From positions 2,476 to 66,475 of the IMG/VR virus record IMGVR_UViG_3300044998_000296: DNA of 64,000 bases; one strand, given 5' to 3'. The notes below the pieces were generated by a model, which made no database searches, was not told the origin of the DNA, and saw only the letters and a program-made list of their open reading frames with translations. The stretch's first letter is position 1, and the number at the start of each line of letters is the position of its first letter. The translations under genes and the position numbers were made by a program. This stretch comes from a virus. Shown here piece after piece: positions 1 through 64,000 of the stretch.

Positions 1-762
1 AGACTCAGCAAAGCCGACCGTCTCCCCCCGCAGCAGATTGTTGGGGAAGCTCGCAAGGTGCTGGCTTTCCCCAACGGTTCGCCTTGGGACGGCAAGGGGT
101 TCTTCCTCATTCCAAACGTCCGCTTGGAAAAGGTTCTCTCTGAGCTGGAGGATTACCGCAACAAGTTCTTCTCCGCTGTGGAAGAACTCATCACCAAGCT
201 CCCTGAGCTTGAGGCCAAGGCTCGGGCCGACTTAAACGGGGCCTTTGATCGTCTCGGGTTCCCGACCGAAACCGACTTGCGGGAGAGGTATAAATTCTCT
301 ATTCGCCAATCGGCCATTGTCAACGCGGGAGACTTGCGTTTGAACCATGTTTCCCCGGCTGCCAGGCAGCGAATCGAGGAGGCAATCCGCAAAGAGCAGG
401 CCGAGAAAGCCGACGCCGTCCATCGCGCCTGCGTGGATGGCATCGCTGCCGCCCTGCGCCGTGTCACCGACTCACTCCCGGCGTTTTCTGCGGGCCAGAT
501 CGTCCGCTTCGAGGACACGCTCATTACGGGACTGGAAGAATTGACCGAAGCTCTGCCAGCTTTGAATTTTGGCAAGGACCCGGCCATTGACCGCTCCCTT
601 GTCCAAATCCGGACACTGGTGTCCAAGCTCGCCAGGGCCAACCAAGACAGGACGCTTCGGGCCAAGGACGACCGGGGTTCCGAAGTCCGCAAGACCTTGG
701 CCACGGAAGCCGGGGGTATTCTGGCCGCCCTGAAGTCTGGAGCCGTTTCCAATAGGGTGTGA
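1..762 (+). CDS. DUF3150-like phage protein, 5' truncated by window edge
   Basis: Frame is open from base 1. Helical protein with 'LGFPTETDLRERYKF' and 'LPALNFGKDPAI' motifs, directly upstream of an AAA ATPase and a VWA gene, a recurrent phage trio. Confidence 0.6.
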   Translation, partial: RLSKADRLPPQQIVGEARKVLAFPNGSPWDGKGFFLIPNVRLEKVLSELEDYRNKFFSAVEELITKLPELEAKARADLNGAFDRLGFPTETDLRERYKFSIRQSAIVNAGDLRLNHVSPAARQRIEEAIRKEQAEKADAVHRACVDGIAAALRRVTDSLPAFSAGQIVRFEDTLITGLEELTEALPALNFGKDPAIDRSLVQIRTLVSKLARANQDRTLRAKDDRGSEVRKTLATEAGGILAALKSGAVSNRV

Positions 763-811
763 GCCAAAGTCTTTCACCCAACCAACCAACAACCAAACCA
801 AACACAAACCT

Positions 812-1954
812 GTGAAAGCAACCACACAATCAGCACCTATCACGGCCCGCGCTTACCCGCTGGCCATCATCAAACAGGCAATCGCAGTCCTCTGGATTGA
901 CGAGCTTAACTTGGTCCCCATTGTTTGGGGACCTCCCGGATGGACCAAATCTGCTACTGTAAACAGCCTTGCGGATGACCTTGGTTTGCCCGTGTTCGAC
1001 CTGCGCCTCTCCGACAAGGAAGCCAGTGACCTCGGAGGCATCCCGTCCCCCACGAATCGGGAATACAACGGGGTCGTGCGCCGCGTTGTCGAATACCTCG
1101 CCAACGCCCGGCTTCCGTGGGCCGACCTATATGGGGAAGACTACCCTTGTGTTCTGTTCTTGGATGAGCTTGACCGGGCATCCCGTTCCGTCTTGAACGT
1201 GGCCCTGCAAGTTCTCTTGGACCGCGGGGTCAACGGGCGGTTTCTCTCCAGGCGGTGCCGTGTGGTCGCGGCTGGCAATGGCTCATCGGATCGGGACACC
1301 ACGCCCCTCAACACGGCGGTCAACACCCGTCTGTGTCACCTTTACGTGGACACGAAGGGACCCGGAGCCTTAGATCACTGGATTGACTGGGCCAATCGTT
1401 CTTCGGTTGACCCCGCCCTTGTTGGCTACGCCCGCTTTCGTCCGGAAATCTTCGGCGGTCCCCGCCACGATTACTTGGAGCAAGCCAGCCCGAACCCCCG
1501 CACCTTTACGTGGGCGGCCAAAGCGGCCAGCGTGCTCGACGATCTAACATTGCCCGTGGAAGTTACAGAAGCGGTGGTCTTGGGATTGGTGGGTCAGGTG
1601 GCGGGGTTGGAATACCTGGCCTATCGGGCAACGCTGATCGACTGCCCGACCTTTGACCAAGTTGTCAAAGACCCCGCCAAGGCCAAGCTTCCTCCCGCTG
1701 ACCAAGTCGGGGTTCTCTATGCCCTTGGCGAGTCCTTCTTGGTCCGCTTGTTCGACCCGGGCAAGGCTGAATCAGGCTGCAAACTATCGCCGGAAATCAA
1801 CCCCGAGCATACCCGTCTGGTGGCCAAGTATTTCCGCCGCTGTGCAACCGAGAATCCAAGCTGCCGGGAAGCCGTGGCCTGGTGGTTCCGTCTTGCCGGG
1901 GAGAAGCTTCCTTCTCTTTGCGGGCTGGAAGATTATGTGTGGGCTGTGCGATAA
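812..1954 (+). CDS. MoxR-like AAA+ ATPase
   Basis: Walker A variant GPPGWTKS, Walker B LFLDELDRA, sensor-1 VVAAGN, and a later NPRT motif. Confidence 0.85.
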   Translation: MKATTQSAPITARAYPLAIIKQAIAVLWIDELNLVPIVWGPPGWTKSATVNSLADDLGLPVFDLRLSDKEASDLGGIPSPTNREYNGVVRRVVEYLANARLPWADLYGEDYPCVLFLDELDRASRSVLNVALQVLLDRGVNGRFLSRRCRVVAAGNGSSDRDTTPLNTAVNTRLCHLYVDTKGPGALDHWIDWANRSSVDPALVGYARFRPEIFGGPRHDYLEQASPNPRTFTWAAKAASVLDDLTLPVEVTEAVVLGLVGQVAGLEYLAYRATLIDCPTFDQVVKDPAKAKLPPADQVGVLYALGESFLVRLFDPGKAESGCKLSPEINPEHTRLVAKYFRRCATENPSCREAVAWWFRLAGEKLPSLCGLEDYVWAVR

Positions 1955-1963
1955 CTGAACCCA

Positions 1964-2001
1964 GCCTCCCCGTTTGTCCAAATCCCGACAAGCGGGGAGG
2001 C
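1964..2001. repeat. Intergenic hairpin, copy of TTGTCC-N-GACAAG palindrome family
   Basis: gcctccccgtttgtccaaatcccgacaagcggggaggc; related palindromes at 60600-60623 and 63588-63611. Confidence 0.75.
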
Positions 2002-2030
2002 ACAACACCAAACCAAACCAAACCAAAGCC

Positions 2031-2342
2031 ATGAAAAATAACGACATTGCAGAAGCGCAGCGTATCGCGGACAGAATTAACGAGTATGTCCGACTTCTTT
2101 TGAACGTTCCGAAAGAAGCTCAACTCACTCCAGGAATTGGGTCGATGACCGGGTGTAAATTTTGCCCTTCCCGCTGTTGTTTTCAAACCTGGATTCCGGC
2201 CAGCTCGGCACGGGCGATCAAAGAGATTAGCTCTTGTTTCAAACAAGCCGGGTTTTTGATTACAAAAAGTCCGGACCAAGCGACTAAGCAATTTATGCAA
2301 ATTGACGCTTGGCCCCCGGGTCTCAATTTTAGCGAACTTTGA
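2031..2342 (+). CDS. hypothetical protein
   Basis: ATG follows an AAACC-repeat leader like the neighbouring genes. Confidence 0.55.
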   Translation: MKNNDIAEAQRIADRINEYVRLLLNVPKEAQLTPGIGSMTGCKFCPSRCCFQTWIPASSARAIKEISSCFKQAGFLITKSPDQATKQFMQIDAWPPGLNFSEL

Positions 2343-2387
2343 AACCCCAAACCAAACCAAACCAAACCAAAGAAAGAACACAAACCT

Positions 2388-2618
2388 ATGAATACACAAA
2401 CCAACAACAGCCAGCACACCCCCGCAGGATTAGACGGCTTCGCCGTAGGGGAGGCCAACGCCCGCCTGATTGCCGCCGCTCCCGAGTTGGCGCAGGCCCT
2501 CAAGGCCCTGACAAAGTGGGGGCGGGACACAACTAGCCCCCGGGACCCAAACAGCCCGCACGCCCTGCTGGTGGCTGCGGTAGATGCCCTGCAAAAAGCC
2601 GGGGTAAGCCTCGACTGA
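2388..2618 (+). CDS. hypothetical phage protein (ANARLIAAAPEL motif)
   Basis: Contains HTP...ANARLIAAAPEL, a common small phage protein motif. Confidence 0.7.
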   Translation: MNTQTNNSQHTPAGLDGFAVGEANARLIAAAPELAQALKALTKWGRDTTSPRDPNSPHALLVAAVDALQKAGVSLD

Positions 2619-2647
2619 ACACAACAACAAGCCAACAGCATAAACCT

Positions 2648-4180
2648 ATGAGCAAACCAACCTTAGATCAGGCTCCCCGGCGCGACGCGCACCTGTCTGC
2701 CGGGGAGAAAATCAGCCAAGCCCTTCGGTGGGTCGGGCGCAAGGAGCCCATTGCGGTTCCGACCGTTCTGACCCGCTGGGAAGTCTTGGAGGACCGCTCC
2801 TGCCCCACTCTCAGCACCAACGGCAAGGTCTTGAAATACAACCCCGACTTCGTGGATCGTCTGAGCTTCAACGCGACCAAGGCCATCGTTCTGCATGAAG
2901 TTGGGCACGTCCTCAGTCAGCACCAACATCGTCGCCAAGGGCGCGACCATCGGGATTACAATATCGCCGCCGATCTGGCTTTGAATTGCCTCTTGAATCG
3001 AGGCTACCGGGCCGCTTTCAACGGAGACTTCGGGGCTCTCTATGCAGAGTTGATTGATCCGTCCGCCTTTGCGTCGGGTTGTTTCGTTGGGGCGGGTTCT
3101 TTTGCGGACCTGCCCCCGAACCTCGACGCGGAAGCCTACTATGAGCTGCTCAAGCAAAAAGCGAGTGAGAAGGAGCAAAACCAAGGACAAAACTTCGGAC
3201 AAAACTTCGGACAAAACTCCGGACAAAACCGAGGCGAAGAAGGCCCGGATTGTAGTGGTGATGGTGGCCGGGACTCTGACCAAGATTGTAGCGGTGAGGG
3301 GCTATACCCCGACCCCGCCCCCGACCAAGTGCCAGACGATGGTCAAGCTTGTGGCGGTAAAGGGCGAGACCGAGGACAAATTTTCGGACAAGGTCACGGT
3401 CCAATCGGCGGGAGTTTCGCTCAACTTTTTGACTGCTCCCCGGCGACCGGGGACATCGAAGACTCACCAACCCCGGAGTCCGAGCATGAAGATGGGCAAT
3501 CCATCCTTCTGGAAACTTTGCTCAACCATGAAGCCGCCGACAAATACAGCCCTCTTGGGCTCGGGGCGATTATTTCGGGAGTCCGCGATCAACTTTTCGG
3601 GGACTACGAACTGGCCGCTGCCATCAACTGGCGGGCCGTGCTTGAAGAGTTTCTGGCCAACGCTCACGCGGGACAACCCAGCTATGAGCGCATCAATCGC
3701 CGCCTGCACAGTCTGGCCGAGTCGCAGGGTATCATCCTTCCGACCGATTACAGTCGCAACAAAACCAACGGTGCGGTGCTGGTTGATACCAGTGGAAGCA
3801 TGGGAGACACGGATTGCGCCCAAGCCTTGGCGCACTTGGGGAAAATCCTCGCCTTGTTTCCCGATTCTACCGTCAACTTGGTCCAGTGCGACACCGAAGT
3901 CCACTGTTCAGAGGAATACACGGGCGGTGATTTTCCTCCGCAGAATTGGGCTGGGTGGTGCGGTCGGGGTGGAACCGACCTTAGCCCGGGCTTCCGTTTC
4001 ATTCGGCAACAGGGGGAATCCTTCGACTGGTGCATCGTCATTACCGACGGGGAGTTCATTCGTGACGGGCTTGTGGACCCCGGAGTTCCAACGCTGTGGG
4101 TTCTAACTCGCCCCGGCTACTGGGCCGACAAACCTTTCCCTTTTGGTCGCGTGGTTTCTATCCGCGCCGCCAAGAATTAA
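2648..4180 (+). CDS. Predicted metallopeptidase + VWA domain protein (DUF2201-like), partner of AAA ATPase
   Basis: HEVGH zincin motif, NIAADLALN, low-complexity linker, VWA MIDAS DTSGSM, GRGGTD and VITDG. Confidence 0.85.
   Translation: MSKPTLDQAPRRDAHLSAGEKISQALRWVGRKEPIAVPTVLTRWEVLEDRSCPTLSTNGKVLKYNPDFVDRLSFNATKAIVLHEVGHVLSQHQHRRQGRDHRDYNIAADLALNCLLNRGYRAAFNGDFGALYAELIDPSAFASGCFVGAGSFADLPPNLDAEAYYELLKQKASEKEQNQGQNFGQNFGQNSGQNRGEEGPDCSGDGGRDSDQDCSGEGLYPDPAPDQVPDDGQACGGKGRDRGQIFGQGHGPIGGSFAQLFDCSPATGDIEDSPTPESEHEDGQSILLETLLNHEAADKYSPLGLGAIISGVRDQLFGDYELAAAINWRAVLEEFLANAHAGQPSYERINRRLHSLAESQGIILPTDYSRNKTNGAVLVDTSGSMGDTDCAQALAHLGKILALFPDSTVNLVQCDTEVHCSEEYTGGDFPPQNWAGWCGRGGTDLSPGFRFIRQQGESFDWCIVITDGEFIRDGLVDPGVPTLWVLTRPGYWADKPFPFGRVVSIRAAKN
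3181..3230 (+). repeat. 12-bp tandem repeat (ggacaaaacttc) encoding GQNF/GQNS
   Basis: About four in-frame units in the linker of the VWA gene. Confidence 0.8.
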
Positions 4181-4205
4181 ACCAACCGACACACACACAG
4201 AAAAT

Positions 4206-4523
4206 ATGACTCTAATGTTAGAAACTGATGCTTATGACCCCACTGAAAAGGGCCGACCTTGGGCCGCCAAGGTCACTTTTGAAACACTCTCCGGAGAGTT
4301 CCATTGGGGCGACTTTGTGGGCAACTGCGGGGAGCCCGGGCTCCGCGTCCTGCCCAACGTGGAGCCCGGGGACATCATCGCCCTCGGTCAAAAAGACTGG
4401 GCCGAGCCTCATCTTGGGCAGCCCACCTTCCATGTCTTGAACAGCGACGGAACCCTCACCCCGTTTCCGGGGCGAAAGGATGCCTACCTATACTGGCTTC
4501 GCACCAACTCAAATCCAAACTAA
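4206..4523 (+). CDS. hypothetical protein
   Basis: ATG after AC-rich leader; 'RPWAAKV...GDIIALGQKD' resembles small phage proteins. Confidence 0.6.
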   Translation: MTLMLETDAYDPTEKGRPWAAKVTFETLSGEFHWGDFVGNCGEPGLRVLPNVEPGDIIALGQKDWAEPHLGQPTFHVLNSDGTLTPFPGRKDAYLYWLRTNSNPN

Positions 4524-4530
4524 AACTCCT

Positions 4531-4743
4531 ATGATAAATCAAATAAAGCGTAACATCCGCCGATACCGGGCCGCCTTGTGCGCCCGACGCCAAGCGACCG
4601 AAGCCTTCCGTCGTCGCCGCGACCTAGCCAGACACCGCTCGGAAGAAATCCAGCGCATTGCCGAGTTGGAACGCCGCGCCCGGGGAGCCAGGCTCTATGC
4701 TGCTTGGTGCTTCCCGGCTATAGAAAAAGGAGGTCGCCTGTGA
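4531..4743 (+). CDS. hypothetical basic protein
   Basis: ctcctATG start; stop overlaps the next GTG. Confidence 0.5.
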   Translation: MINQIKRNIRRYRAALCARRQATEAFRRRRDLARHRSEEIQRIAELERRARGARLYAAWCFPAIEKGGRL

Positions 4744-4925
4744 GCACGCAATTTCTCAACGCCCGAGCCGTCCGCCAGTATGCTTTGGACTACGCCGCCA
4801 AGAACAAGTTCCACAAGTTCGAGCGGGTCAGTCCGGAGTTTGTCACCAAGATCGACGGCATTGTCCGTTCCGCCATAGCCAAAGCGGTTCAGGCACAGCC
4901 TTCCGTTGGTAAAACGATTCGCTAA
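4740..4925 (+). CDS. hypothetical small protein
   Basis: GTGA coupling with the upstream ORF; ends 'PSVGKTIR'. Confidence 0.55.
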   Translation: MSTQFLNARAVRQYALDYAAKNKFHKFERVSPEFVTKIDGIVRSAIAKAVQAQPSVGKTIR

Positions 4926-4931
4926 AAACCT

Positions 4932-5477
4932 ATGCCCGATTGCACATCTTTCCCAGTTAAGGCCCCGCCCTTCCCCGAGGTTCGTTTGTCGGCTGCGCCC
5001 CTGTTCCCCGGCTACGAGTATTCCTTGTGGCTTCGGTCTGGGGGCCAACCCTACGCTCTTTTTTACGCTCCTGATGGTCGGCGGTTGAATCCGTTGCCCG
5101 GGGGCACGGCTATTCCATGGCCTCCGTATTCCGAGTGTTCTTTGGTTTTACGGAAACGGTTTCGCGGGGCTGCCGACCGAGCCCTAGTTGAACTGCAAAA
5201 ATTATTGAACGCTCAGCGGAGTTCGGTGTCATACCTTCAACCTCACCTTCAACCCCTAATCCCAACTAAAAATATGCCCAATAAACTTTACTTCGACCAC
5301 GAGATAAAAGCCCTGGAACGCGCCCGTTACTGGTCCGCGTTTTTGAGTGGGGCTCTCGTTGCCGCGACTTTGTGCCTGCTGCTGGTGTTTGCTTACGCCT
5401 TCTGCTATGCCACCAAGCAGACGCACCCATTCATCCAAGCCCAGGAGGAGAGCCAAGGGCGGCGCGTTGCTTTTTAA
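4932..5477 (+). CDS. hypothetical protein with C-terminal transmembrane segment
   Basis: aacctATG start; hydrophobic stretch AFLSGALVAATLCLLLVFAYAF; a second start at about 5274 is possible. Confidence 0.45.
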   Translation: MPDCTSFPVKAPPFPEVRLSAAPLFPGYEYSLWLRSGGQPYALFYAPDGRRLNPLPGGTAIPWPPYSECSLVLRKRFRGAADRALVELQKLLNAQRSSVSYLQPHLQPLIPTKNMPNKLYFDHEIKALERARYWSAFLSGALVAATLCLLLVFAYAFCYATKQTHPFIQAQEESQGRRVAF

Positions 5478-5499
5478 CGCGGTCACACCCATAAAACCT

Positions 5500-5700
5500 A
5501 TGAAAAACACAGAACGGGCTGGGATTGGCTCGATGCCAGTATTCTCAGTTATACTTCCCGATGGCCGTAAAATTTGCGGCCTAACTAGGCATGAGGCCGT
5601 AACGGGGTTGGCGTGGCTGCCAACGGGCTCCCGAATTGATCCTCCAATTCCTCCATGTAACCCCGCCGCCCTGAATTTGCTTGACGCACTATGCAAATGA
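5500..5700 (+). CDS. hypothetical protein
   Basis: aaacctATG start typical of this genome. Confidence 0.45.
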   Translation: MKNTERAGIGSMPVFSVILPDGRKICGLTRHEAVTGLAWLPTGSRIDPPIPPCNPAALNLLDALCK

Positions 5701-5732
5701 TAGGACGCCTGCCCAGCTTGCGGAAATACTCC

Positions 5733-5831
5733 GCAGAACGCACAAGTTGACCTATGACTACCGCGCCAACAGACTCCGCAATCACTGAAACCGCCGACGC
5801 GGTGGGCATTAGGTCCAGCGACTTGTTCGCC
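5733..5831 (-). mobile_element. attC-like recombination site A1 (complete)
   Basis: + strand: gcagAAC|gcacaa|gttgacc|tatgactaccgcg ... cgcggtgggcatta|ggtccagc|gactt|GTTcgcc; 7/8-bp L boxes, 6/5-nt spacers, extrahelical bases. Confidence 0.8.
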
Positions 5832-6410
5832 ATTTCTCGGGTGTGGTGTATGCCGTCGCCTCTGACCTTCTCGATGAAGCCAATCCGCGCCTTCGTGGAA
5901 CGCTGGCTCCGTCCGGTGTCGGTGGACTGCTTTGCCCGGGACTGCCAACTGGCAGACATCACGAACGACCTGAACCCCGCGACCAAGGCAATGCACCACA
6001 TGGACGTGCTCGACTTCGCGGAATGGCTGGGCCGCGAAGGAGTCCGCCCGTCCTGCATCTTGTTCGATCCGCCATATAGCCCGCGCCAGGCGGCAGACTG
6101 CTATGAGGCGGCAGGGGTGGACCCGAAAACGCTGGACGCCGTGAAACGCCGGAAGGGAAACGCATGGCAAAGGACTAAGAACTGGAAGGAGGAACGCGAT
6201 GCGTTGGCCCGGATACAAGGGCCGGGTGACGTGGTGCTGTCCTTCGGGTGGGATTCCTGCGGGATGGGCAAGAAGCGCGGATACGAACTGGCGGAGGTGC
6301 TGCTGGTCTGTCACGGAGCCTGCCACAACGATACGATCTGCATTGCGGAAAGGCGCGTTGCAGATATGGCGAACGACCAAGGTCAGCCACGGCGGGAGGA
6401 AAACCTATGA
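5754..6410 (+). CDS. DNA amino-methyltransferase (N6-adenine type), cassette-borne
   Basis: Motif I-like VSVDCFA, catalytic FDPPYS, and C-terminal HG..HNDTI. Starts inside site A1 and stops inside site A2. Confidence 0.8.
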   Translation: MTTAPTDSAITETADAVGIRSSDLFAISRVWCMPSPLTFSMKPIRAFVERWLRPVSVDCFARDCQLADITNDLNPATKAMHHMDVLDFAEWLGREGVRPSCILFDPPYSPRQAADCYEAAGVDPKTLDAVKRRKGNAWQRTKNWKEERDALARIQGPGDVVLSFGWDSCGMGKKRGYELAEVLLVCHGACHNDTICIAERRVADMANDQGQPRREENL

Positions 6411-6459
6411 AAATCAAAAGTGACGCGATCCCGCCGTTGGATGCACCGCCTTGTTCGGA
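6368..6459 (-). mobile_element. attC-like site A2 (complete)
   Basis: ggcgAAC|gaccaa|ggtcagc|cacggcggga ... tcccgccgttg|gatgcacc|gcctt|GTTcgga; loop holds an ATGA stop/start overlap at 6407-6410. Confidence 0.8.
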
Positions 6460-6491
6460 ATCTTCTTCGACGGACCACCGAGGAATCCTTG

Positions 6492-6590
6492 TCGGAAACA
6501 GGGGTCAGGTATCGGCACCCGCAAGCGGTGCGCCCGATTCTAACCCAGCGCGCGGTGCGGGTGACGATTAGCTGGACTGGCTTGTTAGCT
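6492..6590 (-). mobile_element. attC-like site A3 (left end degenerate)
   Basis: ggtcagg|tatcggcacccgca ... tgcgggtgacgatta|gctggact|ggctt|GTTagct; AAC is not at the canonical distance on the left. Confidence 0.65.
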
Positions 6591-6598
6591 GAATTTTT

Positions 6599-6814
6599 AT
6601 GGAAACAACGATGAAACTAAAAATCCGAAAAGGCCAGCGCATGTTGGTCAAATGGCGCGATGACTGCGGAAAAATTCACATCCGGGAAGGGATTGTGGTG
6701 GATTGCGAGCGGGATTTTGTAAAAATCGAACACCGATTTTTCGGAATCCTCCGCTGGAGCAGATGGTATCCTATGAAAGATGATCGCCACAATGCAGAGA
6801 TTATTTTCAGCTAA
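6599..6814 (+). CDS. hypothetical small beta-rich protein, cassette-borne
   Basis: Lies between A3 and A4; its TAA is part of the agcTAAc box. Confidence 0.6.
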   Translation: METTMKLKIRKGQRMLVKWRDDCGKIHIREGIVVDCERDFVKIEHRFFGILRWSRWYPMKDDRHNAEIIFS

Positions 6815-6838
6815 CGTCCGCGATCACGGGCCGCTAGG
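6809..6838 (-). mobile_element. attC-like half-site A4 (left arm only)
   Basis: agctAAC|gtccgc|gatcacg, similar to the left arm at 50286; no partner arm downstream. Confidence 0.55.
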
Positions 6839-6858
6839 AGCGAAGAAAGTATACGAAA

Positions 6859-7152
6859 ATGGATAAGTTCAAATGTCAAGAATGTGGAAAGGTATTCGAT
6901 CCCGACCCCGCTGCAATGGTGGAAGTCGAAATAAGTCCCGACCTCGTGCTCGAAAATGAGGCGGATGAAATGGCGGATGCGGGCAAGTGCCTGACCGAAG
7001 ATGATCTAAGAAACGCGGAGGCCGAACAGCTGCAAGCTTGGGGGCTGAGCGAAAAAGATCGTGACGCAATGCTCAGTGGTGAAGGTGTTGTAATAGGAGG
7101 CATGTGCATATGCTTGGAATGTCAAGATAGGCTCGCGGAGGAACAATCATGA
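6859..7152 (+). CDS. hypothetical acidic protein with two CxxC motifs
   Basis: FKCQECGK ... ICLEC; ends just before site A5. Confidence 0.65.
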   Translation: MDKFKCQECGKVFDPDPAAMVEVEISPDLVLENEADEMADAGKCLTEDDLRNAEAEQLQAWGLSEKDRDAMLSGEGVVIGGMCICLECQDRLAEEQS

Positions 7153-7156
7153 TTTT

Positions 7157-7278
7157 TCCGAACGGCCAAGTCACCGAATCCCGCCCGTGATCGCGCTGCG
7201 CTGCAATGTTGACGGACGAAAAACCCCGCCGGTGCGAGCACGCGGCGGGGCGGGATTCGGTGGACTGGATTGTTGGCC
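7157..7278 (-). mobile_element. attC-like site A5 (complete)
   Basis: tccgAAC|ggcca|agtcacc|gaatcccgccc ... gggcgggattc|ggtggact|ggatt|GTTggcc. Confidence 0.8.
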
Positions 7279-7279
7279 G

Positions 7280-7624
7280 TTACGCTCTATCCGAGCAAAA
7301 TTTGTGGTGCGCGGCAAACGCCCGGCTCCGCTCGACCCATCCTGCAACATATTTGACCGCCGCCGGAGTATTCCCCTGAGCATAACTGTTACCCGAGCGG
7401 GTTTGGCCGTCCTGAATATAAAAAACGACATGGGCAAATTTGGTGCCGCGCTGCCAGACCTGCGAGTAAATCCGGTTAGCGATGCATGTCTCCTCGACCA
7501 TGGTGATTGGCATTTCAGGCCGCCCGCCCAACGCTCCGTTTTTGCGAGCGGCGGCGGCTTTGGCTGGGGTGGTGATGCTGCCGAGCGTGGCGGCAGCCTG
7601 ACTTGTGGTGTTTGTGGTGCTCAT
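7280..7624 (-). CDS. hypothetical protein (K..AAR.NG..GGRP motif), only reverse gene in the array
   Basis: MSTTNTTSQAAATLGSITTPAKAAAARKNGALGGRP; TAA abuts site A5. Confidence 0.65.
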   Translation of the reverse strand: MSTTNTTSQAAATLGSITTPAKAAAARKNGALGGRPEMPITMVEETCIANRIYSQVWQRGTKFAHVVFYIQDGQTRSGNSYAQGNTPAAVKYVAGWVERSRAFAAHHKFCSDRA

Positions 7625-7633
7625 TGCGCAATC

Positions 7634-7661
7634 AAAATAACCCAACGCTGGGATATGTCAA
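7634..7661 (-). promoter_or_regulatory. sigma70-like promoter for the reverse cassette gene
   Basis: TTGACA-16 nt-TATTTT on the - strand, 9 nt before ATG; spacer holds the near-palindrome cccaacgctggg. Confidence 0.55.
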
Positions 7662-7695
7662 CAGAAAAAATGCAGGGGAACAAAATTATTTATTC

Positions 7696-7793
7696 GATCA
7701 ACGCCCAAGGTGAGGCACAGCCTCCCGCCAAAAAGCTATGAACAAACCAAAAGACCTAACGGGAGGCTGTTGTCCTCCACCGATTTGTTCAAA
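7696..7793 (-). mobile_element. attC-like site A6 (complete)
   Basis: gatcAAC|gcccaa|ggtgagg|cacagcctcccg ... cgggaggctgttgt|cctccacc|gattt|GTTcaaa; ATGA in loop at 7738-7741. Confidence 0.8.
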
Positions 7794-8006
7794 GGATTTT
7801 GTGATGCCATTTGGGAAACCACCCACGTAAATGGATACTATCACCCATCTCAGCAACGATGCGTGATCTGCGGAGAATATCGGCACAAGATTTATTGCTC
7901 GCAGTGGCCCCGATGGAGAAAGGGCAAGCACCCTGCAAGCGAAGGCTGCGGGACATATTCTTCTGCGAACGTAAAAGCCACCAGTTCCGCCCCAACTACT
8001 ACTTGA
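7710..8006 (+). CDS. hypothetical Cys-containing protein, possibly degenerate
   Basis: CVICGE motif; runs from A6 into A7. The loop ATG at 7738 is out of frame with it, so the start is uncertain. Confidence 0.4.
   Translation: MRHSLPPKSYEQTKRPNGRLLSSTDLFKGFCDAIWETTHVNGYYHPSQQRCVICGEYRHKIYCSQWPRWRKGKHPASEGCGTYSSANVKATSSAPTTT
7964..7995 (-). mobile_element. attC-like half-site A7 (left arm only)
   Basis: tgcgAAC|gtaaaa|gccacca; upstream ORF reads through AAC as Asn as at other sites; no right arm seen. Confidence 0.45.
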
Positions 8007-8072
8007 ATACTAAAATGGACACAATTAGTAAATCAGACTCGACCGAAACGGAGCGCAAGCAAATTGAGACAT

Positions 8073-8762
8073 TTAACTAAGCGGCGACGGGTTATAAGGA
8101 AAAAGCGAAGGGTCAGTTTTTCTCCAGCACCACTCGGGAAACTCTTCTGCTCCGATCCCTTGTTCCCTTTCAACCAAGTTTAAGGCCTCCTCGGTGATCC
8201 AAACTTTGGTCCGCAAGTTGCATCCGCAACGGTCGCAGCTATGCAATCGGGGATCGGCTGAGGTTTCCAACCCTCCTTGCACGGCTCGGAACAAAGCTCC
8301 CAGTTCTCCACATCCCCAACAGTTGCCGATGGGGACATTGTGGGGACATTGCGAACAGATGGCCGCTCGCCGCTCGGCTTCTTCTCGACTTACGCAAACC
8401 GGGTTCCCCTTGCCCAGTTCCCCGGCAACCACGCGCACCGCTTTCCCAAAATTGATTAAGTCCCTCGGTCCTCGCCGCCAATCGCGCAGGGCCGGGGGAT
8501 TTTTTGCGTCGTCCGCGGACAAGAACTCACAACGTTCGCTGTGCTCCCCCAGTCCTCGTTGTTCCAAGGCTCGGCAGATTTGTTCTTCGACCAAGCGGCG
8601 CAAGTTCGGCGGCACTTCCAGTCCGTTGGCATAGCGATACTGCTCTACTTGGGAGATCAACCCTTTGAACGTAGCCCCCCGAACTATCTGTCCATCTTCC
8701 TGCACAGCTTCCCATCCACGCCTCGGGACTAGCGAAGGGTCTTTGAGTTTCCGCGTGGGCAT
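8073..8762 (-). CDS. Cys-rich hypothetical protein, last gene of late operon
   Basis: RAAICSQCPHN, CWGC, CDRCGCNL...CW motifs. Confidence 0.75.
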   Translation of the reverse strand: MPTRKLKDPSLVPRRGWEAVQEDGQIVRGATFKGLISQVEQYRYANGLEVPPNLRRLVEEQICRALEQRGLGEHSERCEFLSADDAKNPPALRDWRRGPRDLINFGKAVRVVAGELGKGNPVCVSREEAERRAAICSQCPHNVPIGNCWGCGELGALFRAVQGGLETSADPRLHSCDRCGCNLRTKVWITEEALNLVEREQGIGAEEFPEWCWRKTDPSLFPYNPSPLS

Positions 8763-8775
8763 CGGGCGTCAAATT

Positions 8776-11700
8776 TTAGTCCTCTAACGCGGCCTTTTCC
8801 CAGTGCCAGCGGTCTCTGGTTTTGATTGCCCGTGACTTGTTCCCCCGGGACACCCCCATTTCGTCCTCCATTTGGCTCCAGGCAATCTGGGCCGCAGCCG
8901 TGCCAAACTTCCCGAGGATTTCTTTGGCAATCTCGCGTTGCATAGGTCCGTCTTTGGCCAGCTCGGTCAGGTAGCGGACTTGGTCCGGGTCTAAAAATTC
9001 GCGCATGGTCTCGCCGTAGAGTTCATTATAGCGGCGGGTTTCTTCGGGCTTGGCTGGGCGGACCCCCATTCGGGTAGAATCATCCGCGATGACTTCCCGG
9101 CGCGGGGGTGGGACGACCAACCCGGCTTCCGCTAAAGGCCCCAAGATCGGGTGGAAGTTGGTTGTCGAGAAGAACCGTCCGAAGAGAATGTCCTCGGTGC
9201 GAAGTTCCACAGGTTCGGCCAGAACATTGATGGCGGGTTTGTTGGCCAGCATTTGACCCATAGGCAAAGCCGCCATAGTGGCTGCTAAAGGGCCTGAGGT
9301 CGAATCGTAGCGTTGTTTGGAGACTAGCTCTTCGACCATCTTCGTCATCCCCGGGTTGAGGAATGGTCCCACGGCACTTCGGTATTGATTAAGCAGCAAG
9401 CGTCCCCCTTCTTCGGTTTCTCCTTTCGAGTAAGCCGATACGGTTTCCAGCATATTGAACAAGCCGCTCATCATTTCACGGTCCAGCAGCAAGGCCGCCC
9501 CGCTAAGGAAGCCCCCTCCCCAGATTGCCGCCGCCTCGTTGGGTTCGTAATCCCCGTAGAGAACTTTGTCTGAAATAGCCCCGGCAAAGGTCAGGGCCAG
9601 CGAAACCCCTGGAAGGTCCTTGTAAGGAATCCAGACAGCCGAGTCACCGAAACCAATACGGATATGCTGCGGCTTGAAAATCCCGGCTTCGCGCAAGGCT
9701 CGGCGGGTGCGCAGGTCTTGATGGCCTTCCCCGTAAATCCTAATGAAAGGCTCGCGTCCTTCCTCCCGGTCTCGAAAAGCCGCTGCTACCAAGGCCGCCA
9801 AGGCTCCCCATACGGCGGTTCCTGCCGCTGCCCGCACCAAGGCCGCGTAGTATTCCGGGCTGCCCTTTTCGTAGGTCTGGAAGTTCTCGGCAAATTGTTT
9901 GAACCCGGGGAGAGCTTTGGCCAAAGCGGACGATAGGGTTCCTTGGCCTCCCCGCAAAGCCCGGACAAATCCATAAGGGCCGAACTCCAGCCCGTAGTTT
10001 AACAGGTTCGACAGCGTCCGCATGAAGCTTCCATACTGTGCGCCTGCCGGACCCCCGAAGCCGAGAGCCAATTTTCCCCACGACATGGCCAGCAATCCGA
10101 GAACTCCGTAGGCTTCCCCGTTGAAGGTTGCCTTGGCTGCAAAGTCCCGGACCAAGACTTCGTTGGCGTGGCCTCCGAGAAGCTCACGCTCGACGAGTTG
10201 TTCCAAACGGCGGGAGCGCAAGACCCGGTGCGACGGAGTTCCTTTGATTCCAAATTGCCCCTCGGCATCTTCGTTTGCCACTACTTGCTTGGCCTGTTCC
10301 ACGATTGCCGCCATAACCTCCTCGGTTAGTTTGGGCTGCGTCCCGAGAGCCTCGGCAGTTCTGCGAATCAGCAGCATCTTGGTGCTGGCTCCAATCCCGC
10401 TGTTGATCGCGTCGGAAGCCATCATAAAGCGGGCAACCAGCTTGCGTCCGGCCAGGTAATTATCGCGCAACCGGGCCAAGTCTTTTGCCGCCAATGATCC
10501 TTTGCCTTGCAGGGCATGGACCAAAGCCAGCGTAGGATTGCGGAACTTCGACAGCTCGTAGCTTGCGAGCATCTGGACCCCGGCTCCGGCTATGCCCGGT
10601 AATCCTTTAGTCTGCAAAGCATCCATGAAGTTTTCCCCGGCTTGAGCCACGGCGGGTTCAAAGGTGAACGCTTCCAGCTCAGGCAGGGTTTCTAGCTTGT
10701 CGGTCTTAAAGCGAGACATCCCTTTGCCCACTGCCGACCAAGTTTCATCAAAGGCGCGACGGCTTGACCCATCCAAGTTCTTTCCAAAGGCCCGTCTCAG
10801 CCCGCCAACAATGTCCCCGAACGCCCCGTAAGCCTGCGCCCCCGGGACTCCCTGCCGCTGCATATACAAAGCGTGGCCCGCAGCAGAAAAGGCCGACTCC
10901 ATCTGCACTGCGGCAAACGAAGCTATGGCGTTGACCCCTTGAGTGCGGAGCCCCTGCAACACCCCGGCTTGCCAGACCAGCCCACTGATCTTCCACCAGC
11001 GAAACGCTTTGGAGAATCCCTTGGTTTCATCGAAGTGGGCCTTGAAAATTTTGAGCATCAATCGTTGCTCGGCTTCCCCTCGCTGAATCGAATTGTCCGA
11101 GAGAGCTTGCAAAGCCTGCGCGTCTCGCTCGATTTCGTCCGCTGTTTCCTTGTTGTAAGTGGGCAGTCCGTAGAAGGGAGCTAGCGCATTGTAAACGTCG
11201 GGCTTCTGGAAAGCCCCCATGTTGATGATCCCAAGCAGACGGTCCATGGTTTGCCGATGGGCCAAGACCTTGCGAAGCTCGATAGCTTTCTCGTCATTAC
11301 GTTTGGCAATGTCCCGGACCATCCGAGCCAACCCGGCTTCCGCTGCCTTGGAGACTTCATCCCGGTAAACCGCCACGGCAGCCGCAGCAATCTTGTCGCG
11401 TTGTTCTTGGCTGAGATGCGGGGCGGCGATGGCCAGATTGTTGGCAAAACTTTTCTCGGTCATTTCGCGGCTTTGCAAAGAGCGGCGGACTTCCTCCGTC
11501 AAGATCACGTTATGCAGCACGGCCTTGCGCAGTTTCTTGGCTCCTTCGGTATCAAAAATGTAGTCCGGATTCCATAGGCTCCGGTCGTTGACAAAGAGAC
11601 CGCTGTAAGGAGTGTCGGCATCGTTGCCTTCCATCAATACGTGGTCGAAGATGATCTTGGAAATTTCCATGATCGAGTCGGGGGCGGCCTCATCGGCTAC

Positions 11701-14700
11701 CTCGGCCCATAGAGCCAGAGCTTTTTGCATGTCAGACTGGGCAGACCCCTCGGCCTCGGCCCGTGCTTCCACCCGGCCACCTTGCAGCCGGGCTTCCAAG
11801 ACTCCATTGATCTGTCGTTGAGCCAGAGCCCGAGCCCGTTCTTCCACTGATCTCAAGGCGCGTTCTTTGGCGGCGGTATTCGGCACGGCTTCAAATTTAC
11901 GCAGCAGGTTATCGAAGACCTGAGCCACAATGACTTCCGTGGCGTGTTCCACGATTTGCACGTTAGTCATCCCCGCCTTTGCATCGGACAAAGCTTTGGA
12001 CAGGGCCGAGTTGGCTCGCACGCCTCGTTCGCTGGCCGTCTTGGGCAGGAAGCGACGGCTGGCCATTTCGATGACTCGGAGCATCCGCTCGTAAGTATTC
12101 CGGCTACCCGTGTCGTGGGCTCGTTCCAACTCGCCCATGATTTCTTTGACGGCTGGTTTGGCTCCCAGCGTTTCCGCTTGTCCTTTGATGGCCGGGTTCG
12201 TGTATTGCCGTCTCCAAGTGATCGGGTCAAAGAGATGCGAGACCATGCGGACATAGTTTAGCTCACTTCCCGCCATGCTGGACAGTTCGGCAAGCTGCGC
12301 GAGCATGGACGAAAGCGTTTCGTTGTAGAGATCGGCCAACATTTGTGCGCTGGCCCGGTCGGATTGGCTCAAAGAACTATCGGCGGCGTTGGCCAAAGCT
12401 TGAACGCGGCGGCTGGCTTCTTTGACTCGTTTAACGATATGCCCCAACGTAACAACTCGGTCGCCTCCGGTGAAACTGTGCTCCTGCATAGCTGCACGGA
12501 ACAGGGTATCATAGGAGAGGGGATCATCGGACGCCAGGGTTGGGTGAGCCTTGAAGTAGTCTTCGATGTAAGCGGTGGCGCGTTCGTTGATCGCGGCTTG
12601 CGTGTCCGGGATATACTGCACCGTATCCAAAGCTTTGGTGACGGGTTCCCATTCAGGCAGCGAGCGCAGGCGAGAGAACGCCGTGGTATTCTTGGCTGCC
12701 GCCCGATTGTAAAGGGTTGCCGTGGAAGCCGGGAACTGCGCTTGCACGGGTGCGCTGAAACGAATGTCGTTGCTATTCGAGTTAAACCGCTGCGAAAGCG
12801 GGATGACGTTGCCTTGCTCGTCGTAGGTTACAGGGTCGGGCAGTTTAACTCGCACGCTTTCACCGTTCGGTAAGACTGCTGAGACCGATCCTGCATCCTC
12901 GCCTTCGTTGATGTAGAACGCGCCTTTTTTACGCTTAATTTTACGATTTGCAGCATTATCAGAGATCGGGGAATTCCTTGTGTTGGTCATGCCTCCAACA
13001 ATTAGGACAGGACGCAACCAAGGTTTCCATTTAGGATTTACCAATACGCCATTCCCAAGGGTCGGCATTTTCTTTGGATAATAGTTTTCCGATGGAGCAT
13101 CCACGTTGTATCCAGTAAGTCGATATTTTCCAAATTTCCCCGTATTGATCAATTCTTTACCGGCCAGCAAAGTATCCCCATATTCCCGAGTTCCGTCCCA
13201 CCCCCTACCGTCCGCAGGTATTCCAATTCGAGCTTCCAGAGCCTCCATAGCCGCTTGCTTCGTCCCGACATGAAGCCCTGTTACCCCTCCCCGCAAGTCT
13301 CCGCTTGGAGTTCCATGCCAAAATGCGCCGATTGCCGCCAGTTTTTCATCCACCATGCGCTGCAACTCCTCGCGGTTTGCTTCGGGGTCTTTGGCAAGCT
13401 CAAGATAGCGAGCGTCTTGAGAGGTCTTTGCGCTCGCGCTGTATTGTAGAATCGGGGCATCCTTGTCCAAGGTGCGTTGATCGTCCGTAAGCTTGGTGAA
13501 CGCCTCCACCACGGCTTCCCCCGTAATCGCTTCATACAAGGAAGCCTCGTAAGAGTTTGCCAGGACAGGGGGAGCCGAACGGCTGAAACGAATGTCGTTG
13601 CTATCCGAGTTAAACCGCTGCGAAAGCGGGATGACGTTGCCTTGCTCGTCGTAGGTAACAGGATCGGCCAACTTTGCTTGCGATGATTTGAAAAAAACAA
13701 ACACGTCGCTTGGCGTATCATCGTCCATAGCGTCACGAGTGTTTTCCATAATAACTCCATCGTGGCCGCCAGCTATTGCTTCCTGTATTAGCTCTGAATA
13801 GCTTTTATCTTTGAAAGAACCCCCCTCGTAATCGTAAATTAAAGGGTTTTCGAACTTCAAATACAAATCGTGAACCACGCTTGACTTGAGTTTTTCTTGT
13901 CGAGCTTTTTCATATTTGGCAAGAACTTCGTCTAACTGCTTTTGGGCTTCTTCTATTTTGGCATCTTTTTCAGCTTGAGCTGCTTCAAGAGCATCCTCTT
14001 CATCCTCAAACACGGTTTCTTTTTTGCCAGTTTCATAGGGGTCATAGGGATCGGCTTCCCATTCATACGGTGATCCCCATTCATCATACGCTTTCAGTTT
14101 TCCAACAAACCCATTTTGTTCTGGATCAAACTCGGCAAACACTTCAATAGCCTCCGCTAATTCAAGTGCCCTTTCTGCATTTTCTAAGTTAAACCCAAGC
14201 GGACCAGTGTATCCAGCGTTGGCTTTTTCCCTCGCTGTCATACGGTATTGTTCGGCAACCTCTTTTTTGTTGGTTGCAAAAAAACCAAGCAATGCGGAAT
14301 TCGCGCCTGTTCTTTCTCCTTTTCTAAGAGGATCAAAAACCCAAAATGGTTTGTTAGGAGAGCCGTGATATGCTTTTTCAGTGTATCCAGCTCTTTTCGC
14401 CGTCGCATCCACCATGCGCTGCAACTCCTCGCGGTTTGCTTCGGGGTCTTTGGCAAGCTCAAGATAGCGAGCGTCTTTCGGCGTTGCTACGCTCGCGCTG
14501 AGACGAATGTCGTTGCTACCTTCATTTGCCCATTGCGACGGAGGAATCAAGTTGCCGTTCTCGTCGCGGTTAAGCGGCTCGGCGGATTTGATTTGGTTGG
14601 GGTTGAAAACGGCATAGACCGTTGCTGGTCCGCCAAAGTCAAACATATTGGTGAACTTCACAAAGGACTTGCCTTCGCGTTTTGCACGGGAAATCACGCT

Positions 14701-17700
14701 GGCACGTTTTGAGTGTGCCAATCCTATTCTTGCAGCGGGGATTCCCTTGAAGTCGGAGGATGCTGGCTTATCACCGGGCTTCAGCATTACAGAGATGACA
14801 GTAGGCGACGGTTTTTCTCCTTTTGTCGGCGCAAGATTGGCGAAATTCTTCGCCATGTTTTTGTCTTCCGTGAACCAGAAGGCTTTGGCTGCTGTTCCCG
14901 TAGCTCCTTGGTTGGATACGTCAAATTCCGTGAACGTCCCGTTGGGTGTCCCATGATACGCCTTCACATCATACCCCGCCTCCCTAAGCACCTTCTCCCG
15001 CATCTCCTTCAACTCGGCATACGCTTCCGGGTTCTCGGCTTTCCACGCTTCAAGGTCGGTGTCCGGTGTGATCAATGCCGTCAGTTCGCTGAAACGAGTG
15101 TCTTGAGAACGGCTGATGTTGGGGTTTTCCAACGACAAGGCCGCTCTCCAATCACCAAGGTTTTCGGGCAACAGGGCCGCTTTTTGCACGGCAAACGGAC
15201 GCTCGGCGGGGGGTATGTTCCGCTTCGATCCGTCTTCGTTGTAATTCTGCGGCCCGAAATTGACCCATGAGTTTTGTCCCCTTGTTTCCGTGGTCAAAGC
15301 ACGCTGCGCCAAAGGGGAAAACATCTGGCTGTGCTTGATCCAGGCGTTTTCCTCTCCCCGAGGGCCGAACTGATAATCTTCGGCGGCGTGTCCGAACAAA
15401 TCGTGAATTGCCCGGAGCTTGTCGTTCATGGTCAGCCCATTCTCATCGGGCTGGTTCAAGAACGGGTGGGGTTCTCCTCCGGTAAAGAAATACAGCCGCT
15501 TGTTTTCCCGAACGTCGCGGACCATTTCCCGAGAACTGGCGTATGGCTGCCCCTCTTGGTTCCATTCGAGGAACGTAATGCCAAGCTCTTGCGTGGCAAA
15601 ATCCCACTGTTGTTGGATTTCTTCGGCCAGCTTGGCATACGCTTCCCGTGTCTCAGCCGAATCGTCAACGACGGGCAGGGATTCATACGCAGCGGCGATT
15701 TGCCGCGCCAAGGTTTCATTTACGGGAGCGTAGTGCTCCTCAATGGGGGGAGCTAACTTGTAGCGTTCGTTGTATCTTCGGACCCCTTCTCGGACGGCGG
15801 GGTTGGGTTCGGCGTTGGGCCGTAGGCTTTGTCTTGGCGTTCTGGACGGGGCTTCCATCCCTTCGGTGGACGGTGAAAGCCGTATTGGTCCTCCGATTCG
15901 GTTGAGTTCTCCTTCGAGGGTTTGATCTGCGAAGGTCTGAAGGGAATCAAAACTCCCGCTCCTTTCGGAAAGCAGCGTTCCCCTGGGTGGGGTTTTCTCC
16001 AAATTACTTTGCCCATAACGTGTGTTTTCTAATGGTTTGTTGGTTGCCGTTTGTTCAGTGGTGACTAATTCGGAACGGAAGTTGAACCCCGCCGCTTCTA
16101 ACTGGTAGTCCTTATCTTCGACCACTTGGGGAAGGATTTGTTCAATTCCTTTTTGGAAATCTTCATTTGTTACCTGCTCGCTCTTGTCCGTCTTAAACTG
16201 CGTGAAGTTCCCAAAGACCAGGGCATCTTCCATTCCCGTAAATCCTTCCGCTGCGGGAAAAGCGGAAGAGACGGCGTTAAAAACCTCGGCTCGTTCTTCA
16301 AAGGTAAGGGGTCTTGAGGGAATGACCTTCACAAAGAACCCTTGGTCCCCGTTGGTGGTGTCTTCTTCGTCAAAGACAACCACCGAGTTTTGCCGCAACA
16401 GCACCCCTGCCGCTATGGAGAACTCCTTGCGTTGGTCAAAAGATAGTTCGCCGGGGAAACTAACGATCATGGTTGGATTCGTTTTGCCCCAGAACCCACC
16501 AACGGCTATCTCGATTTCCGGAGCTGGCAGCCCCATGTCTTCAGCCAGTTTGTTCAGAACGGCGGGACCGACCCCACGGGTCGCTTCAAACTTCTGCTCG
16601 TCGGAAAGCTGGTTCCATTTTTCCACGGCCACCTTGTCTGTCGGGTTCGGGGCGACTTCGATGTTTGTCCCGGCAGCCGCGCTTAGACGCACGCCGCCAT
16701 CAAACAGGGCTTCCAGTTGCTCGATTTGGTTTTGCACGTCCCCCGCCGCTTTGTAATCCCCCGCAGCAATGAGACGCGCCCGCTTCTCCGCAAGGGCCTC
16801 TGCTTGCTCGATAATTTTTTCTTGAACATTTTCCGACAAAGTGTTGTCTATTGCTTCAGTCCGACTTTCAGGAAGGGGCTCTATGCCTTGAGGGCTCGGA
16901 GGGCTGGTGGCTTGTCCACCTTCTGCTTCCCTGTTTGCTTGCGCGTATCCAGCCTGATTGTCGGACTTCTTTTTTCTTGGGGCATTGTCTCCAATTCCGA
17001 CGACTGTGGCGGCAAGTGCCCGGCCCCTTTCCGGATTGGTGTCCGAGTATTGCGTCTCAAATAGGTTCCCGTTTTTACGCACTTCGACAAAGTGCCAACG
17101 CTGCCCGGTAGGAGAAGAAGGGTCCGTGTAAAGCTTGGCGTAAACCCACATAGGAATAACCGCCCGCACTCCGCTATCCTCGATTACCATGTCCCGCTCG
17201 CCCACGAAGTCTGCTTGACGTAAAGTCTGTGGGATCAAGCGGGCCGAGATGATTTTATTTGGCTTGGGAGTAACCCGGTCGTCTTCGGTTAAAGCGTGGA
17301 TTGCGCGGGCTTTTAATTGCGCCCGGACCCCATCCCACCGTTCGGTAGGGTTTCTTCGTCCCAGCTTGGTGGCGGTTGGTTCATCTGGCGAGTTAAGGTT
17401 CACTGTCCGCTTACCACGGGCGGGTAGTTGTCGAAAAGCTGGGTCGGAAATTTCATCCCCCAAAACCCGCAACGCTTCGTTGTATTGCCCCGGTGCGAAG
17501 AAACCCCTTGAAGGAATCTCTGGGATTGCGTTGGCCAAGACATTACGGAGCGTTTGTCCCTGGGCTTTGGCGAAAGGAATTGACACACTGAGGCGGGCGG
17601 CCTCTTCGTTCAATCTTTCTTCCCGGGCAGCCCGCGCCAAGGATTCCACCAGCGCGGGTTCGGCTACAGCCGTTTCGCCAAGGAACTCCCGCAGGAGCAC

Positions 17701-20700
17701 AGCGTCGTTGCCCCGAGCCCCGCCGCGCAGTTCGCGGAATTCTTTCATCCGGCCCAGCAGGTATTCCTGTTGCTCCGGGTCCGCTGATACTTCCTCGAAT
17801 GTTCTGCCGTTGAAATCCAAGAGGACATTGGCCTCAAGGAAAGCTCTTTGCATGGCTTGGTCGGTGAAGATTTCCGACTCCGAGGAGAGTCGCAGCCCTT
17901 CTTCCATGGCGCGTTGCAGCACGGAATCAAGGGCCACATTGCGTCCGGTCAACAGGCGGGAAATCAAATTGATAACCCGCTGCCAGATAGTCGAACTGCG
18001 TCCTTGAATCTCGGTAGTCACTCCGGCCAAGAAATCTTGCAGGGGTTTGTGGTTGATCGCTTCTTGGATAAACTCATGCAGCCCCCCTTCGTCATTGATC
18101 CCCCGGAAATTCCGATCCGAGTTGAGAATCCGCACGGCTTCGGCCCGGCTGACCTCGGCTCCTTCCATGATCTCCCGCAGCTTGGCATCACGGGCTTCCA
18201 GTCGCAGGGCATCCAGAATCCGTAAACCCTCCAAGTCTTCTCGGGTCAGTTGGTTGACGTTGCCACTAAGGTAAGCGGAAATTTTTGAGTCCAAGAGCGG
18301 GTGGACTGTTTCGTGGAGCACGGTCTGGGCCAGCAGACTTCCGCCCTCCACTCCGGGGCGTCCGGCCAACAAGCCCGGAGATACTTGAAGGACGTAGGAG
18401 CCATCGGGGCGACGGAACGAAGCCCCCTGCATAAGCGTTTCCGGTATGGCCCAGTTGAAGTTGAGCGATATGCGTGTGTTCTCGGGACGCCCGATCAAGT
18501 CCCCGATTAGCCGCACCCCTTGATTAAACTCCTGCTTCCGCATGAACTCCACGGGATCGTTTCCGTAGGTTTCGCGTAGACGGCGGTTGATTTCCCGTAA
18601 GGTTGGGGGGAACCCCGGGTCGTTTTCCAAGGCTATCAAGTCCTCGGGGCTCATCCGGGCCAGCCACGATTGGGCCGAAGCCTGTGGGACGTTCTGTTCG
18701 CGCATGGTCCGTTCGATCAGCTCGCTCAGGATCAGGCGGTTCATTTCGTTACCCCGGCTTTCTGCCAGTTGGAGTTGCAACAGAGTTTCCAGGCTGGGGT
18801 TTTCCGCAAGCTGTTGTTGTATGGACCCCGCCGCTGCCGTGCGGAGCATAAAGGTTTCCAGTCCGGCCAAATTCTCGGCGGCCAATACAGCGGGCGAAGC
18901 ATTACCCGCGTAAGACTCAGCCAGTTCGCGGGGGACGCTGGCCCGAAAGGTTTCGTTGAAAGCTTTCAGAAGCTCCGCACTCCGGGGTTGCAGCATCTTT
19001 TCAATAGCCGCAACCAATTCCGGTCGGGAGTTGGCCAAAGCCAATGTGCCCGGGTCTTGGTCGCCCACCAAAGCCCCGGCTGTTTCGGGACCAACCACGG
19101 CCCGCAAAGCTTTCTCCAACACAGACCGAAGGGCCTTCTCCGTAGCCGATGTTACAACCAGAGGAGATTGCGTATCGCTGACCAGTTGATTGGGCCGAAA
19201 CTGCACCGACAAGTTTTCCAACACCACGTTGATGGTGTCCCGGGTGTCTTCCACGACCCGACGACGCGAGCGGGAATCCGAGAACGAGTTATCGCGGAAA
19301 GCGGGTTGTTCGGTTGTTCCTTGCGGGAGTTCTAGCGCATCGGGGTCGGAGCCTTCCTCGCGTTCCAGGATAGTTTCTAGCGGGCGGTCATCCAAATTGG
19401 CGTCCCCTCGCTCGGCTTCCCGCCGCGCCCAGTCGTTGGCCCACCCACGGCCCTGTCGGTCAAGAATTTGCCACGAAACCACAGAACCGTTGCGAGTCTT
19501 TCGTTTGACGACACTGCCCGTCTCGTCAAAGTTTTTCAACAAGGCTCCCATGAGCGTTTCTTTTCCGGTGCTACGTTCGGGAGTGATCCGAGTCTCAAGC
19601 TCGGGAGAGAACAAATCGTTCAAGATCGCTTCGGGATTCTTGGCGGTGTAAGCCGTGTCCCCGTTTTTAATCGCGGAAATGACGCGGCCCGCTTTCTTCA
19701 CCGCCGCATTAACCTGCGCTTCAACGATTACATCCCACTCGGCTGGCGAGGTTTCTTGCGGTTTCCGCGCTTGGAGGTTCGCTTCAAGTCCTTGCCGGAA
19801 AACATCCAGGTATCCTCGCTCGGAGACAGGGGCCGGGTTTGTGCGGCTGCGTTCTGGTGTTTGTTGATTGCGTCGAGGAACCGTTGGGTTCTGGGTGACA
19901 GGCGGGGTTTGACGGCGTTGGGCATTGGTTGGCTTGGGAAGTTCAGCAAAAAAGCGGTCAATACTTTCCTGGCTTTCACCCCGTTCGATAAGCAGAGCGC
20001 GAATACGGGCTTGGGCCGCAGGATCGTTGGCCAGTTGTTGACGCAGTTCATTGACCCGAGCTGTTGCTGTTGGGTCTCCCGGGGGTGGGGTGTCCTGCTC
20101 GGTCGTGGGGGTGGGCGTTTGCGTGACACCTTCGATAGCAGACGGAGCTTCCGTCGTGGAGGTGGGCGTTTGCGTGACACCTTCGGTAACTGCTGCGGCT
20201 TCCGTCGTTGGGGGCGTCTGCTCGGTGGGGAGATTCTCGGATTGTGGCGGGGGCTCGGGGGCAGGGTTGATCGCGGATACCAAGGCTTCATCGCGTCCAC
20301 GCAACCAGGCAGCCACTCCTTCCGGGGAGAAATCTTGCAGGGCTTCCGGGTCGCCTTCAACCCGGGGAGTCCCCTCCGGGGTGAACATCCCTTCGTAGAG
20401 CGCGGAGACTTGTTCCGGGGAACGAAAGTTAATGTCAGACAGGGTATCGGACTCCAGTTCCACAGCCCTTTGGGCAATACGAAGCCGCATCATTTCCAAG
20501 GGAATCGCTCCACCCTCTCCGCTTTGCGTGTATTCTTTGGAAGCTTCAAAGAGAGCTGCTTCGGCCTCGGCCAACTTGGTTAGCGCGGCTTGCTCGCGGG
20601 CTTTGGCCAGCTCGGATACCGCCTGCTTCACTTCATTTCCACCGAGTTTTTCGGCAGCGTCCATCTGCATCTGGGTAGCCGCTTTGGCTACACGGACTTC

Positions 20701-22284
20701 TTCCCGCACTTGGTCAAGGCTGGTTGGATCAATACCGTAATCGTTAAGCCATTTATCTAAGGAAGCCTTGAATCCGGTCTGCGCTTTTTCATAGGCGCGG
20801 TAGCGTTCGGCTCGGGTGGTATCCGCCCGGGCGGTGTCCCCGAAAATATCCAACAGGTGATGGGCCTGGTCCTCCATCAGCGTGGCGTTGGCCTTGGCCT
20901 GCCGATATTGAAACGAATCCGGAGTGTCGGCAAAGGTGGCCATGGTTTCTTTGGCCCGGACAACCGAAGGCTCCTCCCCTGCGAGAACCTTGTTTGCCCA
21001 GTCGAATCCCTTCTGCCGTTGAAATTCTCGGCCCACGGCAAAAGGCCCCGCCATGGCAGTTCCTCCAACGGCTCCCCCAAGAGCTTCCAATCCTCGTTGG
21101 CGCAGATTAGCCACTTCGGAAAAATCTCCCGTAATCGTAAGCCCTTTCCCCACTTCACCGATAATGCTTTCCGTGGGTTCTTGCGCTGCTTCGACTGCGG
21201 CCCCGGATAAAATTCGACGAGCAACTCGTTGACCAAAGCTTTGCGTCGAAGGCAGCCCCACCACCTCCTTGATTGCTTTCTCGGCCCACTTGGCTCCGGG
21301 AACCATTTTAGACAACTTGCCCAAAGCTTTCCCCACGATGAGCTTTTCCGCCACGGTTTCTAGGCTCGCCGCAGGAACCGCCGCCACCATAGCCTTGGCG
21401 TTGGCCCAATAGCGCAAGTCCTCTTTGTCTTTTTCGCTCAATGTGGCAAGCCATTGCGCTTCGGTGGTTCCTTCGGAAATCGACCCGGCTTCCAACGCCT
21501 CTGTGTAAGCTTTGGAAAACTCCGCTTGTTCATAGTCCGCCCGGAATTGATCCATGATCTGCCCGTAATTCGAGATCAAGTTCAGCGGGGTCGCTACGAC
21601 GGTAGCCAGTTGGGCCGGAGTTTGCCCCAAGGCGGCATAGGCCACCGAAGAAGCGGCGTTCATTCGGGGATCGCTGGGGGTCCCTTCTTGGATTACCCGC
21701 TGTGTATCCGCAGCCCACTTCGACAAGTCCCGCAGCCGGGAAGAAGGCAGGAAGTTTGTTTCCAGCCCGGTCGCTATTGTGCTGGCCAGTCCGCTCAAGG
21801 TTCCCAGAAAAACTTGCGCCGTTCCCGAAGTAATGGCGCGTTCCAGTTCTTGCGCGTGTTCGCCAAAGGTTGGCTCCGAGAAAACGTAAGCCTCCCACTC
21901 TTCGTCCGTCTTTGGGCGGTTGGTTAATCCTCCGGTCCAAGCAGCCGGGGGAGCATATTCCATAATCCCACGAACTTCTTGGACGAGACCTTTTCGAGCT
22001 TGTTCAATTTGGTTGGGATCGTAGCCCTCGGCCACCAGCTTTTGCGGGTCTTTGAGAAACTCCAGCATCCCGTTGTAATCGTCAAACTCCTCCAGCTTGG
22101 ATTGCAGGGAGAGCGGTTCCTGTGTGGGAGCTGCGTCAGGGGCCGCGTCCGAGAGAGTCGCCCCTTCAAAGGAAATATCTCCCAAGCGAGCCAGTGCGTC
22201 TTCCTCGGAATTGTCCGACAGAGTAGCCCCTTGCCAAAGGGCCGCGCCATTTTCTCCGTTGAGTTCGTCGAGTAAGCTTTTCAT
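8776..22284 (-). CDS. Giant (4502 aa) polyvalent internal virion/ejection protein with zincin-like and three tandem ART-like (YHG[T/S]) modules
   Basis: Single 13.5-kb ORF at the end of the structural operon; VLHETVH motif, RAIHDLFGH..GPRGEENAW, and AYHGT..F.EFD / AYHGS..F.VFD / FWHGT modules. Confidence 0.8.
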   Translation of the reverse strand: MKSLLDELNGENGAALWQGATLSDNSEEDALARLGDISFEGATLSDAAPDAAPTQEPLSLQSKLEEFDDYNGMLEFLKDPQKLVAEGYDPNQIEQARKGLVQEVRGIMEYAPPAAWTGGLTNRPKTDEEWEAYVFSEPTFGEHAQELERAITSGTAQVFLGTLSGLASTIATGLETNFLPSSRLRDLSKWAADTQRVIQEGTPSDPRMNAASSVAYAALGQTPAQLATVVATPLNLISNYGQIMDQFRADYEQAEFSKAYTEALEAGSISEGTTEAQWLATLSEKDKEDLRYWANAKAMVAAVPAASLETVAEKLIVGKALGKLSKMVPGAKWAEKAIKEVVGLPSTQSFGQRVARRILSGAAVEAAQEPTESIIGEVGKGLTITGDFSEVANLRQRGLEALGGAVGGTAMAGPFAVGREFQRQKGFDWANKVLAGEEPSVVRAKETMATFADTPDSFQYRQAKANATLMEDQAHHLLDIFGDTARADTTRAERYRAYEKAQTGFKASLDKWLNDYGIDPTSLDQVREEVRVAKAATQMQMDAAEKLGGNEVKQAVSELAKAREQAALTKLAEAEAALFEASKEYTQSGEGGAIPLEMMRLRIAQRAVELESDTLSDINFRSPEQVSALYEGMFTPEGTPRVEGDPEALQDFSPEGVAAWLRGRDEALVSAINPAPEPPPQSENLPTEQTPPTTEAAAVTEGVTQTPTSTTEAPSAIEGVTQTPTPTTEQDTPPPGDPTATARVNELRQQLANDPAAQARIRALLIERGESQESIDRFFAELPKPTNAQRRQTPPVTQNPTVPRRNQQTPERSRTNPAPVSERGYLDVFRQGLEANLQARKPQETSPAEWDVIVEAQVNAAVKKAGRVISAIKNGDTAYTAKNPEAILNDLFSPELETRITPERSTGKETLMGALLKNFDETGSVVKRKTRNGSVVSWQILDRQGRGWANDWARREAERGDANLDDRPLETILEREEGSDPDALELPQGTTEQPAFRDNSFSDSRSRRRVVEDTRDTINVVLENLSVQFRPNQLVSDTQSPLVVTSATEKALRSVLEKALRAVVGPETAGALVGDQDPGTLALANSRPELVAAIEKMLQPRSAELLKAFNETFRASVPRELAESYAGNASPAVLAAENLAGLETFMLRTAAAGSIQQQLAENPSLETLLQLQLAESRGNEMNRLILSELIERTMREQNVPQASAQSWLARMSPEDLIALENDPGFPPTLREINRRLRETYGNDPVEFMRKQEFNQGVRLIGDLIGRPENTRISLNFNWAIPETLMQGASFRRPDGSYVLQVSPGLLAGRPGVEGGSLLAQTVLHETVHPLLDSKISAYLSGNVNQLTREDLEGLRILDALRLEARDAKLREIMEGAEVSRAEAVRILNSDRNFRGINDEGGLHEFIQEAINHKPLQDFLAGVTTEIQGRSSTIWQRVINLISRLLTGRNVALDSVLQRAMEEGLRLSSESEIFTDQAMQRAFLEANVLLDFNGRTFEEVSADPEQQEYLLGRMKEFRELRGGARGNDAVLLREFLGETAVAEPALVESLARAAREERLNEEAARLSVSIPFAKAQGQTLRNVLANAIPEIPSRGFFAPGQYNEALRVLGDEISDPAFRQLPARGKRTVNLNSPDEPTATKLGRRNPTERWDGVRAQLKARAIHALTEDDRVTPKPNKIISARLIPQTLRQADFVGERDMVIEDSGVRAVIPMWVYAKLYTDPSSPTGQRWHFVEVRKNGNLFETQYSDTNPERGRALAATVVGIGDNAPRKKKSDNQAGYAQANREAEGGQATSPPSPQGIEPLPESRTEAIDNTLSENVQEKIIEQAEALAEKRARLIAAGDYKAAGDVQNQIEQLEALFDGGVRLSAAAGTNIEVAPNPTDKVAVEKWNQLSDEQKFEATRGVGPAVLNKLAEDMGLPAPEIEIAVGGFWGKTNPTMIVSFPGELSFDQRKEFSIAAGVLLRQNSVVVFDEEDTTNGDQGFFVKVIPSRPLTFEERAEVFNAVSSAFPAAEGFTGMEDALVFGNFTQFKTDKSEQVTNEDFQKGIEQILPQVVEDKDYQLEAAGFNFRSELVTTEQTATNKPLENTRYGQSNLEKTPPRGTLLSERSGSFDSLQTFADQTLEGELNRIGGPIRLSPSTEGMEAPSRTPRQSLRPNAEPNPAVREGVRRYNERYKLAPPIEEHYAPVNETLARQIAAAYESLPVVDDSAETREAYAKLAEEIQQQWDFATQELGITFLEWNQEGQPYASSREMVRDVRENKRLYFFTGGEPHPFLNQPDENGLTMNDKLRAIHDLFGHAAEDYQFGPRGEENAWIKHSQMFSPLAQRALTTETRGQNSWVNFGPQNYNEDGSKRNIPPAERPFAVQKAALLPENLGDWRAALSLENPNISRSQDTRFSELTALITPDTDLEAWKAENPEAYAELKEMREKVLREAGYDVKAYHGTPNGTFTEFDVSNQGATGTAAKAFWFTEDKNMAKNFANLAPTKGEKPSPTVISVMLKPGDKPASSDFKGIPAARIGLAHSKRASVISRAKREGKSFVKFTNMFDFGGPATVYAVFNPNQIKSAEPLNRDENGNLIPPSQWANEGSNDIRLSASVATPKDARYLELAKDPEANREELQRMVDATAKRAGYTEKAYHGSPNKPFWVFDPLRKGERTGANSALLGFFATNKKEVAEQYRMTAREKANAGYTGPLGFNLENAERALELAEAIEVFAEFDPEQNGFVGKLKAYDEWGSPYEWEADPYDPYETGKKETVFEDEEDALEAAQAEKDAKIEEAQKQLDEVLAKYEKARQEKLKSSVVHDLYLKFENPLIYDYEGGSFKDKSYSELIQEAIAGGHDGVIMENTRDAMDDDTPSDVFVFFKSSQAKLADPVTYDEQGNVIPLSQRFNSDSNDIRFSRSAPPVLANSYEASLYEAITGEAVVEAFTKLTDDQRTLDKDAPILQYSASAKTSQDARYLELAKDPEANREELQRMVDEKLAAIGAFWHGTPSGDLRGGVTGLHVGTKQAAMEALEARIGIPADGRGWDGTREYGDTLLAGKELINTGKFGKYRLTGYNVDAPSENYYPKKMPTLGNGVLVNPKWKPWLRPVLIVGGMTNTRNSPISDNAANRKIKRKKGAFYINEGEDAGSVSAVLPNGESVRVKLPDPVTYDEQGNVIPLSQRFNSNSNDIRFSAPVQAQFPASTATLYNRAAAKNTTAFSRLRSLPEWEPVTKALDTVQYIPDTQAAINERATAYIEDYFKAHPTLASDDPLSYDTLFRAAMQEHSFTGGDRVVTLGHIVKRVKEASRRVQALANAADSSLSQSDRASAQMLADLYNETLSSMLAQLAELSSMAGSELNYVRMVSHLFDPITWRRQYTNPAIKGQAETLGAKPAVKEIMGELERAHDTGSRNTYERMLRVIEMASRRFLPKTASERGVRANSALSKALSDAKAGMTNVQIVEHATEVIVAQVFDNLLRKFEAVPNTAAKERALRSVEERARALAQRQINGVLEARLQGGRVEARAEAEGSAQSDMQKALALWAEVADEAAPDSIMEISKIIFDHVLMEGNDADTPYSGLFVNDRSLWNPDYIFDTEGAKKLRKAVLHNVILTEEVRRSLQSREMTEKSFANNLAIAAPHLSQEQRDKIAAAAVAVYRDEVSKAAEAGLARMVRDIAKRNDEKAIELRKVLAHRQTMDRLLGIINMGAFQKPDVYNALAPFYGLPTYNKETADEIERDAQALQALSDNSIQRGEAEQRLMLKIFKAHFDETKGFSKAFRWWKISGLVWQAGVLQGLRTQGVNAIASFAAVQMESAFSAAGHALYMQRQGVPGAQAYGAFGDIVGGLRRAFGKNLDGSSRRAFDETWSAVGKGMSRFKTDKLETLPELEAFTFEPAVAQAGENFMDALQTKGLPGIAGAGVQMLASYELSKFRNPTLALVHALQGKGSLAAKDLARLRDNYLAGRKLVARFMMASDAINSGIGASTKMLLIRRTAEALGTQPKLTEEVMAAIVEQAKQVVANEDAEGQFGIKGTPSHRVLRSRRLEQLVERELLGGHANEVLVRDFAAKATFNGEAYGVLGLLAMSWGKLALGFGGPAGAQYGSFMRTLSNLLNYGLEFGPYGFVRALRGGQGTLSSALAKALPGFKQFAENFQTYEKGSPEYYAALVRAAAGTAVWGALAALVAAAFRDREEGREPFIRIYGEGHQDLRTRRALREAGIFKPQHIRIGFGDSAVWIPYKDLPGVSLALTFAGAISDKVLYGDYEPNEAAAIWGGGFLSGAALLLDREMMSGLFNMLETVSAYSKGETEEGGRLLLNQYRSAVGPFLNPGMTKMVEELVSKQRYDSTSGPLAATMAALPMGQMLANKPAINVLAEPVELRTEDILFGRFFSTTNFHPILGPLAEAGLVVPPPRREVIADDSTRMGVRPAKPEETRRYNELYGETMREFLDPDQVRYLTELAKDGPMQREIAKEILGKFGTAAAQIAWSQMEDEMGVSRGNKSRAIKTRDRWHWEKAALED
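12754..13667. repeat. 86-bp near-identical direct repeat (12754-12839 and 13582-13667)
   Basis: Encodes DPVTYDEQGNVIPLSQRFNS[D/N]SNDIRFS twice; partial third copy at about 14497-14518. Confidence 0.9.
13347..14477. repeat. 72-bp identical direct repeat (13347-13418 and 14406-14477)
   Basis: Encodes DARYLELAKDPEANREELQRMVD twice. Confidence 0.9.
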
Positions 22285-23480
22285 TCAGGGTCGTCGGTCG
22301 CGGTGATCCGGCGACCATCGGAAAGGACCACGGTTTTCCCAGGGGCCAACTTGTCCAGCATAGCGTCCATTTCCGAAGTGCTTTTCCCGGAGGCCGCCAG
22401 TTGATCTCGCTGTTTTCGCATTAAATTTTTGAGCGCGGAGATGGGGAGGTTCTCCGGTTGAACCGCGCCAACCGCCGAACGGTCCATTCGATTGACCACC
22501 CCTTCCGCCCGGGTTGGGCTGCCTGTAATCTGCGTAGCCGCCGCGTCGGCTACGTTGATCCCCGCCTCCACCATAGCATTGCGAACAAAAGCAATTTGCT
22601 CCTTGATCCGAGCTTTCTCGGCTTCGGTCATTTGCGTTGCCGCCCCATAGACGGGGTCCGATAGGGCTTGCAAAATTCTCAGTTGTTCCCGATACATTTT
22701 TTCCAACGTGCTGCCGCCTTCGACCGCTTGTTTGGAAGTATCCCGAGCTTGCTCTTGTTTCTGAAGTTCCCGTAACTTGGGGGCGACCAAAGCATCATAC
22801 TCGTAGCGATCCAACCGACCATCCCCGAGGACAACTCTGGTCCCGTCCGGTTGAACAACCTGCTGCAATACACGATTCCGCTCATCCGCCGTAATCAGCC
22901 CCCGACGATTTGCCTCGTTCAACCCCCGGAGCATAGCATCTTGCTCGGCTAATTCCTGCCGCTGTGCAATAGGGTCCATCTTGGAAAACACCGGGTCTTC
23001 CATGAGCCTTACTTTGAGGCGATTGGTGTCAGGTAGCCATGTTTGAGCTTCCTCATCTAACGTCAGTTTAGCCGCCTCTATAGCGTTAAAAGTAGCCCCC
23101 CGATCTAAAACACGAACCCCGTCTTCTCGTTCAGCGTAAATGGGCTTGACCCCGTAAGCGCGAGCTTTTTTTTCAAAAGCTTCCCGTTCTTCCAACTTTC
23201 TTTGCAGAGGTTCCAACATGCTTTGATATTCCTGAGCAGGAAGCGGATTGGCTGTTTGGGCAATTCGCCCCAAGAGCAAAGGAGCGTCTTCTCGGTCGGG
23301 ATCAAATTCAGCCGCGATGGCCGAAACTTGCGACCGAGCGTTCAAAGTTTTGGCTTCCCGAGAAATGTCCCGGGCGAGTTCCGAGCGGACCATCTCCTGC
23401 CGCTCCATCTCCAAACCAACCCGGGCGGCCTGCAAGAGCTGGTCGTTCATCAAGGCTTCTCTGGAATTACGGCGACTCAT
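22281..23480 (-). CDS. putative internal virion (ejection) protein
   Basis: Helical, charged protein coupled by overlap to the giant ORF; position in late operon. Confidence 0.55.
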   Translation of the reverse strand: MSRRNSREALMNDQLLQAARVGLEMERQEMVRSELARDISREAKTLNARSQVSAIAAEFDPDREDAPLLLGRIAQTANPLPAQEYQSMLEPLQRKLEEREAFEKKARAYGVKPIYAEREDGVRVLDRGATFNAIEAAKLTLDEEAQTWLPDTNRLKVRLMEDPVFSKMDPIAQRQELAEQDAMLRGLNEANRRGLITADERNRVLQQVVQPDGTRVVLGDGRLDRYEYDALVAPKLRELQKQEQARDTSKQAVEGGSTLEKMYREQLRILQALSDPVYGAATQMTEAEKARIKEQIAFVRNAMVEAGINVADAAATQITGSPTRAEGVVNRMDRSAVGAVQPENLPISALKNLMRKQRDQLAASGKSTSEMDAMLDKLAPGKTVVLSDGRRITATDDPE

Positions 23481-23490
23481 GGTTAGAGGA

Positions 23491-24555
23491 TTAAGACCAG
23501 AGGGGTTTTCGGCCCCCGGTAGATTGACTAAGCTGGCGAATCAAAGCTTCCTTCTTGCGTTTGGCATCCAGATCGCGGGTTGTTGCGTCAGCCGTTTTGG
23601 CGGGAGTGGCCTTGCGAACTTCCGGGTCTGGCTCGGAAGTCAGCGGGTCAATCACTCCGGGAGTTTCCAGAGCGGTGCGAACATCTGCTACCCCTTTGGC
23701 CCATATGGCGTTCATATCTTCCTCGGTTTCCCTCGGGGTATTCGGATCATTGCGCGAGTTAGTTAGGGAAGCTTGCCAATAAGCCTCGGCAACCCCAGAT
23801 TCCGCCGCTTTGTTTTGCGCGGCCAGCCCCTCGGCAACGACTTCGCCAGCCGGGCGAGCCTTGGTCTTGGCGAAGGCTTCGTCGGTCATGCCCACGGTAT
23901 CGGCGGAACGGATGGTTCCCTGAACTCCGGCAGCTTCCTCCGGAGAACGATAAGTTTTTGTGCGCCCGATCTCGGCTCCGGTATCGTCGTAAATGGGAAT
24001 GGTTTCAGCCGTGCCACGTTGCAAGGCCGCCGTCACAAGTAGAGCACCCGAAGGTTGTGCGGCCATCCGCGATTGACGCTCCTTCTCCAAATTGGCTTTC
24101 CCCGTGTCTTGAATATCCTTCCGGCGATTGTATTCAGCCAGTTCCTTTTCGCTCAAGTCTTGGGGAGACTGCACCCCTCGCAAAGCCTGTTCGACATTCA
24201 CCCGAGACTGGGCAGCCTCGCGGCTTTTCTGCCGTTCATCTAAGAACTCTTGGCCCCGTCCTTCCGGCAACCCGGTAGCCATGGTAGCCGATTGCTCCCG
24301 CATGTCCTTGGCCTTGGGCCGCAAGTAGGAACTCCCCTCTACGGTTTCGTAGTTTTTTGTCAGGGAGTCCGCAATCCGTTTGTTCCTACGCAGAGCCGCC
24401 TGCGCATCACGTCCGACCAGCCCCGCTTCCACCGCTTTAGCTGCCGATTCTACCGAAGCTCCCGCAAGGAGATTCTGAAAGGCAGCCTCCCGCTCTTCTT
24501 CGGGAAGATCGAGAAGGTCTTGAAAGCTCTTTGGAAATTTTTTTTCGCCTGCCAT
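23491..24555 (-). CDS. putative internal virion protein
   Basis: Ala/Glu/Lys-rich helical protein upstream of the ejection genes. Confidence 0.5.
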   Translation of the reverse strand: MAGEKKFPKSFQDLLDLPEEEREAAFQNLLAGASVESAAKAVEAGLVGRDAQAALRRNKRIADSLTKNYETVEGSSYLRPKAKDMREQSATMATGLPEGRGQEFLDERQKSREAAQSRVNVEQALRGVQSPQDLSEKELAEYNRRKDIQDTGKANLEKERQSRMAAQPSGALLVTAALQRGTAETIPIYDDTGAEIGRTKTYRSPEEAAGVQGTIRSADTVGMTDEAFAKTKARPAGEVVAEGLAAQNKAAESGVAEAYWQASLTNSRNDPNTPRETEEDMNAIWAKGVADVRTALETPGVIDPLTSEPDPEVRKATPAKTADATTRDLDAKRKKEALIRQLSQSTGGRKPLWS

Positions 24556-24576
24556 GAGATTGTTGTTCGTGAGGAA

Positions 24577-25491
24577 TTACCGTATGGCCCGAAGGCCCTT
24601 CCCCGCAGCAGCACGAACAAAGATCGGCAGAGTTCTGCCCGCAGCGTTGCGGTGTTCGCTGAGAGCATCATCCAGAGATTTTCGGCAGAACTCCCAGTAT
24701 TGGGAGGCTTTGGCCAAATCCCCGGCGTCTTCATAGCTAAGGGCTTCCAAGGCCAAACGCAAGACATAAATGCTGTCAATGGGCAAAGGGTCGGTCGGTT
24801 CGACCGCAGGCCGATAGCGTTGTTTGCAGAGAGCCAACAGCCGATCCCCCGGCTGGGCATTGGGAACCGAGTAAGCCCGTAGGCGAACGTCCTGATCCCT
24901 CGGTTGAAAAATCCCCACCGGAACCCAGGTCGATGGAGCATCCGCAAAACGGGCTTCCATGATAACAGGTTGGGTTGTGCGCCCTTTGGAAAACGAGACG
25001 ACTTCTTCCAGCGGAGCCGTGGCAAACTCGGTAACAAAGTCCCCCAACTCCCCGGTAAAATTAACCAGCGAAGCTCGCACGCCTTGGTCCGCGTTCAAAC
25101 GAAGTTGCAGGGAAACCGGAGCCGCTGTGTCTGTTCCAGCCAGCCGCAACCCCAAAGCCCCGGCGATGGGGCGAAAGGTCACGTGCCCATCCCCCAAATC
25201 AATGGAGTGCCAATTCGGGTCCGCGCAAAACGAGGAGCCATTGGCAAACCGGAACCATGGATCGCGGGGTTGGACGCTGCGCCCCGCATTACACAAGCCA
25301 AGCACGGACTCAAAATCTTGCGGGAGCACGATCCTATTCTCACTGTAAACTTGCAGGTCCAAGAGCTTCGTCAGACCCCGGAATTTTCCAAAGGCCAGGA
25401 TGCGCTCGCAGGCCAGGTTGATCTTCTCGGGAGCCTCCGATTCGTTGCGGAGGTAGGCCGAAAGTTGGGTCGTGGCTTCAGAAAGATTCAT
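24577..25491 (-). CDS. putative head-tail adaptor / tail tubular protein
   Basis: N-terminal 'EKINLACERIL' helix, beta-rich middle, C-terminal helices; late operon position. Confidence 0.5.
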   Translation of the reverse strand: MNLSEATTQLSAYLRNESEAPEKINLACERILAFGKFRGLTKLLDLQVYSENRIVLPQDFESVLGLCNAGRSVQPRDPWFRFANGSSFCADPNWHSIDLGDGHVTFRPIAGALGLRLAGTDTAAPVSLQLRLNADQGVRASLVNFTGELGDFVTEFATAPLEEVVSFSKGRTTQPVIMEARFADAPSTWVPVGIFQPRDQDVRLRAYSVPNAQPGDRLLALCKQRYRPAVEPTDPLPIDSIYVLRLALEALSYEDAGDLAKASQYWEFCRKSLDDALSEHRNAAGRTLPIFVRAAAGKGLRAIR

Positions 25492-25515
25492 GGCGGTGTG
25501 GGGTTATGGGTGACA

Positions 25516-25743
25516 CTATGCTTGGTCTGCTCGGTCACAGCAACCAGAAATGCGTGGTTTGCCGGATGGATGCGAACGCTCGGCGTTGGCGTCGGCTGCT
25601 GCTTTGGCTTCGGGGGTGTTCCGGCCTTTGGCGATGCAGTCGTTGCAATTACCGAGGTATGGATGCCCGCCGAACCAGCCGAGAGCGCAGAGGCGGCGGC
25701 CTGTATCTTTGCCAGGGGGTTGGGATTGATGGGGACAGGTCAT
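25516..25743 (-). CDS. small Cys-rich protein
   Basis: MTCPHQ...CALG...CNDC...GCCD; overlaps upstream stop. Confidence 0.6.
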   Translation of the reverse strand: MTCPHQSQPPGKDTGRRLCALGWFGGHPYLGNCNDCIAKGRNTPEAKAAADANAERSHPSGKPRISGCCDRADQA

Positions 25744-26471
25744 AAAACAAGTTGTCCGGCAGAGCCTTGATACTCTCCTTCCGGAGTAGATATATTGCTA
25801 CCGATTCCATTATTAGGATGCCCCGAAAGATATTTAATAGAATTATACCCATCTTCTGCCATAGGCAAACTAAAAGTCCAAGCAGGCCCAAATGGACTAT
25901 AACCAAGACTGGCCTTCCATGTCCATGAAAACCAGTTAATGGGGTCGCCATCCTCAGCCGTATAAGCGTCCGTGGTTAATTCCGCCTCCCATCTGCACAG
26001 GCTTATACGGGTTACAACAATAGTCGCTGGAACGTAATAATAAAATTGATAATACCCCATAGAACCTCCAAAAAGGTATCGGCCAGGAGAATCATAGTCG
26101 ATTGTGTGTAATGTATAGGCAGAGTTAAACTGGTCCTCAACGCGATCATCCCCTTGTGTATATCCACCATCCCCGCGAATGAGACAGGCTCCGATTAGGC
26201 TTACTGCGTTGTCAGAAGAGTCAAAAAATTCCCACTTATTCCCGTTGGTGTTTTTGCGAATTTGAACTGACCCGCTAGTATATCCCATGCCGGACTTCGA
26301 CATTGTCCCATCGACGCGGCTCTCCCATTTTGCATAGACGGTATCCGGGAGGTCGTCGGCATCCGTGATAGCCTCGGCGTTATACATGCAGCACTCAGGC
26401 TCGCAGCACGAGCACGAGACTTTGCCGTCTTTGAGAATGACCTTCCCGCCGCTCAATTTGACCGTTGGCAT
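25740..26471 (-). CDS. hypothetical structural/adsorption protein
   Basis: N-terminal CSCCEPECC followed by an aromatic-rich, AT-richer body. Confidence 0.55.
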   Translation of the reverse strand: MPTVKLSGGKVILKDGKVSCSCCEPECCMYNAEAITDADDLPDTVYAKWESRVDGTMSKSGMGYTSGSVQIRKNTNGNKWEFFDSSDNAVSLIGACLIRGDGGYTQGDDRVEDQFNSAYTLHTIDYDSPGRYLFGGSMGYYQFYYYVPATIVVTRISLCRWEAELTTDAYTAEDGDPINWFSWTWKASLGYSPFGPAWTFSLPMAEDGYNSIKYLSGHPNNGIGSNISTPEGEYQGSAGQLVL

Positions 26472-26474
26472 TAC

Positions 26475-26876
26475 TCAGCAATCCTCGGTTTCAATCCATT
26501 GAATGATGCCGTTAATCACCCCCAGCACATGGGTTCCGGTCGATGGTGCCGGGGGGAACACGCTATCCCCCGCGTTATTTGAAATCGCCCCGGCAGAAGC
26601 ACTACCCTGCACAGAAAAAAATTCCACTTGTGCGCTTTTAATCTCGGCTGAATGAAGCGCGGTAGGGCTCTCTGCTTCCCGTTTGATCTTGGGCCCGGCG
26701 AAGGCCGCTTCGCTGGCAGCTTGTCGCGCAACTCTACGCTCCAGCTCTCTTACCACCGCTTGATAGGATACTTTGCTCCCCCCGGAAAAAGAGCCATCTT
26801 CGTTTACCTCGAATCGCCCCATCCGCTCAACAAGCTGACGGTCTGACAACCCCTTGCTCTCTAATAACTCAGACAT
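26475..26876 (-). CDS. hypothetical structural protein
   Basis: C-terminal PPAPSTGTHVLGVINGIIQWIETEDC; late operon. Confidence 0.6.
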   Translation of the reverse strand: MSELLESKGLSDRQLVERMGRFEVNEDGSFSGGSKVSYQAVVRELERRVARQAASEAAFAGPKIKREAESPTALHSAEIKSAQVEFFSVQGSASAGAISNNAGDSVFPPAPSTGTHVLGVINGIIQWIETEDC

Positions 26877-29001
26877 AAGCCGAAGTAATATCTACGACTA
26901 AAGCGGTGATTCTGGCATACCCCGCACGAAATGGAGCCGCCTCACTGGATAGAAGATACTTTCCTACGGGGAACACGGCGGGATTAGTTGCCGGAATAGG
27001 CCCGGAAACAAGCTGCGCAGTCGCCGTAACGTTAGTTCCATACGGCCCGGTGATAGACCCGGTCTCAGAATCCGAAGTTCCCCCGCTGGGGGTGATAGCC
27101 CCATGGATTGTTGGGGGGATGCGGGTTACGGAAAAACTCACACTTCCTCCACCGGAGCCCTCAAGCCGGACATTGGCCACGGCTACCGCTTTTGCAGTCC
27201 TCCTCAAAGACACGCTGGTTCCTTTGATAACGACATTTACCGACTCGGGTTTGATAATCGGCCACGGTAGGACCGTCACATTAAACTTGGTGTTGATGGA
27301 AGAAATAATGTTTGCAGTTGTGATCGAATTAAATGGAAGAAAGAACACATAGATGCTTGCTGGCACACTACCCTTGTAGCCTTCTTCAATGATTGGCACG
27401 GCCACTCCACTAGCAGATGCTTCGCAAGACGCGGTGGCAGATTCACCGACAAACGTAATTTGCGACATATACCCATCCCCCTTGGCTTTGTTCCAATAAA
27501 TTTGCACCCCCAAAAGTTTATCCGGCAGGGCAACCCGCTCTTGGCTGGTATACTCAACCGCATAATCGTCCAGCACAGATCGCACAGCCGCGTTGTCCAG
27601 CGTTTTAACCAACGATTTCCACTGGTCGATTGGGGTAACGTCAGCTCCCGACCCCGGCACACTCGCAACGGGCATAACCTGCTGTGTGAACGGAGCATCA
27701 ATCCCAAGCACTTCGTCGTATTCGTTCCCGTCAAGCTCCGGCCACGCTGCGTCGGACCGCACAATCTCCTTCACATACCGCCCATCGCCCAGAGGAGTCA
27801 CCTGTGCGGACACTGTTTTTTCGTCTATGGTAGGCAACGCCCCACTGTTGGTAAGTTCTTCGGTGGTTGTGGCGATGTTTCCCCCAAACTGTGTCACTAC
27901 CTGTTTCCCTGTGAGAGTTACTGGCAACGTCACATTAGCCGTGCGTCGCGTGGTGACTCGCTTTGTAAACGCTGTTACTTGCTGTTGGGTCTTGGCCAGG
28001 TCTCCGGCCCCCAGCGTTGGAACTGTGGCTGCTCCTACAACGGTTTCCTCTGTGGTCTCCGTGGGAACAGTGGTTCGGAATTTCGCCGGGGTAGGATCGG
28101 GACGTTCTTTTGAGTAAACTTCTCCTGCAAAAACTTCAGGAACTTCTTGAATCTCCTTCAAAGACAGGCCGCCCCCCAACGGGTCCACCTGCCCCCGGAC
28201 CGTAGCAGAAGGAGTTACTGTCTGGGGGCCATCGTCCAACGTGCGAGTGACTGTCACCAACTGACCCTCGGCGTTTGTGGAATACCCAACTTGGACTTTT
28301 GGTAAGCCCCCCGCTTTCATCCGCTCGGTTTGTTTGACAGCGAGATTGTTGTTCTCCGGGGAAACTGAAGACTCCAATACACCCGCCCCCGTGTCGGGAG
28401 CCGTGCCCGGAACAACCTTCTGCTGCGTTGTCTCCGTCTCCAGATCGGCTCGAAACGAAGGAGGGATGGAGTTCCGCTCTCCGTATCTGCCCCCGGGCAA
28501 AATCACTCCAGGCAACCCGATGTAGGTGCGCGTGACCGCCACAAACAAAGCGTCCACCGCAGGGTCATCGGAGCGAGCCTGTTCTTGAGCAACCAACTTC
28601 AGCCCTGACACCACAGGATCGGGAGTGTCCACGGCCAAGGGGGCATAAACAGCCCTCGGAATCACATAGGTTCTGGTAAGGACAGGCTTGGTGTGCGCCT
28701 CGTCAAGATACTTGGTCTCGAAATTATAGGCGTCTTGATTAAGCCGCTCATTCAAAAAATACCAGTCGTGCTCCCCGGTCTGCTGGTTATAGCTGATCTT
28801 GGCGAGCTTATAAGTATCCGATTCGTAGGGGGCCAAGTCCCGTTCATTGAGGAACGAGCAGTTCTGCAAAGCAGTGCCTTCGGCAAGCTCGGCGTAGCCC
28901 GCCCGGTTGGGGTCTCGAACCACGCGCAGCAAGCGGGCCTGCTGTCCGGGAACCGGAAAGGACACTACCTCAATTCTGTCGTAGGAACGCGGAGCAGGCA
29001 T
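26869..29001 (-). CDS. putative tail structural protein
   Basis: 710 aa, Thr/Val-rich, with internal repeats (V.PLG.G...KEI) and beta character. Confidence 0.55.
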   Translation of the reverse strand: MPAPRSYDRIEVVSFPVPGQQARLLRVVRDPNRAGYAELAEGTALQNCSFLNERDLAPYESDTYKLAKISYNQQTGEHDWYFLNERLNQDAYNFETKYLDEAHTKPVLTRTYVIPRAVYAPLAVDTPDPVVSGLKLVAQEQARSDDPAVDALFVAVTRTYIGLPGVILPGGRYGERNSIPPSFRADLETETTQQKVVPGTAPDTGAGVLESSVSPENNNLAVKQTERMKAGGLPKVQVGYSTNAEGQLVTVTRTLDDGPQTVTPSATVRGQVDPLGGGLSLKEIQEVPEVFAGEVYSKERPDPTPAKFRTTVPTETTEETVVGAATVPTLGAGDLAKTQQQVTAFTKRVTTRRTANVTLPVTLTGKQVVTQFGGNIATTTEELTNSGALPTIDEKTVSAQVTPLGDGRYVKEIVRSDAAWPELDGNEYDEVLGIDAPFTQQVMPVASVPGSGADVTPIDQWKSLVKTLDNAAVRSVLDDYAVEYTSQERVALPDKLLGVQIYWNKAKGDGYMSQITFVGESATASCEASASGVAVPIIEEGYKGSVPASIYVFFLPFNSITTANIISSINTKFNVTVLPWPIIKPESVNVVIKGTSVSLRRTAKAVAVANVRLEGSGGGSVSFSVTRIPPTIHGAITPSGGTSDSETGSITGPYGTNVTATAQLVSGPIPATNPAVFPVGKYLLSSEAAPFRAGYARITALVVDITSAYV

Positions 29002-29091
29002 AAGTCAATAACATATAGGGCAGAGTGCGAAGTGTATCAGGCGGGGTGAACCGAGGGCATACGTTATCCTACACCTCCCGGGCACACCCAG

Positions 29092-29544
29092 TCAAGGCAC
29101 CACCCGAATATCTTCTCGAAAGGTCCCCTCTCCGGGATACGACGTGTTGCCCGTGTCCCACAAAACCCCACCGTCTGGCTGAACGGTTCCGAAGGTTCCC
29201 CGCTTGCGGGACTGCACGCGGGTCCCGGGACCGGGCCGGGTGTAGTCAATTTTCGGACGCCCGCGCCCACGACTTGGCTCTGGCTTGGCTTGAACGGAGG
29301 ACTTAGCCTTCCCGTCTATCCGCTCGCGGTAGCCAGTCACCATAACTTTGCGCCCCGTCCGCTCATCCCAAACCGGGAAAGAGCCCCGCTCAATTTGACC
29401 GGAACGCAAGCCCGGAGCCAATAGCTCGGCTACTCGTTCGACGGAGCAGTCCAACTGCTCGGCTATCTCTTCTCGCGTATCCCAACCCGCCGGGAAGGAA
29501 TACTGTTGCTTGTTGAGTTTGTTGATTGTGGTTTTCCAGTTCAT
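29092..29544 (-). CDS. small putative DNA-binding protein
   Basis: HTH-like TREEIAEQLDCSVERV and AT-hook-like RGRGRPK. Confidence 0.55.
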   Translation of the reverse strand: MNWKTTINKLNKQQYSFPAGWDTREEIAEQLDCSVERVAELLAPGLRSGQIERGSFPVWDERTGRKVMVTGYRERIDGKAKSSVQAKPEPSRGRGRPKIDYTRPGPGTRVQSRKRGTFGTVQPDGGVLWDTGNTSYPGEGTFREDIRVVP

Positions 29545-29550
29545 AAGCTT

Positions 29551-30558
29551 TTAATGAAAGAGGATTGGTGCGGTCATGGTTCTGCCGCGCTTCTTGTCGA
29601 GGAGAAAGAACGTCTGCGCGGGAGGCTCGTAGGGAGCTTTGATCGACACTGCGTAGGCATTGTGGCCGATGAGAGAACCATTGCACAACCAATTCCGGTT
29701 CTGTTGGAATGTATGCCAATGGCCGAAGATGTCGATGTCAGCCCGAGCCGGGGACTTGTTCCAACTGGCGATGGCCTTCTCAACCGGAATAGTCAACCCG
29801 CCGATGCCCCCTTGATATTTCAGACCGTCCCCATGATGAAACCGGATGCGCTTGTCAAAGACCGTCATCAAATTGTGGTAGCTGTTGGCTACCTGCCACT
29901 GAATCTGTTCATCCGAAAACCGGGATTCCAGAATTTTGTAGAGGAGCCACTCGTAACTATTGGCCGCTCCAGTCGCGTGGCGGGGTTTGATCGTCGTGCG
30001 TCCGTGGTTTCCATATGAGGTTGGAACCAAGATTTTCTTGAAGTGCCCCCGCAGCGTGGTCAACCCCTTGGCAAACTGCTCTTGCAACCAGAGCAATGTC
30101 TGGGTCGGGCTCAACTCGTTGGTTTCCCGAAGCTCCTCATGGATAAACCCGGAAAGCGTATCCCCGCCGATCCAGAAAACCAGCGTGTCGATGTCGGCCC
30201 CGCCTCGCTCAATCTCCGTCAAACGAACCACCGTCTTAAAAAATTTCTCAATGCGCTGTTCCGCAATCTTGAGATTAAACTCGTTGAGCCCGTTGACGGA
30301 TTCGGCTTCCACGGTTTCTTCCACATGCCAGTCCGAGGCCAGCGCGAAAGCCACTGCCGTAGCCCGATTGGTTGTCGGGACGGAAAGCGGAGTAGCCGCA
30401 GGCTTGGCCTTCCCCAAACTCAAGGCTACCCCGAGTTGGCTTTCCAGTTCCTCCACCGTCTCCTGGTATCGCGCGATAGATTTTTTCAAATCATCGACTT
30501 CCATCTTATGGGCCTTGGCCCGTTGGTTGCGCTCAATTTCAATCCACTGATTTTTCAT
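29551..30558 (-). CDS. calcineurin-like metallophosphoesterase
   Basis: SDWH, GGD, GNHG, HHGD and GHWH motifs in order. Confidence 0.85.
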   Translation of the reverse strand: MKNQWIEIERNQRAKAHKMEVDDLKKSIARYQETVEELESQLGVALSLGKAKPAATPLSVPTTNRATAVAFALASDWHVEETVEAESVNGLNEFNLKIAEQRIEKFFKTVVRLTEIERGGADIDTLVFWIGGDTLSGFIHEELRETNELSPTQTLLWLQEQFAKGLTTLRGHFKKILVPTSYGNHGRTTIKPRHATGAANSYEWLLYKILESRFSDEQIQWQVANSYHNLMTVFDKRIRFHHGDGLKYQGGIGGLTIPVEKAIASWNKSPARADIDIFGHWHTFQQNRNWLCNGSLIGHNAYAVSIKAPYEPPAQTFFLLDKKRGRTMTAPILFH

Positions 30559-30567
30559 AGGGCTTGT

Positions 30568-30858
30568 TTAAGGGTTGCTTCCATCCGTTACAGCCAAGTT
30601 CATGGCCACTATCGCGTTGACCAAGGCTTCCTCTCCTTGTTCAATGGAGTCCTCGTCCAAATCTGGGTAGCAGGCGTGCAGGACTTCATGGATCAAGGTC
30701 GCGGGAAGGTCGGTTCCAGGGCGCAGATAGATTGTTCGGGTTCCATAATCGCACAGCCCTTCGATTTTTTCTTTGACCGGAGGGTTGGCCACCAAAATTC
30801 TCCACGTTTTTCCACGGATTCGGACTCGACGGACCTTCGGAGTTTTTGAGGAAGGCAT
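30568..30858 (-). CDS. small HExxH zincin-like protein
   Basis: GLCDY..RTIYL...TLIHEVLHA. Confidence 0.7.
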   Translation of the reverse strand: MPSSKTPKVRRVRIRGKTWRILVANPPVKEKIEGLCDYGTRTIYLRPGTDLPATLIHEVLHACYPDLDEDSIEQGEEALVNAIVAMNLAVTDGSNP

Positions 30859-30909
30859 AACATAGGGTGCTTATCTAACGAGTGGCTTGAAATTCTTACG
30901 CTTGGTTGG

Positions 30910-31425
30910 TTAGAATCTTTCAGCTTTCCAAGCAAGGCGAATATACCCAGCCGCCCCGGAAACTGACCTGCTTCTTAGATATACTCCGTCTCCGTCCCTG
31001 CCCCCGCTTGAGTCTGTGTTCGCTTCAATCGTGTTGAGCCTTGCCCCGCTTACGCTCTCTACAATTCCTATGTGGTTTGGTGTCGAGCCGCCAAAAGCCC
31101 AATACACTAAGTCTCCCGGCTGAGGAAAGTATTTGCTGCTTGATGGCGAAAAAACCAACGCCCCATTTCCGTCTCTCCTTGCCCAAGCCACAAGGTTTCT
31201 AACGGATGCGTCTCTTGGAGCCGGGCCGACTTTGAACCCGCGCCGTATCGCCTCAGCAACAACCCAGCATACAAACGCTGCACAGTATGGTTCCCGATTT
31301 TGGTAGCCGTTCGGATAATTCGTATCCATCCAGTATTTTTCAATACCGTGCCCTTGGTTTCGGGACGTTTCCCTGACGGCAAGCTGGCTCTTGGCAATCT
31401 CAACAAAAATGGTGCGCGGGTTCAT
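30910..31425 (-). CDS. CHAP-domain endolysin (cysteine amidase)
   Basis: PYCAAFVCW, PGDLV, HIGIVE, TIEANT. Confidence 0.85.
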   Translation of the reverse strand: MNPRTIFVEIAKSQLAVRETSRNQGHGIEKYWMDTNYPNGYQNREPYCAAFVCWVVAEAIRRGFKVGPAPRDASVRNLVAWARRDGNGALVFSPSSSKYFPQPGDLVYWAFGGSTPNHIGIVESVSGARLNTIEANTDSSGGRDGDGVYLRSRSVSGAAGYIRLAWKAERF

Positions 31426-31949
31426 GTTGTTTCGTGGTCTTTGCAGGAGCCGCCCCTCCCTTTGGTTAATGTTCCCCAATGGTAGAAAGGAATCCCAGCG
31501 GTCATTACAGCGTTGCGGTAGCCTCCGGCAATGAGACGCGCCCAGCCGGGATTGCGAACTTTGAGCCGTTCAATGTCGTAGATCATCAGTTCGTAGAATA
31601 GGATGTCAGCTTCTCGCCGGGTGAGCGGGCAGCAAGGAACGTGTGCAAACTGATAAAACGCATCGTGAACCGCGCTGGCCAATCGCGTCCACAAAAAGTC
31701 CGGCGTCCCCAACCAGAACCCAAACAATTTGGTTTTGGGCGAGCAGCCGTCCGTTGCATAGCCCTTGCGAACGCAGATAACCTCCTCATCAATGGAGAGC
31801 CAAACTTTTTCTGCATCATCGGCGAACAAATGACTGCCGAGGTCGCGGTGAACATAAATCAGCAAATCGCTCTCCAGCGTGAAGCGGTAGCGCGGCCCCT
31901 CAGAATAGAGATGCTTAGAAATCAACCGAGGCTGGAACATCTGGCTCAT
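31422..31949 (-). CDS. DUF1353-like protein
   Basis: GYATDGCS, ASAVHDAFYQ, RREADILF motifs; lysis region. Confidence 0.7.
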   Translation of the reverse strand: MSQMFQPRLISKHLYSEGPRYRFTLESDLLIYVHRDLGSHLFADDAEKVWLSIDEEVICVRKGYATDGCSPKTKLFGFWLGTPDFLWTRLASAVHDAFYQFAHVPCCPLTRREADILFYELMIYDIERLKVRNPGWARLIAGGYRNAVMTAGIPFYHWGTLTKGRGGSCKDHETT

Positions 31950-32167
31950 TTGTCACCTAACCAAATGTCGGGCAGCGGCTCGGTCCCGGTGAGTTGAGCG
32001 TGGATTTGAACATCCATTCGATGCCGCTGTCCGATGGGGAGGCTGAACGCGCAGCCGGACAGGGTGGCGATGAGCAGGGCCGTTAAAACAACCGCAGCGA
32101 GCAAAACAAAAACATCCTTCACTCCCTCAATCAGCCGATACTTGAACAACTCCCAATCAGTTTTCAT
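31946..32167 (-). CDS. putative lipoprotein / spanin-like
   Basis: Hydrophobic stretch followed by lipobox LSGC. Confidence 0.5.
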   Translation of the reverse strand: MKTDWELFKYRLIEGVKDVFVLLAAVVLTALLIATLSGCAFSLPIGQRHRMDVQIHAQLTGTEPLPDIWLGDK

Positions 32168-32381
32168 TGGGCGGAGGTTGGTTGCGGGTGTTGACGAGGA
32201 TGCCAGTCAACGCTCCGAGAATGAATGTTGTCGCGTCTTTCAGTGCTCCAAAAACTGCCTCGTCCGGAGAAATATCAAAAATGGACATGTAGGACAATGA
32301 GAGGACGCAGGTTAATGCGATGAGGCAAATGCTGCCTACAACCAGATACAGCACTGGTGATGGAGTGCGGCTCGGTGTCAT
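32157..32381 (-). CDS. putative holin
   Basis: 74 aa with two TM segments, next to the endolysin. Confidence 0.55.
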   Translation of the reverse strand: MTPSRTPSPVLYLVVGSICLIALTCVLSLSYMSIFDISPDEAVFGALKDATTFILGALTGILVNTRNQPPPNEN

Positions 32382-32749
32382 GGCCTTTTCTCCTCTATGC
32401 GCAGACGAGCCTCGTGGTCCTCGACCATCAACACCATATAATCCAGCTTTGCCGTCATTCTTCCGGCGTAATAGACGGTTACGCCTATTTGTGCGAGCAT
32501 TGCGATAACTCCTGAAACAAAAAGCCCCAGCAGCGTCAAAAACACAGTTCGCAGGAATTGCGCCTGACCGTCCCTTTCACGGATTGTGATGCGGATTTCG
32601 TGGACCTCTTTTTTTACCGTGTCGAGATCGCGTCCGATGCGCTCCAACGCTGCGTCATGCCGCCCTTGCGCCTCCTCAAGTGCATAAATGCGCGTCGGGA
32701 GCGTCACACAAACTCCGTCATTCGGGCAGTTTTCGGGCGGTAGGTGCAT
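32378..32749 (-). CDS. coiled-coil membrane protein (lysis-associated)
   Basis: Coiled coil plus one TM segment; ends DHEARLR. Confidence 0.55.
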   Translation of the reverse strand: MHLPPENCPNDGVCVTLPTRIYALEEAQGRHDAALERIGRDLDTVKKEVHEIRITIRERDGQAQFLRTVFLTLLGLFVSGVIAMLAQIGVTVYYAGRMTAKLDYMVLMVEDHEARLRIEEKRP

Positions 32750-32755
32750 TACAGA

Positions 32756-33178
32756 CTATTCCTCCGGCGTGGACTCAGGCTCCTCCGGCGGCAGGATCGT
32801 CACCGTGCCGTCCTCGTTGATCTCAAATGGCGGGATGCGAGCGAGCAGCGCGTTAACCTCTGCGATGGCGGCGGTGTCACCCGCGAGAGTTAGCTCGTTC
32901 AGGACGTAGGCCGTCAGCCGGGCGTTGATGCCAAACAGCAGTCCAGCCCGAGGGCCGAGCGCGTCCAGGACCGCCTGCGGATCGGGGCTGTCCCAGAGCA
33001 GGCGGAAATTGTGCCGGAACTCGCCGAGGATGGCGTTTTTGCTCGCCTCTACAGACTCGACAATGAGCCGGGCCTGACGTTCCGCCGGGGTTTCCGGCGG
33101 GGCTCCGAGGAGTTGAGCGTGGGCGTTACCCGCAACAAATGCTGCGGCCAGTGTTAGGATGAGGATTGGGTTTTTCAT
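32756..33178 (-). CDS. hypothetical protein with signal-peptide-like N-terminus
   Basis: MKNPILILTLAAAFVAGNAHAQ; downstream of the fibre-like gene. Confidence 0.6.
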   Translation of the reverse strand: MKNPILILTLAAAFVAGNAHAQLLGAPPETPAERQARLIVESVEASKNAILGEFRHNFRLLWDSPDPQAVLDALGPRAGLLFGINARLTAYVLNELTLAGDTAAIAEVNALLARIPPFEINEDGTVTILPPEEPESTPEE

Positions 33179-33199
33179 AAAGTGATTTTTGCGGTGGGT

Positions 33200-34609
33200 T
33201 TAATCGAGAAATGCCATGCGGATGCGGGGGATTGCCACGCTGTAATCTGTCGTCCCGGCACCGTTGGTGATGCCCATTTCCATGTTATATATCGTGCTAG
33301 CCGTGTTTCCTGTGGGGCCGCCAGACGTGGTGACGGGAGTCCCAGAGTTGAGCCGGAATGTTACGTTTCCGGCCCCGTCGGAGGTGATGAGCACTCGGCA
33401 CACCTGACGATTTGTTATCGTTCCAAACGAGGCCGTTTCCGTGAGCGTAGTGCCGTTATGAACTGCCCCGTAAATCTGCTGATTATTGATGCGGAAACCA
33501 ATCCCCCGGCTGCTCAATGCTCGGGGTGTGGCCGAAAAACTGCCATCATACCCCAACCCAAATCGAAATGTATCTTCCGTGCCCGAAGAACTACCAAATT
33601 CACTAAGGAAAACTGCGATCGAAAATGGGCGGGAAAAATTGAGGTAACGAACGTCTGACCCAGCCGCAATCAACTGCCCGTAGATTCCCGTATTTTGCGT
33701 GCCGCTAGTCGATATAACCGCACTGCTGCCGGTCGTTGCCGTCGTTCGCAGGACGAGGATTTGTGGAACCTCTGTGGCGTTTCGGAAAATTCCACCGCCA
33801 GCAACCGCAGAACGCCACGCACCGGGGAATGTCGAGATTTCGACGATCTGCTGGGTTAGCCAACGGTCGAGGTCGATTTGTTTGTGCGTGCCGACGTTGG
33901 CGATGCTGCCCGCCGCCGTGCCGTTGGCGTTGGCGGCGGTGATGGTGCCGGAGATGGTCAGCGTGTCGGAAGCTGAGTCGCCGAGGGCGGTGTTGCCCTG
34001 CACGGTGAGGTTGTCCGCAAACGTGCGGTTGCCCGTGATGGTGCTCGGCAGGGAGATCGTGGGGTTGCCAGCGGTGCCGTTGCCGTTGGTCACGGTGATC
34101 TGGCCAGCGGTGCCGGTGATGGTGCGGGCGGCGGTCTCGATGGGGCTGGTGCGGACGATGAGGCCGTTGGAAATGGGCAACCGGGCGGGGGTCCAGCGGT
34201 CAGGGGAAATGTAATCTTCATCATCACTTGCCCACGAATATGAAACGGTCGCGCCGGGAAGCACAATATCCTGAGAATCAAGATCCGTATCGAAAATTTC
34301 AATTAACCCCGGCCCAGCATTGATGATGGTGCCCGTATGGCTGCTGGAACCTAAATTGAGCTGACCATCCGGCCCGCTATAAAATACGATACCCCCATTC
34401 AGCACATCCTCACTCTCGACTCGCCGGACCACGCGGACATTGGGATTTGCAGCGAGGGCGTTGGCGAGGGCAATGGAGTTCGCAGCCCAAAAATTAGTCG
34501 GAGCAACGAGCGTGCCGTTGCCGTTAGTCGTGACGGTCTGCCGGGTAGTCTGCGCCTGTGCGTAAGCGGCCAGAGCCAAAATTGCGAAGATAGAGAAGAG
34601 TTGTTTCAT
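33200..34609 (-). CDS. tail fibre/spike-like protein with signal-peptide-like N-terminus
   Basis: Fibre-type repeats RTITGTAGQITVTNGNGTAGNPTISLP and LTVQGNTALGD..SDTLTI; C-terminal lectin-like beta domain. Confidence 0.6.
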   Translation of the reverse strand: MKQLFSIFAILALAAYAQAQTTRQTVTTNGNGTLVAPTNFWAANSIALANALAANPNVRVVRRVESEDVLNGGIVFYSGPDGQLNLGSSSHTGTIINAGPGLIEIFDTDLDSQDIVLPGATVSYSWASDDEDYISPDRWTPARLPISNGLIVRTSPIETAARTITGTAGQITVTNGNGTAGNPTISLPSTITGNRTFADNLTVQGNTALGDSASDTLTISGTITAANANGTAAGSIANVGTHKQIDLDRWLTQQIVEISTFPGAWRSAVAGGGIFRNATEVPQILVLRTTATTGSSAVISTSGTQNTGIYGQLIAAGSDVRYLNFSRPFSIAVFLSEFGSSSGTEDTFRFGLGYDGSFSATPRALSSRGIGFRINNQQIYGAVHNGTTLTETASFGTITNRQVCRVLITSDGAGNVTFRLNSGTPVTTSGGPTGNTASTIYNMEMGITNGAGTTDYSVAIPRIRMAFLD

Positions 34610-34619
34610 GGGTTCAAAA

Positions 34620-34874
34620 TTAAGGTTTGGTGGCGATGAGTTGACCGTCGTTATTAATCGTTATAGTCCAGACTGAGGAATCGGGGGAGCGAAGGGAAAC
34701 GCTGTCCACCCCAACCCCGACTAAAACAACCTCTTTGGCGGACCCGTCTGCGTCCCCAATCTTAGTTTTCCCATCCTCCCGGTCCAAGAAGATGGTTTTT
34801 TCTCCCAGCGGTCTTAGAGCCACGGGGGTTTTGATCGGTCGGAGACGGATTGAATCAGCGTAAATCTTACTCAT
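34620..34874 (-). CDS. small structural protein
   Basis: LRSPDSSVWTITINNDGQL motif typical of fibre/decoration proteins; directly after capsid. Confidence 0.55.
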   Translation of the reverse strand: MSKIYADSIRLRPIKTPVALRPLGEKTIFLDREDGKTKIGDADGSAKEVVLVGVGVDSVSLRSPDSSVWTITINNDGQLIATKP

Positions 34875-34991
34875 ATTATGACGGAGTTGGTTTTCCTAAC
34901 TTAGCTTCTTTGCATGTCTGCTAAAGTCTCCCCACCAACCGCCTGTGAAGGTTGTCGATGGGGAGGGAATTAGCCTACCTACAAAGATAGC

Positions 34992-36143
34992 TTAGGACTC
35001 GTTGCAAGCCGAAGCATCCGAAGCGAAGCCGCAACGCAGCCCTCGAACAACCATGCCGAATTCAGGGAAGACGGGCTTGGTCCCGGTCCCGAACACGCCA
35101 CGGAAAAACCCGTAGTTACGGTCTGGGTTCTCGGTGCGGTGTTGGATGTTCAGCCAGGTCCACTCGCCACGGTAGTTACCGGGGTTGAACTGGGCTTTGC
35201 CGTAGTTCTTCTGCGTCGGGAAGATGATCGAGCGCAGCACGTCGCTGTTGTAGATAATCAAATCTTCAGCTTGCGCGGTTTCATAGGCCGGGTTTTCAAT
35301 CAGCTTGCCGCCACTCCAGATCAACGGTTCGACTTCGACCCAGTTCGGTCCAACGAGGTTGAAGCGGGGAGGGTAAATATCGTTGATGAGCCAGAGGTTA
35401 CGGAACATTTTGTCCACACCAAGCGGAGCCAAAAGCTCGGGAACCCGGGTGGATTCACGCAAGTCTTGGCGATACTTGGATTCCGACTGGATGCGCTCCA
35501 GAAGTTCCATGCCGCCGATAGCTGTGAAGGTGGGTGCGCCCCCGACCATTCCATGTCCGCCGCGTCCGCCCGTGTAGCGAATCGCCCGGGCCGAAAGTTG
35601 GAGCAGCATGGAGCCGCTGACAACGCTCGTCGGGGCAATCGGGTCCCAGGTGTCGCCGCAGTCCACAAGCCCGCCAAGAGTGGCGATATACTTGTGCCCA
35701 GCAACGCGGGTGTATTCTTCACGGTTCCGACGAATCCATGCGTGGTTCGTCACTTCGGACAAACGCTGGACGAGAGCCGCCATTTGCTCCTGAGCCTTGA
35801 AGCTGTTCATCAGGTCGAGGACGCAGATGTCGGGACTTTCCAGGCTGGTGTGCTGGAGGTTATACTCGCGCAAAGTTTGAGTGAACGCCAAACGCTGAAC
35901 CGGGGGGATACAAGTCCCGCCGTTTTCGCCGTCGCTGGCCTGAACATCCTGCCAAATAAGCGGGTTGCTGGGGAGCGTGCGGTCCCAAGTGAGCGTTTTG
36001 ATGGAGAAGCCTTGCCCTTCGGGCCATGCTTCTTGTTTGGGGAGGTCGAGCCACGCCGAGGTGTGGAGACCCTTTTTGTAAATCTCTCCGGAAATCATTC
36101 CTTCGAGATTGACCATGATTTGGTCGATTGCTGGAGCTGCCAT
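34992..36143 (-). CDS. major capsid protein
   Basis: 383 aa from MAAPAIDQ; follows portal and scaffold; size and position fit an HK97-fold capsid. Confidence 0.7.
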   Translation of the reverse strand: MAAPAIDQIMVNLEGMISGEIYKKGLHTSAWLDLPKQEAWPEGQGFSIKTLTWDRTLPSNPLIWQDVQASDGENGGTCIPPVQRLAFTQTLREYNLQHTSLESPDICVLDLMNSFKAQEQMAALVQRLSEVTNHAWIRRNREEYTRVAGHKYIATLGGLVDCGDTWDPIAPTSVVSGSMLLQLSARAIRYTGGRGGHGMVGGAPTFTAIGGMELLERIQSESKYRQDLRESTRVPELLAPLGVDKMFRNLWLINDIYPPRFNLVGPNWVEVEPLIWSGGKLIENPAYETAQAEDLIIYNSDVLRSIIFPTQKNYGKAQFNPGNYRGEWTWLNIQHRTENPDRNYGFFRGVFGTGTKPVFPEFGMVVRGLRCGFASDASACNES

Positions 36144-36389
36144 AGTGCTTGAAAAAAGTTGAAATTTGCTTTCAACAGCCCCGGCTCTGCTGACTCCCGG
36201 TTTGCAAAACAGCGTCGTTGGCTGCCGCTTCGGGCTGGTCACTTTCCCACTCGGGAAAAGTCGGGACCGTTACTTTGTCAGCAGTGATTTCGGGGGAGGA
36301 TTCACGCACCCTCACTGGAGTATGCAGCCCCAGTTCGCTTGATTTAAGTCAACGTGTAGGCCAAAGCACTACACCCGTCAACCTAAATT

Positions 36390-37631
36390 TTAGGCAATGC
36401 CCTGTTTTTTCAACATCATAGCCAGAGCCGTGGAAATATCGACATCGTTCGGGACGCCTCCTCCACTCTCCGTCGTCGGAGCGGAGCCTGTAGTTTCCAC
36501 CGAGGGACTGGCCCCTTCATACTTGGAGAGCTTAGTCTGTAATTCCTTGAGGCTGGCCCGGGCGTTATCCAGCTCGGAGACCAGCACAGGAAAGGCCGCC
36601 GCCCGATACAACGACTGCGCCTTCTCGCTGGTGGTCAACTTGCTAAAACGATCCGGGGAAGCAAAGGCTTTGACTTTCTCTACTTGCTGGTTCCAATCGT
36701 CAGCCCCGTCAATGGGAGCCAAAACCGGGAAGTCCTCGACCAGCTTTTCCCAAGTGCTATCCAAAGAAGCCTTCCACTCCTCACGCTCTTTAGCGGTCTG
36801 GGCTTCCGCCTTCGACCGTCGCTCGGTTTCAATGCGCTCCAGGGTTTCCTTCGCGTTTGCGCGAAGGCTTTGCTCGGTTTGATTGATCTTTTGGTAGGCG
36901 TCCACCAACTGGTAAAACTTGTAGCGGTCAAACTCAGCCATGTCCGCCGTCACCCGGGCGACCTCCTCGGGGCTACCGGACTGCACGGCTCGCACCACCG
37001 ACTCCGGAGAAACACCCGAGTATCTTTCGGAAATTTCGCCAATCGACTTGGCTACCTCGGCGCGGGGCTGGGAAACTTGTGCCTTGAACTCGTCGGTCAG
37101 CTCGACCCGCGCAGCAAAAAATTCGCTGTCGAACTGGGACAATCGTTGCTTGTTGGCTTCGTTCTCTGCCCGCAGCCGTTCAATTTCCGCGTTGATCTCC
37201 GGGTCGGCAGTTTTTTCCCCTCCCTGTTGTTTCTGGGCTTCAAGAGCCGCCTTCAACTGTCGGTTCTTGTCCCGCAGTTCATAGCGAAGCTTGGTGAACG
37301 CGGCCTTCTGCGGCGCGGGCATTTGGGCCGTCTCGCGCTTAATGTCTTCCTCGGCCTTACGCCCCTCGTCGTCCTCCGTTGCTCCGGGCTTCTCAGCCGC
37401 AGGAGATTCGGCCTTCGGGGGCTCGGCAGAACTTTCCGGTTTGGGCTCCGCAGGAGCGGCTTCGGAAGCGGGGGCTCCTCCTTGAAGCGGAGCCAACTGT
37501 TTCAAAGCCTCCGAAATGAAGTCCCCGGAGGGCTCTGCCGAAGGGGGTGGGGTCGGGGCCGATGCTGGAGCAGGGGCCGCAGATTCAGGGGACGGGGTTG
37601 CCGGGGCGGTTTCAGTAGTTGCAGTTGCCAT
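36390..37631 (-). CDS. putative capsid scaffolding protein
   Basis: Pro/Ala/Glu-rich disordered N-terminus and long coiled coil, between portal and capsid. Confidence 0.65.
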   Translation of the reverse strand: MATATTETAPATPSPESAAPAPASAPTPPPSAEPSGDFISEALKQLAPLQGGAPASEAAPAEPKPESSAEPPKAESPAAEKPGATEDDEGRKAEEDIKRETAQMPAPQKAAFTKLRYELRDKNRQLKAALEAQKQQGGEKTADPEINAEIERLRAENEANKQRLSQFDSEFFAARVELTDEFKAQVSQPRAEVAKSIGEISERYSGVSPESVVRAVQSGSPEEVARVTADMAEFDRYKFYQLVDAYQKINQTEQSLRANAKETLERIETERRSKAEAQTAKEREEWKASLDSTWEKLVEDFPVLAPIDGADDWNQQVEKVKAFASPDRFSKLTTSEKAQSLYRAAAFPVLVSELDNARASLKELQTKLSKYEGASPSVETTGSAPTTESGGGVPNDVDISTALAMMLKKQGIA

Positions 37632-37651
37632 AGGATAGGTTGGTTGGTAGG

Positions 37652-38068
37652 TTAATCAGGTTGGAGGTCGCCCCACGGGTTCATGTTGGAACGACGAAGC
37701 ACTTTTTCGCGGGTCAGGTTTTCCAGAGCGTTGAACGCCCCGAAATACCCAGCCCGATGCGAGGCCCGCAGGGCCAAAAGATTATTCAAATCAGCGGCGT
37801 TGGGAATCACCGTGCCGGACTTCCCTGCGACAAACGGGGGAATCTCCGATTCATAAGCCGCTCGCAACGTCGTTAAAGCCTCCCGCAAAATGGGGTTGCT
37901 TAACAGAGTGACCAATTCCGCTCGGCGGATGTCATCGTTGGCCCATGCTTCTAAGGCCAGGGCAGTTTCAAGCTGCCGTTCTTGCGGGGGTGGTAACTTC
38001 ACTTTACGCGGCTCGCGGGGTCGTTTGGTTACGGGAGGATTGACAGAGTCGATGTCTGGGTTGGCCAT
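37652..38068 (-). CDS. hypothetical protein
   Basis: Small helical ORF between portal and scaffold. Confidence 0.6.
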   Translation of the reverse strand: MANPDIDSVNPPVTKRPREPRKVKLPPPQERQLETALALEAWANDDIRRAELVTLLSNPILREALTTLRAAYESEIPPFVAGKSGTVIPNAADLNNLLALRASHRAGYFGAFNALENLTREKVLRRSNMNPWGDLQPD

Positions 38069-38079
38069 AAAGAATTTTG

Positions 38080-40329
38080 TTAGGAACGGAGCTTGGCCGC
38101 CTGTTGCGTGAGCTGGCCAGCCACTTTAATCTGGGTCTGAGCCTGTCGCAGTTGAAGGCGTTGTTGCACTTCGGCTTGACGCAAAGCCATCTTTTGTTGA
38201 TGCGCTTCTTGCGTCATTTGAAGTTTCAACTGGTGCTCCTGAATCTTCATTTGCAAACGAGTCATCTGCTCCTGTTGCTCGGCCTCACTCGGGGCCAACC
38301 GTTCAGCCATACGAACCATCCCCTGCAAACGTCCGACGATTTGTTGAAACGCCTGCCGCAACTGACCAAACTCAACCGCTCGGGTCGGGTCTTCGGCCAT
38401 GGCAACGATATGAGGTTCGGCGTGAGCCAGTAAAGAACCCGTGTAGTTGATCTGCTCAAAGATCGGGCTTGGGTCGATCTCCTGCCCGGCGTTCAAAGCT
38501 TCTTCCACCCCGGCCAAAAGCTCGGCGGCTTTACCCAGATGAACTTGCGCGTGGACGAAATTGTTTTCCCCCGGCTGTGGTTGAAGCGCGGGGTCCGTCC
38601 GCAGAGTAGCGTTCTCCAACTCGGCAATCCGGCGATCCACCACATAACGAGTGCCCTGCGGAGACCCGACAAATTGCAAAGCCAAATCTCGCCCAAAAAG
38701 CTCACTGAAATAGCCGAGCAAAAAGCGTTGCCGACCCACTTCGTCCAGCGATCCCAAGAGATTCAAACCTTGGGTAAACGCCGCCAGCCGATGCCCCACC
38801 GACCCATTGCCCGCTGCGCGGTAAGGCTCCACCCGTTCCACTGCCATGAACTCCTCGGGAGCAACGCCCCGCGCCGTCAGTCGGGCGAAGAACCGGGCAA
38901 TCTCCGGGAAACGGGCGTTGTCCGGGCCAATCGCTTTGATCCGCTGGACCTGCATCTCGAACACCCGTTTCAACGAACGATAAAAGCGAGACACCTGAGA
39001 CCCAGTCAACGCTCCAAGAGCCAACGACTGCACCTGTTGTCCATACATTGTATTGGCAAAATCAACGTTGGCGGGCCGGGTCATACCCAAATTCTCCCGC
39101 ATGGTTGCCGTCATGTCTTGGATCATCGGCAAGGCGTTCTGCTGTAGATTCGGCTGGACCCGCTGCGTAATCATGGTCGCTTCAGGAGGCAGGACCGTAA
39201 CAGGACCGTTGAGCAAAAGGGCCATGTCCTCCATGCTCTCGGCATCATTGGGCTGGAGCATGACTGACATACTGTGAGCCGTGCTGTCCAGAGCCGCACA
39301 ACGAAGCCGATTCAACGCTTGGGCCTCGGGATACGCCCGATACAGGTCTCCCCGAATGGAGTGATACTTCCCATTTCGGCCAATCCGCGCCGTGAAAATC
39401 GTGAAGCAATCTTTGTCGGAAGCATATCGCTCACTCCGCTGGAAAAGAAAAGCGTCACCATCCCCGTCCTCCGGGAAAATATAGTGGCTATATGCCCCGC
39501 TTCCATACTCCCGAACCAAGGCGTGGACCACCGATACTTCCGTCGCCTTGTAGTAACTCCCCGACAAATCGTTGTTGGCCAGATCGTCCTGAACCTGCAC
39601 CCAGTATTCGTTCAGATTTTGGGCAGCCCCAATCCCTTTGGTCGCCTTGACCATGGCCCGCCGCACCGCCCGCACATCCCACCCGGCTCCCTTGGCTACC
39701 GCCTCGTCCGCGATCATTCGGTAAAGCACATCGACCGAAAACGAGCCCTTGATAAACAGCAGGTCCACCGCAGATTCCCGGGCCTTGGCCCTGCGCGGCA
39801 AAAGAAAATCATCCAGCCCCGCCGACTCCCACTTCCAAGTCGTCTCGTCTGGAGCATATACCAACGCCACCCCGTGCTGCGCCATTTCGTTGATCAGCAA
39901 ATCCCAGTTGGAATAAAACTCAGGCCAGTCCGAACGGTTCAACTGGGTGAATTCTTCGGCAATGACTTGCTGCTTGCGGTCGGTCTCGGCGTCCTCCTGA
40001 AACCCCTCGGCAAAATGGAACCGGGCCAAATTGGGGACCGATTCAATGAGATCAGTATAAACGCTGTTTCTCTCATCCATTAACGCCGATAAATCATGGA
40101 AGTTGAGATTAAATCGACCTTCCTGCTCCAAGGAAACGTCCGGGTAGGGGGGTGCGCCGTCTGCCGCGTCACGAACCAGCATACGATTATAGGCTGCCTT
40201 GTCGTCATCTTGTCGGAACTTTACGTAAACCGCGTGCAAGGATTTCATATCCTTGACCCGGGGCTTGGGTTTGCCCGTCTCCGGGAAAGGCTCTAGCTGC
40301 AAATGAGCGTCGGTAGTGGGAGCGGGCAC
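38080..40329 (-). CDS. portal protein
   Basis: 749 aa after terminase, with Gln-rich coiled-coil C-terminal barrel typical of podoviral portals. Confidence 0.7.
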   Translation of the reverse strand: MPAPTTDAHLQLEPFPETGKPKPRVKDMKSLHAVYVKFRQDDDKAAYNRMLVRDAADGAPPYPDVSLEQEGRFNLNFHDLSALMDERNSVYTDLIESVPNLARFHFAEGFQEDAETDRKQQVIAEEFTQLNRSDWPEFYSNWDLLINEMAQHGVALVYAPDETTWKWESAGLDDFLLPRRAKARESAVDLLFIKGSFSVDVLYRMIADEAVAKGAGWDVRAVRRAMVKATKGIGAAQNLNEYWVQVQDDLANNDLSGSYYKATEVSVVHALVREYGSGAYSHYIFPEDGDGDAFLFQRSERYASDKDCFTIFTARIGRNGKYHSIRGDLYRAYPEAQALNRLRCAALDSTAHSMSVMLQPNDAESMEDMALLLNGPVTVLPPEATMITQRVQPNLQQNALPMIQDMTATMRENLGMTRPANVDFANTMYGQQVQSLALGALTGSQVSRFYRSLKRVFEMQVQRIKAIGPDNARFPEIARFFARLTARGVAPEEFMAVERVEPYRAAGNGSVGHRLAAFTQGLNLLGSLDEVGRQRFLLGYFSELFGRDLALQFVGSPQGTRYVVDRRIAELENATLRTDPALQPQPGENNFVHAQVHLGKAAELLAGVEEALNAGQEIDPSPIFEQINYTGSLLAHAEPHIVAMAEDPTRAVEFGQLRQAFQQIVGRLQGMVRMAERLAPSEAEQQEQMTRLQMKIQEHQLKLQMTQEAHQQKMALRQAEVQQRLQLRQAQTQIKVAGQLTQQAAKLRS

Positions 40330-40335
40330 GGCGGT

Positions 40336-41106
40336 TTACTTTCCTTCAAAGCGTTTTTCCAACAGACGGATCAGCGAAGTATCCTTGACCCCGTGGACGA
40401 CCAAAGGCCCGCGCTCTCCAAGAGTCACCGGGCGGGCGTAGTCCTTACTGGCCGGACGATCCTTGGCGTTCTCGCAAAACGCTTGGTCCTTCTCCAAGCG
40501 ATACTTGGCCGTGGACCAATTATGCTGGATCAGTTTAGTGTCCCACGTCAGGGGAACAATCTGAACTTCCAACGCCACGTCAAAAGGGTCTCCCAGCAAA
40601 TGCAAGTGCTTGCAAATGGAAGCCCTATGAAAAATGTCCGGCGAATAAATAGCCGTCCCAACAAGATGTTTGCCCGTGACCCGATTGCCTTTCCGAACCG
40701 TGTTGTTGACCACTCCCATACACGGACGCTCCCGATACTCATACTCGGCTTGCAATGCGTCTATCCAGCCAGGTTTGAGCGGGACATTGTCCAACTCGTA
40801 AAAATACCAACAGCTCTGCCCATGCGCCTGATTCTGCGCGGCGTAGAACGCAGCTTCCTGAAAAATAAAGTTAGCCGACCGGGGCCAGCCATACTCAGGG
40901 TGGTTGCCCTGTTCGATGACAAAAGTAGAGCCGCCCAAAGACGACAAAGCTTTACGAATCGCCTCGGCCTCCACGTCAGGGATTCCTGACTGGGCAAACG
41001 CAACCACCATCGGATGTTGGCCCAGACCCCCGAGAGTCTTCATCCAGCGGAACAAGGGAGCCGCCAAGTGGAAATCGGAGCGGGTAACGGGAACGTAGAG
41101 CAACAT
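40336..41106 (-). CDS. hypothetical protein, possible glycosyltransferase-like fold
   Basis: WYFYELDNVPL..GWID.L..EY, HLVGTAIY, and C-terminal VVHGVKD. Confidence 0.4.
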   Translation of the reverse strand: MLLYVPVTRSDFHLAAPLFRWMKTLGGLGQHPMVVAFAQSGIPDVEAEAIRKALSSLGGSTFVIEQGNHPEYGWPRSANFIFQEAAFYAAQNQAHGQSCWYFYELDNVPLKPGWIDALQAEYEYRERPCMGVVNNTVRKGNRVTGKHLVGTAIYSPDIFHRASICKHLHLLGDPFDVALEVQIVPLTWDTKLIQHNWSTAKYRLEKDQAFCENAKDRPASKDYARPVTLGERGPLVVHGVKDTSLIRLLEKRFEGK

Positions 41107-41150
41107 TGCGGGTGAAATACAACGCCACACACCTAAACGCAAGGGTTTTT

Positions 41151-43091
41151 TTAACGGACCAAAGCCAACCCCCTAGATAACCCCCCGCGATACGCCGGAC
41201 GACTGGAATACTCGGCCCACAAAGAACGCGGAGAACGCCCCCTTCGTTTTTCCGCTCGCCATTCTTCCTCCGTCAACAAGGTCAACGCTTCCTCTTTCCA
41301 ATGCCGCTTGTTGAAGAGCAGGTTCTTCACAGCCTTGATGATGCCCATTCGCTTGGCCAACTTGAACTTGTGCCGAGTCCGGACCAAATCAAACGTCACA
41401 ATCGCCGCATCCGCAATGTCCGGCGATACCCCCGTCCGGCCTTTGAGTTTTCGCTTGGGTTCAATCGCCACCGAAGACTGCTTGCTGATACCGCCCCCGA
41501 CAAGGTAACGCCTCGCCGTAAGTTCTCGGGCCAAGTCCGGACCCACCCCACGAATCTGCCGCTTCTCCATGTAATTGCGGGCCTCAAAGTAAAGCTCGGT
41601 CGCCCGGTTGGCGTAGCGTTCCTGCGCGGCCACCCTGTCTTCTCCCACGGTCCACATGGTTGACTTGCCGCCAAACTGGACCCGATGAACGTCCTTGCTC
41701 CAAACACGGGCCACGATGTCGCCAAACGCCGGGGAACCCGAAACGTCCACCCCGGCATTGCGTGGGGTAACTCCCCGCCGAAGGCACTCCTGCTTCCAAG
41801 CCTGAACAATCTGAAAATTCCGGGGCGTCGTTTTGTCTGAAGCATCATCCTTAACAACTAAATAGTCGGTAAAAAGCAACACCGGAACCCCTTCCACATC
41901 TTGCCCAAACAACGCAAAGTAAGCCACGGAGCGATCCCCGTCGTTGGTGAAGCCTGGGTCGAGCCCGCTGACCGGAATCGGGGGAACCCCCCACCGCACA
42001 TCCGACTTATCCGCCTCAAAGTAAACAATATCCGTATCCGAAAACACTGTCTGCTCGGAACCCTCCGGAGGAAAGAACCCTCTCCACTGCCGATAAAACC
42101 CAAACGAGTTTTCCCCCATCCGGTTTTTCGCGTCCTCCAAACGCTCCAACGTCGGCAAAAACGGGAAGAGAACTTCCCCGGCCAAAATGTTCGGAGATTG
42201 AGTCGCGTCGAACCGGATGGCAAAACCATACACCGTCTCCCACTCCATCGTGTTTTCGTTGATAGACTTCCAACCATCCTTCGGTTGCGAGAACAACCCG
42301 TGCGCATCAAAGTAAGAGGCCGGGTTGCCCAGCCCGATAGCCTGACACCACGGGTTGTTCGTCAGGTTGGAAATAGCCGCCTGCATCAGAGCCGGGGACA
42401 ACTCGGGCAACTCGTCGCAAATCAACAGAACACGCTTGTTGTGAATCCCGATAATCTTCCCGGTCGCTTCCTTCTCCTTGCTTTGCTCCCCCGGGATTAG
42501 CTCCATTCCGCAACGCTCAGACGCTCGGAAACCCGTCGTCTCCGAAACCCGGATCAACCCAAAGCTTGTCACCAACTTCCCCAACAGACGAATCGAGTCC
42601 GGCAAAGCCAGCCAATAGTCCTCAATGGAACCCCAAATGCGGCGGCGAGAAGCCTTCAGAGAAGTGGAAGTCACCATGACCTTGGTTCCCAACGGATCAC
42701 ACAACCAATTAACAATCCCCCATACCGCTGCCCAATCAGTCTTGCCCGACCCCGAACACCCCGATATGGACAGCATTTGGTGATCGGACGCCGCCTGCGT
42801 CATGCGCTCGGCCCACGGTTGGCGCAAGAACGGCTTGCGGCAAACCCCATCGTCAGGCCAAAGAACCGAAACAATGTTCCAAAAGTTCTCGGCCTTTCCG
42901 GGAAACCCATCATCGACGGACAATCCCTCCCGGAAACAATAAAGTTCAATCTCCAAATCGGACATCTGCCCCCAATCACGACCATACTTGATAGTCCCCG
43001 GAACTACCTGGGTGGCCACAGATTGCGTTACGGAGCCTACGGGGTTCCCCCCGTTGCCCCCCTTCAAAGTTCGGCTTTTTTTGGTCGGCAT
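41151..43091 (-). CDS. terL: terminase large subunit
   Basis: Walker A GCSGSGKT, Walker B LLICDE, coupling GLGNP, nuclease GLDPG..GD, and SPDIADA. Confidence 0.9.
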   Translation of the reverse strand: MPTKKSRTLKGGNGGNPVGSVTQSVATQVVPGTIKYGRDWGQMSDLEIELYCFREGLSVDDGFPGKAENFWNIVSVLWPDDGVCRKPFLRQPWAERMTQAASDHQMLSISGCSGSGKTDWAAVWGIVNWLCDPLGTKVMVTSTSLKASRRRIWGSIEDYWLALPDSIRLLGKLVTSFGLIRVSETTGFRASERCGMELIPGEQSKEKEATGKIIGIHNKRVLLICDELPELSPALMQAAISNLTNNPWCQAIGLGNPASYFDAHGLFSQPKDGWKSINENTMEWETVYGFAIRFDATQSPNILAGEVLFPFLPTLERLEDAKNRMGENSFGFYRQWRGFFPPEGSEQTVFSDTDIVYFEADKSDVRWGVPPIPVSGLDPGFTNDGDRSVAYFALFGQDVEGVPVLLFTDYLVVKDDASDKTTPRNFQIVQAWKQECLRRGVTPRNAGVDVSGSPAFGDIVARVWSKDVHRVQFGGKSTMWTVGEDRVAAQERYANRATELYFEARNYMEKRQIRGVGPDLARELTARRYLVGGGISKQSSVAIEPKRKLKGRTGVSPDIADAAIVTFDLVRTRHKFKLAKRMGIIKAVKNLLFNKRHWKEEALTLLTEEEWRAEKRRGRSPRSLWAEYSSRPAYRGGLSRGLALVR

Positions 43092-43148
43092 ATTTCACAC
43101 CCTATAACACATTCCCCACGCAACGCACTAGAAAATTTCAGCCCATTT

Positions 43149-43352
43149 TGTCAGCATTTGTCAGCAAGCCTCTCGGAGCCTCTTAGATAGAAGCGGAGTC
43201 TACGGGGCTCGAACCCGCCCTCCAAAACCCCCATCCAAAAGAAGAGCCCTACGTAACTCGTTGAGAATCAAGCACGGAGGTGAGTTATATTAGGCTATAT
43301 TGTGTAGTATTGTAACATTTTTTTGAACGCCTCTGTCAGCAATCTGTCAGAC
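43149..43352. mobile_element. attP-like site: 26-bp tRNA 3'-end core (43193-43218) flanked by TGTCAG arm-type repeats
   Basis: - strand core gcgggttcgagccccgtagactccgc = T-arm plus acceptor 3' strand. tgtcagca at 43149, 43159 and 43334, tgtcagac at 43345. Adjacent to integrase. Confidence 0.8.
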
Positions 43353-43357
43353 GTATC

Positions 43358-44533
43358 GTGAGCACAATACTCGAAAAAATCACCCAAGCTGTCAATGCCC
43401 GCGAAAGCATCACCTTGCGAGTGGGTCGCCAAAAAATCGGCCTTTACTGCGCTGAAAGATCGGGCAACCCCTACTGGACGCTGTCTTGGTATGAAGGAGC
43501 CCAGCGTTGTCGAAAAACGGCGACAGAACCCGCCAAAGCTATCCGCATGACGGAAGCCGTCGCGGAATCTGTGGCCACCGTAGGTCGGGCAACTCCCTCA
43601 GTTTTAGGCCAACCCAGCGAAGTGGCTTCCATCCCGCTAAACGAACTGTTGGAGTTTTACAAAAAGCACCATCCCGATTTGAAGGAAACCTTCAACGCCC
43701 CAACGGTTTCGGAAATCCGAGACGAGTTTCTGTCCGCCGCAAAAAACGCGGGGCGAAGCCAACGCCATCTGCAAAGCCTACGGGCGCATCTCAACAAGTT
43801 TTGCCTAGCCTGCCCCAAGAAAATTTCTCAAATTAGTGTTGAAGATATTAACCCTTTTCTCCAACAATTCGCGGCCCTGAAAACCCGGCTCAATTATCGC
43901 ATCACCCTGATCTCCTTTTTCCGATTTGCTCAAAGACGCGGATTTCTGCCTACTGACCGCTTGACTGCCGCCGAACTTAGCGACAAACCATCCGTGCGCC
44001 CAACCGAGCCCGAAGTGTTTACCTCCGAAGAATTTGCCCGCCTCTTAAAACATTGCGACAACAAAAAAATCCGGGCCTTTTTAGTGTTCGGTGGACTGTG
44101 TGGTCTGCGGTCTGCGGAGATCGCCCGCCTAAGATGGGAAAACGTCCGCGAAGACCACATCATCTTGGGGGCGGCGATAACCAAGACAGCCCGCCGCAGA
44201 GTAGCCGAGATTCCCGGGAACGCGGCGGCTTGGTTGGAGGCTTTGAGGGAAACAAGCGGTCCGGTGTCCTATCTATCCCCAAACCAACTTTACAAAAAAC
44301 TCGACGCATTGGCCGAAGCTGCCGGAGTTTCCTGGAAACCGAACGCTCTGAGACACAGCTTCGCCAGCTACCATTTAGAATTTCACCGGGACCCGCCCCG
44401 GACATCCAAGACAGCGGGACACAGCCTACGAATGTTGGAGACCGTTTACGCGAAATTGGTTTCCCGAAACGACGCCATTGCGTGGTTCTCGATCTTCCCC
44501 ATCCAGCAACAAAATACAAGCCGAAATCTATGA
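43358..44533 (+). CDS. int: tyrosine integrase
   Basis: GLRSAEIARL (R), KT (K), NALRHSFASY, AGHS and VYA catalytic pattern. Confidence 0.9.
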   Translation: MSTILEKITQAVNARESITLRVGRQKIGLYCAERSGNPYWTLSWYEGAQRCRKTATEPAKAIRMTEAVAESVATVGRATPSVLGQPSEVASIPLNELLEFYKKHHPDLKETFNAPTVSEIRDEFLSAAKNAGRSQRHLQSLRAHLNKFCLACPKKISQISVEDINPFLQQFAALKTRLNYRITLISFFRFAQRRGFLPTDRLTAAELSDKPSVRPTEPEVFTSEEFARLLKHCDNKKIRAFLVFGGLCGLRSAEIARLRWENVREDHIILGAAITKTARRRVAEIPGNAAAWLEALRETSGPVSYLSPNQLYKKLDALAEAAGVSWKPNALRHSFASYHLEFHRDPPRTSKTAGHSLRMLETVYAKLVSRNDAIAWFSIFPIQQQNTSRNL

Positions 44534-45018
44534 AACAGCCAAAAAACGCCGCGCTAAATCTCCTAAATAAAGTCCTCGAAGCCCACCCCGGCGAACTAGA
44601 CGATCTGGTTCAGATGTCAGAACGCCTAAAGACCCCCCTGCTTTCCCTGGTCGATTCCGTCTTGAGCCGCCCTTACTTGACAAGAAAGGAAGCCGCCGAC
44701 ATCATGGGTGTAAAGCAACGCACTATAGATTGTTGGATTCGCACCAAGGGGCTACCAAGAACTCGGTGCGGACACACCGTAAGAATTCCTCACCGAGCCT
44801 ACCTCAAGTGGATAACCGACCAAACTCAATCACTCTCGCCATCGACCCCGGCCTCTCGGGGGGCTTCGCATGGAGAGACAAAGGCGGGGACTATCACAGT
44901 GCAAAAATGCCGGAAACGGCGGGGGAAATTGTCAACCTCCTCCGAAGCATCGGGTGTCACCCTTTCCCACACAACAAAACAGCTTACGTTGAAGAAGTCG
45001 GGGGGTTTGTTGGGGTGA
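44530..45018 (+). CDS. excisionase-like HTH protein
   Basis: YLTRKEAADIMGVKQRTIDCWIRTKGLP...VRIP; ATGA overlap with int; C-terminal extent uncertain. Confidence 0.7.
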   Translation: MKQPKNAALNLLNKVLEAHPGELDDLVQMSERLKTPLLSLVDSVLSRPYLTRKEAADIMGVKQRTIDCWIRTKGLPRTRCGHTVRIPHRAYLKWITDQTQSLSPSTPASRGASHGETKAGTITVQKCRKRRGKLSTSSEASGVTLSHTTKQLTLKKSGGLLG

Positions 45019-45308
45019 AACAACCCGGAAGCGCAATGTTCAAATTCGGCTTCAATGCCGGATTTATTCGCGGGATTCTCATGTCCTTGGGCTGGCGGAT
45101 CGAATTGGTCCGACCAGCCAAGTGGCAGGCGGGGTTTGGCTTAGGGGGATCAAAGTCCTGCACCACCAAGGCTGAATGGAAGCGCAAGCTCAAGGAAGAA
45201 GCCGAGCGTCGGTTCCCCAACCAAAAAGTCACGCTGGCCACAGCGGACGCCCTGTTAATTTTGGACTGGGGACTGCGACAACCACACCATGAACGAAGCC
45301 ACGCTTAA
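44808..45308 (+). CDS. RuvC-like Holliday junction resolvase
   Basis: LAIDPGLSGG, YVEEV, SAMFKFG, P.KWQ, ADALLI; start uncertain. Confidence 0.8.
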   Translation: MDNRPNSITLAIDPGLSGGFAWRDKGGDYHSAKMPETAGEIVNLLRSIGCHPFPHNKTAYVEEVGGFVGVKQPGSAMFKFGFNAGFIRGILMSLGWRIELVRPAKWQAGFGLGGSKSCTTKAEWKRKLKEEAERRFPNQKVTLATADALLILDWGLRQPHHERSHA

Positions 45309-45897
45309 ACTTTTACAGAGAGTAAACCCCCGGGTTATCATCGACGGGGGAGCCAGCGATGGCCGCTGGAGCAAAGAGCTTTGGCCGCACTTCCAAACAG
45401 CCGAATACATCTTGGTGGACCCGCTGGAATACCCCAACAAGTGGGAAGGGGCGGGCGTTCACTGGGTCCATAAATGCCTGCACGCTCCGGGAATTGCCGA
45501 GGTTCCTTTCTGCAAAACTGACGACCCCTTTCGCAGCGGGTCTTACGACAACGCAGCGGAATACAAGCCCGCAGTCAGCCTAGTGGAGTTGGCGGGAGAG
45601 GCTAAAGACATTTTTCTCAAGCTCGACACCCACGGAGTCGAACGGGAAATTCTCAAACCGCTGGGCCAGCTATTCAACCAAATATCGGCAATTCAGATCG
45701 AAGTGTATAACTTCCACCTGACGGAAACCAGCCCGAGATTTGGGGAGATCAACGCCTTCATCGAATCAAAGGGATACCGTTTAGCCACTCTGGTTGATGC
45801 TCTTTGGCGCGGGGACGGCTGCCTGTGGCAGATGGACTTCCTTTACCTGCGGAAAACAAATCCCGTGTTCAAAAATGAAGGATTCTTTTACATGTGA
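45289..45897 (+). CDS. FkbM-family SAM methyltransferase
   Basis: IIDGGASDGRWS, LKLDTHGVEREIL, IQIEV, WQMDFLY. Confidence 0.8.
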   Translation: MNEATLKLLQRVNPRVIIDGGASDGRWSKELWPHFQTAEYILVDPLEYPNKWEGAGVHWVHKCLHAPGIAEVPFCKTDDPFRSGSYDNAAEYKPAVSLVELAGEAKDIFLKLDTHGVEREILKPLGQLFNQISAIQIEVYNFHLTETSPRFGEINAFIESKGYRLATLVDALWRGDGCLWQMDFLYLRKTNPVFKNEGFFYM

Positions 45898-45934
45898 GCC
45901 CTTTAATTAAACAAAACCGCCCTTTTCTTTACAT

Positions 45935-48346
45935 TTGAAAACCCTTTACCCACCCCAAGAAAAACACGTAGCCCGACTTCTAGCAGGTTTATCCACCAAT
46001 CAAACGGTCCTCGACACGTCCGAAACGGGGGTCGGTAAAACAGTTTGCGCGATTGCCTGCGCCAAAGCCGCCGCCACCGGAACCATCTTGGTAGTCTGCC
46101 CCAAGGCCATAATCCCCCAATGGAAAAGGGAACTGAAGGAAGCAAATATCCCCGGGGCTCACGTTATCAACTGGGAAAAACTCCGGGCTGGCAACACGGA
46201 ATGGGGCCGCTGGGAACGGGACCGCTTTTGCTGGAACAAAGAAGTGGGTTTCGTCGTATTCGACGAAGCTCAGAAAGCAAAAGCACCAGACAGCAAGAAC
46301 GCCAAAATGGTGCGGGACGCGGTAGACGAACTTCCCCACGCCAAGATAATGCTTCTCTCGGCGTCGATGGCTAACTCTCCGCTGGAAATGCGGGCGGCTC
46401 TCCACGCTCTGGGTCTCTGTAAATGGAGGGGATTTTACAGCTACGTGCGAAAGTTCCTTGGATGCGTTAAGAACCAATGGGGCGTCTTGGAATTCAAAGG
46501 AGGCGACGAAGCCTTAAACGCCATGCGTGAGGCAATTTATGGAAGGCAGAAAGGGAGCAACCTTACCCGGGAGGAACTCAAAGAATTTTTCAGTGACAAC
46601 GAAGTCATCACCGAACCATTGGATTTTGGCGACGAAGGCGAGATCGAAAAACTCTACGAAACCATGGAAGCCGAATTGTCCGAGTTGGAACAAAGCTCTG
46701 CCGACGACAAGCCTTCCCCTCTGACCGTCCAACTACGGGCTCGCCAAGCCGTGGAACTCCTCAAGGTTCCCTTCATGGTCGAAGCGACTGCGGACCTGTT
46801 GGCGGAAGGTAAACAGGTAGCTATCTTCGTCAACTTCCGAGCGACCTTGGAAGCCCTGTCGGAGAAACTGAATACTCAGTGCGCGATCTACGGAGGCCAG
46901 CCAGCTTCGGAGCGACAAGAAATCATCGACAGTTTTCAGTCCGGAAGAGAGAAGGTCATCCTGGTAATGACCAGCGCGGGGGGCGTCGGACTGTCGTTAC
47001 ATGACGTGAGTGGAAACGCCCCCCGCGCAACTCTCATTTCCCCGTCATGGGATGAAAAAGAAATCATCCAAGCCTTGGGTCGTTGCCACCGGGCGGGCGG
47101 TAAGAGCCTGACCCTGCAACGTATTCTGGTAGCCTCCGGAACCGTGGAAGAAAAAGTCCTGCGGAGTCTGCTGGCCAAAACCAGCCGTGTGGAAAAACTA
47201 AACGACGCCAAAGAATTTTTGAACACCGAGCAAAAAAACGAGTCAAAAGGTGTCATGCAAATGCCCACAGTTCTTGAACACGCCGAAAGAAAACACAGCA
47301 AACACAGCCCCTCTTCGTTGGGGACCAAGCTGGCCTGCCCCGGCTTTGAGAACGACCAGACCCGCGACAAAAGCGCGGCAGACCGTGGGAGCCTCGGCCA
47401 TGAAATGGTTGAGAAAGAAAACTTTGAGATGGCTCCCGAAGATGCAGAGCTTACCCAAGCCGCTGTCAAATGTTGGCAATTCTTGAAGCGGTTCAAGGGA
47501 ACCCATCACCGAGAAATTCAAGTTCACATGCTCGACCAGAAAGGCCACGTTGACCATGTGTTCACCCAAGACAAGGCTGCGGACTTAATCGACCTAAAGT
47601 TTTCGTATGCCGGGGGGTATAAAGCAGACAGCCCACAGTTCTGGGCCTACTGCGTGGGGGTGTGGGATAAGTTCCCACAAATCGAAACTATACGGGTGTG
47701 GGTCCTGCTGCCGTTTTTGGACGAGGTGGACACCGAGACGTTTACCCGCGCCGAACACTACGACTACTTTTCTGCCGCCGTGGCAAAGATCATCGAACAA
47801 GCCGAGAGCAACGACCCCTCCCTTCTAAGGGTGGGTCGCCATTGTTCCTGGTGCGCCAAGATCGGGCGGTGTCGAAAATGGGCCGAGTTCGGAGTTGAGC
47901 TGGCCAACCGATACCTCGGGGAGACAGACAAATATGCGCTTCCCGCTGCGTCCGTTCATGGCTCCGAAATCACCGACCCCGAAACTCTGGCCGTCCTGTG
48001 GCGCATCGCCCCGATCCTCAAGACCGCTACGGAAGGGTGGCGCAAGGCTGCCTTGGAATCCCGCATGGAAGGAAACGACCTCCCGGGTCTTGAACTTTAC
48101 GAACGCCGGGGCGTCCGAGAAATCACGGACGCTCTCGGAGCCTACGAAGCTGTCAAAGATACTTTGACCGCAGAAGAACTTTTGAGTGCCGCTGACCTGA
48201 AAATTGGTGCGCTCGAAAAACTCTGGCAAGAAAAGCAACCGCGAGGAAGCAAGAAAGCCAGTTTGGGGGAACTAACCATGCGTCTTACTGAGGCGTCTGC
48301 GCTGTCCTCCGGATCACCGACGCTGTTGCTTCGGGAGATCAAGTAA
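45935..48346 (+). CDS. SF2 (SNF2-like) helicase fused to DUF2800/Cas4-like PD-(D/E)xK nuclease
   Basis: ETGVGKT, VFDEAQ, LLSAS, GGVGLSL, QALGRCHR; then HS..SPSSL...CPG, GHVD..LIDLKF, HCSWC. Confidence 0.8.
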   Translation: MKTLYPPQEKHVARLLAGLSTNQTVLDTSETGVGKTVCAIACAKAAATGTILVVCPKAIIPQWKRELKEANIPGAHVINWEKLRAGNTEWGRWERDRFCWNKEVGFVVFDEAQKAKAPDSKNAKMVRDAVDELPHAKIMLLSASMANSPLEMRAALHALGLCKWRGFYSYVRKFLGCVKNQWGVLEFKGGDEALNAMREAIYGRQKGSNLTREELKEFFSDNEVITEPLDFGDEGEIEKLYETMEAELSELEQSSADDKPSPLTVQLRARQAVELLKVPFMVEATADLLAEGKQVAIFVNFRATLEALSEKLNTQCAIYGGQPASERQEIIDSFQSGREKVILVMTSAGGVGLSLHDVSGNAPRATLISPSWDEKEIIQALGRCHRAGGKSLTLQRILVASGTVEEKVLRSLLAKTSRVEKLNDAKEFLNTEQKNESKGVMQMPTVLEHAERKHSKHSPSSLGTKLACPGFENDQTRDKSAADRGSLGHEMVEKENFEMAPEDAELTQAAVKCWQFLKRFKGTHHREIQVHMLDQKGHVDHVFTQDKAADLIDLKFSYAGGYKADSPQFWAYCVGVWDKFPQIETIRVWVLLPFLDEVDTETFTRAEHYDYFSAAVAKIIEQAESNDPSLLRVGRHCSWCAKIGRCRKWAEFGVELANRYLGETDKYALPAASVHGSEITDPETLAVLWRIAPILKTATEGWRKAALESRMEGNDLPGLELYERRGVREITDALGAYEAVKDTLTAEELLSAADLKIGALEKLWQEKQPRGSKKASLGELTMRLTEASALSSGSPTLLLREIK

Positions 48347-48379
48347 GTAAACCAACAAACCAACGTAATAAGTATATCT

Positions 48380-49153
48380 ATGGCTAAAATGTCATTCACC
48401 GAAGCAGAATCCGCGCCCGTCGCGGAACCCACCGTGGAACTCCCAGCAGTCTCAACCGCTGTGGTTCCAAGTCAATCCCACGCACCCGCCGTTCTTCCCG
48501 ACACCTATGTCGAAGACGACGACGCCGTGGGGGAATTCAACTCCAGCCGCTACGAGTCGCACCCCAACCTGCGCTTGGTCAGCAAGACCTCCACCCAAGC
48601 TGAAGAGTTTGGAATCGGGGCGTGGATCATCGGAAGCAAAACAGTCGAGCCCGTCAAAATCGGGGTGATGGACAAACCCCTCAAGCTGGCCTGCGTCAAG
48701 TTTGGGATGGCTTGGCAGGAGCAAATCACCTACGGGGAACAGCGCATCCCCAAGATGTTCCAGACACTCAAGGAAGCTCTGGACGACGGGTTCACGACGG
48801 AGTGGAACCATCCGACTTTGCCCCGCGTGGCCGAAGTCGTGAAGGCTCTGTTCTGGATTCCACAACCCGAGGGAACCGATGAACCCTTCATTTTTTCCTA
48901 CGAGTCCCCCGAAGGTCCGGGAGCCCTGGCGTTCTTCTTTGCGGCTCGCACCGCTTTCGGGACGGTCGGCAAAACCTTGATTCAAGCCAAACGGTCGTTC
49001 CTCTCACCGGAAAAGGGCGGGATGAAATCGGGTTGGTGGGAGATCACGGCTACCAAAGCCGCCCGCAACGGCAACACCTGGCTGTTGCCGCGCCTTAAAC
49101 CTGCGGGCCGAACCTCGCCAGAACTGCAAGAGTTCTTGGCGAACCTCCAGTAA
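48380..49153 (+). CDS. putative ssDNA-binding/annealing protein
   Basis: Acidic N-terminus, P.L.LV motif, aromatic beta core; position between nuclease and polymerase. Confidence 0.5.
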   Translation: MAKMSFTEAESAPVAEPTVELPAVSTAVVPSQSHAPAVLPDTYVEDDDAVGEFNSSRYESHPNLRLVSKTSTQAEEFGIGAWIIGSKTVEPVKIGVMDKPLKLACVKFGMAWQEQITYGEQRIPKMFQTLKEALDDGFTTEWNHPTLPRVAEVVKALFWIPQPEGTDEPFIFSYESPEGPGALAFFFAARTAFGTVGKTLIQAKRSFLSPEKGGMKSGWWEITATKAARNGNTWLLPRLKPAGRTSPELQEFLANLQ

Positions 49154-49202
49154 ACCCTTGGGGGTGTGGGGCGTTGCCTCGCACCCCCTTATTTTCACAG
49201 CT

Positions 49203-49931
49203 ATGACTTCTTCAACCGACAGCACTTCAAACATACCAATCGCAAAAAATTCGGAACGCCTCTACCTGGCCGGACCTATGACCGGGAAACCGTTGTTCAA
49301 CTTCCCGGAATTTGACCGAGTCCGCGATCTCTGGAAACTCTTCGGGTGGACCGTTGTATCCCCGGCAGACATGAACCGGGAAAACGGATTTGACCCGTCG
49401 AACCCCTATTTGGAACCCCCAACTCTCACCAAAGAATTTCAGGAAGAAGCCCTGCGGCGGGACGTGGAAGCCCTCCTTGACGTGAACGCCGTGGTCATGC
49501 TGGACGGCTGGCAACACTCCACCGGAGCCCGCGCCGAGTATTGCATCGCTCGCTGGCGTCACATCCCGGTATATGACGAACGGGGGAACTTTATCCCTTC
49601 TCTATTTGACGGCTTGAAACCAGCCAAAGACGACGACGACCCCAAAGCCGTGGAAGGCTCCAAGAAATGCCCCATGGACCTGCTGCCCCCGATTGCCCTC
49701 TTACATACTGCCTGGGTGCTGGGTCACGGAGCCGAGAAATACGGGCCTTGGAACTGGAGAACCAGCGGTATCAAACAAAGCACCTACGTTGCCGCAATGC
49801 TTCGCCACATCATGGCCATGCACAGCGGAGCCTGGGAAGACGCAGATAGCGGCATCCCTCACGCCGCCCACATCGCCGCCTCCTGTGCAATTCTCATGGA
49901 CGCAGAAATCGCCGGAAAATTAGAAAGATGA
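49203..49931 (+). CDS. DUF4406 (nucleoside deoxyribosyltransferase-like) fused to DUF5664 dATP/dGTP diphosphohydrolase-like domain
   Basis: LYLAGPMTG...FNFPEF...LDGWQHSTGARAE; then K.PMDLLP..GAEKYGPWNWR...RH...DSGIPHAAH. Confidence 0.75.
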   Translation: MTSSTDSTSNIPIAKNSERLYLAGPMTGKPLFNFPEFDRVRDLWKLFGWTVVSPADMNRENGFDPSNPYLEPPTLTKEFQEEALRRDVEALLDVNAVVMLDGWQHSTGARAEYCIARWRHIPVYDERGNFIPSLFDGLKPAKDDDDPKAVEGSKKCPMDLLPPIALLHTAWVLGHGAEKYGPWNWRTSGIKQSTYVAAMLRHIMAMHSGAWEDADSGIPHAAHIAASCAILMDAEIAGKLER

Positions 49932-49960
49932 ACAATAAACCAGACGCAATAATAGCAGAG

Positions 49961-49993
49961 GGTGGGGCTGTTCGCTCCAGTGACTTGTTCGGC
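49961..49993 (-). mobile_element. attC-like half-site B1 (right arm only)
   Basis: gctgttc|gctccagt|gactt|GTTcggc; close to the A1 right arm, and both translate RSSDLF. Confidence 0.6.
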
Positions 49994-50111
49994 AGCTTTC
50001 GAGCAGAGAGCTATGGGAGGACGATGAATATGTAATAACCTGCAAGGCTGGCGTGATAGACCACACAATAGACAAACGGACGGCGCAATGGCCGCAACGG
50101 GAGGAAAAACT

Positions 50112-50303
50112 ATGAATCTAAACTACCCACCTGAACACTGGCACATCGGGATGCGTGGGAAGATTGATTACCCCGGAACCTCGCTGCACGGGAAAGAAGC
50201 CATGATTGAAAGGTTCTACAATGGCGAGGTCTTACTCTCATACGATCTAGGAAAAACTACTAGGATTTGGCATAGATGCTTTGTCCCGAAACGTCCGCGA
50301 TGA
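50112..50303 (+). CDS. small hypothetical protein
   Basis: GGAGG RBS; stop falls inside site B2. Confidence 0.55.
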   Translation: MNLNYPPEHWHIGMRGKIDYPGTSLHGKEAMIERFYNGEVLLSYDLGKTTRIWHRCFVPKRPR

Positions 50304-50387
50304 CCGGCAGCTACCCGCTGCATCACGGCCCGAAACCAAATCCGACGAGAACAGCGGGTAGCTGTTCGGTCGATCACTTTGTTCGCA
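50286..50387 (-). mobile_element. attC-like site B2 (complete)
   Basis: ccgaAAC|gtccgc|gatgacc|ggcagctacccgctg ... cagcgggtagctgttc|ggtcgatc|acttt|GTTcgca. Confidence 0.8.
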
Positions 50388-50394
50388 TAATTTT

Positions 50395-50919
50395 ATGATT
50401 GAGATAACAAAATCCGCCACCGCAGACACACGGACCTGCGCCTTTGCCAACACCACCAAGGAAACACTCCTCGCTTCAAGCCGCGCCCACATCAAGGACG
50501 TGGTGAAGGCAATGGCGTTCTTCATCGGAAAGCTCACGGAAGCTGCTGGGGAACACGACTACGACAAGCTGACCTCCATCGACTGGTTCCACGAAGACTT
50601 CGTGACGGGCTTCCAGCAAACTGGATGGTGGGACAACCACCGGAAAATCCATCGCCACCACCTCGCGCAAGACGACGGTGTGCCGGAAGACGTGAACCTG
50701 TTGGACGTGCTCGAATACATCGCCGATTGTGTCATGGCGGGGATGGCCCGCAGCGGGAGTGTCTATGACCTGGTGATGCCGCCCGAGCTTTTGGCACTCG
50801 CATTTAAGAACACGGTCGAACTGCTCAAGTCGGAAGTCATGGTTTCTGCTGCGAACGTCCGTGATGACCGACACCTAGCCGCTGGCGCGGCGGGTGCCAG
50901 CAAGGAGGACAACCAATGA
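50395..50919 (+). CDS. HD-like (DUF5662-like) protein, cassette-borne
   Basis: H..DV, HDYDK, H...RHH, LDVLEYIAD motifs; C-terminus runs through site B3. Confidence 0.65.
   Translation: MIEITKSATADTRTCAFANTTKETLLASSRAHIKDVVKAMAFFIGKLTEAAGEHDYDKLTSIDWFHEDFVTGFQQTGWWDNHRKIHRHHLAQDDGVPEDVNLLDVLEYIADCVMAGMARSGSVYDLVMPPELLALAFKNTVELLKSEVMVSAANVRDDRHLAAGAAGASKEDNQ
50850..50880 (-). mobile_element. attC-like half-site B3 (left arm only)
   Basis: tgcgAAC|gtccgt|gatgacc; tgcgaac is the exact complement of the B2 end gttcgca. Confidence 0.6.
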
Positions 50920-51455
50920 ACCAAAAAACGCAAAAAGATTACGAGAAGGCGTATTATGACGTTGCTGATGCGCTTTGCAGAGAGTCAACAGGGACAGAAG
51001 ATTTGTGCCGACAGGCTAGGCAACTACGCAAAGACCTAGCTGAAGCCCGTCGCATAGCCGAAGCCTACCGATATGTTTGGCAAGTAGTTTCAGCCGCCGT
51101 GGATACATGCCCAAACACCGATCCTCAACCGCTTTGTTTGGCGTTAATGGAGCTACAGGAGGCCATAAATGACTTTTCGACCATACGCAGCGGCCCCGGC
51201 GCATGTAGTGGCTACATTGATGACATGGCCAGGGCAAAAACACGCCTCACGCGGGCAGCAGAGATATTGGCTGACTCGTTATACAAGGCCCAGAAGCGGC
51301 GGGCTCAAGGAGCATCTACCCGCGAAATGATGCACGAGATTTATAATTCGCCGAACGCACAAGCTGACCGACAGCTACATCACGAACGAATGGCCGCTTG
51401 TGGCCAACAGGATCACGCAGAAACCAACTATGAAACAAAACCCTTCACACGTTAA
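50916..51455 (+). CDS. hypothetical helical protein
   Basis: AGGAGG RBS and ATGA overlap; runs through site B4. Confidence 0.6.
   Translation: MNQKTQKDYEKAYYDVADALCRESTGTEDLCRQARQLRKDLAEARRIAEAYRYVWQVVSAAVDTCPNTDPQPLCLALMELQEAINDFSTIRSGPGACSGYIDDMARAKTRLTRAAEILADSLYKAQKRRAQGASTREMMHEIYNSPNAQADRQLHHERMAACGQQDHAETNYETKPFTR
51350..51380 (-). mobile_element. attC-like half-site B4 (left arm only)
   Basis: gccgAAC|gcacaa|gctgacc, nearly identical to the A1 left arm gaac|gcacaa|gttgacc. Confidence 0.6.
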
Positions 51456-51693
51456 AGACCGGGGCTGTGAACTCTTGCTGCAATCCGAGCAAGACGACCT
51501 CGAAACTAAGCCGGGGAGCAACTACGCCCCGCCAACCCTGCGGTATGAAAAAGACTGCCCCTTTTGCACCTTCGGAACCCTATCGGCTAAAACTTATGCG
51601 GGGCGGCCTTACTGGGTGTGTGAGGACTGCGGACACTCTTTCAAACCCGAATCCCTGCAAAAACCCTCAACAAAACCTATATGCACAAAGTAA
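51430..51693 (+). CDS. zinc-ribbon protein
   Basis: CPFC ... WVCEDCGHSF. Confidence 0.6.
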   Translation: MKQNPSHVKDRGCELLLQSEQDDLETKPGSNYAPPTLRYEKDCPFCTFGTLSAKTYAGRPYWVCEDCGHSFKPESLQKPSTKPICTK

Positions 51694-53612
51694 AAACCTA
51701 CGCCGTTGACTTCGAGACTTACTACGACGGCGACCAAACCGTCACGGATCAAGGCTCCTATGGCTACTTCAACTCCCTGAGCCTGGAGCAAATCTATCTG
51801 GCCACGGTAGTCGCCGAAGACGGAAGGCACTTGGTCGGACATCCCAAAGACATTGACTGGTCATTTTTCAAAGGCAACCGCATCGTCGTCTGGAACGCCT
51901 CCTTTGAGATGCAGGCGTTTCGCCGCTTGCGCGAACTCGGCTTGGACATTCCAGAGCCCGCCGAACTGGTGGACGCCGCTGACATGGCCGCCTACGTCGG
52001 ACTGCCCCGATCCCTCAAAGGAGCCGCCGAGACCGCTCTCGGGGTTAGTGTGGACAAAAGTATCCGCGACACGGCCATGAAGGGCAAAGAATGGCTCGAT
52101 ATGACCCCGGACTTTCGGGAACAGGTCATGGAATACGCCGTCAATGACTCCCGCTACACGCTGGAAATCTGGCAACGCTACGAATCCCTTTGGCCCGAGA
52201 AGGAACGCCTGCTCTCCAAACTAACCCGCGAGTGGGCCGCCGAAGGAATCGGAGCGGACACCGCAAGCATGGAATCCGCCGAAGCCTCCCTGAAGCACGT
52301 CATCTGGCAGGCGGGAACGAAACTGCCTTGGTTTAATCCCGACGATCCCCAGAGCGTCCCACTGTCGCCCAAAAAGTTGGCCGAGCAATGCCGGGATGCA
52401 GGGCTTCCCTGCCCCAAATCGCTGGCTCTGGATTCTGAAGATTGCGCCGAATGGGAAGATAAATACGGAGAGAAGTATCCGTGGGTCGGGGCAATGCGAG
52501 ATTACCGGAGAGCCAACGCACTGCTCAAAAGAATCGAAGCTCTACGCCGCCGAGTCTTTGAAGGAAGGTGGAAATACGAAATCAAATACGCGGGAGCCAA
52601 CGGAACTCTTCGCTGGAGTGGGGGAGGGGGCATCAACGCTCAGAACCTCCCGGCCAAAGAACTTTACGGAGTGAAGGTCCGGGACATGATCGTCGCCCCA
52701 GAAGGAAAAGTCTTTGTCGTCTCGGACTTGGCTCAGATCGAACCCCGCTGCCTGGCCTTCTTGGCCGGGGAACATGAAACACTCTCCGAACTGGCCAAAG
52801 GTATCTCCCCTTACATCGTCTATGCCCGGCAAGTGATGGGACTTGACCCGAACGAAACTTGGGACAAGGGGGATATTCGATACAAAATCGCCAAAATTTC
52901 CGTCCTTGGAGCGGGGTATCAGGTCGGCCATAAACGCTTCGTGGACATGCTTAAAGCTTTCGGTATGTCCGATGTTTTGACCGCCCCTCTTGACAAAGAG
53001 GAAACTACTTTGGACGCCTACCGAAACTACGCGGTCGCGGTCAACCGAACCGAATGGATCAAAGACCTGGAAAACTCCGACCCCACGGAACAACACGCAC
53101 TGCTCAAAAGCTGGGAGATCATTCAGACCTTCCGAACGGGACGCCCCAAACTGGTGGCCCTGTGGAAAAGTCTCGGGGCTCTGCTTAAAAACGCCGCCGC
53201 CAAACAAGAGGACGTGGAACTGGAACTTCCCTCGGGGCGCAGCATCCGGTATCGCAAGTGCCGTTTCCGCCGAATCCCCGTCAAAGAGGGCGGCGGACAC
53301 GAAGTTATCTGCGACATCATGCGCAACGGACGGGAAATGGTTACACGGATTCACGGAGGAATCTGCACAGAAAATATAACGCAAGGGTTAGCTCGGGACG
53401 TTTTTGCCGACGGGCTCCTTCGACTCCACGAACACGGTTACAAGGTTGCCCTGCACGTCCATGACGAAGTCGTCATCGAGGTTCCCGAAACGGAAGCCGA
53501 GTTTCACCGCGACCAAATTGAACGGCTTATGGGAATCAGCCCCGCATGGGCTCCCACCCTGCCCGTGGTCGCCGAGGCCACCATCTGCAAAAAATACTCG
53601 GAAGCAAAATAA
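51681..53612 (+). CDS. family A DNA polymerase with 3'-5' exonuclease
   Basis: ExoI VDFETY, ExoII WNASFE, ExoIII YAVNDS, motif A SDLAQIEPR, motif B KISVLGAGY, motif C HVHDEV. Confidence 0.92.
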   Translation: MHKVKTYAVDFETYYDGDQTVTDQGSYGYFNSLSLEQIYLATVVAEDGRHLVGHPKDIDWSFFKGNRIVVWNASFEMQAFRRLRELGLDIPEPAELVDAADMAAYVGLPRSLKGAAETALGVSVDKSIRDTAMKGKEWLDMTPDFREQVMEYAVNDSRYTLEIWQRYESLWPEKERLLSKLTREWAAEGIGADTASMESAEASLKHVIWQAGTKLPWFNPDDPQSVPLSPKKLAEQCRDAGLPCPKSLALDSEDCAEWEDKYGEKYPWVGAMRDYRRANALLKRIEALRRRVFEGRWKYEIKYAGANGTLRWSGGGGINAQNLPAKELYGVKVRDMIVAPEGKVFVVSDLAQIEPRCLAFLAGEHETLSELAKGISPYIVYARQVMGLDPNETWDKGDIRYKIAKISVLGAGYQVGHKRFVDMLKAFGMSDVLTAPLDKEETTLDAYRNYAVAVNRTEWIKDLENSDPTEQHALLKSWEIIQTFRTGRPKLVALWKSLGALLKNAAAKQEDVELELPSGRSIRYRKCRFRRIPVKEGGGHEVICDIMRNGREMVTRIHGGICTENITQGLARDVFADGLLRLHEHGYKVALHVHDEVVIEVPETEAEFHRDQIERLMGISPAWAPTLPVVAEATICKKYSEAK

Positions 53613-53671
53613 ACCTTCTAACAACAAACGGAATCGGGTGTCATACCTTAAACTTCACCCACAAATAAATT

Positions 53672-54046
53672 ATGCTCGCCAACTACAAAGCCGTCAAACA
53701 AGGAGCCCGGAACGCGCAAGAAGCTCTGGAACGAGTTCGCTTCTGTTCCGAAATCCTTACCCTCCCAAAAGCAGCCCCGCGCCGAATCCCCCGGGAACTT
53801 CTGCCCTGCGAAAAACTCGGATGGAAGTCAAACGAATACGTCCGGTGGTTGCTCGACGGGAAAGTCATCACAGATCGCCGCCACCTGATCCGAATGGAAT
53901 CGGGAACTTGGGAAATGCGCAAGCACCACAACGGCAAAGTCCGAAGCATCGCCCTCGGGGCCACTCGAAGCTACTTTGAAGCGGTGAAACGGAGGGACCA
54001 ATGGCTCAGGGAACATGGATACGAGCTGACTCTCACCGACGACTAA
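53672..54046 (+). CDS. hypothetical, possible AP2-like DNA-binding C-terminus
   Basis: GTWEMR...SIALGATRSYFEAVKRRD. Confidence 0.5.
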   Translation: MLANYKAVKQGARNAQEALERVRFCSEILTLPKAAPRRIPRELLPCEKLGWKSNEYVRWLLDGKVITDRRHLIRMESGTWEMRKHHNGKVRSIALGATRSYFEAVKRRDQWLREHGYELTLTDD

Positions 54047-54049
54047 CTT

Positions 54050-54457
54050 ATGCAAACAACTCCCAACATCCCAAAACGCCGGGTTAAATCCCAAGCAAAG
54101 GAGGCTAAACGGTCTCTCTACATCAAAACGAAAGACCGTGGGACTATCCGTATCATCATCAACACGGATAACGTCCCCAGCTCGGAGATGAAGCACAAGG
54201 AAACCGAAGTCCCTATGGAAGTGGAAATCTGCCTGCGCCAAGCTCTGGGCAATCAGACCGACCCCCTGACCAAAGCCCCAGTGGAAATCCCCGCCCGGTG
54301 GACCAACAAACCGGAAACCCCGGGCTTCTACGTGCGCTGGTGCCGAAAGTGGGGCATGTCGGAGGTTTACTACCCGGGTGAAGACGTGCCCGGAACCTTC
54401 GAGCTATTGGAAGCCGAAGGGACCAAATTCTTCGGTCCCTTCCACCTGCCCCTGTAA
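54050..54457 (+). CDS. hypothetical protein
   Basis: cttATG start; WT..P.TPGFY motif. Confidence 0.55.
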   Translation: MQTTPNIPKRRVKSQAKEAKRSLYIKTKDRGTIRIIINTDNVPSSEMKHKETEVPMEVEICLRQALGNQTDPLTKAPVEIPARWTNKPETPGFYVRWCRKWGMSEVYYPGEDVPGTFELLEAEGTKFFGPFHLPL

Positions 54458-54515
54458 ATTGTAGCACTGGCTACAAAACTTAGCACCATCTCCAGAACCA
54501 GCACCACCCGTCCCA

Positions 54516-56813
54516 ATGGCCACCTACTTCTCTATCCCCAACCTTGTCACCCGAGAGATAGCCCAAACCTTCACCGACCCCAACGACGCCGCCCTGATCG
54601 CCAACCAAGCCGGGCCGGGACAAACGGAAAAAGAAGAACGCCGCGCCTGGCTCGCCTCAGCCACCACCAAAACCGCAATCCTCTCGCTATTTGAAGGACT
54701 CAACCCGGAACTCCGCGTCTCCAACAAAGAAGGAAACCCGGTCGCCTTGGTGCATGGAATCATCGCAGACTACGATGCCACGGCCCCGGGAACCGAGGAA
54801 GAACAGGTCGCCCACGTCCAAGACTTTTTTGCCGACAAACCCGCGCTGACCCCAAGCTACCTGCAAAAGACTCCCTCCGGACACTTCCGGCTAATTTGGG
54901 AATTTGCCGAACCTTGCTCCATGCGAGGGACGCCGGAAAAATTCCTCCCCATGTTCATCCAAGAATTCCGCAAGCTCGTTCACATGGGCTCGATCTTTGC
55001 CGGATTGGACGAGGCCGCTCTCATCAAACCGTCCACGTATTATGACGCCCGGGGAACTTGGTATCGGATTAACCAAGACCCCTTCTCCGCAGCGGACGCA
55101 GACGGAGTTTTCTTCTCCACGGTTCGGAAATCCAAGTCGCTTGGGCTCAGTAGCGAACTAGTCGAAATTCCCATGGAAGCGATTCTGGACAAACTCAACG
55201 AACGCTACCCCGGACGCTGGCCAGTGGATATTCCGTTTGTCGATGGCTGCCGGGGTCCAGCCGTCTGGGACGACACCGCGACAAACCCGACAAGCACGAT
55301 TTATACAACCCGGGGAGCCTACCGTTTCTCCTCGGCCAAAGGATTCCATTCTTACGAGGAGCTGCTGGGACGCGATTTCATCCGCAAATGGCAGGATAAC
55401 AAAATCGGCCAAGTGGCCAAGAATTTCTACTACCTCCCACATGGTAACAAAAACTACTACGTCAAGCTCTCCGGAGGCCCCGGAGGCTCACACCTATGGG
55501 AACCCCAGAACCTCGGGGACGTGCAACGCCGACTAATCAATAACTGGAACCTGAGCCGCAAGCCACCCTCCCACAACACGGCTTCTGAAGTCGAACAGGC
55601 TGTCCAATACATCCAAGACTACCGCCGCATCGACGCCCTCCTGCCCTTCGTGTTCGACAAACGCGAGGTCGTCTGCTTCAACAACCGCCGCTTCCTCAAT
55701 ACCGCCCGCGTCCGGGTCATGGACCCAGCCCCCGAAGACATCGACATCCCCTACGCCGAACGCCGTAAGAAACTACGCCCCGCCGCCCGGAATCCCTATC
55801 GCTGGGGAGATGGGTTTCCTTTCATCGCCCAATGGCTCTGGAGCCTGTTCGATGACCCACGGAACCAACTTATCTACCTGCTCTGCTGGATCAAACAAGC
55901 CTACGAAAGTGCCCGCGACGGAACCCCGGAAAAAGGCCACGCCCTCTTCCTGGCCGGGGACAAAGACCGGGGCAAAACTCTCTTCAACGAAGTGTTCATG
56001 GAATCTATACTCGGAGGCCGCGAAAAAGCCACCGAATACCTGCTCGGCCAATCCAAGTTCAATCGGTCCCTGCTCGAAGTGGGCTTCTGGTCAGTGGACG
56101 ACGGGGAAGCCGGGCTGGACAGGAGAACCCACCAGCTATTTACCGAAACCATCAAAGCCTTCGTGGCCAACTCCAAGGTTCTCTACCAACCCAAATACGT
56201 GGATTCCCAAAGCATCCCCTACAATGGCCGCCTCTGCGTCACCCTTAACGAAGACCCGGAATCTCTCAAACTCATCCCCGACTTGGACCGAACCATCACC
56301 GATAAACTCCTCATCCTCAAACTGGCCAAAACAAAAACTTTCCACTTCCCCGTGCGCAAAGTGACCACCAAAAACGTCACCAACCAACTTCCCTACTTTC
56401 TGCGCTGGCTAATTCACTGGAACCCCCCTAAGTTCCTGACCGAAGGCTATGGCCGCTTCGGTATGCGCTCGTTCATTCATCCAGAAATCCGCGCACAGGC
56501 TTTGCTGGGAGGCTCGTCGGGAGACCTGCTAGAACTACTCTCCATCCTGTGGACCTCCGATGACGAGTTCATCCGCAAAGAAGCTGCCGGGGAACCATGG
56601 TGCGGAACCTGCTCGCAACTCTACGCGGCGTTGCAGGGAAACCCCCTGACCAATTCTCTCCTCAAAGGACTTACCCCCCGACTAATCGGGATGAAACTGT
56701 CTGCACTGTCGTCTCTCCACAATTCCGGTATAACCAGACTGCCTAAAAAAATCCGCCGAATCCACTCCTACCAAATCAACCCACCCCCACCCGAATTAGA
56801 AGAAATCCCGTGA
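54516..56813 (+). CDS. primase-helicase (primase-like N-terminus + SF3-type ATPase)
   Basis: ADYD and TPSGHFRLIW primase-like motifs; Walker A GDKDRGKTLF, SKFN, VDD, and VTLN. Confidence 0.8.
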   Translation: MATYFSIPNLVTREIAQTFTDPNDAALIANQAGPGQTEKEERRAWLASATTKTAILSLFEGLNPELRVSNKEGNPVALVHGIIADYDATAPGTEEEQVAHVQDFFADKPALTPSYLQKTPSGHFRLIWEFAEPCSMRGTPEKFLPMFIQEFRKLVHMGSIFAGLDEAALIKPSTYYDARGTWYRINQDPFSAADADGVFFSTVRKSKSLGLSSELVEIPMEAILDKLNERYPGRWPVDIPFVDGCRGPAVWDDTATNPTSTIYTTRGAYRFSSAKGFHSYEELLGRDFIRKWQDNKIGQVAKNFYYLPHGNKNYYVKLSGGPGGSHLWEPQNLGDVQRRLINNWNLSRKPPSHNTASEVEQAVQYIQDYRRIDALLPFVFDKREVVCFNNRRFLNTARVRVMDPAPEDIDIPYAERRKKLRPAARNPYRWGDGFPFIAQWLWSLFDDPRNQLIYLLCWIKQAYESARDGTPEKGHALFLAGDKDRGKTLFNEVFMESILGGREKATEYLLGQSKFNRSLLEVGFWSVDDGEAGLDRRTHQLFTETIKAFVANSKVLYQPKYVDSQSIPYNGRLCVTLNEDPESLKLIPDLDRTITDKLLILKLAKTKTFHFPVRKVTTKNVTNQLPYFLRWLIHWNPPKFLTEGYGRFGMRSFIHPEIRAQALLGGSSGDLLELLSILWTSDDEFIRKEAAGEPWCGTCSQLYAALQGNPLTNSLLKGLTPRLIGMKLSALSSLHNSGITRLPKKIRRIHSYQINPPPPELEEIP

Positions 56814-57169
56814 AACCACCCTCCTACACCGTCTCCCTCCAACCCCGTCACAACGAATCCGGGTTTCTGGGCTACCACGTTCAAATCTCGGTAACAAGCA
56901 CCCCCGCACCCAACGACCCCCCAGTCAACGATAGCCGCGAGTTCTTGTTCCCCGGAGCCGACCCGACTATCGCCCTGGTGGGTGCATGGATCAAGGTGGG
57001 CGATATTCTGGAAGAATTTTCGGCCACCGCAGACTCGGATACCGCCGAATTGCTGGAAAACGCTGAGATTCTCGCCGGGATCGACCCCGAAACCTTGCGC
57101 ATCTGGCAGGCATGGTTCGCCGCTCTGCCGCCCGAGGACGAGCACGAGGGCGACTTATACAAAAACTAA
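56810..57169 (+). CDS. hypothetical acidic protein
   Basis: GTGA overlap with the primase stop. Confidence 0.55.
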   Translation: MKPPSYTVSLQPRHNESGFLGYHVQISVTSTPAPNDPPVNDSREFLFPGADPTIALVGAWIKVGDILEEFSATADSDTAELLENAEILAGIDPETLRIWQAWFAALPPEDEHEGDLYKN

Positions 57170-57176
57170 TCCGTCT

Positions 57177-57752
57177 ATGTTCATCTCCACGGATAAAGGA
57201 ATCGCCGCGCTGCTGCGCGAAGGGGATTACTTTGTCCTGCGCTCCACGGCTGCCGGACTGGAAGCTGAATACTCTCCAGACGGCCCGGCCAACGGTCCCA
57301 TCAAAGGAGCCTTCGCGGCCATGAATGGGTCGGTCCTAACGTGGGACGCCTCAGAGGCCGCAGAACTCCTCAGAACGCGGCACGGGGACACAGAGGCGTT
57401 TTTGATTCGAGAACTCCGCAGGAGCCAATCTCGAAGCGGCACGGGGCCTGTGGGCGTCGGAGGTAAAGAACCAGAACCCCCACTAGAACAACGACTAGCC
57501 CAAAACCTGACCGACTTCGCCAAAGAATATGCCCCGGGCGGACTGTGGCAGGGTTTCATGGAGGACTTGCACCGGGAGTTCATCAACGTCTTCATGCCCG
57601 GCCCCCTGAACAATGAACTGCGCAAAGCCATCCTGACGCTTCCAGAACTGCTCTCCGGCGTCACCAAACGAGGCAAGGGCCCCGATACCCTTCTGTTTAT
57701 TGACTGGGACGAACTGGCCGCCCAGACGCCCGAGCACAATAATCAAGAATAA
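57177..57752 (+). CDS. hypothetical protein
   Basis: ctATG start; last gene of the replication block. Confidence 0.55.
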   Translation: MFISTDKGIAALLREGDYFVLRSTAAGLEAEYSPDGPANGPIKGAFAAMNGSVLTWDASEAAELLRTRHGDTEAFLIRELRRSQSRSGTGPVGVGGKEPEPPLEQRLAQNLTDFAKEYAPGGLWQGFMEDLHREFINVFMPGPLNNELRKAILTLPELLSGVTKRGKGPDTLLFIDWDELAAQTPEHNNQE

Positions 57753-58098
57753 CCGCAGCGGCCTTCAAATGTCCACGGGCCTCCAAACGGGCTGCCTTGG
57801 CTCTTAACTCCTCAATCGACTGATTACCCAACCGAGACGGATCGGGAGCCACAGAACCAAGCACAACGGCAGGAGACCCCACCCGACGAACCCGATTCAA
57901 GGTCTCCAGGATTCTTGTTCTCGCCGGATGATCGGCGGGCCGCTCGGCCCAAATCCGCCGCAAAGACTCCGCAATCCTAGCCCGGGTCTCCGCAGAACGC
58001 TTCTTAGGTCGCCGGGCAATGGCTTCAGGACTCAAAGGCTTCCCCCGCTTGGCAGCAGAAATTTTAGCACGGGTCTCGGCGGATAAGGTTTTTTGCAT
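57697..58098 (-). CDS. NUMOD3-repeat DNA-binding protein without recognisable nuclease domain
   Basis: SAETRAKISAAKRGK..S and SAETRARIAES repeats. Confidence 0.65.
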   Translation of the reverse strand: MQKTLSAETRAKISAAKRGKPLSPEAIARRPKKRSAETRARIAESLRRIWAERPADHPARTRILETLNRVRRVGSPAVVLGSVAPDPSRLGNQSIEELRAKAARLEARGHLKAAAVILDYCARASGRPVRPSQ

Positions 58099-58111
58099 AC
58101 GTGTGAGGACA

Positions 58112-58139
58112 AATATACCCAAGCCCCCGGAGGTGTCAA
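58112..58139 (-). promoter_or_regulatory. sigma70-like promoter
   Basis: TTGACA-16 nt-TATATT upstream of the NUMOD3 gene. Confidence 0.55.
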
Positions 58140-58336
58140 GTAAGAAGGAACGGGTTCTTAAGGAAACACGGAAGACGGTTTCACGAAAACAAAAAGGATG
58201 GTTCGAGGGGAAACAAGGAAGATGGTTCGAGGGGAAACAAGGTCAGCGGGGAACAGGGGAACAGGGGAACAGGGGAACAAAAACTAGCAAAAACGGGGTC
58301 AAAAGACGGGCCAAAAAGAGCCCCAAAAACCCTCTG

Positions 58337-58834
58337 AGGTCTCAACTAAGCAGGTTTAGTTGAGACCTAACGCTTAGTTGAGACCTTTTAACAGATTCAA
58401 ACTTGAGGTTTCAACTAAGCAAGGGTAGTAAAACATAAGAAAACGAAAAACTATTTACCAGGAAAAAATAGCAACTTACAATGTAAATACATTTTCAAAA
58501 CCTCCTCAAAAAACACCTATTTATAAAAATACTATATTTTTTTTTCTTATACCATTTGCTTAGTTGAGAGTTAGTATATTTAGTTTAATTAACAGATAAA
58601 AAAGTAGGTCTCAACTACACGTGGTAGTAAAGAAAAAAGCCTTAATTCCCTATACCACGTGTAGTTGAGACCTACTTTTGAATCTGTTAATCGGCCAAAA
58701 ACGTCCTTAGTTGAGACCTGATCTAGTTGAGACCTCGTAATCCCTACTAGCCTATAGGAAATTAGGGGAATTGCCCCTCAACCCGATTCCGGGAAAATTT
58801 GGTGTTTTTATACTACCACGCTTAGTTGAGACCT
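58337..58834. repeat. Iteron-like 12-mer TAGTTGAGACCT (about 10 copies, both orientations) around an AT-rich core; putative origin or packaging site
   Basis: Copies at 58337, 58357, 58375, 58406 (1 mismatch), 58561 (partial), 58606, 58662, 58708, 58724 and 58823; 38-bp inverted repeat 58589-58626/58653-58690. Confidence 0.8.
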
Positions 58835-58975
58835 CAAAAACCGTTTTTGCAGGGCAATTTTTCTACGGTGTCCCCAATACGTTTTCCGCTGGCTCTAAAG
58901 GCTCCCCGGTGACACCCCCGCCACCCCTTTGCCCGGTCCCCAAGAATCCTTTTTTCTTGGTGGCCCTACGGGTTG

Positions 58976-59530
58976 TCACCCCGTAGCCTCGGCCTCGGCA
59001 TCTTGTTCCAACTCAATGACTTGGGCCTTTAGTTCTTTAATTGTCGGTTGTCCGCCGGACAAAATGGAGATTGATACGGGTGGGCGGGTGCTATTTTGAA
59101 CTGTTCCATTCTTGCCAAGAATCTCCCTGGCCATGCCGACTAGCTTGGCAATCTTTTCCGCTTTGGTGAACCATTCTTCCGCTGGTAATTGTTTGATGAG
59201 CAACGGGATAGCGCACGCAACATCATGTAAATGCTCGTCAAAGATCGCTTCCTTGTCCCCTTTAGTCTTCGTAAATAGTTGGTCCAGAGTCGCCTGCAAA
59301 GCGGGCGTGTTTGCTTTTACTGTAATACGTTTTACGATTACTCTGCGGTTTACAGAAGCGGGCACTATTCCCTCGGATTTCGCCCAGCGGCGCACCGTGT
59401 CGGCGTTCACTCCCAGCTTATCGGCCACTTCCGGAAATGATAAGCCGTCGTTTTCCAGGTAGATGCGAGCAATCTCCTGTTGTTTCTCATCTCCCATGAA
59501 TCCATCTTCCCCGGTTGCTACTTTAGCCAT
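58976..59530 (-). CDS. HTH protein, probable terminase small subunit
   Basis: SFPEVADKLGVNADTVRRW HTH, helical middle, C-terminal VSISIL...VIELE; same strand as terL. Confidence 0.55.
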   Translation of the reverse strand: MAKVATGEDGFMGDEKQQEIARIYLENDGLSFPEVADKLGVNADTVRRWAKSEGIVPASVNRRVIVKRITVKANTPALQATLDQLFTKTKGDKEAIFDEHLHDVACAIPLLIKQLPAEEWFTKAEKIAKLVGMAREILGKNGTVQNSTRPPVSISILSGGQPTIKELKAQVIELEQDAEAEATG

Positions 59531-59536
59531 GTTCCC

Positions 59537-59565
59537 CTGATACCATGCTACCTGGGTCCCGTCAA
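59537..59565 (-). promoter_or_regulatory. sigma70-like promoter, likely leaderless transcript
   Basis: TTGACG-17 nt-TATCAG with extended TG, 6 nt before ATG. Confidence 0.55.
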
Positions 59566-59619
59566 GCGGTTGTAGCCGTGGCTACGTTTTCCTGCCCTTA
59601 CTTCCACCCGTTTCCAATA

Positions 59620-59885
59620 GGCTGTGACGAAAGTCCGGCCTCCACGCCGTAAAAGTGGGCGGTATCTTAGACGCTGGTGAATCTCGCAAGAGGGGAAAGT
59701 CTAAGCGTAGGTCCATACGATAGGCACGCTCTGGAACCCGTCCAAGATAGGCTGAAGCGGAAGCGTCAAGTAAGCCTGCTTGGATTGCCACGGAAGCCTT
59801 GCAACGCTGAAGCCGACTGGCCAAGTAAGCTGTTTGCGAGGTGGGAGTCCAGATAGTCGAAAAAAGCCGCCCGCTTTTTTCCTTT
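59620..59885 (+). ncRNA. candidate structured non-coding RNA
   Basis: Nested stems and GNRA loops in an intergenic region with no credible ORF; family unknown. Confidence 0.4.
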
Positions 59886-60170
59886 AGTGGCCCAGTTTAT
59901 TTGATTCGAGGGGCTGCTTTACCCAGTCAAGCCCATTACACGGCTGAAGGGACTCGAACAAATCAATAGCACCATTTCAACCTTGGTCGCCACCTTTCCC
60001 GCATCCTTTTTGATGTCGGAGCGGTCTTCATACCGCACGGAAAGCCAACGGCCAGATTTGTCGAAACAAGACGGCGGAGTGATCCACCGTCTTGTCTGCT
60101 TGTGATTGGCTATCCAAGCACTGAAGAGACAAGCCATTAAACCGTTCAAAACAAAACAAAACAAAAACTT

Positions 60171-60584
60171 ATGAACAACCTTACACCTAACAAAGCAGAA
60201 CTCTCTGCTACAGTGAATCCTTGTAACCTTGCCGCCGTGAGCATAGCGGCCTGTCTTGCCTTCCGCGACAAAGCGGAGTCCGCGAAGGCCGCCGCCAAGG
60301 CCGCCGTCAAGTCCGCGATTGAGGTTTTCGGCGAGAAAGACGCCGCCGCTCGTGTCCGCGTCTTGCTCACCAAAGAGCACGGAATTGATCGCCGTCGTGT
60401 GTCGGAAGCCCTGTTGGAGTTTGGCTTCAGGGCCCGCGCCAAGTCCGCTGCTAAAGTTGACAAAAGCGAGGAGTTGAAGGACGTGATCGCGTCTCTCATT
60501 GCCCGTGCCCAGGAACTTGCCGGGGATGATGCCGTCGTGGCCTTGCGCCGCGCCTATCTCTCCCTCCAGGCCAAAAAGGACTGA
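60171..60584 (+). CDS. hypothetical Ala/Lys-rich protein
   Basis: AAAAC-repeat leader then cttATG; first early gene. Confidence 0.65.
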   Translation: MNNLTPNKAELSATVNPCNLAAVSIAACLAFRDKAESAKAAAKAAVKSAIEVFGEKDAAARVRVLLTKEHGIDRRRVSEALLEFGFRARAKSAAKVDKSEELKDVIASLIARAQELAGDDAVVALRRAYLSLQAKKD

Positions 60585-60599
60585 ACGCAAGGATGGCGC

Positions 60600-60623
60600 G
60601 GCTTGTCCGAATCCGGACAAGCC
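60600..60623. repeat. intergenic palindrome ggcttgtccgaatccggacaagcc
   Basis: Same family as 1964-2001 and 63588-63611. Confidence 0.75.
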
Positions 60624-60762
60624 TCCCCGCCAACCAAGCAAACAATATGAATCTAGTGTCGAGGCTGTGGTAGGCATCGACTCCCAAAGCGCGGGACTCC
60701 GGCGCGTCGAGGGACCAGTTAACCTTTCGGAGCGAGCGGGTGAGATGCCCTTAGTCAAAAGA

Positions 60763-61518
60763 ATGAAGAGTAAATGGAATGATGGAATAATGAGTCGGGG
60801 ACGCCGCCCCGTGGCCGTCTTAGTCACGGCTGATGGGGTTCCCCACAAATTTGCGGGGAGCAGCATCGCTGGCGTCTGTCACGCCGTTAACACCGGGTAT
60901 GAGAAAAAGGGCAAGTGGAGTAACTCGGACTACGAGATTCTCCACCACGACACCACGGCGTTCGTGACGTGGTTTCAGGACTGGGATACGGGCGAAACCT
61001 GGCCCCAAGCCTCTTGGGAGGAAGCGTATCGCTTCCTCGCCACAAAAGCCCCGACACTCAAGCCGGGGCTGTTCGACGCCTTCGTTCGCCAACATTGGCC
61101 GAAGGCTGCGGAGAGGTTCGACGCCGTGGCCGCTGCCGAAGCGGAATTCGGCAAGCCCGCGACGGCGGAACAACTTGCCGCCATTGAGGCGGCCAAGGCG
61201 GAAATTGCCCGTCTGAACGCGGAGGCCAAAGAAGCCTCCGAGCGTGCTGACGAGTTGGCCCGCCTGACGCGGGAGGTTCGCTTTGCGCGGGATTCCCGCG
61301 ACAAAGCTGCCGTTCGCCTGGCGGAAGTTCAGGCGGAAGCCGCCTCGTTGTCCGGCTTTGACCCAGCCACTTTCAATGCTGAGACAGACACCATCTGGAG
61401 CGAGGTCCGGCAGTTGGAAGAAAAACTTGCCGCCGCCCGCCGAAAGGCGGATGCGGAAAATAAGAAAGCTGAACTCGGGAACAGCTTGGGCATCGCATTT
61501 GCGAAACTTGGACTTTAA
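60763..61518 (+). CDS. hypothetical protein with C-terminal coiled coil
   Basis: Globular N-terminus (EKKGKWSNSDY) plus Ala/Glu coiled coil; start approximate. Confidence 0.65.
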   Translation: MKSKWNDGIMSRGRRPVAVLVTADGVPHKFAGSSIAGVCHAVNTGYEKKGKWSNSDYEILHHDTTAFVTWFQDWDTGETWPQASWEEAYRFLATKAPTLKPGLFDAFVRQHWPKAAERFDAVAAAEAEFGKPATAEQLAAIEAAKAEIARLNAEAKEASERADELARLTREVRFARDSRDKAAVRLAEVQAEAASLSGFDPATFNAETDTIWSEVRQLEEKLAAARRKADAENKKAELGNSLGIAFAKLGL

Positions 61519-61573
61519 TATCGCACAAGCAGCGCATGAAAATCACAACATTCGCTTACAATCAAAAAACAAA

Positions 61574-61981
61574 ATGAAGAAAGCAATCTGGTTCTCCCGG
61601 CACCAGCCAACAGCCGGGCAAATTGAGGATGCGGCCCGCATGGGATACGCCCTCGAAGTCACACCCGAGGGGACGACTCTTGGGGCAATGGACCTCCGCG
61701 ACAACGGCGATGTGCTCGCCTGCGTCTCGGGACTGCTCGGTCACTGCGCCGAACAAGGCGCATCCGCCATCTTCGGGGTTTTCGCCGCGCCGATCCTCGC
61801 CCAAATCGCCCGGACGTCCGAGGACATCCGGCAACGTGGCGAGTTTGTCCCGGGAGACATCCCCTGCTTCGCCGCCTGGAACGTCATGCGGTCGCAAGAA
61901 GGCGGCAAGCCCACTTTCGAGCACAAGAAATGGCTCGGCATCGGGAGACTTTCCCAGGACTCCTGCCGCTGGCTGAAATGA
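61574..61981 (+). CDS. hypothetical protein (WFSRH.PT..Q motif)
   Basis: A-rich leader; WFSRH N-terminus and FEH..W C-terminus. Confidence 0.7.
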   Translation: MKKAIWFSRHQPTAGQIEDAARMGYALEVTPEGTTLGAMDLRDNGDVLACVSGLLGHCAEQGASAIFGVFAAPILAQIARTSEDIRQRGEFVPGDIPCFAAWNVMRSQEGGKPTFEHKKWLGIGRLSQDSCRWLK

Positions 61982-62105
61982 GATGCAAGACAACTGGCAA
62001 AAGCCGGGGAGAAATCCCCGGCAACACGCTGCCCCAAAGTCTTTCGCCCACCTACCTAACCAAACCAACCAACCAACCAACCAACCAAACCAAACCAACA
62101 ACATT

Positions 62106-63575
62106 ATGAACCGATTCTATACCAACCCCGTCTTCAACCCGCCCCTTAGTCGCATCCTGGCCTATCGGCCCGGTGATACAGTTACGGGTGTGGGGTTTTC
62201 TCGTAATATCCGCATCGAATCCGTGACATCGGATTCTGTAACTTATTCCTGGGTTTCTACCGTGACGGGGGACGTTGAACACGTCTTCCCGAATAGCCGA
62301 GAGGAGTTTAATAGGCTTCTTCGCAACACCTTTGTCGGGATTCCCGACGGGGCTCGAACCTTCCATCCCGTGGAAGGATACACTCCCACGGTCCCGCCCT
62401 TTGCCGAGCTTCGGCTGGCCAAGTCGGTCGTGGACGTGTTGAAGTGCCTGTCCGACGACGGGTGCCCGTGGAGCCGGGCAATACTCCGGGCGTATGAGCA
62501 GAAGGACTTTCGGCGGTCCCGGCTCTTGAATCCCGATCTTCTGACCAAGGTTGGCAACTTCTTTGCTTTCCGGGAATCTGAGGGCCTTGTCACCTTTTGT
62601 CCTCCGGGCCGGGAGCAGAAGTTCAACGACGACGGCACTTGGAAACGAGAGGGGCGGCAATCCGTCAAGCCCGCCAAGTGGCTTCGTGCGGTCCTGCATC
62701 CCCGGATCGTGGCCAAACTCCCCGATCACATCTTCGGAAAGTTCTCCGAGAAATTCCGCGCCCTGGAGCAACGGGACGCGATCACCTTCCGAGAGGATGT
62801 GTCCTTTGGCGAGGCTTATGCTTCGGACAACTATCCAGACCAGGCCGATGCCATAAATTCTTGTATGTGGGATCAGCCCGTAGGAGGGTTCTACGGGCTT
62901 TTCCCGTGCCACCCGGTTGTTATTGAGCGTGGAGATGGGAAGTTCCTTGCCCGGGCGATTCTGTGGACTTCCGTGGAGGGGCTTGACTGCCCTTTCTTGG
63001 ACCGTATCTACGCCGTTAATCCAGAGACGACGGAAGCCTTCTTGGCCCATGCCAAGGCGCAGGGATGGGCTGTTAAGGCTCGGCAAAGCAACGGCTATCT
63101 CCGGGAAGTGATCCTCCCCGATGGGCGGCAAAAGTCCCTCGATCTGCGCGTCGCCCCTGCTTCCTGCGGTAGCTTTCCCAGGGGGACATTTTTCCCCTAT
63201 GCCGATACGTTCCGGATTCTGACCCCCGAGGGGGAGTTGGTAAACGCCGCCCCGGACGACGATGACCCCGATTATGACGGGTGTTCCCTGCTGGAGCACA
63301 CCAACGGCGGAATTACCTTGGTCGAAGGAGCCGACCCGCATGACGGGGAAGTGCAGGACATCGATGGATACTGGATTTCGGAGAATGACGCCGTCGTAAT
63401 TGGTGGAAACATTTACTCCGCTGACGACGACCGCATTGTCTGGAGTTACCCTGAAGATAGGTATATTCTCCGATGTGACGCGGTCAGCGTTGCCGGGGAT
63501 TGGTATTCCGAAGATTCCACCGCGATCCTGCTGAACGACGCCGGGGAATACGTTCTTGCCCATGAATACGTCTGA
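62106..63575 (+). CDS. conserved phage protein (SCM...ARA.LW...DRIY...PY.DT family)
   Basis: NSCMW, LARAILW, FLDRIY, FPYADTF, acidic repeat tail. Confidence 0.7.
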   Translation: MNRFYTNPVFNPPLSRILAYRPGDTVTGVGFSRNIRIESVTSDSVTYSWVSTVTGDVEHVFPNSREEFNRLLRNTFVGIPDGARTFHPVEGYTPTVPPFAELRLAKSVVDVLKCLSDDGCPWSRAILRAYEQKDFRRSRLLNPDLLTKVGNFFAFRESEGLVTFCPPGREQKFNDDGTWKREGRQSVKPAKWLRAVLHPRIVAKLPDHIFGKFSEKFRALEQRDAITFREDVSFGEAYASDNYPDQADAINSCMWDQPVGGFYGLFPCHPVVIERGDGKFLARAILWTSVEGLDCPFLDRIYAVNPETTEAFLAHAKAQGWAVKARQSNGYLREVILPDGRQKSLDLRVAPASCGSFPRGTFFPYADTFRILTPEGELVNAAPDDDDPDYDGCSLLEHTNGGITLVEGADPHDGEVQDIDGYWISENDAVVIGGNIYSADDDRIVWSYPEDRYILRCDAVSVAGDWYSEDSTAILLNDAGEYVLAHEYV

Positions 63576-63587
63576 GAGTCATTCCCA

Positions 63588-63611
63588 CCCTTGTCCGAAT
63601 TCGGACAAGGG
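63588..63611. repeat. perfect 24-bp palindrome cccttgtccgaattcggacaaggg
   Basis: Self-complementary; follows the stop of the preceding gene. Confidence 0.85.
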
Positions 63612-63627
63612 CAAGCCCCGCCATTAA

Positions 63628-63661
<34 letters not shown>

Positions 63662-63676
63662 AACCAAAAAATCAGC

Positions 63677-63904
63677 ATGAACCCTGAACTCACCAAAAAC
63701 GACTTCCGCCATCTCTTGGAGGATCAAACCCCCTGCTATGAGATCGACACCAGCGGATCAGCCACCGAACACGAACTCGGGGAGCTGGCCCGCCTCGACG
63801 GTCATGCCAGCCTGACATCCTGTCTCAACGAGTGGAACGCTTGGGGAAGGACTGTCAGCCAGGTGGCTGACCTCATCATCAACACCGAATCCGGTGAAGA
63901 ATAA
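63677..63904 (+). CDS. hypothetical acidic protein
   Basis: ATG after the AC-repeat leader. Confidence 0.6.
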   Translation: MNPELTKNDFRHLLEDQTPCYEIDTSGSATEHELGELARLDGHASLTSCLNEWNAWGRTVSQVADLIINTESGEE

Positions 63905-63945
63905 AGCGGCCACACACACACACACACAACCAAACAGCTACCCTT

Positions 63946-64000
63946 ATGCAAACAACTACCCTTATGAATTCCAACCATAGAGCTTTGCTCGAACGAATCC
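63946..64000 (+). CDS. 5' fragment of ORF running off the window
   Basis: cttATG after CA leader, MQTTTLMNSNHRALLERI; may be the N-terminus of the ORF at 1-762. Confidence 0.45.
   Translation, partial: MQTTTLMNSNHRALLERI

Follow-up and report, generated by a model that had tools for sequence, protein, structure and literature searches.

Integron-type attC sites probably form a gene-cassette array in a phage genome that lacks an integron integrase

The 64-kb window, the whole stretch of viral DNA analysed here, carries five imperfect palindromes with small genes between them across 5733-7793 and a sixth at 50286-50387, all of a single family (Table 1). The original prediction had named four complete sites (5733-5831, 6368-6459, 7157-7278 and 7696-7793) and a degenerate one (6492-6590), and each is present at those coordinates on the + strand. 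Of the two isolated left arms that it added, the one at 6809 corresponds to a weak match at 6810-6841 (E 0.38); nothing was found at 7964. The degenerate site s3 starts just 32 nt past s2, and the s2-s3 unit therefore holds no gene; an ORF that crosses s3 (6407-6571) is not coding-like (-0.10 bits/codon). The methyltransferase gene begins with an ATG within the s1 loop and ends with a TGA within the s2 loop that overlaps an ATG, and the 71-aa gene has no match in Pfam or PHROG. A + frame at 7187-7741 overlapping the 121-aa gene has a codon score of -0.06, and a promoter-like site lies beside that gene (- strand, 7661-7634), such sites being no commoner than chance. Searching all fetched array loci by tblastn with the window cassette proteins turned up nothing beyond ends encoded by the sites and a single distant methyltransferase, and blastn of 4000-9000 against deposited phages gave no match. 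Relatives sought among viral contigs through the methyltransferase, a DUF2201 protein and the DNA polymerase were few, distant and without sites (best 13.6 bits, E 0.24).

Table 1. Sites, remnants and genes in the window (R2 and R3 are the covariance models described in the text; nhmmer positions refer to the family profile; codon scores are in bits/codon)
Feature	Position	Strand	Evidence
s1, attC-type site	5733..5831	+ (bottom-strand equivalent)	R2 72.9 bits; R3 32.6 bits, E 3.8e-5
DNA methyltransferase gene	5754..6410	+	phrog_11619, E 3.4e-35, residues 35-206; codon score +0.21
s2, attC-type site	6368..6459	+	R2 74.5 bits; R3 33.1 bits, E 2.9e-5
s3, degenerate attC-type site	6492..6590	+	R2 39.6 bits; R3 none at E<=1
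71-aa cassette gene	6599..6814	+	codon score +0.19
Possible left-arm remnant, weak	6810..6841	+	nhmmer, positions 2-31, E 0.38
97-aa cassette gene, two Cys-x-x-Cys pairs	6859..7152	+	codon score +0.18; PHROG match faint
s4, attC-type site	7157..7278	+	R2 45.7 bits; R3 16.3 bits, E 0.22
121-aa gene	7280..7645	-	codon score +0.18
s5, attC-type site	7696..7793	+	R2 73.4 bits; R3 36.3 bits, E 5.5e-6
Phage's own tyrosine integrase, not an integron integrase	43358..44533	+	phrog_1 integrase, E 6.7e-38
Right-arm remnant, second cluster	49951..49993	+	nhmmer, positions 56-98, E 4.7e-6; R1 15.1 bits
s6, attC-type site, in replication-gene block	50286..50387	+	R2 57.8 bits; R3 32.2 bits, E 4.8e-5
Left-arm remnant, marginal, within 3′ end of ORF 50916-51455	51350..51384	+	nhmmer, positions 1-34, E 0.021

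The sites differ in sequence and keep their pairing, as had been predicted. Aligned, the six window sites share an inner helix of 16 pairs with compensatory changes in 10 and 85% of cells paired, and none of 500 shuffles equalled their pairing or their covariation score. Among 86 family members, in an alignment that was itself fitted to the model, 95.9% of cells pair, compared with 65% in shuffles and 25-38% for slid partners. Folds of the sites as single-stranded DNA have modest z-scores (-1.5 to -3.7, + strand); both arms of s1 are paired, and s4, at -3.7, has the longest stem, with 15 perfect pairs (inverted repeat I1). AAC is found in 85-86 of the 86 family sites and GTT in all 86. These triplets belong to an R-box consensus, GCCGAAC/GTTCGGC, that is complementary over 7 nt and departs at one position from the canonical RYYYAAC/GTTRRRY as quoted in PMC9892861; its outer four pairs are formed in 55-77% of sites, and in the window's six sites pairing outside AAC/GTT is poor. 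About six conserved positions on each side form an unpaired R/L spacer, and an unpaired central spacer is a named feature of attC sites (Cury et al. 2016, Figure 2 legend). Two single-base bulges both lie in the 3′ arm of the + strand (alignment A3 columns 208 and 218), the second being a T in 72 of the 86 sites. The geometry originally described thus holds for the invariant AAC/GTT and for a 3′-arm bulge, but the spacer past AAC measures 6-7 nt rather than 5-6. Since it is the + strand that bears the bulges, this strand is the equivalent of the recombinogenic bottom strand. Each model scores a single strand. Arms are fixed and near-identical over 10-13 nt across the family and the terminal loop is variable, with site lengths of 92-122 nt in the window and 86-168 nt in five further phage records.

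Other identities for these elements were rejected: a miniature transposable element, as copies diverge throughout the stems; intrinsic terminators, which would need a T run that is missing here (terminator-like matches number 1 against 4.3 expected); and conserved peptide tails, as the right arms are translated in differing frames. No Rfam family reaches its gathering score in the window, where 5500-8200 gave two chance-level snoRNA matches (E>4), and short arm patterns with mismatches are no more frequent than in shuffles.

The family was compared with true attC sites through two covariance models. R2 was trained solely on the 86 family sites from viral contigs. R3, a stand-in attC model, was built from 31 attC sites, 30 of them distinct, drawn from three real integrons: Vibrio phage integron MK672802, Shewanella M16-3 and the class 1 array MH445380. 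R2 was used to produce the alignment on which R3 was trained, which leaves the two tests partly dependent. Run with filters off over the 64 kb, R3 found five sites (36.3, 33.1, 32.6, 32.2 and 16.3 bits) and nothing else at E<=1; four of the six window sites reached E<1e-4, the fifth (s4) had E 0.22 and s3 was missed. With this stand-in, the covariance-model check suggested with the original prediction leans in its favour, and the reverse model agrees. With default filters, R3 detected 13 of 61 sites in the five phage genomes. Conversely, all 15 R2 matches at E<0.01 in MK672802 fall inside the cassette array, on the strand that does not carry its genes, and 13 of 14 matches at E<=1 in Shewanella M16-3 fall in the integron or in a CALIN, a group of at least two neighbouring attC sites that has no IntI close by (PMC9892861). 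The class 1 array yielded five matches (24.6-45.2 bits) opposite its cassette genes, of which four lie 2-15 nt from the annotated stops of aadA1, cmlA1, aadA2 and a small psp-like ORF; the remaining one, at 24.6 bits, is intergenic. R2 matches are thus always opposite the cassette-gene strand in all three integrons. No window site was found by profiles of true attC sites that used sequence alone, whether built from MAFFT or from model-made alignments; the likeness to attC rests on structure and short boxes. Family and classical sites (class 1, Vibrio, Shewanella) have in common the AAC/GTT R box, the unpaired spacer, the bulged stem, the variable loop and polarity, and the models cross-detect in both directions at a modest 16-45 bits, whereas sequence-only profiles do not and the full R boxes differ.

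One narrow pattern scan of each collection supplied the viral and the Planctomycetota sites. The viral family comprises 86 sites at E<1e-4 from 22 sources, and five phage records hold 30, 11, 11, 6 and 3 sites, four of these records having terminal repeats and 100% completeness. Array-bearing phages have few proteins in common, and a search for a protein common to all of them found none. Of the annotated cargo, only DNA-modification enzymes recur: the 49 ORFs scanned include three N6_N4_Mtase, two MT-A70, one C-5 methylase and one Mom, the window methyltransferase being additional.

The phage sites double as gene junctions, with the stop codon of the preceding gene, a ribosome-binding site and the ATG of the following gene in the loop, and with translated arms. 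Scored as the stop of a frame of at least 40 codons plus the ATG of an ORF of at least 40 codons, both inside the site and on its strand, this layout occurs at 58 of 83 viral sites (about 70%; 43 of 60 in the five phage records), 19 of 88 bacterial sites (22%) and none of 25 in known integrons. Canonical gene cassettes carry the gene on the top strand, followed beyond its 3′ end by the attC. Most genes in phage arrays lie on the bottom-strand side, opposite to bacterial cassettes; in the window this non-canonical orientation is taken by the methyltransferase, 71-aa and 97-aa genes, and only the 121-aa gene, whose stop abuts s4, has the usual one. Phage sites are always co-oriented with local genes, and the mRNA thus bears the same hairpin. 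These observations would suit hairpins that derive from attC sites and now act in RNA alone, as gene junctions that do not recombine: ribosomes translating the upstream gene would melt the stem and so expose the loop with its ribosome-binding site and ATG, which would make translational coupling obligatory or control message stability. The loops are A-rich past the ATG, and attC stem-loops are reported to impede ribosomes unless translated (PMC8876359). However, RNA coupling would need neither the AAC/GTT nor the two bulges confined to one arm, features read by IntI that are near-invariant across unrelated phages, and cassette-sized segments common to unlike phages end at AAC. We therefore consider a purely RNA-level role unlikely.

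Those shared segments place the gene-content breakpoints. Otherwise unlike phage contigs share a 763-bp cassette (94.5% identity) that stretches from TAAC to GCTAAC, a second segment of 309 bp (86%) that ends at GAACG of the following site and a third of 238 bp (84%) that ends at GCCGAAC. The gene-3′ end falls at AAC in all three and the start lies beside AAC in two; the predicted breakpoints at AAC are thus seen in related phage arrays but not in the window itself. The remaining segment starts at the 3′ arm (CGCCTTGTTCGG), where homologous exchange between conserved arms fits better than IntI cutting. In principle, the arms could serve throughout as short homology patches for general phage or host recombination with no site-specific enzyme, to which their near-identity over 10-13 nt would lend itself, as would the whole array-bearing phage records, in which the IntI profile detects no tyrosine recombinase. 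T4-type promoter-stem-loop cassettes are said to carry early promoters and to be driven by homology; they are not known to have attC geometry, unlike the family here. They too are repeated, structured elements among small accessory phage genes, said to mediate modular shuffling, and a homology-based precedent has been proposed for them (PMC2839356). Homology patches would nevertheless explain neither the ends at AAC nor the likeness to real attC sites, and would not be expected to select for a hairpin that is bulged, asymmetric between strands and maintained by compensatory changes. General homologous recombination accordingly seems to us an improbable account of the family.

The same site subtype fills arrays in Planctomycetota. 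When species genomes were screened with a pattern and the matches then scored with R2, 23 site-bearing loci emerged, 20 belonging to Planctomycetota, whose genomes contain about a hundred family sites at R2 scores of 29-74 bits. An IntI above cut-off is present in three of five site-bearing genomes. In Zavarzinella formosa DSM 19928, sites lie on both sides of intI (456 bits), within about 350 nt, and in a Gemmataceae genome they begin about 900 nt downstream of intI (441 bits). The phage family and these chromosomal integrons thus share an attC subtype that adjoins a true IntI in the bacteria. The bacterial arrays differ in having IntI, in the rarity of the junction layout and in gene direction, since of 72 intervals 41 have their longest frame on the strand opposite the sites and 9 have it on the site strand. 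The phage host may be a planctomycete. One conserved phage protein gave a single weak match (4.1e-11) against 301 Planctomycetota genomes, which speaks neither for nor against such a host. Passive capture of part of a chromosomal integron from the host, without any function for the phage, would account for the common subtype and for the bacterial orientation of the 121-aa cassette. It is nonetheless very unlikely: the other three window genes and most phage-array genes are opposite-sided, with starts and stops inside sites; the cargo is phage-typical; viral and bacterial arrays have no common cassette body at E<1e-6 in the sets fetched; and arrays recur in several unrelated phage records.

The prediction that no integron integrase is encoded was borne out over the whole 66,475-base record, in which the best TIGR02249 match scores 21.7 bits against a cut-off of 265. 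The phage's own integrase is, as foreseen, a phage Int and not an integron integrase, scoring only 21.7 bits with TIGR02249; the tRNA-type attP said to accompany it could not be confirmed, no tRNA gene being found in the window or the record. IntI was likewise not found in 10 further array-bearing virus records. With no intI in the record, the locus is not a complete integron, in which intI and attI adjoin the array; five sites within 2.1 kb in a record without IntI make it a CALIN.

Taken together, the earlier observation is partly confirmed and its attC/cassette interpretation is supported. The elements are probably integron-type attC sites of a Planctomycetota chromosomal-integron subtype, forming a phage CALIN that host IntI would shuffle. 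The CALIN consists here of two clusters, at 5.7-7.8 kb and 49.9-51.4 kb. Each folded single strand presents the R box (AAC:GTT), unpaired spacers of about 6 nt, a stem with two 3′-arm bulges and a variable loop, and an integron integrase supplied by the host would cut between AA and C of the 5′ arm, so that exchanged units would run from one AAC to the next. We infer that IntI acts on the phage sites; for the phage, the outcome would be small accessory genes gained, lost and reordered, and this cargo presumably serves counter-defence. More tentatively, planctomycete phages may possess their own mirror-image cassette pool on the recombinogenic strand, with attC sites rebuilt as translated junctions and host IntI shuffling counter-defence genes, DNA-modification enzymes for example, among unrelated phages.

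Integrons are regarded as bacterial devices. Here their site architecture recurs, in large arrays, in phage genomes without that integrase. Clusters of attC sites without integrase were already described in 17 phages by Qi et al. 2023 (PMC9892861), where IntI1 recombined five of six phage sites tested; because such clusters had been published, the novelty implied by the original prediction is reduced, and what sets the present case apart is the array size, orientation and junction layout. The phage CALINs of that article agree with the present ones in being without IntI, in cargo that includes DNA methyltransferases and in the proposal of host IntI in trans, but have as few as 2 sites, against up to 30 per genome here. 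Genes in its TJE1 and PH101 are oriented as in bacterial arrays, whereas those here lie on the bottom-strand side with starts and stops in loops. R2 has no match at E<=0.1 in TJE1, P12002L or H101, and the sites of those phages are therefore of other types. In a literature search that covered papers apart from their supplements, neither large attC arrays in uncultivated phage genomes nor bottom-strand cassette genes with starts in the loop turned out to have been described. If host IntI acts on these sites, phages would use the host's gene-shuffling enzyme to diversify counter-defence, cassettes would flow between unrelated phages and transcription would expose the recombinogenic strand. A recent proposal sees chromosomal integron arrays as repositories of cassettes for anti-phage defence (bioRxiv 10.1101/2024.07.02.601686), to which the phage pool would, if real, be the counterpart. 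With 86 viral and about a hundred Planctomycetota sites, the family offers enough members for testing.

For the window itself, no product of recombination was observed. The sequencing runs containing the stretch are all from a single sample, which carries the label hot spring or microbial mat and may be where this DNA originated. Some metagenome contigs match the window at the sites alone, and three joints (5829 to 6221, 5829 to 7159 and 7282 to 7536) were also seen; for both, the intervening sequence is not known. The joints are ambiguous and come from that one sample, and contigs and joints alike hint at related arrays rather than at excision products.

The five attC-type sites originally predicted between 5733 and 7793 are real. 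They have conserved outer boxes in common: the left box reads (C)GAAC followed by G, a variable base and CCAAG, and the right box A, C, a variable base, G, two variable bases and TTGTT. As had been noted, the inner stems diverge in sequence yet still pair. A sixth complete site (s6) lies far downstream. Alignment of all six reveals compensatory changes in 10 of 16 inner pairs, and none of 500 shuffles reached the observed pairing or covariation; in the outer box of the window's own sites, pairing is reliable for AAC and GTT only. Searching the window with the six-site model adds no site below E 0.05; its sole extra match (15.1 bits, E 0.073) is the remnant of a right arm near 49.9 kb. Of two isolated left arms that had also been predicted, the one at 6810 does not reach significance and the one at 7964 was not found. 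Sites s2 and s3 are only 32 nt apart and therefore delimit an AAC-to-AAC unit of about 124 nt without a gene, and the open reading frame (ORF) spanning their gap is not coding-like.

Features of the window, in window coordinates
Feature	Position	Strand	Remark
Site s1	5733-5831	+	
Site s2	6368-6459	+	
Site s3	6492-6590	+	
Site s4	7157-7278	+	
Site s5	7696-7793	+	
Site s6	50286-50387	+	sixth complete site
Half site	49951-49993		significant
Half site	51350		marginal
Half site	50852		not significant
Gap between s2 and s3	6460-6491		
ORF spanning the gap	6407-6571		
Array gene adjoining s4	7280-7645	-	
Promoter-like site	7661-7634	-	TTGACA-16-TATTTT
Segment skipped in run X3	7282-7536		
4502-residue ORF	8776-22284	-	
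ATPase and metallopeptidase genes	812-4180	+	

The same kind of site is found across viral contigs. One exact-pattern scan yielded 48 loci, in which the six-site model gave 90 matches at E ≤ 0.01, for the most part in arrays. The realigned family comprises 86 sites from 22 sources, with 95.9% of cells paired, 419 double changes and a covariation score of 0.63 versus 0.15 in shuffles, in an alignment that was fitted to the model and therefore favours pairing; pairing with slid partners is 25–38%. The outer four positions, which were not modelled as pairs, are paired in 55–77% of family sites, the outer-box consensus is GCCGAAC/GTTCGGC, and the 3′ arm carries two single-base bulges. Five virus records taken whole, four of them with terminal repeats and 100% estimated completeness, hold 30, 11, 11, 6 and 3 sites, uniformly oriented inside each cluster. 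Phage replication, terminase-like and virion proteins are evident in two of these five, and few proteins are common to the five records and the window phage, or among the five themselves. IntI, the integron integrase, is found neither in the window's parent record nor in 10 other array-bearing virus records.

A covariance model trained on the 86 viral sites only recognizes the cassette arrays of true integrons. We ran it on phage records named as bearing true integrons in Table 1 of PMC9892861. The Vibrio phage integron MK672802 has an annotated integron integrase, and all 15 matches at E < 0.01 fall in the cassette array that lies downstream of it, opposite the coding strand of the cassettes; the best match elsewhere has E 0.26. 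In Shewanella M16-3 (MZ568829), 13 of 14 matches at E ≤ 1 lie within the integron array or a cluster of attC sites lacking integron integrase (CALIN), again opposite the genes. The class 1 array of MH445380 gives five matches (24.6–45.2 bits) opposite the cassette-gene strand, four of them 2–15 nt past the annotated stops of aadA1, cmlA1, aadA2 and a small psp-like ORF, and the fifth and weakest between two genes. No match at E ≤ 0.1 was obtained in three published virulent-phage CALIN records (NC_019930, NC_028924 and NC_029094).

The reciprocal model, trained on 31 matches in true integrons only (30 distinct), returns five matches at E ≤ 1 in the window with filters off, all of them known sites on the + strand: four sites score 32–36 bits and s4 reaches 16.3 bits, and s3 goes undetected. 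With default filters it detects 13 of the 61 sites of five phage genomes and 19 sites in four of five Planctomycetota stretches searched (none in the fifth), all default-filter sites coinciding with calls of the viral-site model or of an nhmmer family profile. Its training alignment was itself made using the viral-site model. Sequence-only profiles of true attC sites detect no window site. Because of this blank result and the origin of that alignment, the likeness is one of structure, polarity and short boxes, the features by which attC sites are described in Cury et al. 2016.

Species genomes point to Planctomycetota. The same pattern picked out at least 120 stretches, and among the 80 on which the viral-site model was run, 23 listed stretches contain sites, 20 of them from Planctomycetota according to record titles, with two genera checked. 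The other three are a Gemmatimonadota metagenome-assembled genome (MAG) and two contigs, one of 1.1 kb that was binned as Actinomycetes and one binned as Akkermansia. Planctomycete-type sites on contigs assigned to phyla other than Planctomycetota (L150, L098 and L121), including three sites within 1.9 kb on L150, binned as Akkermansia muciniphila, could reflect mis-binning or transfer. Three of five site-bearing genomes searched encode IntI above the curated cut-off. In Zavarzinella formosa, intI is flanked on both sides by sites within about 350 nt, and in a Gemmataceae MAG the first sites lie about 900 nt after intI. Because the sites adjoin IntI genes in Planctomycetota genomes, the subtype found in the window and other phages is a bona fide integron attC type. 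The best reading of the window is a phage CALIN of planctomycete-type attC sites. The Z. formosa sites next to intI (L215, 544-2900; L092, 5270-7584) recur about every 240 nt around bodies of only about 150 nt that are mutually alike (59–73% at the protein level), and intI runs in the direction of the cassette top strand. In an 8-kb Pirellulales stretch (L144), the viral-site model finds 13 sites and the integron model, whose training sites are gammaproteobacterial and class 1, finds none with default filters; several cassette bodies there are duplicated at 69–85% identity.

Since matches of the viral-site model oppose the genes in three real integrons, the model orientation, and with it the window + strand, corresponds to the bottom strand. 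The + strand, the bottom-strand side, carries the window methyltransferase and two further coding-like genes. The sole array gene on the − strand has the usual bacterial cassette orientation, its stop adjoining s4; a promoter-like site just upstream of it and a small terminator-like hairpin (− strand) inside the s4 loop both belong to classes whose counts are not above chance. We compared the longest open frame per strand between neighbouring sites: it lies opposite the sites in 41 of 72 intervals of bacterial arrays (9 on the site strand, 22 ambiguous), 15 of 21 in known integrons (2 and 4) and 6 of 59 in viral arrays (18 and 35). We also counted sites within which, on the same strand, a frame of 40 codons or more has its stop and an ORF of 40 codons or more has its ATG. 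Such junctions occur on the site strand at 58/83 sites in viral loci (21/83 on the opposite strand), 43/60 in the five whole phage records (12/60), 19/88 in bacterial contigs (12/88) and 0/25 in known integrons (2/25). In a 41.6-kb phage, eleven genes are chained by eleven sites through stop/ATG junctions, often as an ATGA overlap, and the window methyltransferase starts in the s1 loop and ends in the s2 loop.

We infer from this layout that the sites would double as translated gene junctions. Each unit would bring a short 3′ tail and stop for any upstream gene together with its own ribosome-binding site and ATG, and the final codons of its gene body would be supplied by the unit that follows. 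In mRNA, attC hairpins reportedly impede translation downstream unless they are themselves translated (PMC8876359), a hindrance that a start codon in the loop would sidestep. A rival explanation for these junctions is that the sites serve at the RNA level only.

Signs of exchange come from blastn comparison of 17 viral loci and five genomes, in which three cassette-sized matches join otherwise unlike contigs. The first (763 bp, 94.5%) has identity from TAAC, at a site's 5′ end, to just past GCTAAC and is one AAC-to-AAC unit; the second stops at GAACG in the site that follows, and the third ends at GCCGAAC and starts at a 3′ arm, not at AAC. Same-sample contigs, which are not independent of the source, match single window sites but are flanked by dissimilar sequence, and one begins precisely at the s2 AAC. 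The window's own genes yielded no shared cassette. On the CALIN reading, a host IntI would exchange the array in AAC-to-AAC units; rival accounts are recombination between homologous arms and passive capture of the array. In run X3, one contig (depth 3.3) lacks 253 nt of the gene on the opposite strand, which may represent a variant allele in the community. Clusters of attC sites in phages are already published as a concept; our literature searches turned up neither the planctomycete-type family and its array sizes nor the reversed polarity of the genes or the junction layout.

Cargo was scanned in 49 ORFs (43 of the 49 listed array ORFs and 6 from the window). Annotations recur only for DNA-modification families: N6_N4_Mtase with three members, MT-A70 with two, and C-5 methylase and Mom with one each, where a given member may count under several families. 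This cargo resembles that of published phage cassettes, for which PMC9892861 reports five methyltransferases.

The parent virus record comprises 66,475 bases at an estimated completeness of about 90%; the window covers its bases 2476-66475 and encodes a tyrosine integrase and phage-type replication genes. No tRNA gene was found in the window or record, and the window has no Rfam match. Sequencing runs containing the stretch are labelled hot-spring or microbial-mat metagenomes, which may be the source of the DNA. A single ORF of 4502 residues occupies about one-fifth of the genome, and a 109-residue stretch of it is matched at 32% identity in one other array-bearing phage (G003). Directly upstream of the array lie genes for an AAA/MoxR-like ATPase and then a DUF2201 metallopeptidase-plus-VWA protein.

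Follow-up and report, generated by a model that had tools for sequence, protein, structure and literature searches.

Two groups of small genes in a virus record are separated by hairpins whose ends match each other across the genes rather than within each site. Are these matches the footprint of cassette recombination, as the initial annotation had proposed, or do they have another source? The DNA analysed here, called the window, comprises bases 2476-66475 (64,000 nt) of a 66.5-kb IMG/VR virus record rated ~90% complete. It encodes a DNA polymerase, a helicase, a primase-like protein, a MoxR ATPase, a DUF2201/VWA protein and a 4502-aa protein, and its structural module is collinear, at 24-41% amino acid identity, with that of G001, a phage record that is complete at 67 kb and carries direct terminal repeats. 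A PHROG scan of ten large window proteins added almost no annotation, and protein searches with the DUF2201 protein, the DNA polymerase and the methyltransferase retrieved few viral loci. A dATP/dGTP diphosphohydrolase domain had prompted the idea of a Z-genome, which was dropped when no PurZ-like gene was found.

Our analysis indicates that the window is likely a phage genome in which integron attC sites form two clusters and an integron integrase is lacking, i.e. a CALIN, probably moved by the IntI of a host. Cluster A, with six sites, covers 5731-7795, and cluster B, with three, covers about 49925-50972.

The site family and its association with integron integrases

The sites are hairpins of 100-170 nt whose outer boxes carry AAC and GTT, with an unpaired spacer of 3 nt and bulges on one arm. 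Read 5' to 3', each has an outer box that runs to AAC, three unpaired nucleotides, an L box of 10-11 bp and a long variable stem-loop; the 3' half has the complementary L box, which carries one or two bulged bases, then three unpaired nucleotides and an outer box opening with GTT. They are thus imperfect inverted repeats with R and L boxes that fold as single-stranded DNA hairpins: among seven complete sites, z was -3.8 to -7.0 in six and -2.5 in one. Taken alone, A1, A4, B1 and B3 do not form such a hairpin (Table 1). The consensus fold of 14 aligned full sites has 27 pairs, 15 of them with compensatory changes on both sides. Its spacer is unpaired over 3 nt on each side, as in single folds, the left triplet being mostly GTC and the right one mostly ATT, TCT or TTT. 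Two columns of this alignment hold bulges, and each lies on the model strand's 3' arm; in canonical attC sites bulged bases likewise lie on the 3' arm of the bottom strand. The model strand is the intI strand in 4 of 4 intI-linked arrays and, because intI is divergent from the cassette genes, it corresponds to the attC bottom strand. By hand count, the triplets expected of an attC were present in nearly all model-aligned sites (AAC in 40 of 42, GTT in 38 of 42). The attC outer-box consensus is RYYYAAC/GTTRRRY, and beyond the triplets the outer boxes do not fit it. For attC, 5'-G|TTRRRY-3' is given by Qi et al. (PMC9892861, section 3.4).

How securely are these sites recognized? A 17-nt left motif, AACGTCCGYGATSACSG, occurs exactly at 6813, 50290 and 50854; allowing up to three mismatches there are six matches in the window where 1.06 would be expected, and none of 100 shuffles gave as many as six. 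Two right-end motifs also recur in the window, one at 5815 and 49977, the other at 6574 and 7262. A covariance model (R1) trained on 14 full sites was scanned against the whole window with filters off and found five sites at E<1e-3 (A1, A2, A5, A6 and B2), all on the plus strand and four of them within 2.1 kb. A3 and B3 were weak matches, A4 is a truncated left half and B1 was not found. In G001 the model made 16 matches, all on the plus strand and 14 at E<=0.004, only one of which was in the training set. A known RNA family was rejected as the identity of the sites, since Rfam gathering scores were reached neither in the window nor at seven further loci. A high-copy REP-like repeat was also rejected, as the bacterial genomes carry just 1-3 exact copies of the motif.

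Table 1. Attc-like sites, the genes between them and the tyrosine recombinase of the window. Positions are those of the window; "no family match" for cluster A ORFs refers to Pfam and PHROG searches.
Feature	Position	Strand	R1 bits (E)	ssDNA fold	Remarks
A1	5731..5833	+	24.1 (1.9e-4; whole window, filters off)	z +0.5, no better than shuffles	Full attC-like site; left box CCGCAGAAC, right box GTTCGCCAT
DNA methyltransferase cassette gene	5850..6410	+			Open frame from 5754, within A1
A2	6366..6461	+	26.0 (5.8e-5)	z -2.1	Full attC-like site; left box ATGGCGAAC pairs 9/9 with A1 right box
54-aa ORF	6407..6571	+			Starts in A2 loop; no family match
A3	6491..6592	+	12.6 (0.017 on 5 kb, 0.22 on whole window)	Inner hairpin z -2.65	Divergent full site of A5 type; right box GTTAGCTGAA
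71-aa ORF	6599..6814	+			Between A3 and A4; stop codon in A4 left box; no family match
A4	6807..6846	+	9.3	z +0.8, no own hairpin	Truncated; canonical left half TCAGCTAAC GTC CGCGATCACGG, no right half; exact 17-nt motif; nhmmer left-half E 2e-5
97-aa ORF	6859..7152	+			Two CxxC pairs; PHROG match marginal only
A5	7155..7280	+	35.6 (1.5e-7)	-41 kcal/mol, z -4.5	Full site; 15/15 stem; left box TTTCCGAAC pairs 8/9 with A2 right box GTTCGGAAT
121-aa ORF	7280..7645	-			No family match; usual cassette orientation relative to attC
A6	7694..7795	+	24.4 (1.5e-4)		Full site; absent from the initial annotation
Tyrosine recombinase	43358..44533	+			Xer-like, the only one in the window; PF00589 44.5 bits
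B1	49925..49995	+		z +1.1, no hairpin	Degenerate, right half alone recognizable: CCAGTGACTTGTTCGGCAG; exact right-end motif in common with A1
71-aa ORF	50088..50303	+			Ends within B2 left half
B2	50284..50389	+	76.4 (one of the 14 training sequences)	z -4.0	Most canonical site of the window; 13/13 stem
174-aa ORF	50395..50919	+			Between B2 and B3; weak DUF5662 match, below cut-off
B3	50848..50972	+	12.8	z -0.7	Canonical left half and apex; right half decayed within next gene; exact 17-nt motif

The right half of A3 belongs to a direct-repeat family with A1 and A5, and B3 is 90% identical over 50 nt to a G001 site. As a separate observation, the L box of A4 is complementary at 13/13 positions to 7183-7195, within A5.

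Scans of viral and genome collections with the 17-nt motif returned mostly single matches, at about the number estimated for chance, and among the matches listed a matching right half accompanied 10 of 126 motif occurrences. The viral records reached by the left motif were G001 (five copies) and the contigs L007, L011 and L030; the bacterial assemblies numbered at least four (Terrimicrobiaceae, Chthoniobacterales, an unclassified Verrucomicrobia bacterium and Rubripirellula). One G001 site is 87% identical to a Chthoniobacterales site, and 9 of 121 sampled genomes of the phylum of the Chthoniobacterales assembly had an R1 match at E<=1e-5. Genome G006 had 15 R1 matches, many of them on short contigs, as would be expected of broken arrays.

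Searching five bacterial genomes for integron integrases revealed proteins above the TIGR02249 cut-off (265 bits) in three. R1 sites lie just upstream of intI, on the same strand, in G004:C50 (IntI 391.9 bits), G006:C38 (416.9 bits) and G007:C108 (434 bits), and G004:C124 has at least five sites beside intI fragments. The viral contig L011 repeats the layout of the bacterial intI contigs, with a full IntI (364.1 bits), a cassette ORF and a site, and L007, a viral relative of the window, has a C-terminal IntI remnant 1.6 kb downstream of its site. The site family adjoins intI in genomes of Verrucomicrobiota and Planctomycetota, and the host of the phage probably belongs to one of these phyla. 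Because the site family stands beside intI genes in bacteria, the accessory genes of the window, the DNA methyltransferase included, most likely arrived as mobile cassettes. No IntI was found in the entire 66.5-kb record (best TIGR02249 scores 21.7-29.6 bits against 265), so that its sites, at least two of them close together and with no intI nearby, form a CALIN and not a complete integron with intI beside the array. The definitions of CALIN and attC are those of Cury et al. 2016 (PMC4889954).

End pairing across genes and the cassette model

The end matches reported in the initial annotation are present at the coordinates it gave. The right end of A1 (GTTCGCCATTTCT, 5825-5837) is complementary at 12/13 positions to the left end of A2 (AGATATGGCGAAC, 6362-6374); the right end of A3 (GTTAGCTGAA, 6584-6593) is complementary at 10/10 to the left end of A4 (TTCAGCTAAC, 6806-6815); and in cluster B, GTTCGCA (50381-50387, B2) is complementary at 7/7 to TGCGAAC (50850-50856, B3). 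The 12/13 match is an extension of the 9/9 pairing of the A1 and A2 boxes, and the pairing of A2 with A5 also fits. When the sequences were read by eye, the neighbours A2 and A3 (run 0) and A5 and A6 (run 1) did not fit, nor did B1 and B2 (run 0) unless one base was skipped. That the first pair of ends brackets the methyltransferase holds approximately, since the frame as listed spans 5754-6410 and its final 12 codons enter A2. This gene matches phrog_11619 (DNA methyltransferase, E 3.4e-35) over residues 35-206 of the 218-aa frame, and its start may be the ATG at 5850 because the homology begins at residue 35; a Pfam search gave no match.

Could such matches be due to chance? There are 122 exact 10-nt inverted pairs in the window at spacings of 100-700 nt, against 50 +/- 9 in first-order shuffles, and any single end match of 10-13 nt is by itself not beyond chance. 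Because single inverted matches are common, the claim had to rest on the independently defined site family. Contiguous complementarity beyond the GTT/AAC triplets came to 3.42 nt for neighbours (n=24, a set that includes two far-apart, low-scoring pairs, which count against the cassette reading, and in which A2 and A5 were treated as neighbours, A3 and A4 not yet being on the site list), against 1.32 nt within sites and 0.94 nt in all other pairings. None of 20000 permutations reached the neighbour value. The earlier statement that outer ends match less well within a site is thus borne out, as is the expectation that neighbours would pair better than shuffled sites. By group, the neighbour run was 3.16 nt in phages (n=19) and 4.4 nt in bacterial arrays beside intI (n=5). 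As a class, then, the end matches are not attributable to chance, which is excluded by the motif counts and the permutation test.

Circularisation in silico, also proposed at the outset, gave a concordant result. Joining a site body to the left flank of the next site improved the mean folding energy from -31.1 kcal/mol (native) to -33.6 kcal/mol and gave 5.6 outer pairs in place of 3.6 (n=25; p about 0.001-0.002 by the Wilcoxon test), whereas random flanks gave -30.5 kcal/mol and 3.3 outer pairs. For A1 joined to the left flank of A2 the change was from -17.4 to -23.2 kcal/mol. The sites in arrays are accordingly chimeric, the exceptions in the window being A2 to A3, A5 to A6 and B1 to B2.

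The cassette model of the initial annotation needs two corrections. The first concerns its polarity. Because the phage's plus strand corresponds to the bottom strand of attC, the cut is expected at AA|C of the left end, and the mobile unit is a site plus the gene downstream of it. A cassette would then consist of one site body and the downstream DNA, ending with the AA in the left box of the site that follows. In the excised circle the two cassette ends, GTTxxxx and xxxxAA, would pair and close the hairpin and, since the ends of a circular cassette pair in this way, the right end of a site is expected to match the left end of the next site and not its own left end. The second correction is that the window has no IntI, so that the enzyme has to be assumed: a host integron integrase would act in trans or, alternatively, the integrase may formerly have been carried by the phage lineage.

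Is the same unit found elsewhere with other neighbours? A metagenome contig of 1731 nt (L235) matches window positions 5736-6392 at 89.5% nucleotide identity and is otherwise unlike the window; its methyltransferase is 97% identical in amino acid sequence to the window copy and its flanks are unrelated. The left breakpoint falls at GAAC of A1, and the right one at most 19 nt past AAC of A2, within the L box conserved in the family. The shared unit is therefore site A1, the gene and the A2 end, as predicted by a cut at AA|C, with a left boundary that agrees with the prediction and a right boundary that is inexact. Other homologues of the methyltransferase are more distant: that on viral contig L234 (49% amino acid identity) is at a locus without sites, and that on L236 (64%) has one weak R1 match upstream (16.8 bits).

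Sequencing runs were also compared, all from one sample that is possibly the source of the window. Separate contigs match only A1, A2, A3, A5 with the minus-strand ORF, or A6, with unlike flanks, and the sites alone are matched, box to box, in other contexts. The region of the 121-aa ORF (7161-7567) has a near-identical copy on a separate contig of run X5, with 5 differences in 407 nt. A joint from 5829 to 7159 in run X5 was rejected as an excision product: it is on a single contig, whose shorter side comprises 32 letters and whose two sides are separated by unknown letters. Taken together, the intI-linked sites, the cross-site complementarity, the circularised folds and the L235 unit support the view that the end matches are a footprint of cassette recombination. 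Counting against it are the absence of IntI from the record, the strand of the phage genes (reversed relative to bacterial loci), the sites that do not fold alone, score weakly or lack a right half, the three unmatched neighbour pairs, the inexact right boundary of the L235 unit, the L234 homologue at a locus without sites, and outer boxes that depart from the attC consensus.

Other explanations of the sites

A wider form of the cassette explanation is that the phage lineage (the window, its 16-site relative, L007 and L030) shuffles accessory genes by integron recombination as a regular practice, using phage-adapted, flipped cassettes with loop-built starts that are traded with host chromosomal integrons through the host IntI. 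We put this forward tentatively, and as somewhat doubtful. G001, L030, L007 and the window have their genes on the attC bottom-strand side; in 5/5 bacterial loci, as in L011, genes are on the strand opposite to the model strand. A single window gene, the ORF at 7280-7645, has the usual orientation. Under regular shuffling, the flipped genes would be read by phage transcription, and the IntI remnant of L007 and the complete integron of L011 would be traces of a formerly phage-borne enzyme.

The sites might instead descend from attC sites and now serve for the swapping of modules through homologous recombination, ordinary or relaxed, at the conserved boxes of 17-30 nt, with no role for IntI, which would be akin to the stem-loop cassettes of T4-type phages described below. 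Phages with only 24-41% identity in their shared structural proteins have nearly the same L boxes, so that microhomology is available; the window and G001 lack IntI; the half or truncated sites A4, B1 and B3 resemble products of imprecise events; and the right breakpoint of L235 is within the L box region. Exchange within site bodies, however, would not render the gene-flanking ends complementary, yet these ends are complementary and close a hairpin when joined. The left breakpoint of L235 is at AAC, and bacterial arrays beside intI show the same end pattern (n=5). We consider this explanation unlikely.

Are the phage hairpins chiefly for expression, acting as terminators or in RNA processing or translation control at gene junctions, with mobility a relic? 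All sites of the window and all 16 of G001 are on the coding strand. Several loops contain a Shine-Dalgarno sequence and the ATG of the next gene (A2 of the window, with GGAGG and the ATG at 6407; G001 at 10343, 41595 and 42095; L030), the left halves of sites encode C-terminal tails of the upstream proteins (B3 encodes the final 22 residues of the 174-aa ORF), and T-rich runs follow some right boxes. Against this, the site family is on the non-coding strand in 5/5 bacterial loci, which argues for a conserved function at the DNA level, no Rfam family matches the sites, and a role in expression leaves both the cross-gene complementarity and the relocated methyltransferase cassette unexplained. 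As the main function of the hairpins it is improbable; a part in expression is compatible with the CALIN explanation.

That the phage's own Xer-like recombinase acts on the sites is hardly credible: it is the sole recombinase in the genome, its best NCBIfam match is 'site-specific tyrosine recombinase/integron integrase' (56 bits against a cut-off of 220) and its gene contains a near-copy of the left motif (two mismatches, at 44141), but this copy has no right half, the protein fails the integron integrase model TIGR02249 (29.6 bits against 265) and has just the catalytic motif in common with true IntI (a 40-residue BLASTP match), and G001, complete and with 16 sites, has no tyrosine recombinase of any kind.

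Relation to known systems

The window provides sequence-level evidence for integron cassettes moving into and between phages that goes beyond mere attC-like hairpins, with one cassette caught beside other neighbours and bounded on one side at the recombination triplet. Phage-borne attC clusters, until now from a few cultured phages, are thereby extended to uncultivated ones whose hosts are probably Verrucomicrobiota or Planctomycetota, one relative having sites about once per 4 kb. Since the site family is near letter-for-letter the same in phages and in intI-linked bacteria, the attC type could mark the host of a phage. The methyltransferase cassette agrees with the view that phages take anti-restriction genes from the pool of cassettes.

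Promoter-early stem-loop (PeSL) cassettes of T4-type phages are repeated intergenic stem-loops around small accessory genes, in plastic regions of the genome; they are thought to mediate shuffling through circles. The window resembles them in its repeated stem-loops flanking small accessory genes, but PeSLs are regulatory sequences that recombine by homology, and they are not known to have AAC/GTT boxes, to be linked to intI or to show end complementarity across genes.

Homogeneous attC sites typical of a taxon are exemplified by the Vibrio VCR. Chromosomal integron arrays, as far as the available text of Cury et al. describes them (PMC4889954), share with the window the R and L boxes, unpaired spacer, extrahelical bases and variable terminal structure, as well as chimeric attC sites and high site similarity within a lineage; unlike them, the phage clusters lack intI and attI, are short (6 + 3 sites), have reversed ORFs and include several truncated sites.

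The nearest parallel is the report of Qi, Rajabal, Ghaly, Tetu and Gillings in 2023 of 17 CALINs from 10,705 NCBI phage genomes (PMC9892861). Five DNA methyltransferases were among the phage cassettes, IntI1 recombined 5/6 of the phage attCs tested, and action of bacterial IntI in trans was proposed. In the available text of that paper Verrucomicrobia and Planctomycetes are unmentioned, and 'metagenom' occurs once, in the reference list. Those CALINs, going by the same text, are like the window in having at least two attC sites, no nearby intI and small accessory genes that include methyltransferases. Phage CALINs were therefore already described in 2023 (PMC9892861), and the window adds one with unusual traits: in comparison with those in the available text, it has one conserved site family in common with intI-linked bacterial sites and a relative with 16 sites, its genes are on the attC bottom-strand side, and some of them start within the hairpin loop.

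Sites that extend into genes or may enclose one

The L box of A4, a truncated attC-like site, is at 6819-6831 and is complementary at 13/13 positions to 7183-7195 within the loop of the neighboring site A5. These two stretches stand either side of a 97-aa gene, and the A5 stretch shares 4 nt with A5's own stem. Is 7183-7195 part of A4? Perhaps it is what is left of a right arm, or A4 could be an attC whose loop has been enlarged around the gene.

Sites carrying coding sequence are found in G001, a complete 67-kb phage record related to the window. Three of its sites, at 10343, 41595 and 42095 (in the stretches L057 2661-11478 and L059 1589-3393), are mutually close copies, and in each the loop and 3' arm code for the beginning of the protein downstream. 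The N-terminus encoded within these sites is hydrophobic and signal-peptide-like (MKLPSKK...WWIALLALF).

Isolated matches and other features of the window

Inside the tyrosine recombinase gene, 44141-44157 matches the attC left motif with two mismatches; no right half accompanies it, and the match is probably due to chance. The attC covariance model also gave a weak match (16.1 bits) at 58337-58691, which is probably false. This region is AT-rich (GC 0.48 for the 2-kb bin containing it, vs ~0.56 elsewhere) and dense in inverted repeats of AGGTCTCAACTAAGC, and it has one pair of 39-nt arms that are 95% complementary. Possible functions are a replication origin or a regulatory region.

Two open frames are listed below. 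The 4502-aa frame is very large for a phage of 66 kb. As to the fused ORF, the PF18909 domain occurs in phages with 2-aminoadenine DNA; a search across the record for an adenylosuccinate-synthetase-like (PurZ) gene found none.

Coordinates of open frames and of the integron on a viral contig
Feature	Sequence	Coordinates	Strand
DUF4406 domain and dATP/dGTP diphosphohydrolase N-terminal domain (PF18909) fused in one ORF	window	49158-49931	
Single open frame of 4502 aa without stop codon	window	8776-22284	-
Full integron integrase with one cassette ORF and a single attC from the window's site family	L011	3356-5889	

An integron on a viral contig

The 49-kb contig L011 is viral by the IMG/VR call and may be either a phage or a prophage call with host DNA included. 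It carries an integron whose attC belongs to the same site family as those of the window, and whose integrase scores 364 bits against the integron integrase model TIGR02249 (cut-off 265 bits).

Follow-up and report, generated by a model that had tools for sequence, protein, structure and literature searches.

Verrucomicrobiota-type attC sites as probable in-frame stop/start joints between reversed genes in two partly decayed phage cassette clusters

What do integron-type recombination sites do in a phage when they lie within predicted reading frames, among genes that mostly run the opposite way to ordinary cassette genes? Integrons are bacterial devices that place promoterless genes behind one promoter, with an attC site after each gene, and a complete integron has an integron integrase (IntI, with an extra domain) beside the array. 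In the ordinary cassette, the gene lies on the top strand and its attC lies downstream, each attC being an imperfect palindrome with outer AAC...GTT boxes (the R box) and a variable centre. Two or more neighbouring attC sites that lack an adjacent intI are termed a CALIN. The question is raised by a 64,000-nucleotide stretch of viral DNA (the window; positions 2,476 to 66,475 of IMG/VR record IMGVR_UViG_3300044998_000296). The answer that we favor, at a probability of roughly three in four, is that the window belongs to a temperate hot-spring-mat phage with two partly decayed CALINs, that their sites are attC sites of the Verrucomicrobiota type, and that the genes are reversed relative to these sites, which would serve as in-frame stop/start joints.

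The Sites, Their Family and Their Strand

Eleven sites occur in the window, in two clusters (A and B), and every one lies on the + strand. Five are complete, one has a degenerate left arm, four consist of a left arm only and one has only the right arm; the site coordinates of the preliminary description were all correct on re-check. Scores are those of the covariance model R1 (see below) or of the arm matrices.

A1, 5733-5831, + strand: complete attC-type site; AAC 5737, GTT 5825, ATGA 5754-5757; R1 42.7 bits, E 2.3e-10, full length
A2, 6368-6459, + strand: complete attC-type site; AAC 6372 (Asn207 of the methyltransferase), GTT 6453, loop ATGA 6407-6410; R1 49.9 bits, E 1.8e-12
A3, 6497-6590, + strand: good right arm (GTT 6584; right-arm matrix 29.7), degenerate left arm; fold -23.4 kcal/mol, z -2.24; no R1 match
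A4, 6809-6842, + strand: left arm only; AAC 6813; left-arm matrix 19.5; no hairpin
A5, 7157-7278, + strand: complete attC-type site, inner stem of 15 bp paired throughout, convergent genes on either side; AAC 7161, GTT 7272; R1 22.4 bits, E 1.9e-4; fold -35.7 kcal/mol, z -3.85
A6, 7696-7793, + strand: complete attC-type site; AAC 7700, GTT 7787, ATGA 7738-7741; R1 27.8 bits, E 5.1e-6
A7, 7964-7995, + strand: left arm only; AAC 7968; left-arm matrix 16.4; no hairpin
B1, 49929-49993, + strand: ATGA junction, loop and right arm only; GTT 49987; right-arm matrix 32.0; no hairpin
B2, 50285-50387, + strand: complete attC-type site; AAC 50290, GTT 50381; R1 22.9 bits, E 1.3e-4; fold z -3.69
B3, 50850-50919, + strand: left arm, loop and ATGA 50916-50919, without right arm; AAC 50854; left-arm matrix 26.4; no hairpin
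B4, 51350-51385, + strand: left arm only; AAC 51354; left-arm matrix 27.7

Model R1, built from 13 host sites taken from bacterial integron arrays only, recovered exactly the five full-length sites, all on the + strand (22.4-49.9 bits, E 1.8e-12 to 1.9e-4); both sides vary in 9 of its 19 pairs, a level seen in 0 of 500 shuffles. The two-arm pattern gave three matches in the window vs. none in 100 shuffles, and when both strands of the entire 66.5-kb record were scanned with position weights, no further site exceeded the best shuffle. A MAFFT alignment of the phage sites misplaced A5, and anchored arms were used instead. Intact hairpins, with AAC and GTT at their ends and inner stems that differ in sequence and all pair, are found in only 5 of the 11 sites; the other six are without a full hairpin fold, from which it follows that most junctions in this phage are unable to recombine now, and the B cluster retains only one intact site. 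With four R1 matches within 5733-7793 and no IntI, the window clusters are CALINs.

In sequence as in structure, the sites are members of the attC family of Verrucomicrobiota chromosomal integrons. Among species-representative genomes, the two-arm pattern occurred at 12 loci, nine of them in metagenome-assembled genomes labelled as Verrucomicrobiota. One Verrucomicrobiae genome (G001, contig C7), searched with a weight matrix derived from the right arms of the phage sites, contains an array of 130 sites on one strand, with a median spacing of 566 bp, that ends 1.6 kb before intI (TIGR02249 417.9 bits). The textbook R-box consensus is RYYYAAC / GTTRRRY. The phage boxes read (S)CGAAC / GTTCGSC, with a purine after GTT only in A3 (GTTAGCT) and A5 (GTTGGCC), and the variant is common to the host array adjoining intI, where GTTCGGC occurs in 45 of the 130 sites.

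The strand of the sites can be read from their unpaired bases, which in attC lie near L'' on one of the two arms only. On the + strand, the left side consists of 5'-AAC, a spacer and a 7-nt L box, and the right side of an 8-nt L box that includes an extra base, then an extra T, a spacer and GTT. Hand reading of the five complete sites and of the right arms of A3 and B1 places the extra base 16 nt from the right-arm 3' end and the extra T at about position 22-23, and the column alignments of R1 agree with these positions; the bottom strand of attC is described as having extrahelical G16 and T23/24, with corresponding AAC/GTT positions (Nivina et al., 2016). As for the first extra base, A5 and B2 have the textbook G, whereas A1, A2, and A6 have C, a deviation also found in host arrays. 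From the extra bases and the AAC/GTT positions, the + strand is predicted to be the bottom-strand (recombinogenic) configuration. Relative to intI, the sites are oriented alike in the host array and in a related phage (G006, the IMG/VR contig of L056).

The two ends of a cassette stem from one R box, so that the bases after GTT complement those before the next AAC. When the 4 nt after GTT were compared with the 4 nt before the next AAC, 116 of 127 junctions of the host array were perfect, as were 15 of 29 in the phage arrays vs. 12 of 83 when a site was paired with itself, the one before or the next but one (p = 2e-4). Only three of six junctions are perfect in the window: A1 to A2 around the methyltransferase (CGCC after the A1 GTT, GGCG before the A2 AAC), A3 to A4 around a 71-aa gene (AGCT / AGCT, complementary at 4/4) and B2 to B3 around the "HD" gene (CGCA / TGCG, complementary at 4/4). 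The idea of using matched halves to decide which attC moves together with a gene was dropped, since both models predict the same pairing.

Reversed Genes and the Reading Frame Through the Sites

The genes carried between the sites, together with the phage's own integrase, are as follows.

5754-6410, + strand: DNA methyltransferase (MTase); phrog_11619, E 3.4e-35, residues 35-206 of 218
6599-6814, + strand: small gene, 71 aa, whose TAA stop is T plus the AA of the A4 AAC
7283-7627, - strand: opposite-strand gene with protein homologues (P0122-P0124) and an attC (A5) downstream
7710-8006, + strand: putative 98-aa ORF that runs through A7 (SANVKA)
43358-44533, + strand: the phage's own tyrosine integrase; PF00589 43.4 bits, phrog_1, TIGR02249 21.7 bits
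50395-50919, + strand: "HD" protein; about 150 conserved core residues followed by a 21-aa tail from Asn154 (AAC 50854); 3688 homologues
50916-51455, + strand: 179-aa gene that passes through B4 (SPNAQA)

The preliminary description held that most genes run opposite to those of normal cassettes, and a check against the arrays adjoining intI in the host genome and in phage upheld this. In the host array, the longest ORF is opposite to the site strand in 114 of 129 cassettes. In phages, by comparison, nine homology-supported genes all lie on the site (bottom-strand) side, namely the MTase and HD genes of the window, the MTase and HD genes of L056, two MTases of L116, the MTases of L120 and L038, and a Mom-like protein of L119; the window MTase and HD thus do not have the usual top-strand orientation. 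The gene at 7283-7627 on the - strand is the sole window cassette in the usual bacterial orientation. Because this gene has protein homologues, ORF 7187-7741, which overlaps it and has its stop in the A6 ATGA, is probably spurious, and the 54-aa ORF that starts in A2 is probably not a gene, since A2 and A3 lie almost in tandem. Codon-position GC told the MTase from its antisense ORF and did not separate ORFs below 100 aa (54-aa, 98-aa, and 35-aa); searches of PHROGs and Pfam gave no match for most of the small cassette ORFs. Apart from the uncharacterised HD protein, all cargo with an assignable function is for DNA modification (methyltransferases, Mom-like protein), which suggests a phage counterpart of the defence genes stored in bacterial integrons.

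The sites themselves are entered by these reading frames. As had been described, the MTase ATG at 5754 lies within the left arm of A1; residues 1-26 of the MTase are encoded by A1, and its last 12 residues and stop by A2. Of the more general proposal, that each unit has its site upstream with the start often inside, the part on the start stands for the MTase; several other starts lie outside a site, the HD ATG 8 nt after B2 and the ATG at 6599 after A3. Four cases in which AAC had been read as an in-frame Asn (MANDQG, SANVKA, AANVRD, and SPNAQA) were all verified, and the right arms translate in one frame as RSSDLF (A1, B1) or SSTDLF (A6), as claimed. The frame that enters B2 and A4 is a different one (xAA|C), and A5 is not reached by the ORF ahead of it, which stops 8 nt short of the site. 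The letters of the proposed ATGA stop/start overlaps are present at 6407-6410, 7738-7741, and 50916-50919; the A6 case fares less well, as it rests on the probably spurious ORF 7187-7741.

A tabulation of the AAC frame over more phage sites had been suggested, with a random frame as the outcome that would speak against the idea. A further 11 viral contigs gave 36 unique sites, of which 32 had at least 150 nt open upstream, and AAC was in the Asn frame in 30 of these 32 (binomial p about 1e-12). The counts refer to open-frame length rather than annotated genes, and the sites of a single array are not wholly independent of one another; frame 0 held the majority in 9 of 9 contigs. The frames of the host array are random (51:45:32), with a median of 90 nt open upstream. 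The first stop met in frame was that of an ATGA in 17 of the 36 viral sites vs. 2 of 150 bacterial sites (1 of 22 and 1 of 128, the latter in the G001 array). A Shine-Dalgarno-like motif was found at only 4 of 19 ATGA starts.

These counts bear on a simpler account, which would see here leftover host cassettes, captured and decaying, with gene overlaps due to ordinary compaction and no function as a translated joint. Such an account would suit a record without IntI in which 6 of 11 sites are incomplete; cassette capture outside att sites has been described (bioRxiv 10.1101/2022.09.11.507474), and phage CALINs have already been reported (Qi et al., 2023, PMC9892861). However, compaction predicts neither a single frame in 30 of 32 sites nor the excess of ATGA in viral over bacterial sites, and the ATGA junction is the very part retained in B1 and B3, both of which are short of an arm. 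Moreover, tblastn of the phage ORFs against the fetched host arrays found no cassette gene in common. We consider this account rather unlikely.

It could also be supposed that the hairpins are mainly elements of mRNA processing, stability or translation control, and that their likeness to attC is inherited and irrelevant. All sites lie on the coding strand, where genes adjoin; A5, flanked by convergent genes, has the position of a terminator; and whether genes of an integron array are expressed is reported to depend on upstream cassettes being translated (Carvalho et al., 2024). Yet Rfam yielded no family in the site region at E up to 5 except one chance snoRNA match, and no match in the whole window at the gathering score, and a role in mRNA would leave unexplained the R-box halves, the family link to arrays adjoining intI and the breaks in homology at AAC. 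As a substitute for the favored reading it is very improbable; as a further property of the same sites it is compatible with that reading rather than opposed to it.

Here and in at least nine other viral contigs, the genes lie on the bottom-strand side, with attC ahead of each gene. According to the reading that we favor, an upstream gene has no stop of its own; its frame passes through AAC as Asn and ends 6-60 nt inside the site, the stop often being the TGA of ATGA, whose ATG opens the next gene, so that the first 15-25 residues of the next protein would be encoded by the loop and right arm. By virtue of this Asn read-through and of the stop and start inside the site, exchange of the downstream unit would keep the frame, supply a stop and preserve stop-start coupling in the polycistronic operon, and would change only the C-terminal tail. 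From their sequence, the sites would be translated in vivo, and the coupling may be the selected function.

Mosaic Borders and the Source of an Integrase

If downstream units are exchanged at the sites, similarity between homologues might be expected to stop at the Asn codon, and this forecast, made in the preliminary description for the MTase and HD proteins, was borne out for both and for the 179-aa protein as well. The PHROG match of the MTase stops at residue 206 of 218, Asn being residue 207; the single fetched MTase relative (L004) is without both ends and has the C-terminus ...ICIAERKPI*. The conserved HD core ends before its Asn, and the HD DNA is 86% identical to that of two other phages over 50392-50856, ending exactly at AAC. 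The only other gene in common with the phages that share HD has at most 34% protein identity (one helicase match, L035). The similarity of the 179-aa protein to its homologue P0127 ends at ...PN. At the other end of the units, copies of A1, about 94% identical and with different flanks, occur in two further viral contigs; the gene behind such a copy is a different one, which matches the window MTase in its first 24 residues and nowhere beyond; upstream of HD, the relatives keep GTTCGCAT, and the rest of the upstream site differs.

As to the point of crossover, which had been placed at AAC rather than at the right-hand GTT, similarity does end at AAC; mosaic borders are also found at the right-hand ends of sites, which had been listed as a possible refutation. 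With borders at both site ends, a single crossover at AA|C is insufficient alone to explain the mosaics. The same borders at both ends would fit arms that serve general phage recombination as short linkers of homology, modules being swapped without an integron integrase, an arrangement akin to the promoter/stem-loop cassettes of T4-type phages. So would the half sites, the phage's exonuclease gene (phrog_284) in a record without IntI, and a single 36-residue leader that is fused to different proteins, on the - strand too. On the other hand, the matched R-box halves of phage and host arrays mark a crossover inside the R box, a related phage has IntI beside its array, and homologous exchange is expected to yield hybrid sites, not borders exactly at AAC. 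We regard homology linkers as an improbable basis of the exchange.

Logan contigs, from runs of at most one sample that may be the window's own source, match the sites only and have other flanks; one that joins 5829 (right end of A1) to 7159 (left end of A5) has only 32 letters on its shorter side, and no conclusion was drawn from it. The region 5400-8400 had no blastn match among 50,697 isolated-phage records, and the DNA polymerase has relatives at no more than 25% identity among isolated phages. In IMG/VR, relatives of the MTase were found at one locus, without sites, and of the polymerase at two loci (26-28% identity), and a 229-aa protein had no relatives; R1 had no matches over L004-L006. 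The A1-type two-arm pattern matched viral contigs once (L007), inside unrelated recombinase-like genes and with no hairpin, and this match was attributed to chance.

Which enzyme could act on the sites? IntI was not found in the whole phage record (CheckV completeness 90%), and the tyrosine integrase at 43358-44533, at 21.7 bits the best TIGR02249 score vs. a cut-off of 265, was ruled out as an integron integrase. The related phage G006 carries phage genes for terminase, portal, head, primase and helicase. Its 10 sites adjoin a true IntI, which scores 329.8 bits and shares 48% identity with an IntI of a host. G006 resembles the window in its inverted arrangement, in having the same HD cassette and an MTase cassette, and in ORFs that end inside all 10 sites; it differs from the window phage, which has no IntI, in that IntI directly follows the array on the same strand as the cassette genes. 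An IntI of the host or of related phages may therefore perform the exchange, and the arrays in the window phage itself look largely fixed.

Our favored reading draws direct support from the site family, the strand, gene orientation, the frame bias, ATGA enrichment, the matched R-box halves and homology that ends at AAC. A bolder form of it, to which we give even odds, is that a phage lineage, probably of Verrucomicrobiota, has its own version of the integron, in which attC is a translated connector of fixed frame (Asn codon, short tail and ATGA) and IntI, from the phage as in G006 or from the host, shuffles genes for DNA modification and other counter-defence genes within a coupled operon while expression is kept; attC would then have a second, coding function that is absent from bacterial attC sites of this family.

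Comparison with Known Systems

In integrons of the Treponema denticola type, intI is the only part known to be flipped, and the usual order of gene and attC is kept. The arrangement described here is like that inverted-integrase type in that intI and the cassette genes point the same way, and unlike it in that the genes are flipped relative to attC, whereas the sites keep their usual relation to intI. T4-type phages have promoter/stem-loop cassettes (PeSLs), regulatory stem-loops that flank small variable early genes and are proposed to shuffle modules by homologous recombination. Both PeSLs and the window sites are repeated stem-loops around small phage genes with a proposed shuffling of modules, but the window sites belong to a site-specific recombination family with an integrase known in relatives and lie within predicted reading frames.

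The sedentary chromosomal integron of the host genome G001 shares with the phage arrays the attC family, the position of the extra bases, the orientation of the sites to intI, cassette sizes and matched R-box halves. It differs from them in having 114 of 129 ORFs on the other strand, a random AAC frame and ATGA as first stop at 1 of 128 sites. The phage CALINs and integrons reported by Qi et al. (2023, PMC9892861) are like the window in having attC sites and cassette-sized units in phage genomes, MTase cargo and no integrase beside most clusters; in its abstract and section 3.4, that report, which counts 17 CALINs, makes no mention of bottom-strand genes, of an AAC read in frame or of a stop that overlaps a start within attC.

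If the reading proposed here is true, it would explain how cassettes are exchanged with expression kept in tightly packed, co-translated phage operons, and attC would double as recombination site and translated linker. The design is testable, the sites and their strand being defined along with a predicted point of crossover and a candidate phage integrase. Compared with bacterial integrons, the same sites stand here in reverse relation to the genes and inside coding sequence, under a frame rule and with a stop/start joint that are absent from the bacterial sites.

Sites of one attC family in the phage and in host integrons

The window covers bases 2476-66475 of a virus contig of 66,475 bases, and the public runs containing this record are labelled as hot-spring or microbial-mat metagenomes. 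Reading of the region with anchored arms located 11 attC-type sites in two clusters, all on the + strand; a weight-matrix scan of the whole record revealed no further site above the best shuffle on either strand.

attC-type sites of the window (AAC, left-arm end; GTT, right-arm end)
A1: AAC 5737, GTT 5825; + strand; cluster A
A2: AAC 6372, GTT 6453; + strand; cluster A
A3: left arm degenerate, GTT 6584; + strand; cluster A
A4: AAC 6813, no GTT; + strand; cluster A
A5: AAC 7161, GTT 7272; + strand; cluster A
A6: AAC 7700, GTT 7787; + strand; cluster A
A7: AAC 7968, no GTT; + strand; cluster A
B1: no AAC, GTT 49987; + strand; cluster B
B2: AAC 50290, GTT 50381; + strand; cluster B
B3: AAC 50854, no GTT; + strand; cluster B
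B4: AAC 51354, no GTT; + strand; cluster B

Cluster A follows an ATPase gene and an HNH-like gene at the close of a + strand operon, and cluster B lies within the replication module, immediately 5′ of the DNA polymerase. Five sites form long imperfect hairpins, the half sites have no hairpin fold, and 6 of the 11 sites are decayed. Directly beyond cluster A, the opposite strand carries a single 4502-aa ORF (8776-22284, −), which presumably encodes a giant multi-domain protein of the virion or one that is injected. The gene at 49158-49931, which ends at the ATGA junction of B1, looks like a fusion, one half resembling a nucleoside 2-deoxyribosyltransferase and the other a MazG/dNTP pyrophosphohydrolase.

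A two-arm IUPAC pattern, fitting A1, A2 and A5 and without a match in 100 window shuffles, recovered 12 loci when one genome per prokaryote species was searched, nine of them in Verrucomicrobiota MAGs (by record titles). The clearest example is G001, a Verrucomicrobiae MAG, in which a matrix derived from the phage right arms detected 130 sites across 79 kb, on a single strand and with a median spacing of 566 bp. The array ends 1.6 kb from an integron integrase gene (intI; TIGR02249, 417.9 bits) with one in-frame TAG, and a second, intact intI resides on a different contig. This chromosomal integron of the uncultured MAG (G001:C7:1164580-1246167; loci L028, L010 and L029-L032) is very large; its near-identical attC sites number at least 130 in the 79 kb, and the array may reach further left than the region covered. 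In L011, a Verrucomicrobia MAG contig, the weight matrices gave good scores to two single arms, one left and one right, at 3560 and 4663 (a separation of about 1.1 kb), which may be half sites or one site split by an insertion.

A covariance model (R1), trained on 13 host sites from three MAGs and on no phage sites, has 7 bp in the R box and 7 bp in the L box, the latter with one extra base, and continues in another stem that bears a single extra T; both sides change in 9 of its 19 pairs, a level reached by none of 500 shuffles. In the window, R1 retrieved exactly A2, A1, A6, B2 and A5, at full length and all on the + strand (E-values 1.8e-12 to 1.9e-4). Less fitting is that the phage sites deviate from the textbook consensus in their R boxes and in the first extra base, although the host arrays show both deviations as well. 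The classical cassette mark is present too: across a junction, the four nucleotides that follow GTT in one site are complementary to the four that precede AAC in the next. Such R-box halves match perfectly at 116 of 127 host junctions and at 15 of 29 phage junctions, as opposed to 12 of 83 own, previous or next-but-one pairings. In the window, the matches are perfect for the methyltransferase unit (CGCC/GGCG), a 71-aa unit (AGCT/AGCT) and the HD unit (CGCA/TGCG), and imperfect at three other junctions.

Gene orientation and translation through the sites

The account of attC sites in Nivina et al. (2016) places 5′-RYYYAAC at the 5′ end and GTTRRRY at the 3′ end of the bottom strand, with extra-helical bases near L″ at positions 16 and 23/24. 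In the phage, the + strand carries this bottom-strand layout; in arms read by hand and in R1 alignments, one extra base, at position 16 counted from the 3′ end, is C in A1, A2 and A6 and G in A5 and B2, and another, a T, falls at about position 22-23. As independent evidence, in G001 sites and intI share a strand, the array being 5′ of intI, and the longest ORF runs opposite to the site strand in 114 of 129 cassettes, the textbook arrangement. Since the phage genes with homology support, namely the DNA methyltransferase gene (MTase; 5754..6410; phrog_11619) and the conserved “HD” protein gene (50395..50919; 3688 homologues), lie on the site strand whereas these host ORFs lie on the opposite one, the preliminary description was correct in calling the phage cassettes inverted. 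One exception, ORF 7283-7627 (−), has protein homologues and is followed by A5 in the ordinary orientation.

As previously read, the ATG of the MTase ORF lies inside A1, in its left arm; the ORF ends with the TGA of the ATGA in the A2 loop. The proposal that AAC is read as an in-frame Asn also holds: it encodes Asn207 of the MTase at A2, Asn154 of HD at B3, Asn147 of a 179-aa protein (gene 50916..51455) at B4, and an Asn of a 98-aa ORF at A7. The ATGA described after B3 is present at 50916-50919, where it stops HD and starts the 179-aa gene. B2 and A4 are entered in frame xAA|C, the stop codon at A4 being the TAA of GCTAAC, and the ORF preceding A5 ends 8 nt short of that site. The ATGA reported at A6 exists, but the ORF ending there (7187..7741) is taken as spurious because it overlaps the supported − strand gene. 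The 54-aa ORF between A2 and A3 is a doubtful gene because these sites stand almost in tandem. Arm loss spares the ATGA junction, B1 consisting of ATGA, loop and right arm, and B3 of left arm, loop and ATGA.

Among 80 viral loci retrieved with the HD protein, R1 found 18 sites in five loci, always on the HD strand; the two-arm pattern added eight viral loci, likewise with R1 sites. Removal of two duplicate contigs (L114, in part identical to L119; L118, identical to L117) left 36 unique viral sites. For the 32 with at least 150 nt open upstream of AAC, the longest open stretch is in the Asn frame in 30 and in frame 1 in two, and the Asn frame is the majority in nine of nine contigs, so that the frame tabulated over many phage sites is non-random; the G001 frames are distributed 51:45:32, with a median open stretch of 90 nt. 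ATGA is the first in-frame stop at 17 of 36 viral sites vs. 1 of 22 in other MAG loci and 1 of 128 in G001. These frame and ATGA statistics speak against passive decay of captured cassettes. A Shine-Dalgarno-like motif precedes just 4 of 19 ATGA starts, a scarcity that would fit restart after termination and is equally expected from a host with weak Shine-Dalgarno use. Judged by their homology, ORFs beginning at in-site start codons are genuine genes, four of them DNA methyltransferases and one a Mom-like protein; in each, family homology starts at residues 13-30, past the site-encoded leader.

The 31.7-kb phage contig of locus L056 (G006) encodes a helicase, primase, large terminase, portal and major head protein on one strand, together with an integron integrase (IntI; 329.8 bits, above the curated cut-off) 48% identical to one of G001. 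Ten R1 sites lie immediately 5′ of its intI on the same strand, and the ORFs between them, MTase and HD included, tile the site strand, every one terminating within a site. G012, a further complete phage, flanked by terminal repeats, carries three of these sites and lacks IntI. The frame analysis gave the same values for two sites of L037 (2653-2781 and 3264-3392), which suggests that a unit of site plus gene is duplicated in tandem there.

Borders of homology and signs of exchange

Similarity between homologues stops at the Asn codon in three proteins, as expected beforehand for the MTase and HD. The PHROG match of the MTase terminates at residue 206, and a relative in L004 has the C-terminus ...ICIAERKPI* with a different N-terminus. 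HD homologues usually measure 151-157 aa; in 13 of 27 aligned homologues (drawn from 120 listed, with unusual lengths over-sampled) an Asn occupies the same column and is followed by unrelated tails. Among the 80 viral loci, HD has an Asn tail in L033, L034, L035, L037 and L056, four of which contain R1 sites, L034 being the L033 sequence cut at a contig end. At the DNA level, 86% identity to L033 and L035 is confined to 50392-50856 and ends on AAC, and the HD alignments read ...GATGCGAAC and then three different sequences. Apart from a helicase of L035 with 34% protein identity, no other gene is shared within 4 kb of HD. Similarity of the 179-aa protein to its homologue P0127 stops at ...PN.

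The HD core (~150 aa, 50395-50853) shows unusual conservation, with 3688 homologues, many 75-89% identical, in phages otherwise sharing almost nothing, and a weak, sub-threshold match to DUF5662. Over its N-terminal 76 residues (50916-51143), the 179-aa protein is 93% identical to P0126, which continues differently; this border, away from any site, is a mid-gene mosaic joint.

Copies of the A1 site in the window, in L119 and in L113 are about 94% identical, and their flanks are unrelated on either side; the L119 protein and the MTase have MTTAPTDSA.TETADAVGIRSS.LF in common before they diverge. Logan contigs from four runs, assigned to at most one sample that may be the very source of the window, have matches only to A1 (5736-5829; ~90% identity), A2 (6369-6456), A3 (6504-6596) or A6 (7706-7777) at ~88-98%, and most run on into different flanks.

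What fits less well is that similarity borders occur not just at AAC but also at the right-hand site end: A1 is conserved while the gene 3′ of it changes, and the sites upstream of HD in four phages have in common only ...TTGTTCGCAT. As a single AA|C crossover ties each site to its right-hand gene, these borders need something besides it, which could be the emergence of homogeneous attC sites in the manner of chromosomal arrays, top-strand recombination on occasion, or exchange by homology within conserved arms. Matched R-box halves and the IntI of a phage speak against linker-mediated homologous shuffling as the overall explanation.

In L033, L035 and L037, a site is followed by HD, its AAC and unrelated DNA, with no R1 match after that AAC. 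This layout is the expected trace of one site-plus-gene unit inserted outside an attC, and therefore favours the earlier proposal that each unit carries its own site upstream.

On the other strand, a 36-residue N-terminal leader, MSTTNTTSQAAATLGSITT..AKA.AAR.NG..GGRP, is found on three unrelated bodies from different contigs (window 7513-7627, −; P0123; P0124), and the window's body recurs in P0122 with a different N-terminus; these swaps amount to modular shuffling at the protein level.

Proposed reading and comparison with known systems

We consider it probable, at roughly three chances in four, that the sites are integron cassettes in a phage-adapted, inverted form, with attC doubling as a translated joint. 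Such a joint would fix the Asn frame and supply a short tail, a stop and, in many cases, the start that follows, and AA|C exchange by the integron integrase of the host or of related phages would preserve expression. Fitting this reading less well, the window phage has a tyrosine integrase of general type only (21.7 bits on the IntI model) and six decayed sites out of 11; its arrays look mostly like fixed remnants. A role purely at the RNA level is compatible with the cassette reading.

Phage CALINs (attC clusters lacking an integrase) and integrons with methyltransferase cargo are already known (Qi et al., 2023, PMC9892861). The titles and abstracts returned by full-text literature searches contain no description in phages of bottom-strand-side genes, in-frame AAC or in-attC stop/start overlaps. 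The cassette orientation that Qi et al. (2023, PMC9892861) give for phage CALINs is the one typical of bacterial arrays, whereas in the window the MTase and HD genes lie on the bottom-strand side.
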